In this document: positions 1-64,000 of the stretch, one piece after another | How positions within the stretch are numbered: the stretch's first letter is position 1 | Layout of the letters: each line of letters begins with the position of its first letter | Source of the DNA: Octopus vulgaris | Taxonomy: Eukaryota | NCBI GenBank assembly: GCA_951406725.2 | Contig: OX597814.1 | Location: 54,746,001-54,810,000 of the forward strand | DNA length: 64,000 nt | Direction: 5' to 3' | Made by a program: the position numbers and the translations under genes | Notes under the pieces: generated by a model | Databases searched by the model: none | What the model was told of the DNA's origin: nothing | The model's input: the letters and a program-made list of their open reading frames with translations, nothing else

Positions 1-295
1 CCAACAGCAATGAATACATACTATTGTCATGTTTGCATGAAAATACTGTTGATAGAGTGTTATTTAATTCTTGCCTTGTCAAAGTAACTGCTCCTGGCGA
101 AACTCAAGCTGAAGCTGCTAACATTTACGAACGGTGATCAGTACCATCCCAGAGTATATATAAACGGCTAAACCATTGAGATTTAACAACATTGACATTG
201 GCAGAGCACAGTGTGGCGGAGGTCACAAATTCGAAAGATCACAAGCATGAATTCACACATACATGCGTACGCGCACACTCACGTACACACATACA

Positions 296-337
<42 letters not shown>

Positions 338-421
338 TTCTTAGTGTGCATGCACACACACACACACACACACATATATATACATATACACATATATACA
401 TATACATACACACACACACAC

Positions 422-451
<30 letters not shown>

Positions 452-468
<17 letters not shown>

Positions 469-682
469 TTTTGTACTTGTTTCAGTCATTTGACTGCGGC
501 CATGCTGGAGCACCGCCTTTAGAGTGGTGAAAGAGTACAGCAGGGATCACCACCTCCTGCCGGAGCCTCGTGGAGCTTTTAGGTATTTTTTCGCTCAATA
601 AACACACACAACGCCCGGTCTGGGAATCGAAACCGCGATCCTCCGACCGCAAGTCCGCTGCCCTAACCACTAGGCCATTGCG

Positions 683-684
<2 letters not shown>
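452..684 (-). mobile_element. tRNA(Arg)-like-headed SINE with poly(A) tail
   Basis: Minus strand reads GGCGCAATGGCCTAGTGG (A box) ... GGTTTCGATTCCC (B box), then a body, then the tail AAGGCGGTGCTCCAGCATGGCCGCAGTCAAATGACTGAAACAAGT shared with the 18091-18490 SINE, then poly(A). Confidence 0.85.
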
Positions 685-771
<87 letters not shown>

Positions 772-934
772 CATACATACACGTATATACATAGATAAAT
801 GAATTAGAAATGAATCACGAACCTTTACAAGCTATGAGCTCAATTGGCTTCATGCGATTCTTGGAAGTGTAGTCTATTCTTAACTACAATAGCGACAACA
901 CGAATTTCTTCCATCTTCTTGGTCTGCTAAAGTA

Positions 935-1275
935 CTGTATTTAATGTCCTATAAGACGCACGAGTGCATAGGAAGCACCCTAGCCTAGGTTATACTTTTG
1001 TAAAATAAATTACCACTAAACTTATGTCTTAATTCCACCACTTACAATATCTTTATGTTATTACCGGTAATTATAAGCCATTTATTGCATTCATATTCGA
1101 TATAAACATACCGTAGGCGATTGTTCACCACTAAATGGCAGTACACGTTTTGTAAACGTACATACGTTTTGAGCGAGTTTTGACCCTACATTGAGTGCAC
1201 TGGACGCAGGGGGATTTTTAAAGACATTTTTGAGTAAAAAAGAATGGGTCGAACGTTAAAGGCCATCAAATACGG
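935..1275. mobile_element. pogo/Tigger-like MITE
   Basis: Terminal inverted repeats CTGTATTTAATGTCCTATAA / TTAAAGGCCATCAAATACGG, each flanked by TA. Confidence 0.7.
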
Positions 1276-1602
1276 TATTTGAGAAAAATTATGTGTCCAA
1301 TTGGTTAAAATTCTATTTGTGCAGCTGATGATGGCACTGCATTTAAATTGATGTAATGATTGCATTGTTCAGTTAAATGGAGCCGCTTGAACCGGTCGTA
1401 CTGCATCACTACTTGATATCCTGTTGCTTATTTTGATTTTATTCACCTTAGTTCGAACTGTGCTGATAATACTGGACTGACTTGGTGCTTCAACTTAAGT
1501 ACCTAATTCAACTGAATCTCAATAATATATATACGTAATTTATTTTTCAGAATGAGATAAAAAACAAGGCTGTGAAGATTTTAGAACATTTATAAATAGA
1601 AG

Positions 1603-1650
1603 ATCTTACAGATGCTTCCAGAATATTTATTATATCCCTTCATCGGAGAC
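1603..1650 (-). ncRNA. Degenerate minimal type I hammerhead ribozyme in a pLTR-like fragment (~1545-1700)
   Basis: GUCU-CCGAUGA-AGGGAUAU aauaa AUAUUCU-GGAAG-CAUCUG-UA-AGAU; core carries substitutions. Confidence 0.6.
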
Positions 1651-1704
1651 GGTGTGAGAAAATGGTTAAGTAATAGTTAATTTAGATAAGATACCAAATA
1701 GAGG

Positions 1705-1766
<62 letters not shown>

Positions 1767-3513
1767 GTGGGTGTGTTTGTGCGTGTATGCGAGCACACAC
1801 ACACATACACACACACACATACACACACACACGCACATTCCGGAGCAAGAGGTACGTTTAAAAAATTGTGTCAAAATATGTATTCGTTAGTGTAAAGGTA
1901 CACGAATGAAACTAGATGGTTGTATGCCCTTCCTTGCTTTGTTTATTATTTTTCCTTATCTATTTTATGTTTTGTTGGGTAATTTTACTAGCCGTTGATG
2001 GCGTTTTTTGCATGTTGATTTTGTCAATTGTCAGCTGAAATCGTTTAATTTTCAAATCTGTTCTGATAGTGTTTATATAACGAAACCTGTTTTTGTCGAA
2101 AGCGGGCGATCAAGAGTATATTTAAGAGGAAAGTAGTAAAAGAGAAAGAGGAGGAAGAAACACACTAAATAGGCGAGCAAAGAAGAATGTGAGATGGACT
2201 CGTAAAGGGAAAAGATTAGAAAATTAAGAGGGGGCGGAAATGTTCAAGGAAAAGGGAAGCAATTCACAAGCTAAAGCCTTTTAATCTGACATACCAAAAC
2301 CGCTACATGTTGACGGATATATTACAGCATAGGTCATTGCACTAAATTTAGAAAGAGAAAAGAGGAAAAAAGGAAAAATAGAAAAAGAAAAAGTAAAAGA
2401 GAAAGGAAGTAGAAGAAAGAAGGAAAGACAGAGTGAAAAGTAAACGAGAAAGAAATTCTATCTGAAAACGAATTGCAAATAAAACGGCGAGATAATGATA
2501 TTGTGTGACAGCGAAGAAAGGGAAAATATTTAAAACGACAACCAGTAGAATATAATGGAGAAAAGGTTGAAGTGTTTACCAAAATATGCAATCAAGATAA
2601 ATATACTATTAGGTAATAGATGTTTCTTATCGCGTCTATGCTCAATGATTTGTCCCTGATTTTCTGTGAGTTAGTCACTGTCATGGGCATAAAAATACTG
2701 CAACGATGAGTGGTAAGCATTGCAAAGAGGTATGATAAAAATGCTCACTTATGTTTATTAGAACTGACTCTTAACTTCAATCGTTAAATGATGCCCGTAG
2801 ATAGAATTGCGACTAGTTGATGATTTCTGCGCCAGAGATCTATGACCACCAGGCGTAGTCTTTTTCAATTCTGGAAGTTGTGGATTCACACATTAGAGAT
2901 GGCTCAACTCATCTTAAGTGAATACTGACACATAAAAGTACGAGTAATAATTAACAATTCTAAAGGCATGTATTATATTACTAATGTGTTAAAGCTTATT
3001 TCCTAGTGTTATAGTCAACTAAAGATAGAGAAAAAATTAATACTAAAGCGAGAGATCTACGATTGTTGGTACTTTAGTTTTTAAATGATCAAATTTGTAG
3101 TCCAGTTCAGCAGGCAAGATTAACGTTGTTTAATATTTGCTTGCGAATGTATAAGGATGAAAGTCTCTTTATTTGGAGAGAGGAGTCCACGGCGCCTTTT
3201 ACTGCATTTTTGTCTTAATTAATTGATAATGAATAATATATGACTCATGAGCTTTTTGAACATTCCATATACATTCTGTAAGCTATGTGCTCAGTAGTCC
3301 TTACATTGAAAGCTAAATGACTTATTTCTGTTAAATGTTATATTCTTATGCACATGCAGTACTTTGTTACTAGGACCATAATATGACTCAGGTGGAAATA
3401 ACGAATAGTTTATCCCGTAATACATATACACATACATACATACATACATACATACATACATACATACATACATACATACATGCATACACACATGCATATA
3501 TGTACATATATGC

Positions 3514-3563
<50 letters not shown>

Positions 3564-3699
3564 GTAAATATATGTACATATATGTACATGTATATATATA
3601 AATATATGTATGTATGTATACACACACATACAGAACGAGAGAGAAGGGGTAAGGAAGGGAGTGTCTCAAGGATCGTATACACACTTTAACAGCTGCTAA

Positions 3700-3960
3700 C
3701 CCACATTTCATTTCTTTTTAGATTTAACTTAGAAATAATGAAGGAAGTTAGACTAAGCTCTGAACAAAGGAAATGTTTCCTAATGTTCTACGAGAAGTTT
3801 GAAGACGTAGTCAAAGTGCAAAACAGTTCAGGAGAGAGTTTCAAACAGATCCAATTGGGCGATTTACCAACGATGGAACTAGAGGTAAGTTTGAAGCAGA
3901 TACGATTGCGGACATCGACGATCGTCACAAACTAAGAAACAGTGCAAGAATCGCATTGCC
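3700..3960 (+). mobile_element. Tc1/mariner-superfamily transposase N-terminal HTH remnant (DUF4817-like)
   Basis: MKEVRLSSEQRKCFLMFYEKFEDVVKVQ, then after a frameshift RREFQTDP...GKFEAD. Confidence 0.6.
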
Positions 3961-3967
3961 AGGGTTA

Positions 3968-4221
3968 AAGAAAACCACATCTTCAAAATCCTCTTGAATG
4001 CTTGACATGATAGATTGTTGCAGCAAGTTCAAGTGAATAACATCAGTCATTGTACTGTCAATAAAGAATGGTCCATTTAAACCTTTTGAGGATAAGCCGT
4101 ATCATACTTTAGCTTCTGGAAAATTAACATGATGTTCCTCCGTAACATGCGGATTTTCAGAAACTCAGTATGTGCAACTGTGGTGGTTAATTTAGCCATT
4201 TAATTTAAATTTAGCCGCATC
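3968..4221 (-). mobile_element. Tc1/mariner-superfamily transposase catalytic-domain remnant (inverted)
   Basis: Manual translation DAAKFKLNG*INHHSCTY*VSENPHV...[20 protein letters not shown] matches the DEAxFxLNG..NxxYW..ENPH..VWCG..GPFF pattern. Confidence 0.75.
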
Positions 4222-4623
4222 TTTTACAAATCTTCTCAAGCACCACTTGAAAAACTCCGCCCTTCGTTTCGGAACATTTTCACTGAAAGCTTGAACTACC
4301 CTTGGAATATAACTTTTCTAATTAAATATAAATGCCCAAATAAGTACAGGTATAATGTAAGTGGTAGTAACTGTAAATTTTCCGTTCATTTCCTTTGTCC
4401 TTTGTTTCTACATTCGCATCTCCAACAGTAAATGTTTCTAAATTATATCCAATGAACAGTAAACAAAATTTATGATTAGAAAAGGAATGTAGTATTTGAG
4501 CAGCCCAGATGTGTAAACAAATTCATTATATTATTGATAGTGTCCTAAAATATCAATACCTTTCTAAAAAACAAAAAATAATTTAGATATCGCCATCAAA
4601 TGTCCAGAACCTTTAATGCAAAT

Positions 4624-4705
<82 letters not shown>

Positions 4706-4753
4706 GTATGCGCGCGTGCATGGAGTACTGCATATAGCATGCCTTGTATACAC

Positions 4754-4809
<56 letters not shown>

Positions 4810-5742
4810 ACACACACACACAAACATCGGTTGTCAGATTTAGGTTATCTTGTTATTTCCTGTTCCTGGATTCCAACAGTATAGTATTCAAAGTATAAGC
4901 TAACATACTAATTGTCAGTACAAGATGGAACACATTGACTGTAAATGCTTCTGTCATCTTATATTATGTCACAGTAAACCCGAAACTTTCGTGAGTGTGC
5001 CTATCAAGTTATTAGTCTGAAAATACTTAAATTTTTGAAGAATAATTTTACATCTTTGGTCATACTAATTGCTTCATGTATGTAAGCTTGATCCATGGAT
5101 GCTCTTCGAAGCTTAGTGGTTAGTCGATGTCATCGGTGCAATACTCAAAAGCTATCTTAATTTTATCTCCTCGTCTCCATGCTTTCATTTTAGCAGTATC
5201 ACTATTGAGGTGAACACTTTTGCTGACGATTAATTATTCTCAGGGTGCAATATCTATTGCTTGGATGTCATCTAACGTCAAATTGTGCAGTCTATATGTT
5301 AGTTGGAATACAGGTACATCAAATATGTTTTTGTATGCATAAAACTCTGAGGATCATATATTATAATTCTCTGGGCATGCTTTACCTGTTGCAAGTTTCA
5401 TCATACTGTGCCACATGCAGCACTAATAACTATAGAATTTTTCGTTAGTTACAGAGAGAAATCAGAGAAATAGTGAGGCTATTAACAGATATGTTGCAAG
5501 AGAGATTTGTAGTTTTAGTTCGTTTTATAATCATCTACGGAACATTTATCTTAGTTACATTTCTTCCTTATATCATTATAGAAAATATTGTAAACGGATC
5601 AAAATTTTCGAAATGCCATCCATAATTTTGGCATATACTTTTAGGTTACCCACAAAGAAACTATGCTTCATGTTGGTGTTTCTCTTTTTAGACTTCTGAA
5701 CAAAAACGATAAAGAGTTCACTGCAAATACAAACAATATCGC

Positions 5743-5799
<57 letters not shown>

Positions 5800-6028
5800 A
5801 AGACAAAGGCAGAGAGAGTGAGAGAGAGGGAGAGAGAAGGAGAAAGAGAAAGAGGGCGGGGGAAGGCGAGAGATCCTTTCCATGAAATGGATCATTGCGC
5901 TACGATAAGTTATCTATCAGAGACAATACACTCAGTAGCTGCATTTGACATGAAGATGATGGCTCAGGATGAAACTAGCCATGTCTTTGAAAGTTTAATA
6001 TGCCTAGTATATCTATGAGTGAGGAAAA

Positions 6029-6178
<150 letters not shown>

Positions 6179-6378
6179 AACGACTGAGAACCATTTGAAT
6201 CCGATATCATAATTGTAATAGCTAATGTGAATTTCCTACGTACGTCATTACCAAACTTAATTCTGATATTGAGAAGATTAAAGAACACTAAAGAAGACAA
6301 AACAAAATAAAAAAAAGAAAAGGAAAAACTTGCATATTCTGACATAAAAGTAAAAAATAATAGCCATCATCCAGTAGT

Positions 6379-6960
6379 AAGAAACGCTCTAGTATTATCT
6401 GGTTACACCCATCTTCTTAAATGTTAAATCAAACATTTCTAAAAATTTCCAAGCCTTAGTAAACAAACATTTCCCCATCAACCACAGAGACAGAAAACTA
6501 TCATACAGAAATAACCTTAAATTGGTTACAGCTGTACCACTATTATGACAAATTTTGTTGCAAGAAAACCAATTAAATTTACCGAGATTAACTGCATATG
6601 CAGAAATACAAATGTATGTTCTCTAATTCAGTCATACAACGCTGAAACTTTATCTACGAAGCAAAAGTCACCTCACCCAATTCACAATTAAATATACAGC
6701 AACTCTACGCGGGTATGGTGGAAGATAAATTTAAACAAATTACCTCACCATAGTTTATGGAGAGAAAAGGAATGTAACAAAACTATCGATTTATGTCTGA
6801 AATTTGAAATAACATACTACAACATCCGACACGTGGATGCTGGAGTATATAGAGAAATGATATAAAACGTTGCTAACGAAAGCCTCATAGTCAATAAACT
6901 TAATAAATCCACAGAGTATCTAAATGCTAGATCCAGATCTTACTCACCTGTCGTCACTTA
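6379..6960 (+). mobile_element. Penelope-like element remnant (RT thumb + GIY-YIG endonuclease)
   Basis: Broken frames give IIWLHP..LNVKSNISKNFQALVNKHFPINH..GYSC, CICRN..C, IYEAKV..LYAGMVEDKFKQ and a terminal TCRH, all typical of Penelope. Confidence 0.8.
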
Positions 6961-7989
6961 GAACTCTGGAATATTATATCAACATCCAATTCAAAGGATT
7001 AATATTTAGTTATTTATCTCGAACAATCACGTTCTCTATTTTCCTTTTCTGTTGAATCCAAATGAAATGTTTCAAACACATTCTCTGCCATTCATTTTGT
7101 GAATCTCTATGCTATGTCACAAAGCAATTATTTACATCATCATAATTTCAGCTCCTTAACTTTTCATATTTACTACCACATAATTATTTATTGAAAACCC
7201 CCTTATTATAGTCAACAAACCTAAATGAAATAATTCACCATCAATAAAATTTACAAAGATTTTTATCCCATATATTTTCAATCAAATAATGCAAGACTAG
7301 AAACTGTATGACAAAATAATTGTCATGTCTGATATTCGAGAAACAAGTCTACTTTTTAATCATCTGATGATTATCTACCATCTATGAATATGAAATGCTG
7401 AATCTCAATGTAATATCAATAACGGATTATGTAATTTGATATATTTCATCCACTACGTGAATTGAAATTCATTGCACTTTTAATGTGTCTACTAAGCATT
7501 GTACTATTAACGACCCATCCCAACTTCTATATCATTGATAAAACAACAGCGTGGTGTATTTGATTTCAGCAGTGATAACTTGTTACAGTTTTCATGAACA
7601 TTTCATTATTGTTGTTATTCCTGGGACTGAGACCATCCTTGATCGCGCAGATTTTTTCTCAAAAACCACCCAGACATGTTCATGCTGTTACTCCCTCACC
7701 TTCACCTCATGAGTCTACAACTACATTAACTAAAGTATTCTCCCACATTTTGTCCTCATTTTCTCAGGTGAGAAGCCAGTGTCCCTGAGCCAGTGTTAGG
7801 CCCCCGAGAATGGTGGAGGAGAGAGAAGTATATATACTTGAACCGGAAGCCTGACCTGAATATTTACAACAGAATAAAAGAATGAACTTCGCTAGAGGCA
7901 GCCGTGGTGCCAAGTGATAGAGTTAAGTCGGATTAAGTCTACCATCCAAAGGTTAAGTCTATCACTTGTGGCCTAATGGTGAGGTGATT

Positions 7990-8220
7990 TGAGATAGATG
8001 TACTTGTTATTTCTAGTAGGATGAGCGACCAGATAGTGGCTGACTCATCAATCACGACCATATTGTTGTGGCTCATCGTTGATCTTAGGCCAGTCAAAAT
8101 TAGTAGACCTATGATCAAAGGTATTTCAGTAGTGACTGTTTATCTTGGATACATTATAGAACGACTTCGTTCTTTCTTACGATGTGTGAGAGTAATTTGA
8201 AGAATACTTGACTGTTGTGA
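7990..8220 (-). mobile_element. Dispersed SINE-like repeat with (CAA)n tail (representative copy)
   Basis: Motifs CTAGAAATA(G/A)CAGCCAAAT and GATCAGGGCTGACCTGGGGCTAAACAAC recur at ~30740, 34260-34800, 37490-37910, 39375-39590 and 44430-44610. Confidence 0.6.
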
Positions 8221-9366
8221 AGAGTTCGAGTCCTGCTGTGGTTTGAACCAGAACTGAAGCACTAACTACACGGCTTTACTTTCAATTCTCTTAACATCAC
8301 CACGGTACACAAATAAAATTTCTGCGGATGAAATAACAATAACCGGTGCAAAAATACCAGGAGAAATAATTTATTAGAACTAATATTAGAATTAATATTT
8401 CGTTCATATCTGTGAAAATGTTTATTGTTCTTTGTTCCAAATTTGTATAATGTTTGCATGTATAATATATGTTATTCAGTATAAACTTCGTTTGATTTCT
8501 TTCGATAATATCAGAGTAATGGCGATTTTACTGAAATTTTTAGGGGTGTACATAATTCTGTGAGATATTGTATGTGTGCGCGCGCGCGTATTTAGTCGGT
8601 GACAAAATCGACAACTCCACCAAATTTTCATCGTGAAACAGGCGATCTATTTGGACACTTTGCGGATTGAAAAGCAAAACCTGTAGAAGAACAGATGAAC
8701 TCAAGAAGAGTCAATAGCCAGCCAAAAGTGTATTTACATATGTACACATATGTAAATGCATATAGAAGATTACTCTGACTTTAAACCTTCCGTGTAGTAG
8801 TCTCTGATCATTTTAACCCTTTTTTGCTTCATACCAGCTTAACAGCTTCAAGCATTTACAGACCGTTTGCATAAGCCTTTATCACTATAAAATTTGAGTA
8901 ACATGAGATTTTTACTTCCTTTACTTCCGAAGTTCTAGAACTCGAGCATCTTGGAACCCAAAACAGATAACAGAACATTTGTTGCTACAATTAGGGTATT
9001 ACGTGTATCTGTGTCAATGAAATACAGAAAACTTCCGGAGTTTCCTTGTTTGGGAGGACACGAATTGTATGGTGTAAGCGTGAGCAGTCGCGATGATACT
9101 CTGGTTGCCTAGATGGGTGCATTCGTCGTTGAAATACTATGAGTGTATTGGAGGCGGAGTTTTGATCATCCCATACAGATGTCTGTCGACATCGTCATGG
9201 GAAGACATGACATAAAGGGGCACTACGCTTGTAATTTTAGCACAACAGATGGTCATACAAGATAATGAGTTGACAGCCGCCACATACATACATACGTACA
9301 TACACATACATGTGTGTGTATATATGCTTACATATACATACATATATACAAATACATATGCATACA

Positions 9367-9435
<69 letters not shown>

Positions 9436-9957
9436 GTATGTATATACGTACGGATGTAAGTATGTATGTGTGTGTATGCATGCGTGTGTATTTGTTGATA
9501 TATGCTTGTGACTGTGCGGGTTGCTGTTTATTTGTGTATATTTATGTTTGTGTATATATGCTTGGAAGAAGCACAAACATAAAAAGAGTTAGATAGCGAT
9601 AGATAAAAGATGGATAAATTACATAAAGCACGCATGCGCGCGCAGATACACACACATACAAAGATACAGACCGTCAGGTAGACAGGTAAAGAAGACATAC
9701 ACATATAGAGAGGAGGGGGCAGGTGTAAGAATACAAAGATACATGATGGAGTTTTTAAATTTTGGCTCAATTCCAATTTATATATTATTTTTAAAAAAGG
9801 GAAAAGCGCTCCGTCGAATTCAACGAGGGGTACTTCAGGGTTTTGAATATTATAGAGTAAGCTATTAAACATTCCGCTGAAAACTGTATTCGAAACGTAT
9901 TCATCGTGTATAATTAGCGTGGCACTGTGCATTCTGAATTATAGTTATAGTCAATCT

Positions 9958-10319
9958 GAGCTTACGTTAATCTGAATGACTCGATAATACGCTATTTCGA
10001 GCGCTAATAATGTTTCGTTTCGCGGCTATACTCTGCTACAGAAAATATCTGTTGATTTTAGTCAACACTGCATATGATAATCAGATGGGAACTTCTTGCC
10101 TTTATATACAGTATCTTTATGGACGTATAAAATGTATATATATATATATACATATCTGCAAATATGTAAATGCGTAAGCATATACTTATGTATATATATA
10201 TAAGTAAAAGAGGGAGAGAAAGAAACATAGCTGTGTGCGTATATATACATACAGGTATATATACACTCGCACATAGACAAGCATGTATTTAAATACATTC
10301 TTATTGACACACACACAGC

Positions 10320-10406
<87 letters not shown>

Positions 10407-10949
10407 AATTTTATTTAATTCTTTCGCAGGAAGGATTAGTTCGACGAGACGTGTTCTGTCCTCACCTTCGAAACACGCTGGAGTTGAACTAGGGACGGCT
10501 GATGAAGGGGATTTTTCCTTGTACTCTGTTTTTTCGTTGTTAAAAAAATGGTCCGTTCCATGCTGTTTTTACTTTTTCGTTTCTCGTTCAGTTCTACGTC
10601 TATTTGTGGTGTCCTGTACACACGTATATATATTTATATATGCATGTATATATACATGTAAATGTAGGTACGTACATATATGTTTGTACGTATGCATATA
10701 TTTTATTTATTACACTATATATATATATGCATACATACACTCATAAGAAAGTCAATATATCTTTACTGTTTAACTATTAAATTTCGTATGTCCATGAAGA
10801 TACTGCATATAAAGATGTTCCCATCTGACTATCACATGCAGTGTTGGCTAAAATCAACTTATATATTCTGTAGCAAAGTATAGCCATGAAATGAAACATT
10901 GTTAGCGCTTGAAGTAGCGTATTATCAAGATTTCGATTAATGTAAGCTC
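9958..10949. repeat. ~170-bp inverted repeat pair (9958-10127 / 10787-10949)
   Basis: Arms are reverse complements at roughly 80% identity by eye; both translate to FPSDYHMQC in the ORF track. Confidence 0.85.
10403..10620 (+). mobile_element. pLTR-like repeat with degenerate hammerhead (same family as 20340-20790 and 60720-61090)
   Basis: UAGUU-CGACGA...UUC-GAAA-CACGCUGGA-GUU-GAACUA, followed by CTGATGAAGGG; homologous to the other two copies. Confidence 0.6.
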
Positions 10950-10962
10950 TTAGTACTAATTA

Positions 10963-11171
10963 TTTCAAATTTTGGCACAAAGCCAACAAATTTGGGGAAA
11001 GGGGGAAGTCGATTACATCGACTCTAGTGCACAACTGGTACTTATTTTATGGACCCCCGAAAGGATAAGAAAAAAAGTCGACCTCGGCAAAATTTGAACT
11101 CATCGTAGAGCCTGAAGAAATTATGCTAAACATTTTATCCGGCGTTTAATGGTTGTGCCATCTCGCCGCCT
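10963..11171 (-). mobile_element. tRNA-derived SINE, family B
   Basis: Head GGCGGCGAG.TGGCA, B box GAGTTCAAAT, core GGGGTC..ATAAAATAAGTACCAG, tail TTGTGCCAAAATTTGAAA; degenerate ~16-bp TSD TAAGC..TTAGTA.TA. Confidence 0.85.
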
Positions 11172-11419
11172 TAAGCATTTAGTAATAGCAATTATAAGTT
11201 GTGTGTGAACAGTTAAACAGGATCCTCGGTCACTTCCATTAGAAGACTGCAACTGGCTCGGGTGATCAACGGAAAAATTGCATGTAAAGACAAAGTGTGC
11301 ACATCTGTCTATTTCATTCCATCAACGGATGCCTCGAAAGCATCTTCTAGTGGGTGTGCCAATCTTTTAGAAGTAAAAATTTCAAACGCAAGAAATAAAA
11401 AGAAAAAAACATTGCCTCC

Positions 11420-12020
11420 ATGAGCGATATTCAGCTAGACCCCTCACGGTCAATCCAAATGTTTTACCTCATTATCATGAAGAGTCTCTCCTGGCGAAAA
11501 TACAGTTCTAATATAGCAAGGCGTGCATCTCAAAGACTGACCCTTCTCTCCAGACCAAAATATACTTCATCCCTTCTTTCAACAATTATCGACAATAAAA
11601 CTCAAGTGTGACCCACACTGGGTTACACACATATTGCTTCCACACCAGGAACGGTGCTGCTGCTACACACACACACCGACATCTTGGATCGTATCCAGAA
11701 TCAGACCGTTTAACTGATTCGCATATAAAATTACTTACAGACACGCTCTAGTTTCTGGCTCATAAGTATGTTGCTACATTAACGGCCGATGGTTTTTTGG
11801 AATTTGATGGTTATGTCCCTCGTCCACTTATCCACACACCTTTCTTCCTCTGTCCACCTTTGTTGCGTCAAACTCTCTAGGTACCATAGTAATCACTAAG
11901 TCAAACCCTTCGTCTTTAGAATAACGCCTCTCTGGAATCATCACACCGCTCATAGTTTTCCCGTAGTTGTTGAATTGTAACTGTTTAAACGGAACGTTAA
12001 CGACAGCAAACACACTAGTT
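11420..12020 (+). mobile_element. CR1/L2/Jockey-like LINE 3' RT remnant
   Basis: SLSWRKYSSNIARRASQRLTLL...KTQV(R)PTL...ILDRIQ resembles the C-terminal RT region of these clades. Confidence 0.6.
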
Positions 12021-12489
12021 AAAGAAGGCATGAAAAGGTCATGGGCCCAGACCCTTCTTCCTTACCTAGCACATAATGAAAAGAAAGGAAAAAAAAAAGC
12101 ATACAGTCATGTCTAACATTCCCCAATAGATTCTATAGTCCCGTGTAGCATATAAATGAAACGAGATTCTTTAGTCCAGTATGGCATCCAAATGATGTAC
12201 TGCTAACGCACCAGTAATTTATAGCTTGTATGAGTGTGTGTGTGAGTGTGTGTGCGTGCGCGCATGTGGTGGGAATGTGTGCGTATGTGTCGATTCGGAA
12301 GGCTTAATATATATAATATGCATTTCATTTGTATACGTGATGTCCCTGCTTTACTCCGCCGGACGTCATACTGTTTACGTGCTCTCGTATTGCACAAACA
12401 TGTCATTAATTGTAAATTATACTTCAGTGTCAAAGCCTCCTCCGTAACTGTTCGTCTTGTGACATACACAGAGGCACCCAAACTATATA

Positions 12490-12526
<37 letters not shown>

Positions 12527-12712
12527 GCACAAGCACACACATGCACAATGTGCGTGTGTGTGTGTGTGTGTAGACAACATAAATTCATACACACGCACAC
12601 ATACACGTATGTACTCATATGTATAAGCACATGTATGAATGTATATATAAGTATATACGCACACATGTATGTATGTAGTATGTATATATACGCATGTATA
12701 AATACATAAGTG

Positions 12713-12875
12713 CGGGCGTGGCTGTGTGGTAAGACGTTTGCTTCTCAACCACATGGTTCCGGGTTCAGTTCCACTGCGCGACACCCTGGGCAAGTGTTTG
12801 CTACTATAGCCTCAGGCTGGACCAGAGCCTTGTGAATGGATTTAGCAGACGGAAACTGGATGAAGCCCTTTGTGT
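12713..12875 (+). mobile_element. tRNA-derived SINE family A, 5' half
   Basis: GTGGCTGTGTGGTAAG...GGTTCCGGGTTCAGTTCCACTGCG; matches the 18091 copy. Confidence 0.9.
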
Positions 12876-12914
12876 GTGTATATGTATGTATATATATATA
12901 TGTGTGTGTATATG

Positions 12915-12951
<37 letters not shown>

Positions 12952-12953
<2 letters not shown>

Positions 12954-13090
12954 CTAAAAATAAGGGTGTCTGAGAGACACCACCATGCCGAAATATCAGT
13001 CAAAACCCTGACTTTACAAACCACGTTTTTAAAGTGTTTTGACTGCTATTTCGGCATGGTGGTGTCTCTCAAACACCCTTATTTTTAGTT
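12952..13090. repeat. Palindrome with ~55-bp arms, hammerhead-like
   Basis: AACTAAAAATAAGGGTGTCTGAGAGACACCACCATGCCGAAATATCAGTCAAAAC and its near-perfect reverse complement. Confidence 0.9.
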
Positions 13091-13182
13091 GTAAAAAAAT
13101 TATTACCTTTGTACGGTATTTTTTCCCATGCTGGCCACTTGATAATATCGATATTTAAACATCGATATTATTCTTATTTATA

Positions 13183-13302
<120 letters not shown>

Positions 13303-13728
13303 GGACAGATAGATATAAAAACCTATGTATATACGTGCGTGTGAGAACAAAGCAAGCAGAGTGGGTGGAATATAGAATGAAAATTTGTGTATTTTCCTGT
13401 TGCATTCAACCTATAAATATTACTAAGAATACAGCCATGTGTATCAGATATAATTCTTCAGTTTGCCTGACCACGTGTGTGCGTAAATATTCTTTGGCGA
13501 ACGACATAAGTCCCAGATGTAGCAGCCAGATTGACTTTAGAGATACCAACGATATTAATTAACCTCTCAACAGTACACCATATATGGATTAAATGAATGA
13601 GTGTATTCCTAGATCCCTATTCCTCTTTTCCACCTCTCTCTACATATGCATGTATGCATGTATGTATGCATCCATGTATGTATGCATCCATTTATGTATG
13701 CATCCATGTATGTATGCATTCATGTATG

Positions 13729-13766
<38 letters not shown>

Positions 13767-13970
13767 ATCAAAAAGACACACACATAACAATTATCAATCC
13801 CTTCTCTCTCATTTCTCTATCCCTCCGCATCAATCTATTTATCTACCAAAGAATTAATCAATCAATCATTCCAATCATTCAATCACTCACTCAATCAGTC
13901 TGTCTGTATCTCTATCTAACTATATGCACACATGCATACGCGCATATACATAATACATGCATATAAATAT

Positions 13971-14031
<61 letters not shown>

Positions 14032-14061
14032 TATATATATATATATATATATATTTTTTTG

Positions 14062-14095
<34 letters not shown>

Positions 14096-14119
14096 TATAT
14101 ACATATATATGTGAGTATG

Positions 14120-14153
<34 letters not shown>

Positions 14154-14232
14154 ATTTTAATCCAAACGGGAAACAAAAAAACAACAACAATGGAACAATT
14201 ACAGTATTATTATTAATAGGCGCTCAGGAAAT

Positions 14233-14281
<49 letters not shown>

Positions 14282-15107
14282 TACATATATATACATATAT
14301 ATGTGTGTATGTGTATGTATATATATATATATATACATACATATACATACATACACATACGTAAATATATATATTTATACCATTTGTGTGTGCGTAACTA
14401 TGTATCTGTGTGTGTGTGTGTGCGTGTGTGTATAGGTATTTGTGTGTTTTGTATATGTGAGTGTATGCGCGCGCGTGTGTAAGATATTTAATGTAAAAGA
14501 TAGTGTGTTTATACATATGTGACATGAAGTCTGTACAAAGTTTTCAAACCGGTCGCCAGGTGAATTGTAAGTGGATACCAGTTTTCAATTGACTTGCAGC
14601 GAGGAATACCTTATGTATGTGTGGTAAAGGGAGGGTGGTATGTGTGTGTGCTTGCGTGTGCTCATGTCTATGTGTATTTCTTTGCCTGCCTATTTGTCAG
14701 TCTCTTTTAGCGTGTATGTGTGTGTGTGTGTATGTGTGCATGTATCTATGTATATGTGTGTGAATATTTTTATCGATGTATGTATATATTTTGCTTCTGT
14801 AACTATACACACATATATTTACACACGCACGCACACGCACGCACACACACACACACACATGCACATAGACACAGAAGTACACACATAGTCCTCAACTGGT
14901 TTCAACAAAATTAGACAGCGGCCGCAACGGGTGCGCCGGCTTCAAGGGATTTAGTCGTTCACGTTCATTATAGTGAATCGTCTGGTACTTACATTATACC
15001 ATCTGGTAAGGGACAACAGAACACAGTTGAACAGGATAAAAAGACAAGGTACTTTTTTACGGCATACTCACACACATATTATATATATATACATATACAC
15101 ATATACA

Positions 15108-15138
<31 letters not shown>

Positions 15139-15264
15139 CCCTCCCCCATATATATGTAGATAGATAGACAGACAGGCAGATATATAATACATGCATACAT
15201 ATATAATGCATGCATATACACACTTATAAAAACATACAGTCATTTATATATATGTATGTGTATA

Positions 15265-15305
<41 letters not shown>

Positions 15306-15408
15306 CGGAGTAAACACATAAATGTGAAACAAGGTGGAAAAAAGAGTACTCAAATACCAGTGGTAGAGTAATATGCTTTATTTTAAGCAGCAGAAAAATC
15401 AACAAAAT

Positions 15409-15446
15409 CTGTTACTCTGAGTTTCTCGTTGCCGTTCATCAGACAG
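15409..15446 (-). ncRNA. Minimal type I hammerhead ribozyme in a pLTR-like cassette (~15303-15455)
   Basis: CUGU-CUGAUGA-ACG gcaa CGA-GAAA-CUC a GAG-UA-ACAG; intact core with AATAAA downstream. Confidence 0.85.
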
Positions 15447-15691
15447 TTTTTGCTACATATGCATATACACACACACTGATATATACCCATATATAAAAAT
15501 AGATACATATATATATTTATGCATATATATATCTGATATATATCTTATATATATATAAGTGTATATATATATATATATATATAAACTATATATAAACTAT
15601 ATATGTATACATATCTATAACTCTTGCACAATTTTTATGTCTACATATATGCACATACGCCCACAACGTTATACACATGCATAAATGCAAA

Positions 15692-15726
<35 letters not shown>

Positions 15727-15742
15727 ATATATATTATATACG

Positions 15743-15776
<34 letters not shown>

Positions 15777-15938
15777 GCATATATATGTATATATTTTTAT
15801 ACATACATATATTTTACATCCACGCAAACACACGTATGTTTATATGAATACGTATGTACATATATTCATATAGATAGGCATGTATTTACACACATTTATA
15901 TATGTATAATATATATTTTCATAATACATACATACATA

Positions 15939-15999
<61 letters not shown>

Positions 16000-16934
16000 T
16001 GAATGCAGTTAACGTTTTATCGTTAACCGTGAAGGTATTATTTACCATTAGCGTACTGTGCATGCGTACGTGTAGGTAAAAAATTATTCAATGAGTTGTG
16101 AAATATTTTCAGCTCCCTACCCCCTATGCTGTTATAAGCCTCAATCCGGTAGCGATTCGTTTCGTCCAATTGTGAGATATGTAGTATCAAGTATCAGCAG
16201 TATCCATCAATGGGCTTGTATCTGTTGTATTGATTTCAGAGCACTCTTTGTGTTTCATGTATCAGTCGACGGTAATAGCCAACCAGTCAGCCAGCCAGTA
16301 GGCCAATCAGCCGGCCTATCGTGCAGAAAAGTGGTGAAATTGTTTGCATATAAATAATCGAAACCGATGTGATACGAGTAGCTGTCTCTTGGAAACTTCA
16401 CGTTTTACATTAATAGAAGGCTCCTGTAAAATTTGCGTGACAGAATAAATAAATGTAAATAACGTATTTTCGATTTCCAGAGTTGTCCGAATCTATTTCT
16501 ACTTTAAAATAGTTAAGTACTGAGATCAGATCGATATATACGACCGTCTCCATCCCCTCACCAAAAAATATCTGGTCTTGTGTCTATATTAAAAATCACT
16601 GTAATACGACTATAGATAACATTACTACAATAATTCGGTTTTAAAAGACCTGGTATTATCACGTCATCGAAGACTGGGTGTTCGAATTGACTTCTGCAAT
16701 ATTTGTCTGTTAACTGTCCTTACTTTAGGATTTATTTTCACTGTTACCTAAAATGGTAAAACGAAAATTGTTTCTATCCTAAGTTTTTAAAACAGAACCC
16801 CTCCGCATTTTTATCAAAAATTTGAAGAAAACATTACTTCTGAGCGATGCCAAATACCTCACCTGTTATTAAAAAAGTTAGGTAATAGATAATTTAGGGA
16901 TCAAATAAAGTAAAAAATAAGTATATAAGCTTAC

Positions 16935-17087
16935 CAAAGATCTTACTCCATCTCCCGACAATTTTTTACGGTAGCTGTTGTGTGAGGATAACAAAGCATG
17001 TTGGTAATGTCCTATTGCTATACTGCTACCACCGGCCAGTGCAAGGGCCAGTAGCTGGACAGCCACTAGTAATTTAATCATCCACAT
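16935..17087 (-). CDS. Probable first coding exon of a secreted protein (signal peptide); product unknown
   Basis: ACAACA-ATG start; MWMIKLLVAVQLLALALAGGSS hydrophobic leader; phase-0 donor TTG|GTAAGC after 51 codons; unique, higher-GC 5'UTR-like sequence upstream. Confidence 0.6.
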
Positions 17088-17640
17088 TGTTGTATAGTTA
17101 ATTAATTAGATCCACTTTCTTTCGTTCCTCTCTCGCTTTCGGTGATGCTGCTACTGTTGTTGTGGTTGCTGTTGACACTTCTGTGATTTTAAATGCCAGT
17201 CAGTCTCTCTGTCAGTCTGTATACCGGGGCTTGTCCCGATCGGACCAAGTTGGTTAACAGCACGTCTGTCAGATCGACTTCTCCACTGAGATAACAATAA
17301 CAAGTGGCGTGCACATAACACTGCAAGACAAGGTTGAAAGGCAAGACAACACACAACACGGTGATTGGTCGGGTCGCTTACACCGACCTGCTGGCAGGCG
17401 TGTAGGCGGGCAGCAGACTTACAGACAAACAAGAAGACAGAAAAGCTGCTCTACCGGCAGGCTGATAGTCTCTATTGGGAATGACAGAACGAAGAAGATC
17501 CGACTCAGGGGGGTGGAGAGAAAGATAGAGAAAAAGAGAATGAGAGAGAGAGAGAGAGAGAGAGAAAGCGAATGAGAGAGAGAGAAAGAGAGAGAAGGGG
17601 GGACAGACTGACGGAGACTGAAGAGAATAGAGGGTGAGAT
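17088..17640 (-). promoter_or_regulatory. Putative 5'UTR/promoter region of the secreted-protein gene
   Basis: Non-repetitive, CpG-containing segment with a (CT/GA)n tract directly upstream of the ATG. Confidence 0.35.
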
Positions 17641-17825
17641 GAATAAAGTAGTTTTGCAGATAACAAGCACACACACACATGCGTGTGCGTCCACACGTTT
17701 GCACGCACGCACACATACGCCGGCACGCACACATACGCCGGCACGCACACACACACACATCAAGGTATATTTTCTATTTTCTATTGTTTCAATTTTTTAA
17801 ACTTTACTTTTTTTCCATTGAAAAA

Positions 17826-17863
<38 letters not shown>

Positions 17864-17951
17864 CTAAGTATTAGTGTTTTTCGGTCGATAACTGATGAAG
17901 TATTAGGGTTCTGATGTATGCCCTACGTGTACGCTTTGTAGTATTTAATGC

Positions 17952-17989
<38 letters not shown>

Positions 17990-17994
17990 ATATG

Positions 17995-18081
<87 letters not shown>

Positions 18082-18090
18082 ACATATATA

Positions 18091-18490
18091 GTGGCTGTGT
18101 GGTAAGAAGCTTGCTAACCAACCACATGGTTCCGGGTTCAGTCCCACTGCGTGGCATCTTGGGCAAGTGTCTTCTGCTATAGCCCCGGGCCGACTAATGC
18201 CTTGTGAGTGGATTTGGTAGGCGGAAACTGAAAGAAGCCTGTCGTATATATGTGTGTATATGTATATATGTGTGTGTGTCTGTGTATTTGTGTGTGTGTG
18301 TTTGTCCCCCCTAACATTGCTTGACAACCGATGCTGGTGTGTTTACGTCCCCGTCACTTAGCGGTTCGGCAAAAGAGACCGATAGAATAAGTACTGGGCT
18401 TACGAAAGAATAAGTCCCGGGGTCGAGTTGCTCGATTAAAGGCGGTGCTCCAGCATGGCCTCAGTCAAATAACTGAAACAAGTTAAAGAA
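18091..18490 (+). mobile_element. tRNA-derived SINE family A, near full length
   Basis: A/B-box head, internal (TA/TG)n tract, core GATAGAATAAGTACT and tail GGCGGTGCTCCAGCATGGCC..AGTCAAAT.ACTGAAACAAGT. Confidence 0.92.
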
Positions 18491-18500
18491 AGAAAGAAAG

Positions 18501-18569
<69 letters not shown>

Positions 18570-18841
18570 TATACACACACACATATACACACACACACAC
18601 ATACACATATATAACTATACGTATGCATGTATGTGTGTGTATGTGTCTTTGCACCAATGTTTGTCCCCCACCACCACCACTACCACCACCACTTCCACAA
18701 CCACCACAACAACCACCACCAGCATATATATATATAATTTAAAATAATAAGAGTGAAAAATTGAATTTTAATTTGATTAATATCAATTAAAAACCAGTGG
18801 TCTAGCATACAGAAAAATCTGAAGATCCAGAAAAATTATAT

Positions 18842-18928
18842 TACATACATATAAGAGGGATGACCACAGGGGATCGACTTCTAGCATATAGATGTCCACA
18901 TGGTGGTCATTCCTCTTATATGTATGTA
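18842..18928. repeat. Hairpin with 26-bp arms
   Basis: TACATACATATAAGAGGGATGACCAC / GTGGTCATTCCTCTTATATGTATGTA. Confidence 0.8.
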
Positions 18929-18939
18929 TATACATATAC

Positions 18940-18975
<36 letters not shown>

Positions 18976-19074
18976 CTGTGTGTGTGTCTGTGTGTATGTG
19001 TGTGTGTGTGTGTGTATACTAGCAGAGATAACCGGCCTTACTCGGGATTAAAATGGCAAAGTTTTTTTTATTAT

Positions 19075-19268
19075 TGTTTTACTTGTTTCAGTCATGTGAC
19101 TGCGGCCGTGCTGGAGCCCTGCCGTTCGTCGAACAAATCGACCACAGAATTTATACCTTGTGAGCCTAGTAGTTATTCTATTAGTGGCTTTTGCTGAACC
19201 GCTATCTTATGGGAACGCAAACACAGCAACATCAGTTGTCAAGCAATGGTGGAGTACAAACACACGCA

Positions 19269-19343
<75 letters not shown>

Positions 19344-19419
19344 GTATACACATATATACGACAGTCTTTCAGTTTCCGTGTACGAAATCCACACACAAGG
19401 CTTTGGTCGGCCTGAGGCT

Positions 19420-19420
<1 letters not shown>
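19075..19420 (-). mobile_element. SINE family A copy, 5' truncated
   Basis: Reverse complement of the 18091-18490 body and tail. Confidence 0.85.
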
Positions 19421-19455
<35 letters not shown>

Positions 19456-19537
19456 GGTCCCGGGTTGAGTCGGGGTTAACCACAGTAAATAAGGTACTCA
19501 ATACATTGCAGAGTAAATTAATTTATTTTATAGAAGG

Positions 19538-19588
19538 AGCTTCTACAGGACTAGAACTGTTTCATTCAAAAGAAATCATCAGGAAGCT
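19538..19588 (-). ncRNA. Type I hammerhead ribozyme in a pLTR-like cassette (~19453-19795)
   Basis: AGCUUC-CUGAUGA-UUUC uuuu GAAU-GAAA-CAG uucuaguc CUG-UA-GAAGCU; 6-bp stem I and a closed stem III. Confidence 0.88.
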
Positions 19589-19825
19589 AGGTGACAAGAG
19601 TAGTTTTGGCATTTATACATTTAGGCAGGTTTAAAGGGGTGGTGGTGGTGGACTTTTTTGGGGTAGGCATGGTGCAAACTATCATTCTTAGGGGAGTGGT
19701 CAAAGGAATCGGTGGTAAAGTAGATAAAAGAATAAATAAAAGAATAAAAGAATAAATAGAAAAATAGAGTTTTAGGTAAATAAGGAGACTCTCACTTATA
19801 CATATACATATACATATACATACAT

Positions 19826-19880
<55 letters not shown>

Positions 19881-20162
19881 TGTACATATACACATACACA
19901 CACACACATACACATATGTATACATATACATACATACATATACACACATATATACATACATACACATATACATATATACATATATACACATACAATACGT
20001 ACACATACACACATACACCCATATACACATGTACATATGTACCCATATACATGTATCTACGTACACGCCCATACCTATACTCATACATACACTTATATAT
20101 GTCTACGCACATATATATATTAAAGGGGATATACACCCCCATACATACACGCTCCCATATCC

Positions 20163-20197
<35 letters not shown>

Positions 20198-20339
20198 TAT
20201 TTGTATGTATATATATATAATATAATATATATATGTATGTATATATATATGCATATATATACACATACATGTACATACCTACATATATATGTGTATATAC
20301 ATGCATATATATATGTGTGTATGTATATATACATGCATG

Positions 20340-20790
20340 TCAAAAAAACGTGAACAAAATGAGAAACGAGAACATAAAAAACAAAAGCATGCAAAACGAA
20401 CTTTTTTTTCGAATTTCGAAGGAAACAAATAGAAAAACGAGACAAGCAACATAAAGAACATTCCCTTCATCATCTGTCCTCTGTTTTATCTACTCCGCGT
20501 TCGAAGGTAGGGACAAGACGCGACTTCGTTAAAACAGTCCTTCCCGCAAAGCAAATCAAATAAAATTTGGGATTTTTTGCGGAGGGTTAAAGTGGTAACA
20601 AAAGCAGGACACTAAGAACAAAACAGTAAAAACAAACGGTGATGGCTGTTAAGTCATAACGAAGTGAAGTGATGAACGCTGGAAAAACGTGCTTTGAGAA
20701 GAGACAGGCAAAAGCAGGTCTTGTCTTTAGGAAGGAAGTGAAAGAAATATATATAGCCGTTGGTCATGTGTGAGCAACACGAGGGTCAAG
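20340..20790 (-). mobile_element. pLTR-like repeat (same family as 10403 and 60720)
   Basis: Reverse-complement homology to 60800-61080, including TGATGAAGGGAATGTTCTTTATGTTG. Confidence 0.7.
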
Positions 20791-20792
20791 GG

Positions 20793-20847
<55 letters not shown>

Positions 20848-21047
20848 GTGAAGGGGAGAGGAGAAGAATTAGGGAAAGGGTGGGAGAGAATAACAGAAAG
20901 GAAGAAGATGCATCCATTTCCAAGTAAGCTTTATCTTAATTCGGATGCGCATTCTACAACCTATTTCTATTCTATCTATATACACGTATAGATACATATA
21001 TATGTATGCATACATACACATACATGCATATACGTGCATACATATAC

Positions 21048-21102
<55 letters not shown>

Positions 21103-21207
21103 TATATATATATACATATATACATACGTATATAGATATATATACATACATATATATACAAAGATATAAATATATACATATATATATACATACAATACAT
21201 ACATACA

Positions 21208-21243
<36 letters not shown>

Positions 21244-21244
21244 G

Positions 21245-21572
21245 TGAAAATATTCATAATGGAACTTTTAAAACTGAAAGTATTATCTCACATTACAATA
21301 AAGATGTTAGTGTTTCACTTTTGATATGTAATACTGAAATAGTCTAAGAGATAAGAGATTTCTCCGGGCTTGCGTTACGGAAGAAGTTGAAAATATTTTG
21401 GCCCATGTCACTGCATGGACCCTAAGTAAGGTATGTGTAAACTTTGAATGTAATTAGTTGGGTAGTTCTCGAGTTTTAGTGATGCATACATACAATCACA
21501 CAGATAGATAGATAGATAGACAGTCAGTCAGACACACAGACACATTCTCGGTTTTATATATATATATATATT
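21245..21572 (-). mobile_element. Non-autonomous Helitron 5' fragment
   Basis: Homologous to 31568-31920: TATATAAAA start, (GTCT)n tract and CCTTACTTAGGGTCCATG. Confidence 0.7.
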
Positions 21573-21677
21573 TATACACACAGACGCACATATATATATA
21601 CGCGCACACACACATACACATGAATAAATATATAATTTTTGTGTGTATGTATGTGTGCGTGTGCATTTATGTATTCT

Positions 21678-21831
21678 TTTACTATTTGGTTTTGTCATTA
21701 GACTGCCGCCATGCTGAGGCACAACCTTGAAGAGTTAAGTCAACCCATTATTTTTCGTCTGGTACTTATTCTATCGTATTCTTTTTAATGAAACGCTAAG
21801 TTACGTAGTTACGTATTTACGACGTGGTGCA

Positions 21832-21906
<75 letters not shown>

Positions 21907-21913
21907 ATGTATA

Positions 21914-22005
<92 letters not shown>

Positions 22006-22300
22006 AAAGCAATTAAGATTCAAGTGAGTTCTGTTGAATTCACATGAATGAGGTACTTAACTTAGATGCACCAGGAATCTATATGGTATTAACCATAAGA
22101 TAATGTGGGGTGATTATAAACAAGGAAAAAGCAACAAAAATGGATCAATATTTCGGTACAATTGTTTCGTACGAAGACCACCTTTATTAAGGCTGCAAAA
22201 ATTGCAGCAAATACACGTGACCCGTACTCATCAGCCGAAAAAACATTGGTTGTCAAGTGATGTTGGGGGACACATACAAATGCACACAAACACACACACA
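21678..22300 (-). mobile_element. SINE family A copy interrupted by microsatellite and an HHR cassette
   Basis: Tail at 21678-21810; body resumes at 22245 (GGTTGTCAAGTGATGTTGGGGGACA). Confidence 0.7.
22151..22240 (-). ncRNA. Type I hammerhead ribozyme with extended stem II
   Basis: UUUCGG-CUGAUGA-GUACG[~55-nt hairpin]CGUAC-GAAA-CAAUUG-UA-CCGAAA; perfect core and palindromic loopless stem III. Confidence 0.92.
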
Positions 22301-22349
22301 CACATATGGATCTTTACCTTTTGACCTACAGATCTTTACCTTTTGACCT

Positions 22350-22745
22350 AAACAACTATCGTCGGTGTTTTCGTTTGACATCGTTCGTGCGTTTGTACTG
22401 GTTTTAGTTTTAAGGTGTTAGGGTTAAGTTTTAGGGTTAGGGTTAGGGTTAAGGTTTTAGAGTTAGTGTTAGGTTTGTCATAGATAACAGTGACAAACGA
22501 AAAATATATCGCTGGAAGTTCTTGTTGACAAACAACGGCAGTAATTTTATTCAGCTCAATACACGTCATTGATTGGTTGAAATTACCGAAATAGGGCTAC
22601 TTTAACGTGAAATAACTTCGTAAATACAAGTGTTTCTCAAAAATTCTAACACTAAAAGATGTTTTATATGACACATTCTACCAGTGCCGAAGTTTGAAAG
22701 TGTTTAGTTACAAAAAATTATTTATGTAAAAATACACTTTTTAAC
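22350..22745. mobile_element. Probable non-autonomous DNA element containing degenerate (TTAGGG)n
   Basis: TTAGGGTTAGGGTTAGGGTTAAGG at ~22431-22454 within AT-rich MITE-like sequence. Confidence 0.4.
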
Positions 22746-23099
22746 ATATGTTAAGGCGCATGGCTTACTGGTTAGGGTGTTGCACTCACGATTCCCATTG
22801 CAAGTAATGTCGATTTGATGGAGAGAGTGAGCTTATGTGGAGGGAAGGAGCTTATTTCTTGTTGCTGCCACGGTTTTCGTCTCATTTCATTGCTCTGCTC
22901 GCATTTCGCACATGTCAATGTGACTGCATTTTTGTTCCTAAAGTGTTTATCTCGAACAAACAGTGCTCCTCGGTAGCATTGCCAGCTCAGGGATTTTGGT
23001 AGTTGTCCATGGGTCCCGGCACGAAGCTCCTCCAGAACAGACTGGTAAGTTGACCGTTACTATAAATGAATCATCTGTGAGGTTGTTCGGCAAGAAATT

Positions 23100-23220
23100 T
23101 AATTCTTTATTTGCCTCAAAGGGCTATACATAGAGGGGCAATACAAGACAGACAAGAGGGGTCGTGACGACAAGGTGAAATGTTCGAATAGATTTAACAA
23201 AAGTAAATAAATTAGTGGTT
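23100..23220 (-). mobile_element. Tx1-like LINE 3'UTR end
   Basis: CCCTTTGAGGCAAATAAAGAA terminus, colinear with the 24470-24680 fragment on the other side of the mariner. Confidence 0.45.
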
Positions 23221-23227
23221 AAAAACA

Positions 23228-24463
23228 TTAGATCATCAAATATGAAATTTGTAGAAAAGAAAAAAAATTGTTAATGTTTTATGAATAGTTTTATTCATCA
23301 AAGTATGCACCCATATTGTCAATACACTTTTGCCATTTCAGTGTAAAATCCTGGCAATCCAGGGTCAATAAAATCTTGGAAGGCCTGTTTTACAGCATCG
23401 TCGGAACTACATTTTTTTCCTGTCAAAAAGTTATCCAAATTCTGGAAGAAGTGGTAGTCAGTGGGGGCAAGATCAGGTGAGTATGGTGAATGATGGAGAA
23501 CTTCCAACTCCAACTCCTGTAGTTTCGTCAATGTCATTTTTGCAATGTGTGGTCTGGCGTTGTCTTGCAATAAATTAGACTAATCTAAGCTGTTTTTTCT
23601 AAGTGTCTGCATCATTTGGTCCAGGTGGCTGCAGTATACTTTGGCTGTGATTGATGAGCGAGGTTTAATGAAATCATAATGGATAACACCTACGCCAGAC
23701 CACCAAACACACACCACCAGCTTCTTTTGATGAATTTTGATTTTTGGACTGTGTTTTGGTGGCTCGTCCTTGTTCAACCATTGTGCTGAACGTTTACGGT
23801 TGTTGTATTGGATCCATTTCTCATCGCATGTTACAATTCGATTAAAAAATGATTCATTTTTGTAACGAGAAAGTAGCATAATGTAGGCTTCCAAACGTTG
23901 CTGTTTCTGATTTTCATTGAGTTCATGTTGAACCCGCTTATCCAACTTTTTCACTTTACCTATTTGAACTAGGTAAGTCAATATTGTTTGCTTGCTAACA
24001 CCAAACAACAACGATAATTCACGGGTACTTTGAGATGGATGTGACTCGACGGTGTCTTTCAGTTCGTCATTATCCACTTTTGTTTCTGGTCGACCGCGTT
24101 GCTCATTTCTGAAGTCAAAGTTACCAGAACGAAATTTTGCGAACCAATTTGATACTATCTTCTCTGTAATAACATTAGAATGAAATACTCCATTAATATT
24201 CCGAGCTGTCTGTGTTGCTATATTTCCAAGAAAGAACTCATTTCAAAACTGTACAAATTTCCAACTTATCCACCTCTAAACAAAAATAGCAAAAAGCGAT
24301 TTATAATTACTTTATAAAGCCCAAAATGAGTTAGAATAAAGAAATAGATGTATCAGCTTTCTAACAAAAAATAAATATTGTCAAAATATAATAATGGCGC
24401 AAAATGAGCAGCTGTCAAAGTTTGTCATATACCTTACCACAAATTTCATACTTGACGACCTAA
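23228..24463 (-). mobile_element. Mariner (DD34D) transposon, full length but decayed
   Basis: IVTCDEKW, QDNARPH and HSPYSPDLAPTDYHFF motifs; TIRs TTAG(A/G)TC(A/G)TCAA(A/G)TATGAAATTTGT; TA at the right end; frameshifts and stops. Confidence 0.95.
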
Positions 24464-24469
24464 TATAAT

Positions 24470-24680
24470 GAATATAACGGGATGGGGAAATAAAAAGTAG
24501 TGCAGGGCGTAGAGACCCCACAAGTCACGCTCCAACACTGCTCTCGCAAAGGAGATCCAGGGGTTTGCGCTCAAGCCGGCCACACTCATGCTTAACAGGC
24601 GCGCCACTTGCAATCATCTGGTTACAAACACGCACGATGGCAGCAACTCTCTCCAGCTTTAGTTTTCGTTTTAAATGTTG
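24470..24680 (-). mobile_element. Tx1-like LINE ORF2 C-terminal fragment
   Basis: HLKRKLKLER resembles HLKRKVRIERE at the end of the 52830-56495 element. Confidence 0.5.
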
Positions 24681-24811
24681 AATGTAGTATTGGGTTAAAC
24701 CAATGTCCTTCAAAGCAGAACTGCACTCATATGTCAGCAGCCCAGCGACTGTGAAACAAGTAAAAGATAGAAGATGGAACAATTTTAATATAGAATTAAC
24801 TTTAATATAAA

Positions 24812-25020
24812 ATGAGCTGGCAGAATTGTTAACACGTTGGATAAAATGGTTAGCGGCGTTTCGTCTGTCTTTATATTCAGAGTTCTACTTCAACCAAGGT
24901 CAACTTTGCCTTTCATCCTCTCGGGGTCGATAACATAAGTCCCAGTTACGCACTGGGGTCGATGTAAAAAAAACTTACTTCCTCCCCCGAAATTACTGGC
25001 CTTGTGCCAAAATTTGAAAC
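24812..25020 (+). mobile_element. SINE family B
   Basis: GAGCTGGCAGAATTGTTAAC...GGGGTCGATAACATAAGTCCCAG...TTGTGCCAAAATTTGAAA. Confidence 0.85.
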
Positions 25021-25151
25021 CAATATAAAATACAAATCGTATCTCCACCGAAAATTAATTAAAAACAAATTAACCAACTCTATAGTTCATAGAGGATAAT
25101 CAATGAGTATATAATTATACTCCGTGAATGTGTAAATGTAAATAAATGTAA

Positions 25152-25206
<55 letters not shown>

Positions 25207-25526
25207 TGTGTAAAGCCTATGCTGTTGCTTGTAGCAAATCTGAAAAAAAACTTACAATGAAATCTTTTGAATTGTCAAAACACAAAGAGTTGGTATTTCA
25301 CTCGAGGCTGTGACTATTGACTTTGAAATGGCTACATTTAATTCGTTTGCAAAACATTTCCCCAGCAGCAGATATTTTAAATTCTTTCAAATCGAGTGGT
25401 GTTTTTGTTAAAATTCAGACTATAATACTACAGAGTTTAATACACTAAAAACCTACAGCATGATTTTCATTAAAACTGTTTCAAGGCTTTGCATTTGCGC
25501 CTCCAATTGAGATCCATGAAGATTAA

Positions 25527-25986
25527 CTAAGCATTTTTCCAGCGTGCTAACGATTCTACCAGCTTGCCATCTTGGTATTTCTATATACTTATTTCAAATT
25601 TTATAACAAGGCCAGTAATTTCGGAGGATGGGTTAAGTCGATTAAATCGTCCCCAGTAATCAACTGGTACTTATTTTATTGACCCAGAAAGCGTGAAAGT
25701 CAAAGCCGACCTCAGCGGAATTTGAACTCAGGATGTAAAAACGGACGAAATATCGTTAAGTATTTTACTCGGCATGCTAACGATTCTGCCAGTACGCCGC
25801 CTTAAATGTTGGCTCAGTGCCAGCAAGTTACATCGATATCAGTACTCAACTGGTAATTATTTTATCAACACTGAAAAGATGAAAATCAAAGTCGACCTCA
25901 GCAGTATTTGAATTCTGGGCGTAAAATCGGACGAAATGCCGCTAAGCGTTTTCTCCGGCGTGCTAACGACTCTGCCAGCTCGCTGC
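25527..25986 (-). mobile_element. Three tandem SINE family B copies (one partial)
   Basis: GCTAACGA(T/C)TCT(A/G)CCAG repeated at ~25546, ~25776 and ~25962. Confidence 0.85.
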
Positions 25987-26189
25987 TTTCAAATTTCAAC
26001 GTATTGAAAATTGATTGTAAATTTTATTCACGACACTAACATTTAACCTTTTATCATTAATATTCACGTCATTGACTCTCTTGAAATGATTGTCTTAGAT
26101 TTCTTTCTTTTTTAATTATGTAAATTAATCCTTGACTGAAACTAGACCTAATTCTTTTTTCTGTTTGTAAAAACCTAATATCTAACCTG

Positions 26190-29100
26190 CAGACTTAACA
26201 ACTTAACAGAACCATCCGTCCAGTGCAACACGACACTGGATATTATCGGCTTGCCACTCCAGGTGCCGAGCCGCAAACCGATGGACTTGTCTGTTTTAAC
26301 TTTTTCCCCTGACACCACCTCGTATCCTTTGATTGCATCCTCTACACAAAGTAGCTGAGCTACATTGGACACGGTGATGGTGACGTCATCCGCATATGCA
26401 GAAACAGACTCACCACATCCGATTTCATTGGGGATGCCCCCTAAACTCTCCAACCTCCGCAGCAATGGCTCAAGAGTCAGTACATACAGAAGCGGAGACA
26501 GGGGGCATCCTTGACGAGCCGAGCGCTTGATCTCAAACGGCTCCGACAGGTAAGCGTTTATTTAGACTGTGGATTTGATGCCGCCATAAATGGCCTTGAT
26601 CCAACCGCGAAAGTCCGAGCCTAGCCCAATCGCCTCAAGGATTGCCGCCAGGTACTGGTGGTCTAACTTTGGTCTAAATGGATCAATGCCCCACTTTTAC
26701 CGGATACTTTACCCACCCTGTCTAAGGTGTAGCGTAAGAGATGAAGACTGTCCTTGAAGTTTCTCCACGACACGCATCAACCTTTTTGCTAACACCTTAG
26801 CGAAAATCTTTAACTCTACGTTAAGTAGAGTTAAGGGCCTAGAATTACTAATATGATCCTACTTGTGCGGTTTTTTTCTGATCAGCGTCACCACTCTCCG
26901 ACTCATAGATCTGGGAATCCTCCCATTCTATTGTCAGTTTGTGTAGACGCAGGCCAGCAAGTGTACGAACAAGTCCGGCATACTACGATAAAATTCATAG
27001 AGCAGACCATCCAACCCCGGCGACCTGTCTCCTGCGCATTCAGCCAGCACCTCCTCGATCTCCACAGCTGTAATCGGCCCTTCACAACATTCCGCCTCCC
27101 GCGCCGAGAGCCGCGGCCCGCCGGCGAGTAAGTCCTTTAGGGACTCCACTCGAGAATAGTGTGAAAGTCTCCTACTAAAACTAGAGTTTTAAACGTCACC
27201 AGAAAGCTCTCCAGGTCTCGAAAAAACCCCAGCTTGTCTATACTCTTTAGGAGCGTAGACCGCTATCAGCCTGAAGGACTGCTTACTTGTGTGTCACATC
27301 TAGGACGACCAGCCTACCTTCTGGGTCAATAAAGAATGTACTTACCTGTACGTCCAAGCTTTTTCTGAACAATACCACCACGCCCCCGCCTCTACGTCGA
27401 CTTGGAAAAATAAATTTCTGATAGCCATTTAGAAGAGGCGGGAACGCATGTGGCCCATTCAACTTGGACTCAGTCGCAACACATATATCAATTTCAAGTG
27501 ACCTGAGGTCGTCCAGGAGACAAGTTTGCTTCCATCTCGACCCCAGGCCACGAACATTATGTTACACCGTAACTTAATTTCCATAGTAAAAACTAATTGA
27601 ACTTACATTTTAAGTTTGGGGAGGAGCTGCACGAATTCGATAACCTCCCCCTCCTTTTCTTTCTGAGATGTAGTCGCTGGTGTAGCCGCAGGGCTAAACA
27701 CAAGTCTTTTGTTGGCCATCTCTTGACTAACATCTCGTATGTCCTGCAGGTATCTTGCTTTAAATTGTTCAAATTGTTCCACTTCTATCCTTGCCGACCA
27801 TATATTCGGTGGCATGCCTTGTATTGGTCAAAACACATATGCTTTGTGATTCGAAGTTATTATTTTCGCTAGAACATCATTTTTCTCGTTGAACTTAACA
27901 ATTCTTTCTCCTAGTGCTTTTTTAGGGAGGAGATTGGTGGCGGGTTTACTGTGTGTTTGCGTTTTGTGTAGATGATTTCTTTGTCAGGATAGGGGAGTCT
28001 GGGGCTTAGGCTTTTTTCCTTTTATATGAAGTCACTGTGGTAAATTCCATTTCCTCTACGGTATCCTTCTGTTGTGTGTTTTCTACATTTGTGTTGTTTC
28101 TTTCTTCTTCTTTTCCTGTGACGCTTTTTGTGGCGTTTTCTGTGTCGCTTTCCGTCCCTTTTTAAATTATTTTCTTTTTTGGAAGGGACTTCTGCCTTTT
28201 TCAGTTGTTATTTAATTTTCTCGCACTCCGAACGGACGCGCCCTTTTTCTCCACATTTAAAACATCTGGGTCTACGTCTGAAACTCTAGCGCTCAGTCCC
28301 TCCCCTATAAAAATGCCGTCTGGCCTCGATTCAAGTATGTTATTTGGGGCTTGAACTAACATCTCGAGAGTTTGGCCTTTCCAATTTAGAGCCTCTCGCT
28401 TTTTCATTTGGAGTATTGTTATTTCTTCTGCGTCGTAAATTACGGCCGCTGTCATCCATGTTACATCGTAACCAGCTGGTATCTCGTCTATTGTTATTTT
28501 TGCAGTTCTCTAGCCTAGGTAGGTCGGAAGCAACATTATTTCATTACTTTTTAAAGTTTGCATCGATTTTTCTTTTGCTGTTTCAGTATTCTCGAATTGC
28601 GCCTCAACAGAGGCGCTTCTTAGTCCTCGGCCGACATAGGTAATTTTTCTCCATATGGGGGCGAGGCACTTCTCTACCACCTCTTTCTTCATTTCTTTTT
28701 TTTTCTTGTATATTTTGTATACTACCGTTCTGGCAGTTAAGTGTTGTACTATATCCTGTGGTGGCAGAAGTTTTGTTTCATTGCCACTTTTCTTTATAAG
28801 GTTTCGAAACTTAGATAATTGTTCCTTAGACACCTCCAATTCACAGAAATTACTACTGACAGCAGCAGAGAAACTTGGCTTTTCTTTTCTTTCCTGATTA
28901 CCAACTTGGTTACTTTCTTTCATTGCCGGGAAATCTTCCATTGAGAACAGAAAGTCGACATTCGACCACAGATATAATTCCATTTTTACAAATGGCCCCC
29001 GAATTTCAAAAAAGAAGCGTATTTTTCTCAAAAATGACAAAAATTATTTTTTCACCATGCAACGTCACAAAATAGTTTAACAAGTTGTATAAAAAAGAAA

Positions 29101-29285
29101 AAAAAAAACAAACAATTTTCTGCCCCGTAGGGCGAAAATTTCCGTCAAAACGACAACAGTTCAATTCCAACAAATTCTCAAACGTAACAATAAAAAAAAA
29201 TCAACGACAACAAAAATGCATTAACCAAACAAACTCACGAAGCAACAGCAGACGAACGCAGAGGAGTGAAAACCGCCGATTGGCG
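26190..29285 (-). mobile_element. Tx1/L1-clade LINE, internally deleted (ORF1 + APE + RT)
   Basis: ORF1 remnant 28510-29040; APE NVRGLGSRWKQ..DICVATES; RT motifs PGLDG, NFRPLTLLN, RQGCPLSPLLY and YADD. Confidence 0.92.
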
Positions 29286-29563
29286 ATGGGAAGTGGTTCT
29301 CAATGCAAATATATTTACTTTTTCCAGTAACGAAAAGTCACTAATCTCGAAAAAGTGGAAACAAGCAATAATAATGAGCGAGGTATAAACAGTAGCCGCA
29401 CGACATTGTGAAGTATATTGCCACCTAAATGCGGCTAGCCCTTAAAGGTATATTTACATATATATTTATATATATATTTATATTTTTTATACAATAATTA
29501 TTCTTACACTTGTATATATCTTTCTGAAGAATTTTTGTGATATTAATTACCTGATATTATTTC

Positions 29564-29628
<65 letters not shown>

Positions 29629-29798
29629 TTACAAACATATACATATGTATACATACGTATGCATGTATGTATGTATGTGTGCGTATATACAGTCACAGAC
29701 GTATGCTGGGAGATACGCATTACTTTCCTTCTGTTTATACTTTCACCCAGTCGCGCTCTCTTTCTCTCACACTCTCTCACACACATACACACACACGC

Positions 29799-29832
<34 letters not shown>

Positions 29833-30252
29833 TCTCTCTCTCTCTCTCTCTTTCAAACACCCATGCACACACTCAAACACACACAAATGGACTTATTCTT
29901 TCTCCATTTCTGTTTGTCACTTGTGTTATATACATTCTCTACTATTTTATATATAAATACACACATATATTATTTATTCATTTCTTAATATGCTATGGAC
30001 ACACACACTCACACACTCACACACTTTTCTTTCTCTGTTTATGCTCTCAATACATTTTACACGCTTCCTCTTATCATTGTTTCACAATCTCTTTCTCTAT
30101 CTCTCCCTCTCTCCCTTCTGTACTTCTGTACTTCCCCCTGTTTTTGCCTTCCTTCTGTATTTCTCAGCACCTCTCTTACCCTGTATCTTTCCTTTTTTAT
30201 TACAGTTTACCGTCCTTTCCCACACACACGACTTCATAATCTGTCTGCCTTG

Positions 30253-30309
<57 letters not shown>

Positions 30310-31647
30310 CTCTGTCTGTCTGTCTGTCTCTCTCTCTCAGTCCCTTTTGCTATCCCTCGTTCTTCCTGCATTCTTTGTAAGTTCTATTCTCCGCTCTTTT
30401 TCTTCGTGTTCTCTTTCTTATTCTACCTCCCTTCAACAGACCCCCCCAACGCATCCCACGCAGTCCTCCCCATTTCTTCACTTGTTGAAATATCGCGCTA
30501 ACCTTTTCTTCTAGACCCCCAGCTCCCTCCGCCCGTCCTCTCCACATTTCTATCCTCTCCTCCTGCTGCATTTACTCCTCCTTACACGCCTTCTCCTAAT
30601 CCTCTCAGTGCTATTATTCTTTCTATTCGTTTCCACCCACAACTTGCTCACAAGTCTCTGTTAATCACACGCTTCCTCCATCACGTAACAGACCGACACT
30701 GGAACAGATAAAATCAAAGACAGACCGAACTAACAAGGGCGCTTAGAAATAGCAGCTAAATTACCCTTTGATCGCAACCTACTATCTTATTTACATATAT
30801 AAAGATACTTTGAATAATGTAGACCAGGCGCGAGCCACTTGTATCGAGAAGCATGCTGCATAACACATGGCATAACATAAGGCAGGTTACACGAAAAAAC
30901 AAAAAGAAAACAAACAAAAACTAAAAGAACAGTCAAAGTAACTTTTTGTTTGACATGCAATTCAGAAAGTTTTTCGGGTCGCAGTTTGCCCATAATTGAT
31001 GTAGGCCTAGATACACAATGGTAACGGCTGCATGGGTCTACTCGATCAGGTAAACTCGAAAAATCATAATAGATCTATATTATTTGGTTTGGCTGCCAGC
31101 ATTTTAAAAATTGAAGTTTATCAAAAATTTTAAAATTTGGCACATTAATATACTTTTCCAAGCTGAATTGCTGGCGTTATTTCACTTTTTCCAGAAAAAA
31201 TGTTTTTAAGAAGTTATATAGGTTTAAAGTTTGATCATTTTAACTCAGCCAGGAAACAAGATTTGAAAGCTGTTTGTGCGTGACTGCCCAACACATGTTT
31301 TGTAGTTTTAACACATCTTTTGTAGTATCCAAAAACGTTTTTGGGTATAATACCCTTTTCTTGTAGGTTCTAGTTCCGATTGTTACTGTGGAAACAGGCG
31401 CGTGCTTTCTCGCAGACAAAAGAATTCTCATGTTTTGCTTTTTACTATGGAAACAGGCATGAATGTGTCTGTAGCTTACGCTTGGCTAAAATTAACCCAA
31501 AATTTCAAATTCTAATTACTAATAACTCTTTATTGATTTATAGCAGAAATGATTTTCACGTTATTCATCTCTAGATATATAAAACTGATAATGTGTGTCT
31601 GCCTGTCTGTCTCTCTGACTGTCTGTCTGTCTGTCTGTCTGTCTGTA

Positions 31648-31690
<43 letters not shown>

Positions 31691-32229
31691 GTTTCCCTAA
31701 AACTTGAGAACTACACAACCAATTTCATTCAAATTTTACACATGCCTTACTTAGGGTCCATGTAGTTTCATGGGCAAAAAAATGTTTAACTTCTTGCCTA
31801 GGCCGAGCCCATAGCAATATCATATCTTCTCCACTATTTCAGTATCACGTGTTAAAAGTGAAACAAAAACACTTCTCTATTTTATGTCAGATACTTTCAC
31901 TTTAACAATAAAAATTAGAGATAATAATAACAATTGAATTATATGTAGTAAGTAATAATTAAAATCAAACTAAAGTATAATATAATCGAAATATAACAAA
32001 AGTAAAAATAGCAATTGGTATAAAATTGCACCAATGACTTGAACTTGAATAAGTGGTTTCACATAAATGGGAATAAATTAAAAATAAAATTAGTGTGCAG
32101 AAATGGAATAGTCCAGATGGAGCTGTGCACATACCATTTATCACGGCTTTTACATTAGATTATCTGCTAATTAGCTAGCATTAAGTATCTATATGAAGTT
32201 TGGCTGTATGTAATGTCTGTTTTCTCGAA

Positions 32230-33070
32230 CAGCCGCTCTACTGAGTACTGCTATTGGTTTATTTTCTTATACATAAAGGACTATAGCTTCAACTGCGTAC
32301 TTGTTTTTGATTCACCGTAAGGTTTGTTGTTATTATTACTGTTTAACTATTGTTATCACGTTTGTTGGTTCCTCGTAAGGGAAACGTTGTTGTGTTGCAT
32401 TTGTTAAATAATTTTAAACTGTAACCCTCCCCCTTTGGGAGAAGGAGCTTTGGTTATTGTTTAAAAATTGAATTGTGTCCCTGTTTGGGGAAATTGACAA
32501 TATTTTCACCGTTTATACGGAAGCATTTTTGTTATAATGCCTTCGATAGAAGAAAGTCCAAAAATGAATTTCGCTGCGGCCGTCGGCGGGTGGCGAACTC
32601 ATTAAAATTAAAATGGAAGAAATACAAACCTATTTCGGATTGATCACCGACAAAGAGGTGAATCTAGGATAACACCACCAAACGAAATAAAAAATTAAAT
32701 TAAAGAAAAGACTATTATCTATAAAGTATACAATGTAGAGAAAAAAAAGATTTGAACACCTGGAGGAAAACACCATCGAAAAGTGTCTTGGTGCGACTAT
32801 GAAAGATATCTAACCAGAGGCGGTAAATTTGCCACAATAGAAGCAAGGTTCGAGTCAATGGAGCGTGCAAGGGAGTACTCGACTCGAACCTTGGAAAGTG
32901 GAAATATTTTATTTTTACTTTTATATCTGGGACGTAGGACGTCTCGGATAAAAATTTAAAATGTCCCCCCAGAAGAGGTAGGCTGGATTGTAGCCACACT
33001 TCTATACAAGAGGGAGGAAAAGATACAATTGATCGAAATTGCAAGAGACAGGCCTACAATTCCAGTCTGT
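32230..33070 (+). mobile_element. Tx1-like LINE 5'/ORF1 remnant
   Basis: NFAAAV..KTIIYKVY..IEKCLG..RGGKFATIEARFE..LYLGRR is homologous to ORF 28510-29040. Confidence 0.8.
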
Positions 33071-33153
33071 TATATATTTTGAGTATTGTTATCACTAGCG
33101 ATATCAAGATATAACTTTGTATTTTGTATTTTATGTGTAGGTGTATATTTATT

Positions 33154-33588
33154 ACGTAAAGTATACTAGCCATCTCAATATGGCTAACCACTAAGGGTGG
33201 GTGGTAGTGTAGCTTTTAGCCCCAGGAGATCATCGTCTCCAGCTGGCTTTAGGTACACTTTCTGTGCTCTTATGGTATTTGCAAAGGGAGGTCATCCCTC
33301 TCTCGTAAACCTAAGTGATACGCACGGACTGCAGTTTCTAGGTATTTGCCTGTCTTCGGCGTACGGCAATCACCGGTTTTCGATGAAGGGAGACCTGTTT
33401 GCAAATATTTATTTATTGTTTTTCCAGTAACTTCCGTCACTGATTTCGAAAAGCTGTCTGCAAGCAATAATAAATCTCTGAATGAGATGTAAACAGTAAC
33501 TGCTCGACAACGTAAAGTATACTAAGGGCACAGAAAGTATCGAGCAGTTACTGTTTACATCTCGTTCAGAGATTTATTATTGCTTGTA
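33154..33588 (+). mobile_element. Highly structured non-coding element with 15-nt terminal direct repeat and a 3' inverted copy
   Basis: ACGTAAAGTATACTA at 33154 and 33510; inverted repeat 33459-33506 / 33540-33588; several internal hairpins. Confidence 0.6.
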
Positions 33589-33825
33589 TATTTATAGATG
33601 TACATGTAATATGTACACACATATATATACATGCACTAGCACTATGACCCGGCAACGACGGGTCATAATGCTAGTTAGCCTATAAAAGTGTATCATTATA
33701 CTGAGTATGAAATCAATTCGAACAGAATTGATACTGGCAGCCAAACCGAGTAGATCCAGATCAGCAACTACAATGAACAAATTATATAATATCATGCGTA
33801 CACTGTTCTTTTATAATTTTATTCT

Positions 33826-34205
33826 ATTACTTGTTTCACTCATCGGACTATCGCCATACTGGGGCACCGCCTTGAGAGTTTAGACAATCAAATCAGCTCC
33901 AATACTTATTCTAATCTTAACACTTATTTCACCGGTTTCTTTTTGAAACCCAACAACTAAGTTATGGGGACGTAAACACTTTAACACCGACTGTCAAGCA
34001 GTGAGAGACAGGCAGACAAATATATACACACGCATATACAATGGACTTCTACACAGTTTTCGTATAGAAATTCACTCACAAAACATTGATCAATTTGGAC
34101 TTATAGTAGGAAACACTTGCCCAAAGCGCTATGCAGTGGGACTAAGTCTGAAACTAAACTATTCAGTTGCCTGGCGAATTTCTTTACCACATTCCTATGC
34201 TTGTG
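33826..34205 (-). mobile_element. SINE family A, old copy
   Basis: Diverged reverse complement of 18091-18490. Confidence 0.8.
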
Positions 34206-34879
34206 CCTAAGTCTATTAAAAAAAAGTTGGATGATAATGACTTGAACATTTTATCTTATGTCAGCTGGATCAATGCTGACCTGGGGCTAAACAGTATCAC
34301 TACCAACAACAAGGAAGCCTCTACGTGGTCATTGAATATGTTAGAAATATCAGTTAAATGCCCCTAATACCACCATCTTAACATAGTCCTAGATGCTACC
34401 CCTCTCTCCCTCCCTCTCCCTCACACTCATACACACACAAATATACAGACACACATACACACGTACACACATACTAGGCCCCCACATACACAAAGGTGGT
34501 GATATTTACGGATGGAATTCTTTTTATCACGGATCTAGATGGAATTGACTTGGGGTTCAGCAACAACTGCAATAACAACAACAACAACAACATCAGACTC
34601 CCACAAATCATCCTACCAACTTAGGATACTAGTTAACATAGTCCGAAATACGCTGCCTGAAATATAAATCTGGAGGATCATAAGTCTGAAAATTTAAGGC
34701 TCACCTTAAAGAACAACAGATAACAAGAACGAGGCCGGAAACCGTTTCATGATAGTTCAGTGCGTATAGGACTGACCTCGGGCTAAACACCAATATCAAC
34801 AGCACCAGGAACGCTAACGCATTAAAACAAAATGGTCGAGTTGGTATGATTTTGGACTAGCACTAGGATGAAGCAAACA

Positions 34880-36150
34880 TTTTTTTCGTATTTTAAGTTT
34901 TAATATTTCAAATAGATTAGATACGAATAGCGTTTATTCATCACAATATCCCATCATATATTATTGTCCGTAGCCATCGTTTTGCTAGAAGCTCAATTCC
35001 ACGCTTATACTATTTGGCTGGTTTTGAGGCAAAGAACTTTCTGCACCCGTTTTCAATCTCATCCACATTGTCGAACTCCTGTCCATGCAGGAAATGAACA
35101 ATGGCCCGGAAAAGTGGTAATCTCATGGTTAGTAGGCAGTGTGAGCAGCACTTCCAGCTCCTCAAGTTTGCATTTGGTTACATTGGCAGTGTGTACTGGG
35201 GCATTGTCATGCTGTGGGAGTGCGCATCTTCGATCGACCAATGCTGGGTAGCGGGTTTTCAAAGCATCATATACTTGCTGCAGTTGTTGTGCATAAAGGT
35301 TACCGTTCACAGCATGACCATCTGGGACATCCTCAAAGTGCAATATCTTTCCGAAATTCCACCAAACACACAACATGACCTTCTGTCCAAACCACCCTTG
35401 TTTGACAACAGATTCTGAAGCCTGGCCAGAACGAAACCACTGTTTTCTCTTCTTAGGATTACGATAATAGAGCCATTTTTCATCTCTAAAAACGTTCATT
35501 TTGAGGATTACAAAAACAGAACCATTTTTCATCTCCAAAAACGAGCATTTTGAGGATTTGCCAGTATTTGTTTGCAAATGTTCACACTTCGTTGAGCCTG
35601 GTCATTGGTCAGTTCATGAAGAGCATCTCGACAACGTCTGTTCACAAGGACCAGTTTATGGAGGTGTCGATTGATGGTGCTTTGTGAAAGACCAAGTTCT
35701 GCTGATAATGTACGCGCGCGCTTCTGCTTGGCTGTTGTTCAGCTGTTTCACGCAAGCCTCCTATTCCACATCAGGTCTCTTTGATCTTGGTTTGTTTTCG
35801 AGGTTAGTGTCATCGTCTCTGAAACGTTTGAACTAGTTTTGTGCTACATGTTCGTTGACAGTTCCTGGTTCTTCCACCTCATTAATTTCTTTTGCTACTG
35901 TCTCTGCCACTGCACGCAGTCTTTTTTTGCACAGGCTGCGTAAAATGGCTCTAATTGCAATTTTCCGCCACTCATTATCAAAGCTGTAATATAAAGAACA
36001 AACAATTAATGCATATATGTTATATAGGAAAATAACGAATAAACAATTCAGCAAAGTTTGGACAAGTTGTTTTTAATTAATGATATAACATAGAAATACA
36101 AGTTGTCAAAAATCTTCAAAGAAAATCTGAAAAAGCTTTTGACACAATCC
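34880..36150 (-). mobile_element. Mariner transposon, decayed
   Basis: DEKWLYYRNPKKRKQW, KVMLCVWWN and HDNAPVH motifs; N-terminal HTH in ORF 35833-36054. Confidence 0.9.
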
Positions 36151-36664
36151 GCTAACTTATAGATGATAAGTTCGCTTCCAGTTATCGGTTATTTTACATT
36201 TTGGGACGCATTCCTAATCATTCACACATTCATTTAATTGTTCTGTAGTACAAATTCTTCTCTATTCCAGCAGACCTACGATCAAAAGCATTCCAGCTAT
36301 AAGCATCCCATCTCTGCATATCTAGAAGTTCATTGGCTGATGTATCCTGCCTACTTTCTTAAAACAATAGGAGGTAATTTCAAGGAATCTGGTTGCTCTT
36401 TATACTGGTTGGTCGACCGTGTAAAGACTCTTTGGTATATTCTACTCGGCTAAGGCACTATTTCTATACCCCTCAGATCACCTGATTATGTGCCATACGG
36501 AGTAGATTTCTATTAGTTTTTCTCTGTAACAGACTAGCAATTTATCCCAGGAAAACAATTGTCTCACCTTGTTAACAGCAAGACACAACATTTAAGCTCT
36601 GATGTTTATAATCGCCCCTGGAATCATATACGCGTTATTTTACACACGAAAACACACACACACA

Positions 36665-36731
<67 letters not shown>

Positions 36732-36809
36732 ACGTTCATAATATTTACAGTTTTTTTAACTAACATTGAGCTTGCAACAAATTAGATTTTCAGGCCTATC
36801 TTTTATCTT

Positions 36810-37420
36810 TTACTTCTGTTAGTTATTAGATTGTGACCATGTGAGGTATTCGCCTTGAAGAGTTTAAACCGATGGTTCTCAACCATTTTTTACCCCTTTG
36901 ATTCCTATTTTACTCTACTGGACCTCCGTACCCATTCATTTATATATATAATAACAATCATACTGTATTTTTATAATCAAATATTATTAGGAATTGTAAT
37001 AAAAAGTTATTAAAATGTTTTGTGTATTGTAGAAGTATAACCGTTTTATTGCACTTAAATTTTAACAAAATCTTATATGGACCCCCTAGGGTCATATAGA
37101 TCTCAGTTGAGAACCACTGTTTTAAAATGAACAAATCATCCCCAGTACTTATTTTTAAAGCCTGGTGCTTACTCTATCGGTTTCTTTTGCCGAAGTGTTA
37201 AGTTATATGAGCGTAAACAAAGTAAAGCCGGTTGTATGTGTCATTGGGGGACATACACAAACACACAGGCGCGCACACGCATATGTATCTATATATATGA
37301 CGGGCTTCCACATAGTTTGCGTCTACCAAATTCATTCACAAGGTATTGGTTGGCCGAAGACAAGTTGGCAAAAGACAAGTTGCCGCACAGAAACTATGTG
37401 GTTGTAAGTGAACTTGTTAA
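36810..37420 (-). mobile_element. SINE family A copy interrupted by a hAT MITE
   Basis: SINE tail at 36810-36860 and body at 37128-37420. Confidence 0.75.
36870..37119. mobile_element. hAT (Charlie-like) MITE
   Basis: TIRs CGATGGTTCTCAAC / GTTGAGAACCACTG; degenerate 8-bp TSD GTTTAAAC / TTTTAAAA. Confidence 0.75.
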
Positions 37421-38319
37421 CAAAATAAATTTTATTTATCAGTTTAGTTAACTACTTTTATATCGCTATCTCATGTTGCTAATAGGCTTTATTATTTGAT
37501 CAACTCAACCCTGATTCAGTAGATCTATGATTTCAGACATTCTTGTCGTGACCAACACATTTTAGAGATATGCAAGAACATATGATCTAATATGCCCTTT
37601 TTCAAGACGGCGGAGTGTAATTTGAGGTAAATTTGGCTGCCATTTCTAGAAATAAACAAACACCTAGGCGTTCTTCCATTGTTGTTGTTGCTGCTGCTGT
37701 TGTTGTTTAGTCTCAGATCAGCTGTAATCGAGCAAGTCGCTAATCAAAAGAATTCCAATTGTGTCATCCATTCTACTTAAGGATATGTAGAACTACATAT
37801 GATAATACAATCATTGGTTGATATTTAAGACGATAGGGTAGACTTGAATAAAATTTGGTTGCTATTACTAGGAGGTTGAATGACCACTTTGAATGTATCT
37901 CGTCTGCTCATGTTCCTTCGTTGGACTGCAATTTATAATGTTTGTTATGTGGCACTAGCATTTCCTAGAGACGTGAACAACATGTAAATGTATGTCATGA
38001 CACAAGTACTATCAACATGGCACTAATATGATTGCTTCCATCGCCAATCTGGAAAAGGAATGAGGGTTTAATAATAAATGAAATAGCAGGTGACACAATA
38101 GCAGTTGATTCATTCGCCAATGAGCTGAGTCTGTTTCACGCTGTGCCATTAAGAAGAGCATAAATGCTGCCAGCTTTCACTTCGTCTTCTAAAATATATG
38201 GTCTTATGGATTAATCAAAGAAAGCTATTATCATGATGTTAATATTGGTGTTAATTCATTTTCCTTCGTTTGCCAGCTCCCATCAAAGACTTCTTTCATT
38301 CTATATTTTCCCTTCCTTT

Positions 38320-38375
<56 letters not shown>

Positions 38376-38828
38376 GTACTCTCTCTCTCTCTCTCTCTCT
38401 CGCTATCCACCCTTTTTATGTCTTTCACTTTCTATCGCTATCACTCTTTCTCTTTCTTTCAATCTCTGGCCCCCTTACTTCTCCCCTCTCTCTTACTTGC
38501 TCTTCCTCGTCATCTCCTTCTCCTCTTTCGCATTCTTCCATTGTTATACACCACTGTTTACATATCATTGACTAAGTATTAAGTAACGTTTCCTCGAAAT
38601 AACGTTCATACCACCCATTTCTCTTTCATATCTACTGATCTATCCTGCTTTATCCACCAAACCATCTTCCAACTTTCGCTAAAGAGTCCTTTAAACACAT
38701 TTTAAACAGTCCTTTCCACCCTATACACACATTTGTACTTTCTCTCTTTCTCTCCATTGCTCACTTCTGTTCTCCCCATCTCCTGGCCGTACCCTCTTTC
38801 ACTTCCCCTCTCTCCCACGCCTCCGCAT

Positions 38829-38861
<33 letters not shown>

Positions 38862-39607
38862 ATTTGAATCCACTTTGCCACACTTCAAACTTATATAATG
38901 CTACACTGCCAACCATAACACCTCCTACACTATAAATAGCAAACTTTTATTCAACTCGTAACTTCCTTTTGGCAGACAATAAATTGGAGATAAACCGTTA
39001 GCGAGATGAGCATGCCACGAGATTTCTATTTTCTTTTCTTTAAATGACATAGTTTCATATCTATGAACTCATTTATAGTCGATAGGATGGAGCTGGTTGT
39101 GTTCCACCAAGTTTATCTTCCTTAGATATTATATATGATGAGGAATTCTTCAATGACGCTCTAATGCGAGATTGAGTTCAAAGTACAAGAGAAAAAACAA
39201 AACAAAAACAAAACAAAAGAAAACAGGTCCATTGTTTGCAATTTAGTAAATATGGGCCAAATCCCATACTATTAGAAGCTTTAATCAAGTGAAGATAACT
39301 TAGCATAGAGAAACATCTTAATTATACCCTGGTATCGTGAATTGTTGCCTAATTATATCCGACCCAATGAAAGACTCTCTATGTAGTCCATCGATCTGCG
39401 GGAAAAAACAGCTTATGCCATTTCCTGTCACATCCGGACGTCTTTAAAAAGAGGACACATTGGCTAGTAGTGTCTTAGCTTCAATATTTGAGAAAATAAA
39501 GAGAAATGGTCTGGACTAGTATACTTTAATCATTAATTTACTCGATCAGGGCTGACCTGAAGTTAAATAGCAAACAGCAGCAGCAGCAACAATAATAACA
39601 TCAATAG

Positions 39608-39818
39608 TTTCATATTTTGGCACAAGGCTATCAAGTACGTGAGCGGGGGTAAGTTGATTACATCGATTCCAGTACTCAACTGATACTTAGTTTATCGACC
39701 CCGAAAGAATGAAAGACAAAGTTGAACCAGGTGGTATTTGAACTCACAACGTAAAGACGGACAAAAGGCGCTAAGTATTTTGTCCGATGTGCTAACGATT
39801 TTGCCAGTTTGCCACCTT
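39608..39818 (-). mobile_element. SINE family B
   Basis: Same head, core and tail as 10963-11171. Confidence 0.85.
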
Positions 39819-39845
39819 AACAATAATAATGATAATGCTTTCAAA

Positions 39846-40100
39846 TTTATTTAAAGGACACAATACATGTACTTAAGCACTACTAATAGCTTCATATGTT
39901 GAGAAATACTGAAACGTATTCTTCAGGTGCAAACTACATATTGTAGTGAACTAAAATAATTGAATAAGTTTCTTCTATTATTCATTTTTCTTTAGTTCGT
40001 TATGATATGTGGTTTCCGCCTAAAGAATATGTTTGAGTATTTCTCAACATATGAAACTATTAGTGGTGTTTAAATACATGTATTGTTCCCTTTAAATAAA
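39846..40100. ncRNA. 255-bp palindrome with a hammerhead in each arm (39877-39930 minus; 40016-40069 plus)
   Basis: Arm consensus GCAC-CUGAAGA-AUAUGUUUGAG uauuu CUCAACAUAU-GAAA-CUA u UAG-UA-GUGC. Confidence 0.85.
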
Positions 40101-40173
40101 TAATATATATATGTTGGTACAACAGGAAAAATAGTACTCAAAACAGTGTATGTATATTCTTATTAATATTTAG

Positions 40174-40312
40174 CAAAAGTACCAGAGTGACTCCAGGTCC
40201 ACGAGTTTCGTGCGTTGGCACTCATCAAAATAGTTACAGGTTCAACCTGTAACTAGTTTGATAAGTGCTAAGGCACGAAACTCTCGGACCATGAGTCACT
40301 CTGTTACTTTTG
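40174..40312. ncRNA. 139-bp palindrome with a hammerhead in each arm
   Basis: UUGAU(G/A)A-GUGC nnnn GCAC-GAAA-CUC[9 nt]GAG-UC-ACU on both strands. Confidence 0.85.
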
Positions 40313-40418
40313 TTGATTTTTAACACGCTACGTTTTTAAAGTAACCTTCCCTGGACGAAACATCTCACCCTTAAAGTGTTTAACAACACACATACATTAA
40401 GTATGTGACGTTGATAAC

Positions 40419-40474
<56 letters not shown>

Positions 40475-41109
40475 CTACATATATTTATTTATGTGTATTG
40501 ACATATATACATATTCTGTGTATTTTTATTGCTAATCATTGAAACCATACAAAGCATTTAAGTATTTATGTTAAAGTCTGTTCTCTCCACTTAGCTTCAC
40601 CTGCTCATAGCAGGAGATTATTAAGTTTATGCAAGGAGTAACCGACCAACAAATGTATCATCATGTGCCACATTGTTATAGTATAGCGTGTTTTATTGCC
40701 ATCAAATATACACGAAAATAGAACGAAAATATATTTTTAAAGTATTTATTACTTACAAAGAAAAACAAAAGCAGCGACTATGATCACTTTTAGGAGAACT
40801 GGAGGAAGTTACCTCGGACCGAATAGCTAGCCTAAATGTTTACAAATGAGTAGACTCTGTTAAAGGCGTCTAATGGTCAGATGGCCGTGTTAAGCCATGC
40901 GATAACTCTATGAATCTAAATGTGTTGAAGGAAGATGTGTGAAATCAGGCACCCCTTCATAAGTAGAACTCCGTCATTTATTTCCTCATGCTTTCAGAAA
41001 ATAGATAATTTTTGATGAAATTTTCTATAAATATCTTTCAGATGATGTAAATCCCGATTATATTGAAGTTAAACGTGATTAAGAAAAAAAAAGCAATGCT
41101 GGGTGCGCG

Positions 41110-41672
41110 TACATACATGCATACATACATATATACATACATACATGCATAATGCATACATACATACATACATACATGCATACATGCATACATACATACA
41201 TACATACATGCAAACATACATACATACATACATACATACATACATACATACATACATGCATGCATACATACATACATACATACATACATGCATACATACA
41301 TACATAGATGCATACATGCATACATACATACATACATACATGCATACATACATACAAACATACATGCATACATACATACATGCATGCATACATACATACA
41401 TACATACATGCATACATACATACATACATACATACATACATGCATACATACATGCATACATGCATACATACATACATGCATACATACATACATGCATATA
41501 TACATACATACATGCATACATGCATACATACATACATGCATACATGCATACATACATACATACATACAAACATACATACAGTCATCCATCCATCCCTCCA
41601 TCCATCCATCCATCCATCCACATACATACATACATACATACATACATACATACATACATACATACATACATA
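41110..41672. repeat. Long compound (CATA/CATG/CATC)n microsatellite
   Basis: Direct inspection; largest of dozens of TA, CA, GA, TATG, TATC and TTA tracts across the window. Confidence 0.95.
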
Positions 41673-42546
41673 CCGACGCACATCACATACATATATACGC
41701 AAAGTGAAAGTTAAAATTTTGAAAAACGTTTGTGATGTGTGTCGTTATGTATGTGTGGGCGCCCACAGTTTCTCACATTAAATTCAGATATATTCGTAAT
41801 CTACACGACTTGAAAAGTATTTGAAGAAAATCTCATTTACAAATTTCCCTTTTTCTGAAAGTTATGTGGACAGAAAGTCAACTCGAGAGAATCAACCGAA
41901 ACATCTCTTCGCCGCCTTCGAAAAACGTTTTCACAACAAATTCCGATGTGATCAAAGTTTACACCATCGATTGGCATTTGTAGAAAATTTCATTAGAAAT
42001 ATCTATTTTTCTGAAAGTTATGAGGAAGCAAAATCGAAATCGAGGAAGGAACACTTGTAATTGTAGGATATTCAAGCGTTTTCTCAGTATTGAACCTCAT
42101 ACATGCATTGAAAAAATAAAAATGCTATATTCTTCTTCGTGTAACAATTCGATGGGAGGAAATTGCATTGCCGAGGTTTGTGTTGGACTGTTCTCTGCTG
42201 CAAATTTTATTTAATGATTTCTGTTTAATTTTCTGCATACGGTAAGTTCAAATCTTACGGATCAAAACTTAAATTGATGGGGCCGCAAAATCATGAAAGG
42301 GACACGAAGACACATACCTTACTTTTCAAATGTTTGATAAAATGTACAATGTTCACGAATTTATTTAAGCAATAGATGTAGATGGAGCCGCTAAGGTATA
42401 TCAAATATTAAGCATGTTCCAAATATCTAATTTCAAATTCCAATATTAAATTATTAAGGATAATTATTGATTGGTAAAATGTACTAAGAATAACTGATCT
42501 CGCTCATCCTCCCTGTTACACACACACACACATACACACACATACA

Positions 42547-42589
<43 letters not shown>

Positions 42590-43136
42590 TCTTAGGAGTA
42601 GGGATCCGGTTCAAAGGACCTTGGGTAAGTCGCCACTTACAATACAGAATTTGAAGTTGAAAGTCTTGAGTGTTAATAGGTTTAATTTATAACCGTGAAT
42701 CCTGCAAAATATACTTTGTTTTACCCGGACAACACACACACACACACACACCACGTATATAGATTAAGCATGTATGTATGTATGTATGTATGTATGTATG
42801 TATGTATGTATGTATGTATGTATGTATGTATGTATGTATCTTAGAGAGCGGAGTAGATAAAGGTGTAAATAATAGCGCACATATATTTGATTCTAACTTC
42901 TTATGACGGAAGCAACGTACAATTCTGGCTAAGAATAAAGCTTCTAAAATATTTGGAGGAGGTTCGAAGGATTGCTTTGGTACAATGGTAGGATGTCCGT
43001 TTGCAAGATGTGTGTTTGAGTCCTACGGTCAGCTTTCTACTTTTTCCATAGAAGTTTTTTCCCCAATATGTACCCGTTATTGTTTATAGCTTCATGTACT
43101 TCGTGTTACAATGTCAAAAGCGATATATTTCACGAC

Positions 43137-43286
43137 TTCCGGAGTTTCTAGATTCCTTTGACGTAAACAATATACATACATACATACATACATACATGCA
43201 TATATATATATATATGTATGTATGCATGTATGTATGTATGTATGTATGTATGTATGTATTTGTTGCCAAGGAATCAGAACTCCGGA

Positions 43287-43327
<41 letters not shown>

Positions 43328-43424
43328 ATTTTTAGCAAGGAATCAGAAACTCCGGAATAAATAAATAAATATATGTATGTATGTATGTATATTGTTTACG
43401 CCAAAGGAATCTAGAAACTCCGGA

Positions 43425-43470
<46 letters not shown>

Positions 43471-43510
43471 ATTGTTTACGCCAAAGGAATCTAGAAACTC
43501 CGGAATAAAT
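43137..43510. repeat. ~40-bp unit repeated five times (one inverted) with microsatellite spacers
   Basis: ATTGTTTACGCCAAAGGAATCTAGAAACTCCGGAATA at 43390 and 43470, degenerate copies at 43258 and 43329, inverted copy at 43137. Confidence 0.9.
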
Positions 43511-43517
43511 AAATAAA

Positions 43518-43595
<78 letters not shown>

Positions 43596-45104
43596 TATAT
43601 ACACATATATGTGTATATATGAGAAACAAACATTCAGAAATGATGTTTGTTTGATAAAAGAGATTTTTCAGAAAGACTATTTCCTGTTCTGAGTATTGTA
43701 TTCTTTGGAATGACTTTGGAAGACTACGTGCTAATGATAAGGATCAGTATTTTTAGACTTGGTTCGGTCTTCAAGATTAAAATACACAATACGATATATT
43801 GTTGAACATTGCTTCTCGTTTGCATAGAGAACAAATAGAATAAAATAAAAGGAACACGTGATTTTCGTAGCATTCTAGTTTGAATCGTATAAACTCCTTA
43901 AACGAAACTTTTTAAAAAAAGCTTCATGACAACCAATCCTTATATAATGTTTGTTGCAGTTTATACCAAATGTTTGATTTAAGTATGTTTTCTACAATGT
44001 TCTCACTGCAAACAAGTTAGTTTATGTTTATATTTCAAACGCAACATAATTTGGTTTATTCAAAATACGATGAATAAGACCAGAAGAAAGCGAAGTTAAT
44101 ATGGAAACTGACGCATTCCGCGTTTTGAATATTTGATAAAAATAGTATCGTATTTTTGCTATTAAATCTAAGCCATCTGCCTCTTTTATATCATTGTTTA
44201 TGATACCTTACCTCATAAAATGAAGTGAACATAAACATTTTGTGTTTCATAAATGAATGAGCTAGGTAACCATGGAAACGATATTTTACGGAAGCATAGA
44301 GTAAACAGTGTTAAAGAAGAGAAATATTTTAGGGTCTAGAATTACATTAATAGGTGAAATAGCCAAAAACAGAGGGAGACTGAGATAAACACAAGGGGTA
44401 GAAAATTATAGCACGCCATAATATGAAGGCGGTTCTATGGCAGTCGAACGCCGTGCTAGAAATAACAGCCAAATGCGCTTTGAATAACACTTTTCCGTCT
44501 TAAAAGCACACTGGCTAAAGAAACCATTGATATGCTGTACGAAAAGATGGGATGGGATGGCCACAACTGGAATGTATTTGATTGTAAATATACTCGATAT
44601 CAGAGCTAATCAGCAATAATCATAACTGTACGAGACACTCTCGTCATTTATCATACATTAATTATTAAAAATGTAAGAAATAAAGTAAGGAGTAGAGTGT
44701 GAATGGAGGGAAACATGTCTTGTTGGCGCACAACATTCATTCACCCTCTGTCCTTCATGGGAATTATTGAATTTAGTGAAATAGCAACAGCTAGGAATCG
44801 AACCTGAACACATACGCACACGCGCGCACACACACACACACACACGCTTGCGCGCTTGTGCGCGCGCACGCATTAGCACACACATGCTCACGCGCGCACA
44901 CATGCACACACATATTCACAAGGCTTCCGAGAGTGGGATTCAACTAGTATATCGGCTATGGCGAGGTGGGGTCAGAAAGCCAGGATGGAACCTGTCTGCA
45001 GTCTAGAATTTTGAAACGGCCCCGCCTCATCCTAGGGCCTGAAAATACTTTTATTTCCCCATATCAATTTTTTTTCCGAGGCCATACATACATACATACA
45101 TACA

Positions 45105-45387
45105 TACATGGTGGCTGCCCCCTCGTTATCGAGTATGGCCATTGCACGAAGCTTAATCAATGTTGTTTTCGTGCAATGCCTGTACAAGAAGATTTCTTTT
45201 AAAGTGAGGAAAAGCTGTGCACTGAGTCAATCCCACTCACTAAGCAACAGCAGCCATAATCCGAAAAGAAGAACAAGTCAAGATCATCGGTAACCACTGA
45301 GCCGCAGGGTTTATGTCGGAGTTATCCCAGTTACCTGAGTTACCTTCTCGTAGAAGGATGCCCTAACAAAGGCTAGGAGTCCTTCAC
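45105..45387 (-). mobile_element. Possible RTE-related non-autonomous retroelement
   Basis: CCTAGCCTTTGTTAGGGCATCCTTCTACGAGAAGGTAACTC resembles a motif of RTE-clade 5'UTRs; flanked by (TATG)n. Confidence 0.35.
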
Positions 45388-45829
45388 TCACATACATACA
45401 TACATACATACATACATACATACATACATACATACATACATGCATGCATGCATACATACTTACATGCATCTATACATAATAAGTACATACATACATACAT
45501 ACATACATACATACATACATACATACATACATGTATGCGTAAATACTTATATATTATTATACTAAAAACAACAAAAACCTTGCGAAACATAGCTACTCAG
45601 AGTTTCCTGGCAGGAACCATAATTATTTCGCCATTTATTAAGCAGGTAAATAAGACGATTTAGTAACTGCGATCGATATAATTGAGATTTGAATGAACAT
45701 GCTCATTTATAAAAAGACAGAGGAGCAATCAAGGGGCAATACTTAACTGCGCAGGGAGTGTTTTACAAGTACCAAAAGTTACATAAACCAACACTGGAAT
45801 GGGTTATGATGTGTTCAGTGGTTATCACT

Positions 45830-46220
45830 AATTCCCACTAAGATGTGTTTTGCAAAATGCGAACAGTCCCTGGACGGAGCAATTATTTAAGCGAGCGTAA
45901 AGAACATCTTTTTTGACCCGCTGATATAAGGTTTGGTCTTAGAAAGGATCTTCCATCTGATGTTGCAGTTGATGTTCTTGTCCTTAAGTCTCTAAATTAA
46001 TACTGACAGGGTTTTTGAATGGAACTTCTTGGGTCATCTAAAGGTAGAAATATGGCTGTTGTATCTAGATTTAAATTTTCCATCCACTGACTCTATATAA
46101 CGTTTGGTCTCTGTCTGACTGGTGTCATAGATTGCCGACACCTGTGCTTCGTAAACGATGGAGTGTATATCGCATGCTAGCTCTAGAGGAAACATTTAAA
46201 TTTGTCTCTGCATCTACATC
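45830..46220 (-). mobile_element. Penelope-like GIY-YIG endonuclease remnant
   Basis: CRCRDKFKC..CDIHSIVYEAQV..KRYIESVDGKFKSRYNSHISTFR..NIRWKILSKTKPYISGSKRC. Confidence 0.85.
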
Positions 46221-46840
46221 TAGGACTGGTCCAAGTCATAGTTGCTTATTGATATAGGTTTTTACATTGGTGGGGGGACGTTAATATGTAATGTTTAAAC
46301 ATACTTTCATACATACATATATAATACTTATATACATATATATATAGATGCATGTATGTATATGTGTATGTGTGCGTATTTGTGCGTGTGTGTTTGCGTA
46401 AATGTTTGCGTGTGATTGTGTATAGGCCCGGTGTAGTCACTTAGTCCAGAAGTACGCTTCGGAACCACGAGATCACGCGTTATTTTATAAAGCCTCGAGT
46501 AAAATTCAATTGTAATTCAGTTAAGTACAGCCTTTTCACAAACACTGCATTACACTAGTTTTGCATGAAAATTTCTAGAAAGGAACACGTGTCAGAGGAA
46601 TGCTCAGCTACTAAGACGTTATTTCAGGACCAAGGTATCAGTTGGCCCACACCATCGAACAACGGAGATCCACAATCAATATACAGATATGTATATACAC
46701 ACATCCAAGATTTATCCATCCATCCATCCCCACGCCTTACCTCCCCCACTCTCTCTCTCCAACCGTCCATACGTACCTACATACATACAAACATAAATAT
46801 ACATGTATGTATGTAAATATGCATGTATGCGTGTAAGTGT

Positions 46841-46918
<78 letters not shown>

Positions 46919-47300
46919 CTGTGTGTGTACATATATGTACACATACACACACGCTGACATTCACGGACATATTGTATTAATGTTCGTTTTTATGTTTTTA
47001 TGTTTTTATGTTAAGTTATAAAAAAAACAATTTTACATAAATCAGATGGGTTCCCCTAAACTTTTATAGAGTACAAGTTTATATTCTTAAACGAGAATAT
47101 TATTGACAGTATGTTTCATCCAGTTCAGCCATAATTGGACTGCGCGATGGCTTAACTAGCTCAGTCTTCGAAGTCACTATCAAAAGTATTCGCGTTATAT
47201 ATATACATATATATATATTTATAATGTAAGGTATAAGTAAGAGGCATTATGCCCTCTAAGGGACAGAAGTATCCAGAGGCACTCCTGGTAATTACCACAG

Positions 47301-47476
47301 TAAGAAAATGGAGGAAAAGCAACAAATAGAAGTCTATCTTTGGTGCTAAAAAGCCATTATTTAATTACTTAAGCAAGGTGAAGGTAAGATTGAGTTTACC
47401 TTGCTTAACAAATTAAATAATGGCTTTTTAGCACCAAAGATACCCTTCTATTTGTTGTTTTTCCTCTATTTTCTTA
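47301..47476. repeat. Palindrome with ~80-bp arms
   Basis: TATCTTTGGTGCTAAAAAGCCATTATTTAATT and its reverse complement around a ~12-nt loop. Confidence 0.9.
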
Positions 47477-47483
47477 TCGTCTA

Positions 47484-47519
<36 letters not shown>

Positions 47520-47521
47520 TG

Positions 47522-47556
<35 letters not shown>

Positions 47557-48899
47557 ATATATATATACATATATACACACATATATGTATACACACATAC
47601 AATACATACATTCATTCATACATACATACATACATACAATACATATATACATACATACATACATACATACATACATACATACATACATACATACATACAT
47701 ACATACATACATACATACGTGCGTACGTAGACACACACACAGAGACATGCATAAATGCATACATAATGTTGTCTTGGTAGTATTTCGGAAATGACTGGGC
47801 CTCTTGCAAAGTGGGTCACACTTTCACTGTAAAGCTGAACTTGTTAATGTAATATTTAGTGACCTAGTCCACAGTATTTTCATTGTATTTTAACAATGGA
47901 TAAATGGCGCTGCTTACTAGCTCCTTACTTAAAAATAATGGTGGTCTTATATCCCTAACAAGACAAACTATCATTGTGTTTTATATTTCCTCTCCTTTCT
48001 TCCTTTTTATTGGTTGTCAGCTTGGCAAACAATTCAAAATATTACATAAGCTGTCGATTTGAATAAGAATTTCGAATATGAATTATATATAACCGATGTA
48101 AATGTTAGTGACATGTTAAATACGAAGTAGGTTCTGCTTAATATTATATTAGTGACCTTAGAAAAGAAATGAGTGTTAATGTTGAAATACAGAGTTCACA
48201 TAATAGTACTAAAATAGGGTTAGCGAGCAAAACTGGAAGTGTAATTCTTACTTTAACTTTGAAGTAAAGGCCATTTTGTCGTTCACAATATATTACTTGC
48301 AAACTGTGCTGCCACTACATACTAGGCAAATGCTTTGGTTGCTAAAATCTGGAAGCGCCTCATAAATTCTGAGCGACCTAAGTTTGTTGTTAACGTCATA
48401 AGAATTTATAAACTTTCAAGAGCGAACATGAAATAATTCTTTTTTGAAACAATGGATCTTGAAGTACACATTAAACTATAAATAACTGCATGTAAATATT
48501 GGGTAGAAAAACCCGTGTACATCCAGAGCCATTGTTCAAGAAAGTTTTTTTTTAATCTAACTAAAAACACGAAATCTCATATAAAAAGAAAACGAGGGAA
48601 GGAAAAGGGGTCTTATGATTTGTTAAATGGTTTCGCATTTAAGACATTTAAAATTTTGCCAGAGGACTGACGTTTTCATCGATATGCTTGATACTAATGA
48701 TATACATTTCTTGTGCGAGTGTTCATTTTAGTTTTTCAATTGCATTTTCTGTTTGTATTAAAAGGGTGACGCCTAGTAGAATTTATAGAAAACAAAAAGT
48801 TGTTGATGGGGTCGCACATACATACATACATACATACATACATACATACATACATACATACATACATACATACATACATACATACATACAAATATACTT

Positions 48900-48990
48900 T
48901 GTAGTTGATGTTGAAATCCCAATGAAAGAGCCTTGGATCTAGGTTAGAAACTGGCTCTTTCTCTATTGGCAAAATCTTAAAATAAAACCG

Positions 48991-49024
<34 letters not shown>

Positions 49025-49470
49025 CATACATACATACATACATACATACATACATACATACATACATACATACATACATACATACATACATACATACATT
49101 GGGGTACTGGGAAATGTAACACACTGCCTAAATACCAATCTTGAGAAATAAGGCTTCTCAAAACCAGAAAGGAGAAAGCTGATTCGAAGATTACAGATCT
49201 AAGTCATCATTGGAACTGTAAAAATCTCTAAAACTTTCCAGAAGTTTATCATTTAAGTATATATGAGCAGGTCTAGGCATGCAACTGTATGCATGAGAAT
49301 ACATACATAAGACAAAACATACAAATCTGCACATATACATACTTACATACATTCATGCAAAAATACCCTGCTGATGTTGTTGAAATTCCAATGAAGGAGT
49401 TTGGGATTTAGGTTAGAAACCGGCTCTTTCTTCATTGGCAAGAAATTTTGAAATAAAACCAAATAATGAC
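48900..49470 (+). repeat. Two ~90-bp direct copies of a retroelement 3' end (48900-48992, 49372-49470)
   Basis: GTTGAAAT(C/T)CCAATGAA..TAGGTTAGAAAC(T/C)GGCTCTTTC..ATTGGCAA..AAATAAAACC; stem-loop followed by AATAAA. Confidence 0.7.
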
Positions 49471-49797
49471 ATGCATACATGAGTATGTGTGTTTATGTAT
49501 ATAAACGCACAGAAAACATACAGTACCACCAAGCAAAGACTGATGTTTTGTGATAGAAAAGTTCACTCTAATGGTGAGCTGTTATGGGCTAAAACATACT
49601 CAAGTATCAGACAGGTATTTCTGAATGAAATTCATCTAGGTACAGTTTCAGAATATACGATCGAATTATTTTATGCTTGGTTCGGGATGATGTTTTTCCA
49701 CTCCCATTCCACACATATGCAAACACATGTCAAACACAAACACGTACGTATGTATGTATGTATGTATGTATGTATGTATGTATGTATGTATGTATGT

Positions 49798-50262
49798 ATT
49801 TGTGGCTATGGAGTTGTTTTGAACCTTATTTCTAGCAATGCCGGTACCACTCAGTACCCTCTGTCACTTTAGTGGCGTCTATAAATTTGCCTTTAGGTTG
49901 CTAAATTGTTAATAAACCCCTATATTATTTATAGTTTTCAGTTTTATCGTTGTTTAAATAATCGTACGAGTTCAACGGTTTTTTTTATAAGCTGACAAGG
50001 TGAGTTGAGTTTAACCCTTGGTCCTGTAAGAGTCACCGATGAGAATTAAGATGCTCTGCATCAAAATTCGAAATCACCATTGATCTGGCTATGTCCACTG
50101 GGACTTATCTCCTTTGTCAGCCGTTAAGATAGTGCATTTGTGGCGACTGTGTTTTGACTCTTATTTCTAGTAAAGCCTGTACCACTTAGTACCTTCTGTC
50201 ACTTTAGTGATGTCTACAAATTTGCCTTTAGGTTGTTAAATTGCTAATAAGCCTAACATATT
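49798..50262 (+). mobile_element. Retrozyme/pLTR-like element: ~125-bp direct repeats, 338-nt period, internal hammerhead
   Basis: Repeats start with ATTTGTGGC at 49798 and 50136; HHR at 50031-50090. Confidence 0.8.
50031..50090 (+). ncRNA. Type I hammerhead ribozyme (U4C variant)
   Basis: AGUCA-CCGAUGA-GAAUU aa GAUGC ucu GCAUC aa AAUUC-GAAA-UCA ccau UGA-UC-UGGCU. Confidence 0.85.
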
Positions 50263-50318
50263 ATATATATATATATGTAGGTAGGTAGGTAGGTAGCCAG
50301 ACACACATATATGTATAT

Positions 50319-50386
<68 letters not shown>

Positions 50387-51439
50387 TGTGTGAGGAGTTT
50401 TAAAGAAAGTTTAATATAGATAATTAATAAATATTAACATAAAGATATTCAAGTTTAAATTTTTCAAGATGTGTACCTGATGTTCTAAATATTTTTAAAC
50501 ATGTACCAGTTTGTTTTGTATGTGTTTGTGAATATTTATTTCATTCGTGTATAGGCTTTTTCGTCTGACAGTACGTATATGTATTTTGCATTAAGCTATT
50601 TATTTATATGAAAATAATTTGTTTAACATGTAAACTGAAGTATAAATTGTTTACCTTTTCTGGAGAGATGTAATTTATATGTACTAATTCATACGTACTT
50701 CCACAAAACTTAGCGACAGCGATTGGCATAACTATACATATTATAATGAAATATGAGATTTAAAACATAAGAAACTATTTAACCTTAGCGTCCCTTGAAC
50801 TGAATTCAAACAAATATTTACATTATTTTCTCCATCCCAGTACCAACTGATTTCAGACACTGGTAAAAAATCGGAGGGTTAAGCGATGTCCTGGTAAAGT
50901 ATCTTCATAAAAATTTTCTTGCTGCAGGAACCATCGAATGAAAGCCTTTGGAGCCCAGAGACAGACATAGTGGAACGCAATGGACCGATGTGAAGAACAG
51001 CACACGACAGACTAGACACTAAGTACATCTTTACATCTTATATATGAATGGAATTATGATAGAAATTATAGCCAACACTGATTTGTTACGACGTTTCGTA
51101 CCCGAGTACGCCTAATGTAAACAACAATGAGATCGAAGATGAAAAATGGGTAGTCTTTGGAGGTAACCTTAAATTAGTTATTTGATAGCATTGCTAACAC
51201 AGTAGAACACAGTTTTGACTTATAATAGAAGAGTATTTCGTTTAGTGTCTAGCAGTTTTAGCTACAAAGTAATTTAGTATTGATGAAAGCACCAGCAAAA
51301 TACCGGCAATATCTTCTTGTATCTAAAGAGGAAATATTTTGGTGCAATAGTAAACTATAGTAACTTATCAACAAATCTCTTTGACATTATTTACATTATT
51401 TATATTTGACGGATATTTGGCCTCATCCTGTTTGTTGTT

Positions 51440-51485
51440 AACACAACGTTTCGGCTGATATACCCTCCAGCCTTCATCAGGTGTC
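51440..51485 (-). ncRNA. Minimal type I hammerhead ribozyme
   Basis: GACAC-CUGAUGA-a-GGCUG gaggguauau CAGCC-GAAA-CG-UU-GUGUU. Confidence 0.88.
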
Positions 51486-51555
51486 TTGGGGAAATTTCGA
51501 ACCTGGATTCTCATTCCTAAGGTATTCTTCGATTATTATTATTATTATTATTATT

Positions 51556-52108
51556 GAGTGAGAGAGCAGTGCATGCCATCAAAGTGACACTGGGGTAAAA
51601 TATACGAAGCCCAATATACCCATCATGACTACCCGTCTGATAAAGGTACACCAGGCACATGCATCACAACCATATGTGCGCGACATGGTGATCTCATATC
51701 AAGATAAACAGCACATGACCTTGCAGGTGGGGCCCAGTTAGAATTTTCTTCAGGTTGAGTAGCCCATCCCGCTCAAAAGGTCCCTGAATAAGGGTTGTTT
51801 AAGGATGTTGAAAGAACCACCCATGTTTCCAGAGGTGAATTATTCAAACCCAAAGAATCCCTCTCAACACATGGCTATGATGCTCCCCCACTACTTCTGC
51901 TCGTGATCAGAGATGCACATATCGTCAGCCACTAAGGGACATGCTCAACTGGTTAAGGTCAAACAACTGACAAGCAAATCTGTGGTATTGAGCAGAATAT
52001 TTGCTGTAGCCCATCTTTTATACCAAGACAAAACAATGTACATGATAACACTTCCAATCAGTTAAGATCAGAAGCCATGAGAGCCACTGCCTGGTACTGC
52101 ATCAGGGC

Positions 52109-52110
<2 letters not shown>
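51556..52110 (-). mobile_element. ~555-bp non-coding insertion within (TAA)n; candidate R4/Dong-dependent element
   Basis: Bounded on both sides by pure (TTA)n, with no ORF; Dong elements are known to target TAA repeats. Confidence 0.55.
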
Positions 52111-52175
<65 letters not shown>

Positions 52176-52384
52176 GTTCAGGTCACTGCTTGGAATCGAA
52201 CTCAGAATCTTGGGGTTATTAGCCCGCGCTCTTAACCACTACGCTATATGCCCGTCACCATCTCCTTTCGCACGGTCATTCTACAAGTGGTGACCCCTAC
52301 GTGATTTTGCTTTTATTGTAAGGCGACCGTGCGGCGTTTAACGGAGTCATTCATTCGTCACCATCTTCTTGCGTACGGTCGTTC

Positions 52385-52750
52385 TACATATCCTTCAGAC
52401 TTCCTTAACATGAATGACAATGGGTTTATAGAAAGTATAAACAACATCACAGAGAGGCTGTCTCTTTGGAATATGTCTTTGCGATACTGTTTTCTATCAG
52501 TAATAATACAGTTACTCTTGTGTTTTATTTCAAGATGGTGGCCCACGATGAATTGAGGTCAGCTATGACTTTGATTATGCTCACTGGAACTTTAGCAAGT
52601 GAAAGGTATCTAGCATCCATGAGTGGGGAACAGAGTCAAAGGTTTTCTTGTAGTCTAGCCACATTGAAACTAGGTTCCTCCTATGCTCTCACACGTCTGA
52701 CATCACAGTTTTGTTGATTAACAGTTGTTCGGCACACCCCCAGACCCCCT
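52385..52750 (-). mobile_element. R4/Dong-like LINE RT fragment
   Basis: GCAEQLLIN..WLDYKKTFDSVPHSW..IFQRDSLSVMLFILSINPLSFML..GY. Confidence 0.8.
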
Positions 52751-52756
52751 TCTTCC

Positions 52757-52814
<58 letters not shown>

Positions 52815-52829
52815 AGATAGATATCTGAT

Positions 52830-53109
52830 TGGCTGCCGTCGCTTTCGTCTACGTAAGTCTAGACAATTTCTCATATTTATGTTTGTTTATATTGAATTTT
52901 TGTCAACAGTTGGTTAACAACATCAGCTTTCATCTGAGTGAGGCACTATTACGAAAATCCACCCGCTGCGGGTGTATTTTTGCTTTTTTAAAAATCTGTC
53001 CTGAAAAATTGATAACTTGGCTGAAGCGGCCAGCGTTCCATCGTCCTTTATGGACATTAATTTCCCTGATATGCCGAACGCTGCAGGGAAGTGAGAAAGC
53101 ATTGAATCA

Positions 53110-53196
<87 letters not shown>

Positions 53197-56100
53197 ACAG
53201 AGTTGAATAACGTCAACACACATACTGGCAACAGCGTTCCTAGCAAGCAAGTGGGAAATGAAAGCAAAAAGAATGAACAAATATCTACTGCCACCACCGC
53301 TGCTACCACCACTGTCTCCACTACTGCCATACCCACCACGACCACCAATACCAACACGAACAGACAAAGTAACTTTGCTTCAGTTTTGAGGCAAAGAAAA
53401 CGGGTTGTTTCATTTCCACCACCAACATCAACAACTATAGAAGCAGCAAACGGAGAAGAGAAAAACAAAAGGACTCAAAACTCCTACACCACATCGCAAC
53501 TGTCACTAACCAGCACCAACACCAACAACAGAATCAACTTTAACACACTCAGAGACACCCTCCAACTTTAACTTTCTGATTCTTCCGACATGTCGTCAGA
53601 TGAAGGCGACATGGAGGAATGGCAAGTGGCCATAGGGGGGAGGGAGGAGAAAAGGGGAAAAAGAATAGAGAAGCAAACAAGCAAAGCAGGGAGATTTGTC
53701 ACTTCCGAAACCAAAACACCCGCACGAAACAAAAACCTAAACACAAACACAGAAACACACAATGAATTCACAATGTTGACAGCAATAAACACAAACAATT
53801 CAGACTTGATGCCATACATTAGATCAAACACTAACATAACACAAGACAATGTCGAAACAAACAATCACCTACGCACAACACCACCACAACACATAAAAAT
53901 CCTACACGTGACACAAAACACACACAATACACTGAAATCTCTCTATCCTAATGCAGTAGGGAGATTTCAAAAATACTTATCAAAAAAAAAAAAAAACGAT
54001 TGTACAAAAACCTCCTGATAGAAACTAGTGAGGAGGAGAACAACAAACTTTCGAAGAATAAGTGACTCTCTCTCTCTCTCTCTTTCATTCTTTTCCTTTT
54101 CCTTTTCCTTTCGTGTGTAAAACACAACTTTCGATAGGAACATGCTTAGAATAGGCTGTATAAATGTGTGTGGCTTGGGGTCGCCTTGGAAACAAGGCTC
54201 CCAGCTAAATGACATCAAGTCACAGAATGTAGATATCATAACCATCAGTGAGACCAGACTCCACAACCCGTGGGCCTTAAAGCACATGTTCGGCGGACAA
54301 TTCGACATTTATTTTTCTCCGTGTTTGCTGAGAATGGGCGGAAGTGGTACCACGGTGCTTTTTCGGAAGAGTCTGGATCTCAAAGTAAGAGCAACATTCC
54401 TAGCCCCGGAGGGTAGGCTGGTCGTCTGGATGTCGATGGCAGAAATGGGTGTGCTTTTCGACTGATAACAGTTTATGTGCCGTCCTTAACAGGTCGGCCG
54501 GATTTCTTTCGACGTCTGGAAGTTTTCTGGGAATGTCTCGACCTTTACTTTTAGGGAGGAATTGGAAATCCGCCTTGGACACCAACTTGTCTACGTGGGT
54601 AGAGACAGGAATAGGAGGAGATGTAAATGCCTCAGACATTTCCAACTGTCTGACAGGTACCAACTCAACCACCCGAATGTGCCAATGTGGACACGGAGCA
54701 ACCGCATCAGGTCGTCCAGATCGTATTTAAATAGAGTACTCTGTTGGACAGTGGGTAGTGATAATGTAGGTTGTCCATAATTTCATATAGTCAGCTACAC
54801 AGATCACAAATTTGTGACTTATACGTTTGACGTAGATAAGAATCATAGGTAGGGTCCCAATTACTGGAAACTGAACGCGTCGTTCACGGTACGACAGGCT
54901 TACAGAGACTGCATCGGCACATTAGTTAAGAGGGCATACCACCAGTTATTGGTGGTATGCCCTAAAGAGAGCAATTAAAGCAGAATCGGTTAATTATAGT
55001 AAGGCTCTAGCGATAGATCGAAATAGAATAGATGGAAACCTAGTTAAGAAATTAGAAGAGGCACATAGAAGTGTCCATTTAACATCACGCGTTCGGTCCG
55101 TCAAGGCTGCTCCTCCTCGTTGCTTCTGTACGTATTGACTGCAGAAGCTAGCGATGCTGAGGGGCATCCCGCAAGAACTGGGATGCGGTAGGAGCGTGTC
55201 TGCGTATGCGGACGACGTCACCGTCATAGTATCGAACCACAGGCACATCAAGCTGGTCGGCGAGACACTAACAGAAAACGAAGCGGTAACGTGAGCGAAA
55301 ATTTACCCGGAAAAGTCAGTGGGCTGGCGGCTCGGCACCTGGAGAAACAAGCCCATGCAGTCCAACAGCGTCGCCATCGTGGGACACTGGACCGACGCAC
55401 TGGTTAAATTGTTCGGGGTCTGGTTTGGTCCGGACCTACAAATAGAGAAGAACTGGGGCGAGATAACGAGTAGAGTGGCCAGTCTCACCAAGCAATGGGC
55501 CGAGAGGAAGCTATCTATAAAAGGTCAGGCTGAGGTGGCGAATGCACACATCGCATCCGTCATTTACTACCGTCTGACCGTCGTGCCTTGTCACGACCCA
55601 ACCATCATAAAACTGGAGCGCATACTCTTCCGCTTTTTGTGGAAGGGAAGCGTTCCAGTGGTCAGGCAATCCATTTGCTGCCAACATCCGCTAAATAAAG
55701 GGCTGGGCACGACGTGGTTAATGATGCACAGACATGCGCTGAGACTGCGACATCTCCAGCGTTCCAGGCGACGGCGAACATGTGAGGTCGCCGTTTGTGA
55801 GACGCGCTTTCCCGCAGTTCCTCTTTTTGACCGAACTGCATTCGTGGATAAAACACAAACCGAGGCCAGGCAAATGGCACTGCGAGTGCCACCTTGCTCT
55901 CGAGCAACTCTGCCGTACGGGATCGTATGACTTCAAATCTACGGAGGCGTTCTATAGATGAGGTGCGACGACGTTTTTGGGGAGACCCTGGGCGTCGACG
56001 AGGAATATCAGGCCCGTCTCTTCAGGACCACTTTCAGGCCGTGACCTATGGACAATTTCCAGAGATCCTTGGCCTGGCAGTGCTATCGGGAAGCATTGCC

Positions 56101-56495
56101 TGTTTGGGATAAGCTCTACTGGCACGGTTCGAGAAACATCGGACCAATTTGCCCAAGATGCGATCAGAGCGACGAAACTGTTCTGCACGCACACGTGCAA
56201 TGTCCAAACATTTCAGACCTGTGGGCTTATGTCGAACGGCTGCTGTCACGTGTGGGACGACTTTGGTTATCGGCCGAATTTATCAGGAATATTGCCCCGC
56301 CACGTTCCTTTAGCCGGGAAGGCAAGGCAGTTTTCATTGGCTATGGTGAAAGAATGTGTGTGGTAGACTCGTGCAAAAGGTTTTGAGACAAACACTTTCC
56401 TCTCTGGCCAACCGCTCATCAACTTTTTCAAGTGCCACTTGAAAAGGAAGGTGAGAATAGAGAGGGAAGCTTTGTCTCATGAAAGTTTCAAAATG
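52830..56495 (+). mobile_element. Tx1/L1-clade LINE, decayed and internally deleted
   Basis: T/N-rich ORF1 remnants; APE MLRIGCINVCGL..DIITISETR; YADD at ~55205; zinc finger CPRC..ETVLH..C. Confidence 0.92.
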
Positions 56496-56531
56496 TTTAG
56501 CCCCTGCTAGCACGGAAAACGGACGTTAAAC

Positions 56532-56586
<55 letters not shown>

Positions 56587-56600
56587 TTGATGAAGATGAT
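56496..56600 (+). mobile_element. Retroelement 3' end with (GAT)n tail (RTE-like)
   Basis: GCTAGCACGGAAAACGGACGTTAAAC(GAT)n. Confidence 0.5.
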
Positions 56601-57045
56601 GATGATTATTATGATGAAGTCGACGACGATGATGATGTATATGTACATATATATATACCATGTTCTGTGGAAACTCACACACAGGCACACTGTAACGCTG
56701 TTGCAACATAACAAGGAGTTTTGAACATTCTCACCAAAACTCGATAGGTACTTTATTTATCGACAAAGAAAGAATTAAAAGTAAAGTTCACTTTGGAATT
56801 ACCAACACAAAGCACATTCAACCGCAAAGAATGTCGCCAGGCATTCTGACCGACGCTCTAAACATTCAGCTTATTCACCTTTCATACATGCATACATATA
56901 TATACATACATACATACGCACACATCACACACACATATATGTATGCATGTATATATATATTGTATATGTGTGAGTGCATGAGTGCGCGCGCGTACATATA
57001 TATATATATATATATACATTCACACACACATACACACACTCCCAT

Positions 57046-57078
<33 letters not shown>

Positions 57079-57454
57079 GATACATACATGCATACATAGG
57101 ACTTCCATCGTTCAAAGCTGATCATACATTTGCTCATTTATAAGCCGGCGGGGATAAAGTTATTTTGAAGAAGAAAGCATCGGCCAATGAATCCAAATCT
57201 CACCTCTTCACGTCCCAGATGTTTATCCAAGGAAAATCCCGCCGAAACGCATTAATATAGCCTAATGTCGTCTCAAGAGACAAAAAGCATCTTGTCGTGT
57301 CCTCTAACAGTCCAGCAGTCAATCCACCTGTACTTTTTATTTTTTTACCTATCCCGAAAATATGAAAGGTAAAGTTGACCTCGGCAAGATTTGAACTCAA
57401 ATCGCGGATAATCGGAACCAATGCATTGAGGTATTCTATCCAAAGCATTAACAG

Positions 57455-57498
<44 letters not shown>

Positions 57499-57507
57499 AC
57501 ATAAATA

Positions 57508-57562
<55 letters not shown>

Positions 57563-58083
57563 GTATATATATATATATATATACGTATGTATGGACACTA
57601 TTGGCAGTTAAATTAAGTTAAAAGACGATTTCTGCAACACATCATTTCGCAGATACATCACTGAATTTTATATTCCCAGCAGCATCTCAAGAAATGTTAA
57701 CTATTCTATTTACATGGCGGTGCCTCAGCATGCCCGCAGCCTCAAGAATAAAAGAATGAAAGAATTCTAATAAAAAAAGTACTGCGACAAACTCATACAT
57801 TTTCAAAATACAGTCACTTATGTACATACATGCATACGCAATATGCATACATAAAGGCAAACATGTGCTCAAATAACAAACATGTATACTATATATAGCC
57901 ATACAAATATGTATCGTTATCGATATATGCGATATTTTCTTCCAAACAAAATAAATTATAAAGTTACTTTAATTCATCTTCTGGTACTGGGTAACATCTA
58001 TCACTAAATGTCCTCTTATCTTTGATATTACTTTACAGTAACAACGCAGAATTGTATATAAATGTGTGCGCACACACACTTAT

Positions 58084-58127
<44 letters not shown>

Positions 58128-58310
58128 AATATATGTATGTATTTATACATATATTTAACTGTGCATTATGTATATATGTATATATGTATTGGCTTGCACA
58201 CACACACATACACACACATATATACGTATACATACACACATACATATGTATACATATATACGAACACGTGTATTGGTACGTGTTTTATATGTGGTGTCTG
58301 TTTGTGTGAT

Positions 58311-58344
<34 letters not shown>

Positions 58345-58568
58345 TGCGTGGCTGTAAATGCATATGCACTTGAATATATCATATGGCAAACAGGTGAATA
58401 TATATAGAAATAACAGTCAGACAGGAAAAAACATAAATGATAGATAGATATATATATATGCAAAAAAAAAAACATAAAATATATAGTCTAGCACATTATA
58501 GAAAATTTATAGATAGAAAATATTTGGATAAAAATAAACGCAGAAAGACTTCGATAAACAAATACATA

Positions 58569-58645
58569 CTGAGTGTCCATAAATTCCGTTTGAACTTTGA
58601 TACATCATCGTGCGGAAGTTGTGAAGATAATTTATGGACACCGTG
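58569..58645. mobile_element. Tiny Tc1/mariner MITE
   Basis: TA-flanked TIRs CTGAGTGTCCATAAATT / AATTTATGGACACCGTG. Confidence 0.6.
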
Positions 58646-59089
58646 TATAAAAAATGAAAGATATGTGTGCGTGTGTAACACACACATTTTTTAATGGATG
58701 GAGGACTGATACGCGAGATGCTTCACATGTAATTTGGATGAGCTTCTATAGCTAACTGTACACTATCCAGCAATCGATCAGGCTCAGTAACATGGCTAAT
58801 CCGTGTTGAGATGCGAAAAAAAAAAAAAAAAAAAAGAGGCAAAATTAGAAAAGAAAAAATTAATAAAGAGAAAATTGTTAAGAAAGCTGGAAAAGGGGAT
58901 ATGTTCGTCATGAAATCTAGGTTATTTCCCTTTAGCCCACTAAATGAAGAACATTTTTAATGTTGAGTTCTTAAACTGAAAAAAAAAAAAAAAAAGTCTA
59001 TGCAGTGGTTTTCGAATGGGAGAAAAGTTAAAGTGCGTTGAAATGTGTGTAATGTGACGAGGAAGTGTCTTTTAGTGCGACATTAGAAT

Positions 59090-59400
59090 CTTATCCGGAT
59101 GCATATATGTTGCAAAATCTTCCGACTTCGCGTTTAGAAGGTTGGTGCAATTTTGCGATCTAATGAGGTTGTGAATGCTTTCATTTATGCAGAACCTGCA
59201 CTTTTTGACCTGTTAATGTATGGTATGTGGATTACTGCTGTCATTAGGGTATGTCTATGTATGGCTTGCTAGTTTTGGGCTTTTCTTTTCGTCTGTGTGC
59301 TTAATAAAAGACTGGAGCTTGCATATGTTTTTTATGTGACATTCGCTCAGCCAACCCAATGTATTTTTACTTTCGGTTTCCTTATTTGATGGAACGGAGA
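59090..59400 (-). mobile_element. Penelope-like GIY-YIG remnant
   Basis: KYIGLAE..PYINRSK..CRFCINE..LLNAKSE in broken frames. Confidence 0.65.
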
Positions 59401-59699
59401 CGACTGACCTAAGAAGGTCTGTCTGGTCTAGTGGGAAAGTATCTGAGCTCCTACAATTGTAGTCTGGAGTGTGTACCTTAGGTTACGTGAAATGATGTGT
59501 TTCATAAGCATAATTATCTAACTTCAGTAATAATGTTAGCTATAATTAGCTAACATTAGTAATAGGATCTCCGTCACCTCTTCCTTTGAAGACAGTTTCG
59601 TTTAGGTAGGAAGCCCCTGCTATAATACTGCTTTGGCCGACTGTGGTTTTAAAGGAAAGGTATTATACAACCTGATCCAAACAAGAATCAGGCCTAAAA

Positions 59700-59860
59700 A
59701 TAGACCTAAAAAAAATTATGGTTTACTCCTCTTTCCTCTTTGAATGTGAGAACTAACACAAGTATAGACAAACATTTCACCCAGATCCATAGATACAATG
59801 ACATCTTCAGTAAATGTTCAGCGAAAGTTTCCTACAGCCACGGTTCCAATATGAACTCTA
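59700..59860 (+). mobile_element. Penelope-like RT thumb remnant
   Basis: WFTPLSSLNVRTN..IDKHFTQIHRYNDIFSKCSAKVSYS..SNM. Confidence 0.75.
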
Positions 59861-60495
59861 CATTCGAGGTGAGAAACTTTAAGAAGATGTATGCATCTCG
59901 ACAAGTTTTTGTTATCCCCTCCCCACCACCATTCATCAGATTAGACCCAGCATAAAGCACTTTAGCTTTTCCTCTATTTGACTACCCACGCTAGGTTTCG
60001 TTCTTTTTTTTTCTTAGATCTACTGAATAATTCCATGGGCGGAATTATTCCCCTTTCCCTTAAAAAATTTCATAACGCTTTTTCGTTTCCTATTCTCGCA
60101 ATTTTTTCTCGTTCGTTTTCCCGCATTTCCCCACGGAGTAACAATGACATCTGAGTCTGAACTTAATTTAAGTTTCGAAACGTACGTCCGTAGGTGACTT
60201 AAAATTGTATGATAGATTGCTGTCATTTCTTTCTCTCTTGCCTGTCTGTGTTTGCCTTTCAAGTGCTGTGGTTTTACTGAGATCTCCCTTTTAGTAGAAA
60301 GAATAGCTATAACTCTTTGACTGCTATTTCTAAATTCGGTGTGTGGTGAGGCAAATCGTTGCTAAACCCTTAATTACTTAGTATTACTTAAACTTTCCTC
60401 GAATGAGGCTTTTACATGCCGAAATCTACTTGGTGAAATTAATGATTATTCCAAATTAATTAATTTCACCCTATATTATTACTGATAACCATATA

Positions 60496-60561
<66 letters not shown>

Positions 60562-60719
60562 TCATAAGGGCACACAAAGGCGCCTACCTGCTAGAAAGAG
60601 GAGTTAAACCCATATTTAAACCACCAATAGCAATACTGAAAAATACCAAAGAAGAACAACAGTAGTCGGGCGAATAATAACAATAATAATATCTATATAA
60701 ATATTCACTCCTGAATATT

Positions 60720-61090
60720 TGCTCCTTGCCTGTCTCCTGTCCAAGATTGATTGTTCTTGCCTGTCTCCTGTCCAAACTTGATTTACGCGTTCACCACCAC
60801 AACCTCGTGTTTTCACTGTCCTGTTTATGTTACCAATTTTGTCCCTCCGCAAAATCCAAAATTTCATTTAATTTGCCTTGCGGGACCAACTGTTTTATTG
60901 AAACCGTATATGGTTGTTAAATGCTCGAAATAGGAGAGTAGAAAAACAGCCGACAACTGATGAATGTTCTTTATGTTGTTTGTCTTGTTTTCCATTTATG
61001 TCTTTCGTTGTTCGAAAAAATAGTTCATATTCCATGTACTCGTACTTCGTATTGTTTTGTTCTACACGTTTCATGACTTCCTGTGCCCAC
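60720..61090 (+). mobile_element. pLTR-like repeat (same family as 10403 and 20340)
   Basis: Homology to the reverse complement of 20340-20640. Confidence 0.7.
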
Positions 61091-61093
61091 ATA

Positions 61094-61167
<74 letters not shown>

Positions 61168-61243
61168 TCGCCATGTTGATTCGTTAGTTACTGCACGCAT
61201 TTTTTTTCTCTCCTTCTTTCTGTGTTTTTTTTCTCTCTGTGTA

Positions 61244-61281
61244 TCTTTCTGTTGAATAGCGTAGGCTCGAAACGTTAAAGA
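61244..61281 (+). ncRNA. Minimal hammerhead-like motif (CUGUUGA variant) in a pLTR-like cassette (~61166-61380)
   Basis: UCUUU-CUGUUGA-a-UAGC guag GCUC-GAAA-CG-UU-AAAGA. Confidence 0.7.
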
Positions 61282-61379
61282 CTTGTTTTATTTATATTTC
61301 CTGAGCGCCATACTAATACAATTGTTTGTTTGTTTTCCACCTGCCTTCGTCTTTTGTCTATTTTCATAAAGCTTCCCGT

Positions 61380-61411
<32 letters not shown>

Positions 61412-61413
61412 CA

Positions 61414-63040
61414 GACTAAGTAACTGACTTTAGCGTTAAGATTTTCCACAAACTTAGATGTTCATTTTTCAACATTTCCGGTATTGCCACAATTTCTAAG
61501 GATAGATTTAACTTCATCAAATACGAACCCATATATGGAGCATGCCATAACTTTGGAAATATAGTTTTTCAATGTTTTTAAAAGTAAATACAAGTATAAA
61601 AGTGAAAACAATAGTCATGATTTAATTATCTTCAGTAAATGATAAGCATTAAACTTGAGCAACTTTCACTATTTTCAACCTAACCAGCTTCAAATGTCAT
61701 GCTGTGGATAGAAATGTCCTTTATACAATTAAATGTTAAGAAACAATATATTTTGTGGTCCTTGACACCATACATGTCTCATATTTGCGGAATTTATCTG
61801 CAGATATGCGCACGCTCTGCTTAATTCAGTGTGACTATCATTGCAAACTAAATGAGACATGTTTTGTTGAATTTTTAAACCGTTTCTTATGAAAATTGGT
61901 ACTTTGAAAATGCTCTTAATGTTTTAATAGTGAGGTCATATGGATCAAGGTCACCTTTCGTCAAGCATGGTCAAAGAATTGTAAAAAGAACTTCATGGTA
62001 TGTATGCTCTTTAAGGAACTTTGTCATCACAAATCTGCATTTGCTTACTTTATAACTGTTCTGAAAAAGCTTTTCCCAGGTGACAACTGTCTTGAATATG
62101 TTTTGTGTTTCAGGAATATAGCCAGTTGTGAGAGAAGAGAATGTAAAAACAGCCCCGATGTCTTCTTTAGGCAGTGAAATAAAATCACAGATTTTATGAA
62201 GGAAGCTTACCTTACTTCCTTACTTATTTTAGCATGAAACTGTGTGACAATATAAAGCCTGGGCGCCCCATATAGTGTGCAGAACGTGTGTTAAAACATT
62301 GAAGCAGTGACTGCTTCAGATGCTTAAGCAGAAAGTTTCCAGTTTTGTCTTGTAAGAAAATTAAGGTTGGTGTGTTTGATAGGTGACTATTTAAGGAAGA
62401 GCTATTTTTGGAGACCATGGTGGCATTGGAAAAGAATCACAGGATGCTTTTGCTTCAGTTGTATCTGATTTCCTGGGAAACAGGAAGTCATCAAATTATG
62501 AAGATCTTGTACAGATCCTTTTAAGCAGTTTTCGAGCACTGGGCTGCAACATGAGTGTAAATGTGCATTTCCTGTACAGTCATCTGGACTATTTCCTTCA
62601 AAATCATGAAGCAATAAGTGATGAGCAAGGAGAAAGATTCAACCAAGACATCGAGAACATGGAGACTAGGTACCAATGTGATGCTGTCTACTGCAGGTCA
62701 CCGTAAAGAGACTGTAATGATGCAATTTATTCACATAAAGCAGCAAAGAGAATGTTCATTTGACAGAAATATCTATTCTAAGATGTCTAATTAAACATTT
62801 CTATAATGTATTTGGTAAACAATAGAAAGTACTATTTGGTTTGTGTTAGTTTCTTGTTTCAGTATTGCATTTAATGATAAAATTGACATTTTTGGTAAAA
62901 AAATGAATTCCTGTTTAACTAAAGACTTGAGATGATAGAAAATTTCTGAGGGCATTTCTGAACCCAACACCATCAAATTAGGTAGGATTAATTGTAAAAA
63001 GCAAGACAACTAAAATTTTTTTCAAAAATGTTACTCAGTG
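61414..63040 (+). mobile_element. Chapaev3-like (CMC) DNA transposon, internally deleted
   Basis: CKNSPDVF..AWAPHIVCRTC and FLGNRKSSNY..LGCNMSVNVHFLYSHLDYF..SDEQGERFNQDI; ends GACTAAGTAAC / GTTACTCAGTG. Confidence 0.75.
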
Positions 63041-63501
63041 TGATCTATGTATTTTATAAATATTGATGATTGTCTCAAATCATGGAAATATTAAATAGCC
63101 TCCTACCTCCTGTACAATTGACAACTCAGCAACAGAATATGAAAGCTACAATTACAGAGTAGTCACGTATATAAAGGAAATATGAGACTGAGGTCATCAA
63201 ACATGACCGCGTAGAGAGAGGTATTTGAAGTCTGTGAAGATTTACTGATACAGTACGTATTGAGACATGTGAAGAGATACTGATACACGAATGGATAGAG
63301 CTACGTGAAGATATGTAATGTCGATAAATGACGCTGACAACAATTGTGAAATGATTTTATCTTTACGGTTTGATACGTCTCCACATGTTTAATTTCTTGA
63401 AAGCTCGTTTGACACATTGAAGGAATTAGAAGCCATTGCATACACTAACGAATTTCTATCTTAATTGGGTTCAAAATTCTTAACCGAAATCCTCCTCTCT
63501 T

Positions 63502-63533
<32 letters not shown>

Positions 63534-63614
63534 TGTATGTATGTATGTATGTATGTATGTATGTATGTATGTATGTATGTATGTATGTGTGCGTATCTTT
63601 TATTCACATATATC

Positions 63615-63701
<87 letters not shown>

Positions 63702-64000
63702 GTGTGTTTGTCTGCCTATCTCTCTGTATGTTTGTCTGCCTATCTGTCAGTGTAGTTGTCTTTCTATTTATTTATTCATCCATATATAGATGGAAATCGA
63801 TAGATAGATAGATAGGCAGGTAGATAAATACTGAGAGAGAGAGAGGAGAGAGGAAGAGGTAGGTAGATAGATAAATATTAAGAAGGAGAGAAAGAGGTAT
63901 GTAGATAGAAGGTAAGTAATTATGCAGATAGATAGATAGATAAAGTGAGAGAGAGAAAGAGAGAGAAACAGATACATACATACATACATACATACATACA

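Follow-up and report, generated by a model that had tools for sequence, protein, structure and literature searches.

The element described here lies at positions 49798-50262 of the window, by which we mean the whole stretch of 64,000 nucleotides of Octopus vulgaris DNA that was analysed. By sequence comparison it is an insert of 465 nt holding 1.38 copies of a 338-nt unit, in agreement with a preliminary description of this DNA that had counted about 1.4 copies. The following features were delineated:

49744-49797, no strand: (GTAT)14 microsatellite flanking the insertion site on the left
49798-49924, + strand: repeat A, the upstream part, truncated at its 5' end (0.38 unit) and matching repeat B in sequence
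49925-50135, + strand: single-copy middle of the 338-nt unit
49991-50121, + strand: long predicted stem (arms at about 49991-50010 and 50103-50121), an extended helix I round the hammerhead
49997-50005, + strand: putative 5' splice site AAG|GTGAGT, a perfect consensus match, putative intron start at 50000
50031-50090, + strand: type I hammerhead motif, predicted cut after C50085
50104-50120, + strand: putative 3' splice site (pyrimidine tract and CAG), which doubles as 3' arm of the enclosing stem
50136-50262, + strand: repeat B, the 3' end of the unit, stopping 177 nt past the predicted cut
50263-50296, no strand: (TA)n followed by (GTAG)n, microsatellite flanking the insertion site on the right

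Repeats A and B, described earlier as two direct repeats of about 125 bp, are indeed 84-87% identical (87% by alignment column, 83.9% over 124 nt by blastn), and their offset, 338 nt when measured at the 5' end, drops to 335 nt beyond a 3-nt indel. The unit has a GC content of 0.36 and is non-coding, without a long frame. No target-site duplication is visible at the insert and no second copy of the element was found within the 64-kb window. We conclude that the insert is an old insertion in a microsatellite. The DNA of the window is AT-rich and dense in microsatellites, with RTE, Tx1 and mariner remnants, and two copies of an element of about 85 nt (48906-48989 and 49375-49460, 84% identical, an apparent internal inverted repeat) lie amid such microsatellites.

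The insert contains only one hammerhead. Its stem I is formed by positions 50031-50035 with 50086-50090 (5 bp), stem II occupies 50043-50069 (5+5 bp) with GAAA at 50070-50073, helix III at 50073-50084 makes 4 bp round a 4-nt loop in this copy, and the cleavage triplet AUC has its last base at 50085. The core at 50036-50042 reads CCGAUGA with C at position 4 (50037), in the position numbering used for the hammerhead core (U4C, 10.1, 17), so that U4C is the single core change, just where the preliminary description had put it. Its wording of a 'fully closed' hammerhead has to be corrected, as this is one of type I, in which closure is confined to stems II and III and stem I stays open. With position 4 left free, a descriptor whose stem thresholds were chosen when the motif was already known gave 2 matches in the real window and none in 200 shuffled windows (block-wise dinucleotide shuffles of the whole window), a result that argues against the motif being a chance or long-dead look-alike within an ordinary repeat. 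Such a look-alike would be in keeping with an active fold that differs from the MFE structure, with the U4C change and with the outcome of the Rfam search, which returned no hammerhead at gathering score nor among the 36 matches up to E=10, the E-value matches having been rejected as microsatellite artefacts. In the predicted ensemble the pairs of stem III have probabilities of 0.03-0.04 alone and 0.00 in context, and the 86-nt hammerhead region folds no better than its shuffles (z -0.67).

The family to which the element belongs was surveyed by aligning contigs from 4 of 24 listed public runs to the stretch. Three of these, DNA runs with three species labels, yielded 904, 1019 and 1030 aligned contigs, among which 801, 881 and 886 respectively were less than 95% alike; some records of runs X1 and X3 have coordinates in common and probably represent one and the same locus each, which makes the runs non-independent, and summed depth was not taken as copy number. 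Run X5, which is RNA only by guess, gave 51 contigs, a figure with no bearing on expression, and none of the listed runs with the element is on record as RNA. The junction from A to the middle is bridged by 8 of 32 pieces listed (3358 more exist), with 23-40 mismatches, five of these eight being different records of run X3 over one stretch; the junction from the middle to B is bridged by another 8 of these 32 listed pieces, seven diverged and the remaining one, with a single mismatch, probably representing the insert's own locus. A 374-nt contig (record 6 of X1) reads B, 73 letters, middle, B and represents a second locus, where the unit measures about 347 nt. The longest tandem in the contigs reaches about 1.05 unit, these contigs being too short for arrays with two ribozymes.

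Because the unit junctions recur in diverged copies, the duplication is not specific to this locus and these copies are not simple colinear tails of a long element. Judged from these contigs, the small cyclic or permuted unit is a family trait. An alternative in which a monomer was inserted and 125 bp were then duplicated locally, at this one site, for which the lack of a second copy in the 64-kb window could be cited, appears largely refuted by the eight diverged pieces across the A-to-middle junction and by the second locus that exceeds one unit, and we think it most improbable. As a separate observation, the block at 49814-49845 has a summed depth of about 55,000-65,000, compared to 3,000-14,000 elsewhere in repeat A, in the three DNA runs, and may be common to a larger subfamily or to another repeat family.

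The relatives also clarify the ribozyme. With the majority letters at 50079 and 50080, which make up 70-88% of depth in the DNA runs, helix III becomes a perfect 12-nt palindrome, AUCACCGGUGAU, and the consensus of the loose ends at 50077 (16 contigs) gives a 10-nt palindrome, AUCACGUGAU, followed by A17. The helix III self-duplex is calculated at -19.5 kcal/mol for AUCACCGGUGAU and -12.9 kcal/mol for AUCACGUGAU compared to -2.4 kcal/mol for this copy, and in predicted folding none of the three forms a hairpin alone. Palindromic helix III and the G10.1-C11.1 pair are present in the family majority and in a second subfamily and are broken in this copy, and the majority letter at 50033 converts a G-U pair of stem I into G-C. 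By analogy with PLE (Penelope-like element) hammerheads, which are reported to have a palindromic helix III and to act as dimers (PMC4209133), the tetraloop-closed stem III of this copy is best read as a decayed palindrome of the dimer-acting type. The closing tetraloop noted earlier would thus be a product of decay, and in place of the monomer-competent ribozyme that it implied the relatives point to a dimer-type design; of the retrozyme-like unit first proposed, the partial tandem is supported by the recurring junctions and the closed, monomer-competent ribozyme is not supported.

Of 270 variant sites 40 are listed, each of these 40 reaching at least 53% in some run, and neither position 50037 (C4) nor any other position of the hammerhead core is found among these listed majority differences. 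If the list is ranked by share, as we infer, C4 appears to account for at least about half of the depth and not to be private decay of this copy. With a palindromic helix III and a C4 that is apparently family-wide, slow cleavage that depends on dimers is the prediction for this ribozyme. A natural U4C hammerhead variant of a viroid is much slower in vitro and sufficient in vivo (cited in Perreault et al. 2011, PMC3088659); it has the core substitution in common with the 338-nt family, but is a single variant, whereas here C4 would occur in about half or more of a genomic family. The C4 core is absent from the searched supplementary file of PMC4209133. That relatives improve stem I, keep helix III palindromic in two ways and spare the core at the 40 listed sites also counts against a mere look-alike, which we regard as very improbable.

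The two repeats of the insert differ at 13 sites within an ungapped 104 nt, and at 11 of these 13 the contigs on one repeat read the letter of the other, five sites being private to A and six to B (at 3 of the 11 the share of the other repeat's letter is below half in at least one DNA run). This pattern fits two sequences that were once identical and decayed separately, by about 0.068 substitutions per site each, or about 7%. Using the repeat calibration published for O. vulgaris, in which a JC distance of 0.065 corresponds to 18 Myr (PMC13282606), the insertion would date back roughly 18 Myr. The single family letter at 11 of 13 sites counts against a duplication built in with fixed A and B types, and hence bears on the explanation that the insert is the 5'-truncated tail of a long autonomous Penelope-like element carrying the A-middle-B duplication in its 3' end. 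The O. vulgaris genome is reported to contain 190 families of PLEs, which together account for 6.83% of it (PMC13282606). A long parent element would agree with the two other PLE-type hammerhead fragments in the window and with the depth, which is highest in the 3' repeat as with truncated tails, and its longer upstream context could be hidden by the shortness of the contigs. Next to the missing A- and B-type letters, the multi-contig loose ends upstream of A, among those listed, resemble the end of the middle segment in three DNA runs, which also speaks against it, with the proviso that they may be B copies aligned onto A. We consider such a long parent improbable.

The reading that we favour, and to which we give about an even chance, is that the insert is a decayed 1.38-unit copy of a many-copy 338-nt family, likely non-autonomous and of Penelope type, that was copied by a borrowed reverse transcriptase (RT) from an RNA longer than one unit. 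A head-to-tail source locus would be transcribed, and the RT/GIY-YIG protein of an autonomous Penelope-like element would nick a (TA)n-type microsatellite. Priming would use the AT-rich 3' end, which lies some 177 nt beyond the ribozyme site, after which the RT would copy one whole unit, cross the uncut ribozyme site and halt 127 nt into the next unit, leaving A-middle-B. A and B would be alike at the start and subsequently decay independently, each by some 7%. The combination of a microsatellite target, 5' truncation and no target-site duplication matches EN+ PLEs, for which microsatellite target bias, 5' truncation, partial tandems and non-autonomous head-to-tail forms are described (PMC8557442), and retrozymes are held to be derivatives of PLEs (10.64898/2026.07.22.740005). 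In an Anolis PLE, reverse transcription has a fixed internal start, which lies downstream of the ribozyme, and the RT mainly uses unprocessed RNA in vitro (PMC11167929). Here the first 16 or so letters of the loose ends behind 50253 are common to three runs (23, 24 and 21 contigs, agreement about 0.6), and in run X10 these ends become microsatellite-like, a weak hint at a fixed 3' start of reverse transcription. Permuted start points, which the preliminary description had suggested looking for, are weakly disfavoured by these shared first letters.

No ORF of an autonomous partner was found in the window, none of the 118 ORFs matching the GIY-YIG family in a profile scan from which low-complexity and short ORFs were left out. 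RT matches in the window are confined to LINE-type fragments away from the element, and the endonuclease and transposase matches are of LINE and mariner type. These mariner transposase and broken LINE fragments, with RT and endonuclease Pfam matches, lie at 23583-24242, 35062-35601, 26178-27561 and 54121-56383. Long inverted repeats, 81-91% complementary and MITE-like, were seen at 47301-47476, 39845-40101, 40163-40323 and 33461-33586.

A cut linear monomer primed at 50262 would yield only 177 nt, so the 465-nt insert calls for a template that was intact across the cut. The earlier proposal of reverse transcription past the junction of a circular or multimeric template is supported to that extent, i.e. 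by a copy of more than one unit that runs uncut across the ribozyme site, and we infer that the template was either an uncleaved multimer or a ligated circle, the A-middle-B sequence fitting both alike. The circular alternative, which we consider possible but doubtful, has the same element and partner, with an RT that would have rolled 1.38 times round a ligated circular RNA of about 338 nt; that circle would come from double-hammerhead cleavage of a multimer and host ligation, as in the canonical cycle of non-LTR retrozymes. Circular RNAs have been proven for coral, mussel and axolotl retrozymes, and the unit size and 36% GC fit those of metazoan retrozymes (PMC7229834); moreover, the unit is cyclically closed in many copies, and the family letters favour an intact stem I and helix III. 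A circle also explains how copies of more than one unit keep arising in spite of repeated 5' truncation, which a linear template alone leaves unexplained. On the other hand, the circular fold is hardly more stable than expected (z -1.14 and -1.84, with 15 and 2 of 100 shuffles as stable), this copy being decayed, U4C lowers activity in vitro (PMC3088659), eight of nine Xenopus dimers were without cleavage (10.64898/2026.07.22.740005) and the one PLE tested gave no read ends at the ribozyme site (PMC11167929). Given the slow, dimer-dependent action predicted for the ribozyme, we lean to the uncleaved multimer as slightly more likely than the circle, at roughly even odds in itself.

The hammerhead is enclosed by the long predicted stem at 49991-50121, which is more stable than all of 300 shuffles (z -4.11). 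In its outer arms, four out of four listed family variants keep the pair, all by one-sided changes, and the three inner pairs touched by listed variants are lost with the family letters; in this copy, those three pairs compete with the ribozyme fold. The putative 5' splice site has a counterpart in 39 of 5000 shuffles of the unit and is one of 5 such matches in the window, both strands counted. Together with the 3' signal it would define a 121-nt intron with the ribozyme inside and with ends that pair together, which we treat as a lead only; the 3' signal may simply be the complement of the 5' signal. No spliced joint occurs among the 15 joints shown of 146, and a 3' splice site at 49941 was rejected, another letter being found there in 72-87% of depth. 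Introns in the 5' UTR of PLEs, at the pLTR, are known (PMC8557442, PMC4209133). An attenuated (C4), dimer-dependent hammerhead lying wholly inside a retained 121-nt spliceosomal intron, whose splice sites pair and close helix I, is in our opinion unlikely. If it were true, splicing and self-cleavage would be mutually exclusive fates, and cleavage would yield a permuted intron with the 3' site at its head and the 5' site at its tail, which could explain why introns are retained in Penelope-type elements; by back-splicing, this permuted intron could also give a circle of about 217 nt devoid of the ribozyme.

Compared to known systems, the element resembles metazoan non-LTR retrozymes in its non-coding, low-GC unit of about 340 nt with one type I hammerhead each (PMC7229834; 10.64898/2026.07.22.740005) and in its head-to-tail junctions in many copies. 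It combines a type I hammerhead motif (with U4C), a short, low-GC, non-coding unit within the range of about 170-400 nt that defines this class, and a multi-copy head-to-tail family. It differs in its C4 core, its long interrupted helix II and the intron-like segment round the ribozyme. With one ribozyme at this locus it falls outside the 'active' class as defined in the preprint of Li, Clavereau and Pollet (2026, 10.64898/2026.07.22.740005), where dispersed monomer-level retrozyme copies are also described. With the pLTR hammerheads of EN+ PLEs (PMC4209133, PMC8557442, PMC11167929) it shares the palindromic helix III, short helix I, long helix II and G10.1-C11.1, and with these elements themselves the 5'-truncated partial tandem in a microsatellite target without target-site duplication, as would be expected of a non-autonomous PLE, a 3' end shortly downstream of the ribozyme and splice-site-like signals near it. 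It lacks an ORF, and thereby the RT and GIY-YIG domains of an autonomous EN+ PLE, as well as the extra base between positions 9 and 10.1, which is reported as typical of metazoan PLE hammerheads and not universal. Its helix III of 10-12 nt is longer than in the minimal PLE motifs, and whereas in the Penelope of D. virilis the intron ends at helix I, the putative intron here would contain the whole ribozyme.

Taken on sequence characters, this is likely a retrozyme-like, Penelope-type family, either a non-LTR retrozyme or a non-autonomous PLE, of a kind already known in animals, so that the connection already known between retrozymes and Penelope-like elements gains one more animal family. Should the family-wide C4 and the nesting in an intron hold, it would offer a compact test case for the role of the ribozyme in the PLE cycle and for intron retention in PLEs. 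A literature search on octopus with Penelope or hammerhead ribozyme revealed no such family, with the reservation that supplements may list cephalopod or C4 motifs. The main text of the O. vulgaris repeat annotation (PMC13282606) has no mention of hammerhead or ribozyme, and exact short motifs of the element gave no match in the published supplementary data searched, which is a weak test. For the giant squid, 235 type 1 hammerheads are reported (PMC6962438). All 43 loci from a metagenome pattern scan were rejected as chance matches without homology beyond the pattern.

Two further hammerheads were noticed in the window, both of PLE type and from families unrelated to the 338-nt element, so that such motifs are common here. 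One is a canonical metazoan PLE minimal hammerhead at 51530-51370 on the - strand (core at 51480), with a U4 core, an extra base after position 9 and a palindromic helix III; the 5' end of this fragment adjoins an RTE-like LINE remnant at its (TAA)n tail, and no ORF was seen upstream of the fragment. The other, of type I, lies at 22244-22010 on the - strand (core at 22234); its core is canonical, its stem II very long and its helix III palindromic. It begins at stem I in a SINE-like repeat, reaches (AT)n some 200 nt on, and has a weak second copy at 1320-1518 (+ strand, E 2e-4). Homology of the 338-nt element to the latter and to the neighbouring segment 49098-49300 was rejected, as 251 and 169 of 500 shuffles, respectively, scored as well. 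Degenerate TTAGGG-like repeats are present at 22400-22473, near the 22234 hammerhead.

Follow-up and report, generated by a model that had tools for sequence, protein, structure and literature searches.

A Penelope pseudo-LTR with a tRNA-derived head that probably works as a Penelope-driven SINE in Octopus vulgaris

The minus strand of a 64,000-nt stretch of the Octopus vulgaris genome (assembly GCA_951406725.2, contig OX597814.1, positions 54,746,001 to 54,810,000; hereafter, the window) carries a repeat in which a tRNA-like head precedes a hammerhead motif, raising the question of whether these parts belong together and what moves such a unit. The preliminary description of this DNA proposed a SINE headed by tRNA-Ile that had taken a Penelope pseudo-LTR (pLTR) as its tail and was mobilized by Penelope machinery, with self-cleavage defining the end of its RNA. 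All of the parts that it listed, namely the head with its A and B boxes and AAT loop, the (AAT)n linker, the hammerhead, and the 9-nt repeats, are found at their minus-strand places (Table 1), and with a 555-nt insert removed, the tRNA-like head, (AAT)n, minimal hammerhead, and 9-nt repeats join into one unit of ~315 nt. The window copy is without a 33-nt tail that other copies carry, and in a check of this copy for a target-site duplication, the longest word common to its two 30-nt flanks is 5 nt and lies away from the junctions. Abutting the head, the stretch from 52253 to 52388 contains a 33-nt direct repeat (88% alike, 103 nt apart) and an 18-nt inverted repeat, and is probably an older repeat that was hit by the insertion of the unit.

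Table 1. Positions within the window of the parts of the repeat, with the evidence or remarks for each
Feature	Position	Strand	Basis or remark
tRNA-derived head, start of the pLTR	52180..52253	minus	sequence, host-tRNA alignment, position after ORF end
A box of head	52246-52236	minus	
B box of head	52201-52192	minus	
Head loop	52220-52218	minus	AAT in window copy, ACT in most copies
(AAT)n linker, 5' portion	52111..52179 ((AAT)n 52175-52111)	minus	length highly variable among copies
~555-nt young non-coding repeat, separate from unit	51556..52110	minus	29 other copies
(AAT)n linker, 3' portion	51533..51555	minus	
pLTR body, 5' end of Penelope ORF	51384..51532	minus	ORF translation, homolog P0003
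ATG of body ORF	51514-51512	minus	frame open through hammerhead and 9-nt repeats
Minimal type I hammerhead motif	51440..51485	minus	layout as in the accessible part of PMC4209133
Hammerhead stem I	51485-51481 paired with 51444-51440	minus	
Hammerhead core, then 1 extra base, 6-bp stem II, GAAA	core from 51480; GAAA from 51452	minus	
Palindromic C-G, triplet GUU, U17	U17 at 51445	minus	
Predicted hammerhead cut	between 51445 and 51444	minus	
Two 9-nt repeats, in frame, three codons each	51384-51401	minus	common 3' end of copies

We searched the genome (2.8 Gb, 227 contigs, microsatellite-rich), scored the best 40 candidates for the body and for the head, and fetched 30 loci for each; the linkage counts leave out the window's own locus, giving 29 head-anchored and 29 body-anchored loci, and loci L249-L278 are excluded from all counts. 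A body lies downstream in 25 of the 29 head-anchored loci, and a head lies upstream in 16 of the 29 body-anchored loci, supporting the co-occurrence of head and body as one linked family, beyond chance juxtaposition. In a random sample of 600 kb, drawn at 60 round-number positions, there were 17 body matches, 10 of them already truncated within the body, and 8 head matches, which extrapolates to ~79,000 bodies (95% range 46,000-127,000) and ~37,000 heads in the genome. The 1.1-kb 3' part of the ORF introduced below had no match in this sample, placing an upper bound of ~17,000 copies on it, and the ORF 5' part had two short ones; short copies far outnumber ORF-bearing ones.

The 555-nt segment within the linker was considered as part of a composite SINE and rejected, being a separate, younger repeat of (AAT)n tracts: its 29 other copies (L062-L090) are 97-99% identical with fixed ends, and none of them lies between a linked head and body. 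AAT follows the copy in 29/29 cases and AAT-rich DNA precedes it in 25/29, often with several copies per tract; no tRNA head was seen in these copies, and the longest open frame is 59 codons. LINEs of the Dong/R4 type target (TAA)n, and a LINE with this target probably moves the repeat as its non-autonomous client. Dong-R4 is described as recently active in the accessible part of PMC13282606.

Aligned with eight host tRNA types, the head of the window copy scored 66, above all 300 dinucleotide shuffles (mean 27, top 45), and its A and B boxes are well preserved among copies. ARAGORN made no tRNA call in the window, and Rfam called neither a tRNA nor a hammerhead there, nor are any listed for three other copies or for L342, a distant element discussed below. 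The attribution of the head to tRNA-Ile was not supported by comparison of the copies. An ACT loop is present in 41 of 54 heads, against 6 with AAT, and host Ile, Thr, and Arg tRNAs fit the head about equally, at 45-49 of 74 bases. Within the part of the host tRNA set that was compared, the window head scored 66 with Ile and 65 with Arg(tct), and a copy with an ACT loop (L053) scored 63 with Thr(agt), 59 with Arg, and 57 with Ile(aat). Because the ACT loop prevails and host Thr, Arg, and Ile tRNAs fit alike, the isotype is not assignable, and an origin from tRNA-Ile is unsupported. Separately, a loose motif search for host tRNA-Ile(AAT)-type sequences gave ~28 matches clustered at G000:C4:51.99-52.04 Mb (L316-L339), and ARAGORN calls tRNA-Tyr genes in the host tRNA loci fetched.

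The identity of the unit emerged from its neighbors elsewhere in the genome. At one locus (L032), the remains of a reverse transcriptase (RT) and endonuclease lie directly before a head (33%-identity RT match). With this stretch as the query, we obtained 30 ORF-anchored loci, in 26 of which the head begins within 120 nt past the ORF end; the body is likewise present in 26, and the other four show deletions, duplication, or insertion there. With the 5' part of the ORF as the query, body or tail runs straight into the ORF in 23 of 30 loci, 5 with the head upstream (the counts of 26/30 and 23/30 include the query locus). The layout of the autonomous element is [head-(AAT)n-body-tail]-ORF-[~36 nt-head-(AAT)n-body]. 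Since the head follows the ORF end and the body or tail leads into its beginning, the entire unit, with its head, is almost certainly the pLTR of a Penelope/Poseidon-type element encoding an RT and a GIY-YIG endonuclease. Poseidon is the clade that we presume from known motifs and from the hammerhead type. The proposal that the body is a Penelope pLTR is thus borne out by the Penelope-type ORF that the unit flanks on both sides, and that of a SINE with such a pLTR as its tail stands as to the pLTR; as the head also lies within the autonomous element's own pLTR, the acquisition of a tail becomes only one possible history.

The coding content of the loci is in line with this layout. The longest open frame among the 30 ORF-anchored loci (L186) spans 569 aa and ends at the stop before the head; its RT matches Pfam RVT_1 with an E value of 2.7e-6, just under the cut-off, and homologs with 37-69% identity carry RT domains. 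Pfam made no GIY-YIG call in this frame, where the domain was read by eye from C-terminal motifs, and among the 120 homologs listed, 3 carry PF01541. The loci examined contained no intact full-length ORF of the partner family. The body itself corresponds to the first ~43 codons of the Penelope ORF: the frame that opens with the ATG at 51514 crosses the hammerhead, both 9-nt repeats, and then the tail before it enters the ORF, and the window peptide matches the N-terminus of homolog P0003 with 55% identity over 33 aa (E 1e-6 in a comparison with 120 proteins). One natural copy (L307) is open for 150 codons from the body ATG, and 7 of 8 translated copies have stops or frameshifts. What had been described as a 9-nt tandem tail is in fact an in-frame three-codon repeat of the ORF start rather than a LINE-type tail, and the unit's 3' part is this ORF start, not a sequence shared with a LINE 3' tail. 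Seven loci (L282, L284, L287, L295, L303, L304, and L306) are internally deleted, consisting of a pLTR, ~370-480 nt of the ORF start, and the body again. A young Penelope family of the same genome, with a 781-aa ORF, was considered as the partner and rejected, as 30 GIY-YIG loci and 8 longer loci showed no similarity to body, head, or tail; its RT is ~33% identical to that of the partner. This young family (L121-L128; L095, L100, L104, L107, L110, and L117) has intact ORFs, identity of up to 99% between copies, and a pLTR of ~500 nt with a hammerhead-like motif of variant core UUGAUAA and palindromic stem III.

The insertions bear the marks of Penelope machinery. In 33 of the 58 anchored loci, part of the element is found inverted on the upstream side, and in none of them on the downstream side (Fisher p 3.5e-13; upstream distances up to 300 nt for head anchors or 600 nt for body anchors, downstream up to 600 nt), and neighboring short copies are arranged head-to-head. 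The 33-nt 3' tail is optional, occurring in 11 of 29 body-anchored copies by BLAST and in 14 of 29 with a local aligner. Inverted copies and an optional 3' extension are given as features of Penelope-like elements (PLEs) in the accessible parts of PMC8557442 and PMC3846280, and mobilization by Penelope machinery, as had been proposed, is supported by both findings. At the 5' junctions, the central two bases of the head-start palindrome are found either way round (AC 10, GT 4, others 6 of 20), a pattern that copying of the end through a hairpin, or annealing of two cDNAs, would produce.

We then considered what the hammerhead contributes. Its layout, with a 5-bp stem I, one base after the core, a 6-bp stem II, and a palindromic C-G replacing loop III, is that of the minimal PLE motif in the accessible text of PMC4209133, and by this layout the window hammerhead is predicted to be active only as a dimer. 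Eleven distinct motifs with the same layout and other stem II sequences lie beside related Penelope ORFs in metagenome contigs, with stem I pairing of 0 to 7. Single-strand folding of the hammerhead region was no better than that of shuffles (z -0.99), and the minimum-energy cofold of two copies gave another duplex instead of the active fold. The core, reported as intact, is so in the window, but across the family it is intact in 62 of 133 copies, and its divergence of 3.4% is near the background of 4.5%, as expected of neutral decay after insertion. Apart from CpG changes, a single substitution is common in the hammerhead, and it falls on N7, a free position (T 84, A 44 of 133).

The suggestion that self-cleavage defines the RNA end was contradicted by the copies themselves. 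The predicted cut coincides with the end of only 1 of 80 body alignments, compared with 44 that end at body position 150 or 152. The main 3' end lies ~61 nt beyond the cut and that of tailed copies ~33 nt further (~94 nt), and because copies end at these distances, self-cleavage does not set the end. Four contig runs (coded organisms A-D) contain the unit, three of them with contigs across the tail-ORF junction, and their contigs show loose ends at the same two 3' places; that these runs represent RNA is a guess. For the Poseidon element of anole, the accessible portion of PMC11167929 describes RT starting at two sites inside the ORF, with the tail as the interval between them, and by analogy the end of the 9-nt repeats is likely the first of two reverse-transcription start sites.

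These ends also bear on the idea that hammerhead cleavage of multimeric transcripts, with or without circularization, cuts out the unit and sets its ends. Such a mode is described for SINE-like repeats of Schistosoma in the accessible part of PMC6765202 and proposed for retrozymes in that of bioRxiv 10.64898/2026.07.22.740005, and the intact core of the window copy would suit it. However, besides ending away from the cut, the copies lie head-to-head, with no head-to-tail arrays of short units in the 58 anchored loci, and hammerhead mutants of the anole element still insert, cleavage being dispensable in vitro (PMC11167929, accessible portion). We therefore regard this mode as very improbable for the octopus unit.

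The 5' ends are as uniform as the 3' ends. In 25 of 29 head-anchored copies, the 5' end falls within -15 to +2 of the head start (7 at -7), and the remaining 4 extend further upstream, in a set that is biased towards whole heads. Among the 16 body-anchored copies that reach the head (including L007, added by hand), 12 start at the head start, 4 start inside the head, and none continues into the ORF, a pile-up with p ~2e-11 under a model of constant fall-off. In two pLTRs (L292 and L307), the first T4 lies 660-770 nt past the A box, beyond both end points. Judged from these sequence features, the pile-up likely reflects Pol III transcription, and we give a reading of the head by Pol III somewhat better than even odds.

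A promoter may, however, not be needed for the pile-up, because an imperfect hairpin (-9.6 kcal/mol) lies where the autonomous element's head begins, and pLTRs are known to have palindromes at their 5' ends, which the accessible part of PMC3846280 reads as self-priming sites. The short copies could instead be 5'-truncated or fold-back products of long Penelope transcripts, with RT halting at this hairpin and the head as a passenger, so that the unit would not be a SINE in function. Heavy 5' truncation of PLEs and their pLTR palindromes, known from the accessible parts of PMC8557442 and PMC3846280, are in keeping with this, as are the many copies whose ends fall within the body or linker. Moreover, short copies resemble ORF-linked ones in variants and age: divergence is 5.8% for short bodies (n=43) and 6.1% for ORF-linked ones (n=20), with the same variants in both, and this comparison revealed neither a SINE-only lineage nor an older SINE-only layer. 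N7 is A in 24 of 43 short copies and in 5 of 24 ORF-linked ones, the short set being biased by the query. On the other hand, the passage of 0/16 copies beyond the head would be a strong block for so modest a hairpin, the A and B boxes are well kept, and two full 5' pLTRs have no T4 run within the unit. Given both sides, we consider truncation rather unlikely as the source of the short copies.

The order of events could also have been the reverse, with a free tRNA SINE taking a Penelope pLTR as its 3' end and the chimera later displacing the old pLTR behind the ORF through template switching. In the autonomous element, the imperfect palindrome ahead of the head resembles the relic fold-back of a once-free 5' end, and related Poseidons elsewhere are mostly without A/B boxes before the hammerhead, but no headless sister family of this pLTR was found among the 30 ORF-3'-anchored loci, and an older SINE-only layer is likewise missing from the comparison above. 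We find this history improbable. The survey of relatives covered 79 metagenome loci with related ORFs, in which 18 hammerhead-like motifs were scanned upstream for A/B boxes; these were found only at the two pLTRs of one element (2/18 motifs, against a background of 3/1756 windows). This element (L342), a distant Poseidon type in a metagenome contig with a 901-codon open frame and 38% amino-acid identity, has its tRNA-like segment at 1981-2066 and 4772-4857, ~80 nt past the stop and 158 nt before the hammerhead. The segment scored 48.5 with host tRNAs, above 300/300 shuffles (top 45). It was spotted by eye before the A/B-box pattern was written, and serves as a lead only; Rfam made no call in this element, and ARAGORN at lowered thresholds gave only noise.

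Weighing these readings, we favor, with a probability of roughly 60%, a solo Penelope/Poseidon pLTR with a tRNA head that spreads as a short Pol III transcript copied in trans by the RT-endonuclease of its partner. The A and B boxes would start the transcript a few bases before the head, and it would meet no T4 stop until past both end points. The Poseidon protein would bind this short RNA and start reverse transcription internally at two sites, yielding copies with or without the tail. Inverted pairs would arise if both nicked strands prime synthesis and the two cDNAs join through the head-start palindrome, or by fold-back there. The single hammerhead of the short RNA would stay uncut, because cleavage would separate the promoter from the sites where RT starts; its activity would be confined to the dimer, in RNAs that contain two pLTRs. 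The 555-nt insert would have entered the linker of the window copy later.

Set beside known repeats, the unit resembles tRNA SINEs (SINE2) in having an A/B-box tRNA head and in being short, non-coding as inserted, non-autonomous, and of high copy number, with a 5' end fixed at the head (25/29), but its 3' part is the ORF start of its partner rather than a LINE 3' UTR, and the partner itself carries the head. The octopus SINEs OK, OR1, and OR2 are likewise tRNA-derived octopus repeats, reportedly described by Ohshima and Okada in 1994, with the tRNA of OK left unassigned and a copy number for OK of ~8.5e4. As this number is near our body estimate, we presume that the unit may already be catalogued as OK SINE; we know of no hammerhead or Penelope link for OK, OR1, or OR2.

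With anole Poseidon PAc and the PLEs with minimal hammerheads, as far as the accessible text of PMC11167929 and PMC4209133 describes them, the partner shares an RT plus C-terminal GIY-YIG-type ORF and a pLTR overlapping the ORF start, and with Penelope/Poseidon pLTRs in such text, the minimal hammerhead with an extra base after the core and palindromic C-G, the optional 30-40-nt tail, and the inverted 5' copies. In contrast with the Poseidon pLTRs described there, the octopus pLTR starts with a tRNA-derived A/B-box head and (AAT)n linker, its ATG is ~35 nt upstream of the core instead of at stem II, and short head-started copies dominate the family. In Sm-alpha and Sj-alpha of Schistosoma, too, a Pol III-type promoter stands ahead of a hammerhead within a short repeat of high copy number; the accessible part of PMC6765202 presents these repeats as tandem and as released by cleavage, and names no Penelope partner, whereas the octopus unit is dispersed or head-to-head, ends away from the cut, and runs on unbroken into a Penelope ORF. 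In the sections accessible, other non-autonomous elements that derive from pLTRs and are thought to use PLE machinery include the animal non-LTR retrozymes (bioRxiv 10.64898/2026.07.22.740005) and, in Chlamys, elements like MRC1 (PMC8557442), but retrozymes are defined there as tandem arrays with no tRNA head mentioned, and the unit differs on both counts.

A tRNA head on a Penelope pLTR was not found in the literature searched, a search with Repbase, Dfam, and most subscription papers outside it, and the link goes unmentioned in the accessible text of PMC13282606 and its supplement, PMC8967140, PMC4758252, PMC6962438, PMC5786205, PMC8969392, and PMC10886601. The link between head and Penelope thus looks new, while the sequence family itself is possibly catalogued already.

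SINEs are described as needing LINE machinery in the accessible part of PMC5786205, and the present data name a concrete partner of another kind for a SINE-like family of tens of thousands of copies, continuous with a Penelope element and bearing its insertion marks. The unit is almost certainly a Penelope pLTR that begins with a tRNA-derived head, and it likely functions as a SINE driven by Penelope. We would put even odds on the broader proposition that Penelope built a tRNA-derived Pol III promoter into its pLTR, making each pLTR a ready-made SINE and giving rise to a Penelope-driven family of ~1e5 copies through internal-initiation RT instead of a LINE tail. What promotes pLTR transcription, and what the hammerhead is for, become testable questions. 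Copies of this kind would fall into both the SINE and the Penelope bins in the annotation of octopus-type genomes. Finally, the unit offers a possible origin for tRNA-plus-hammerhead repeats, and the tRNA-like A/B segment at the same place in L342 may point to a recurrent strategy and to a route to hammerhead SINEs such as Sm-alpha.
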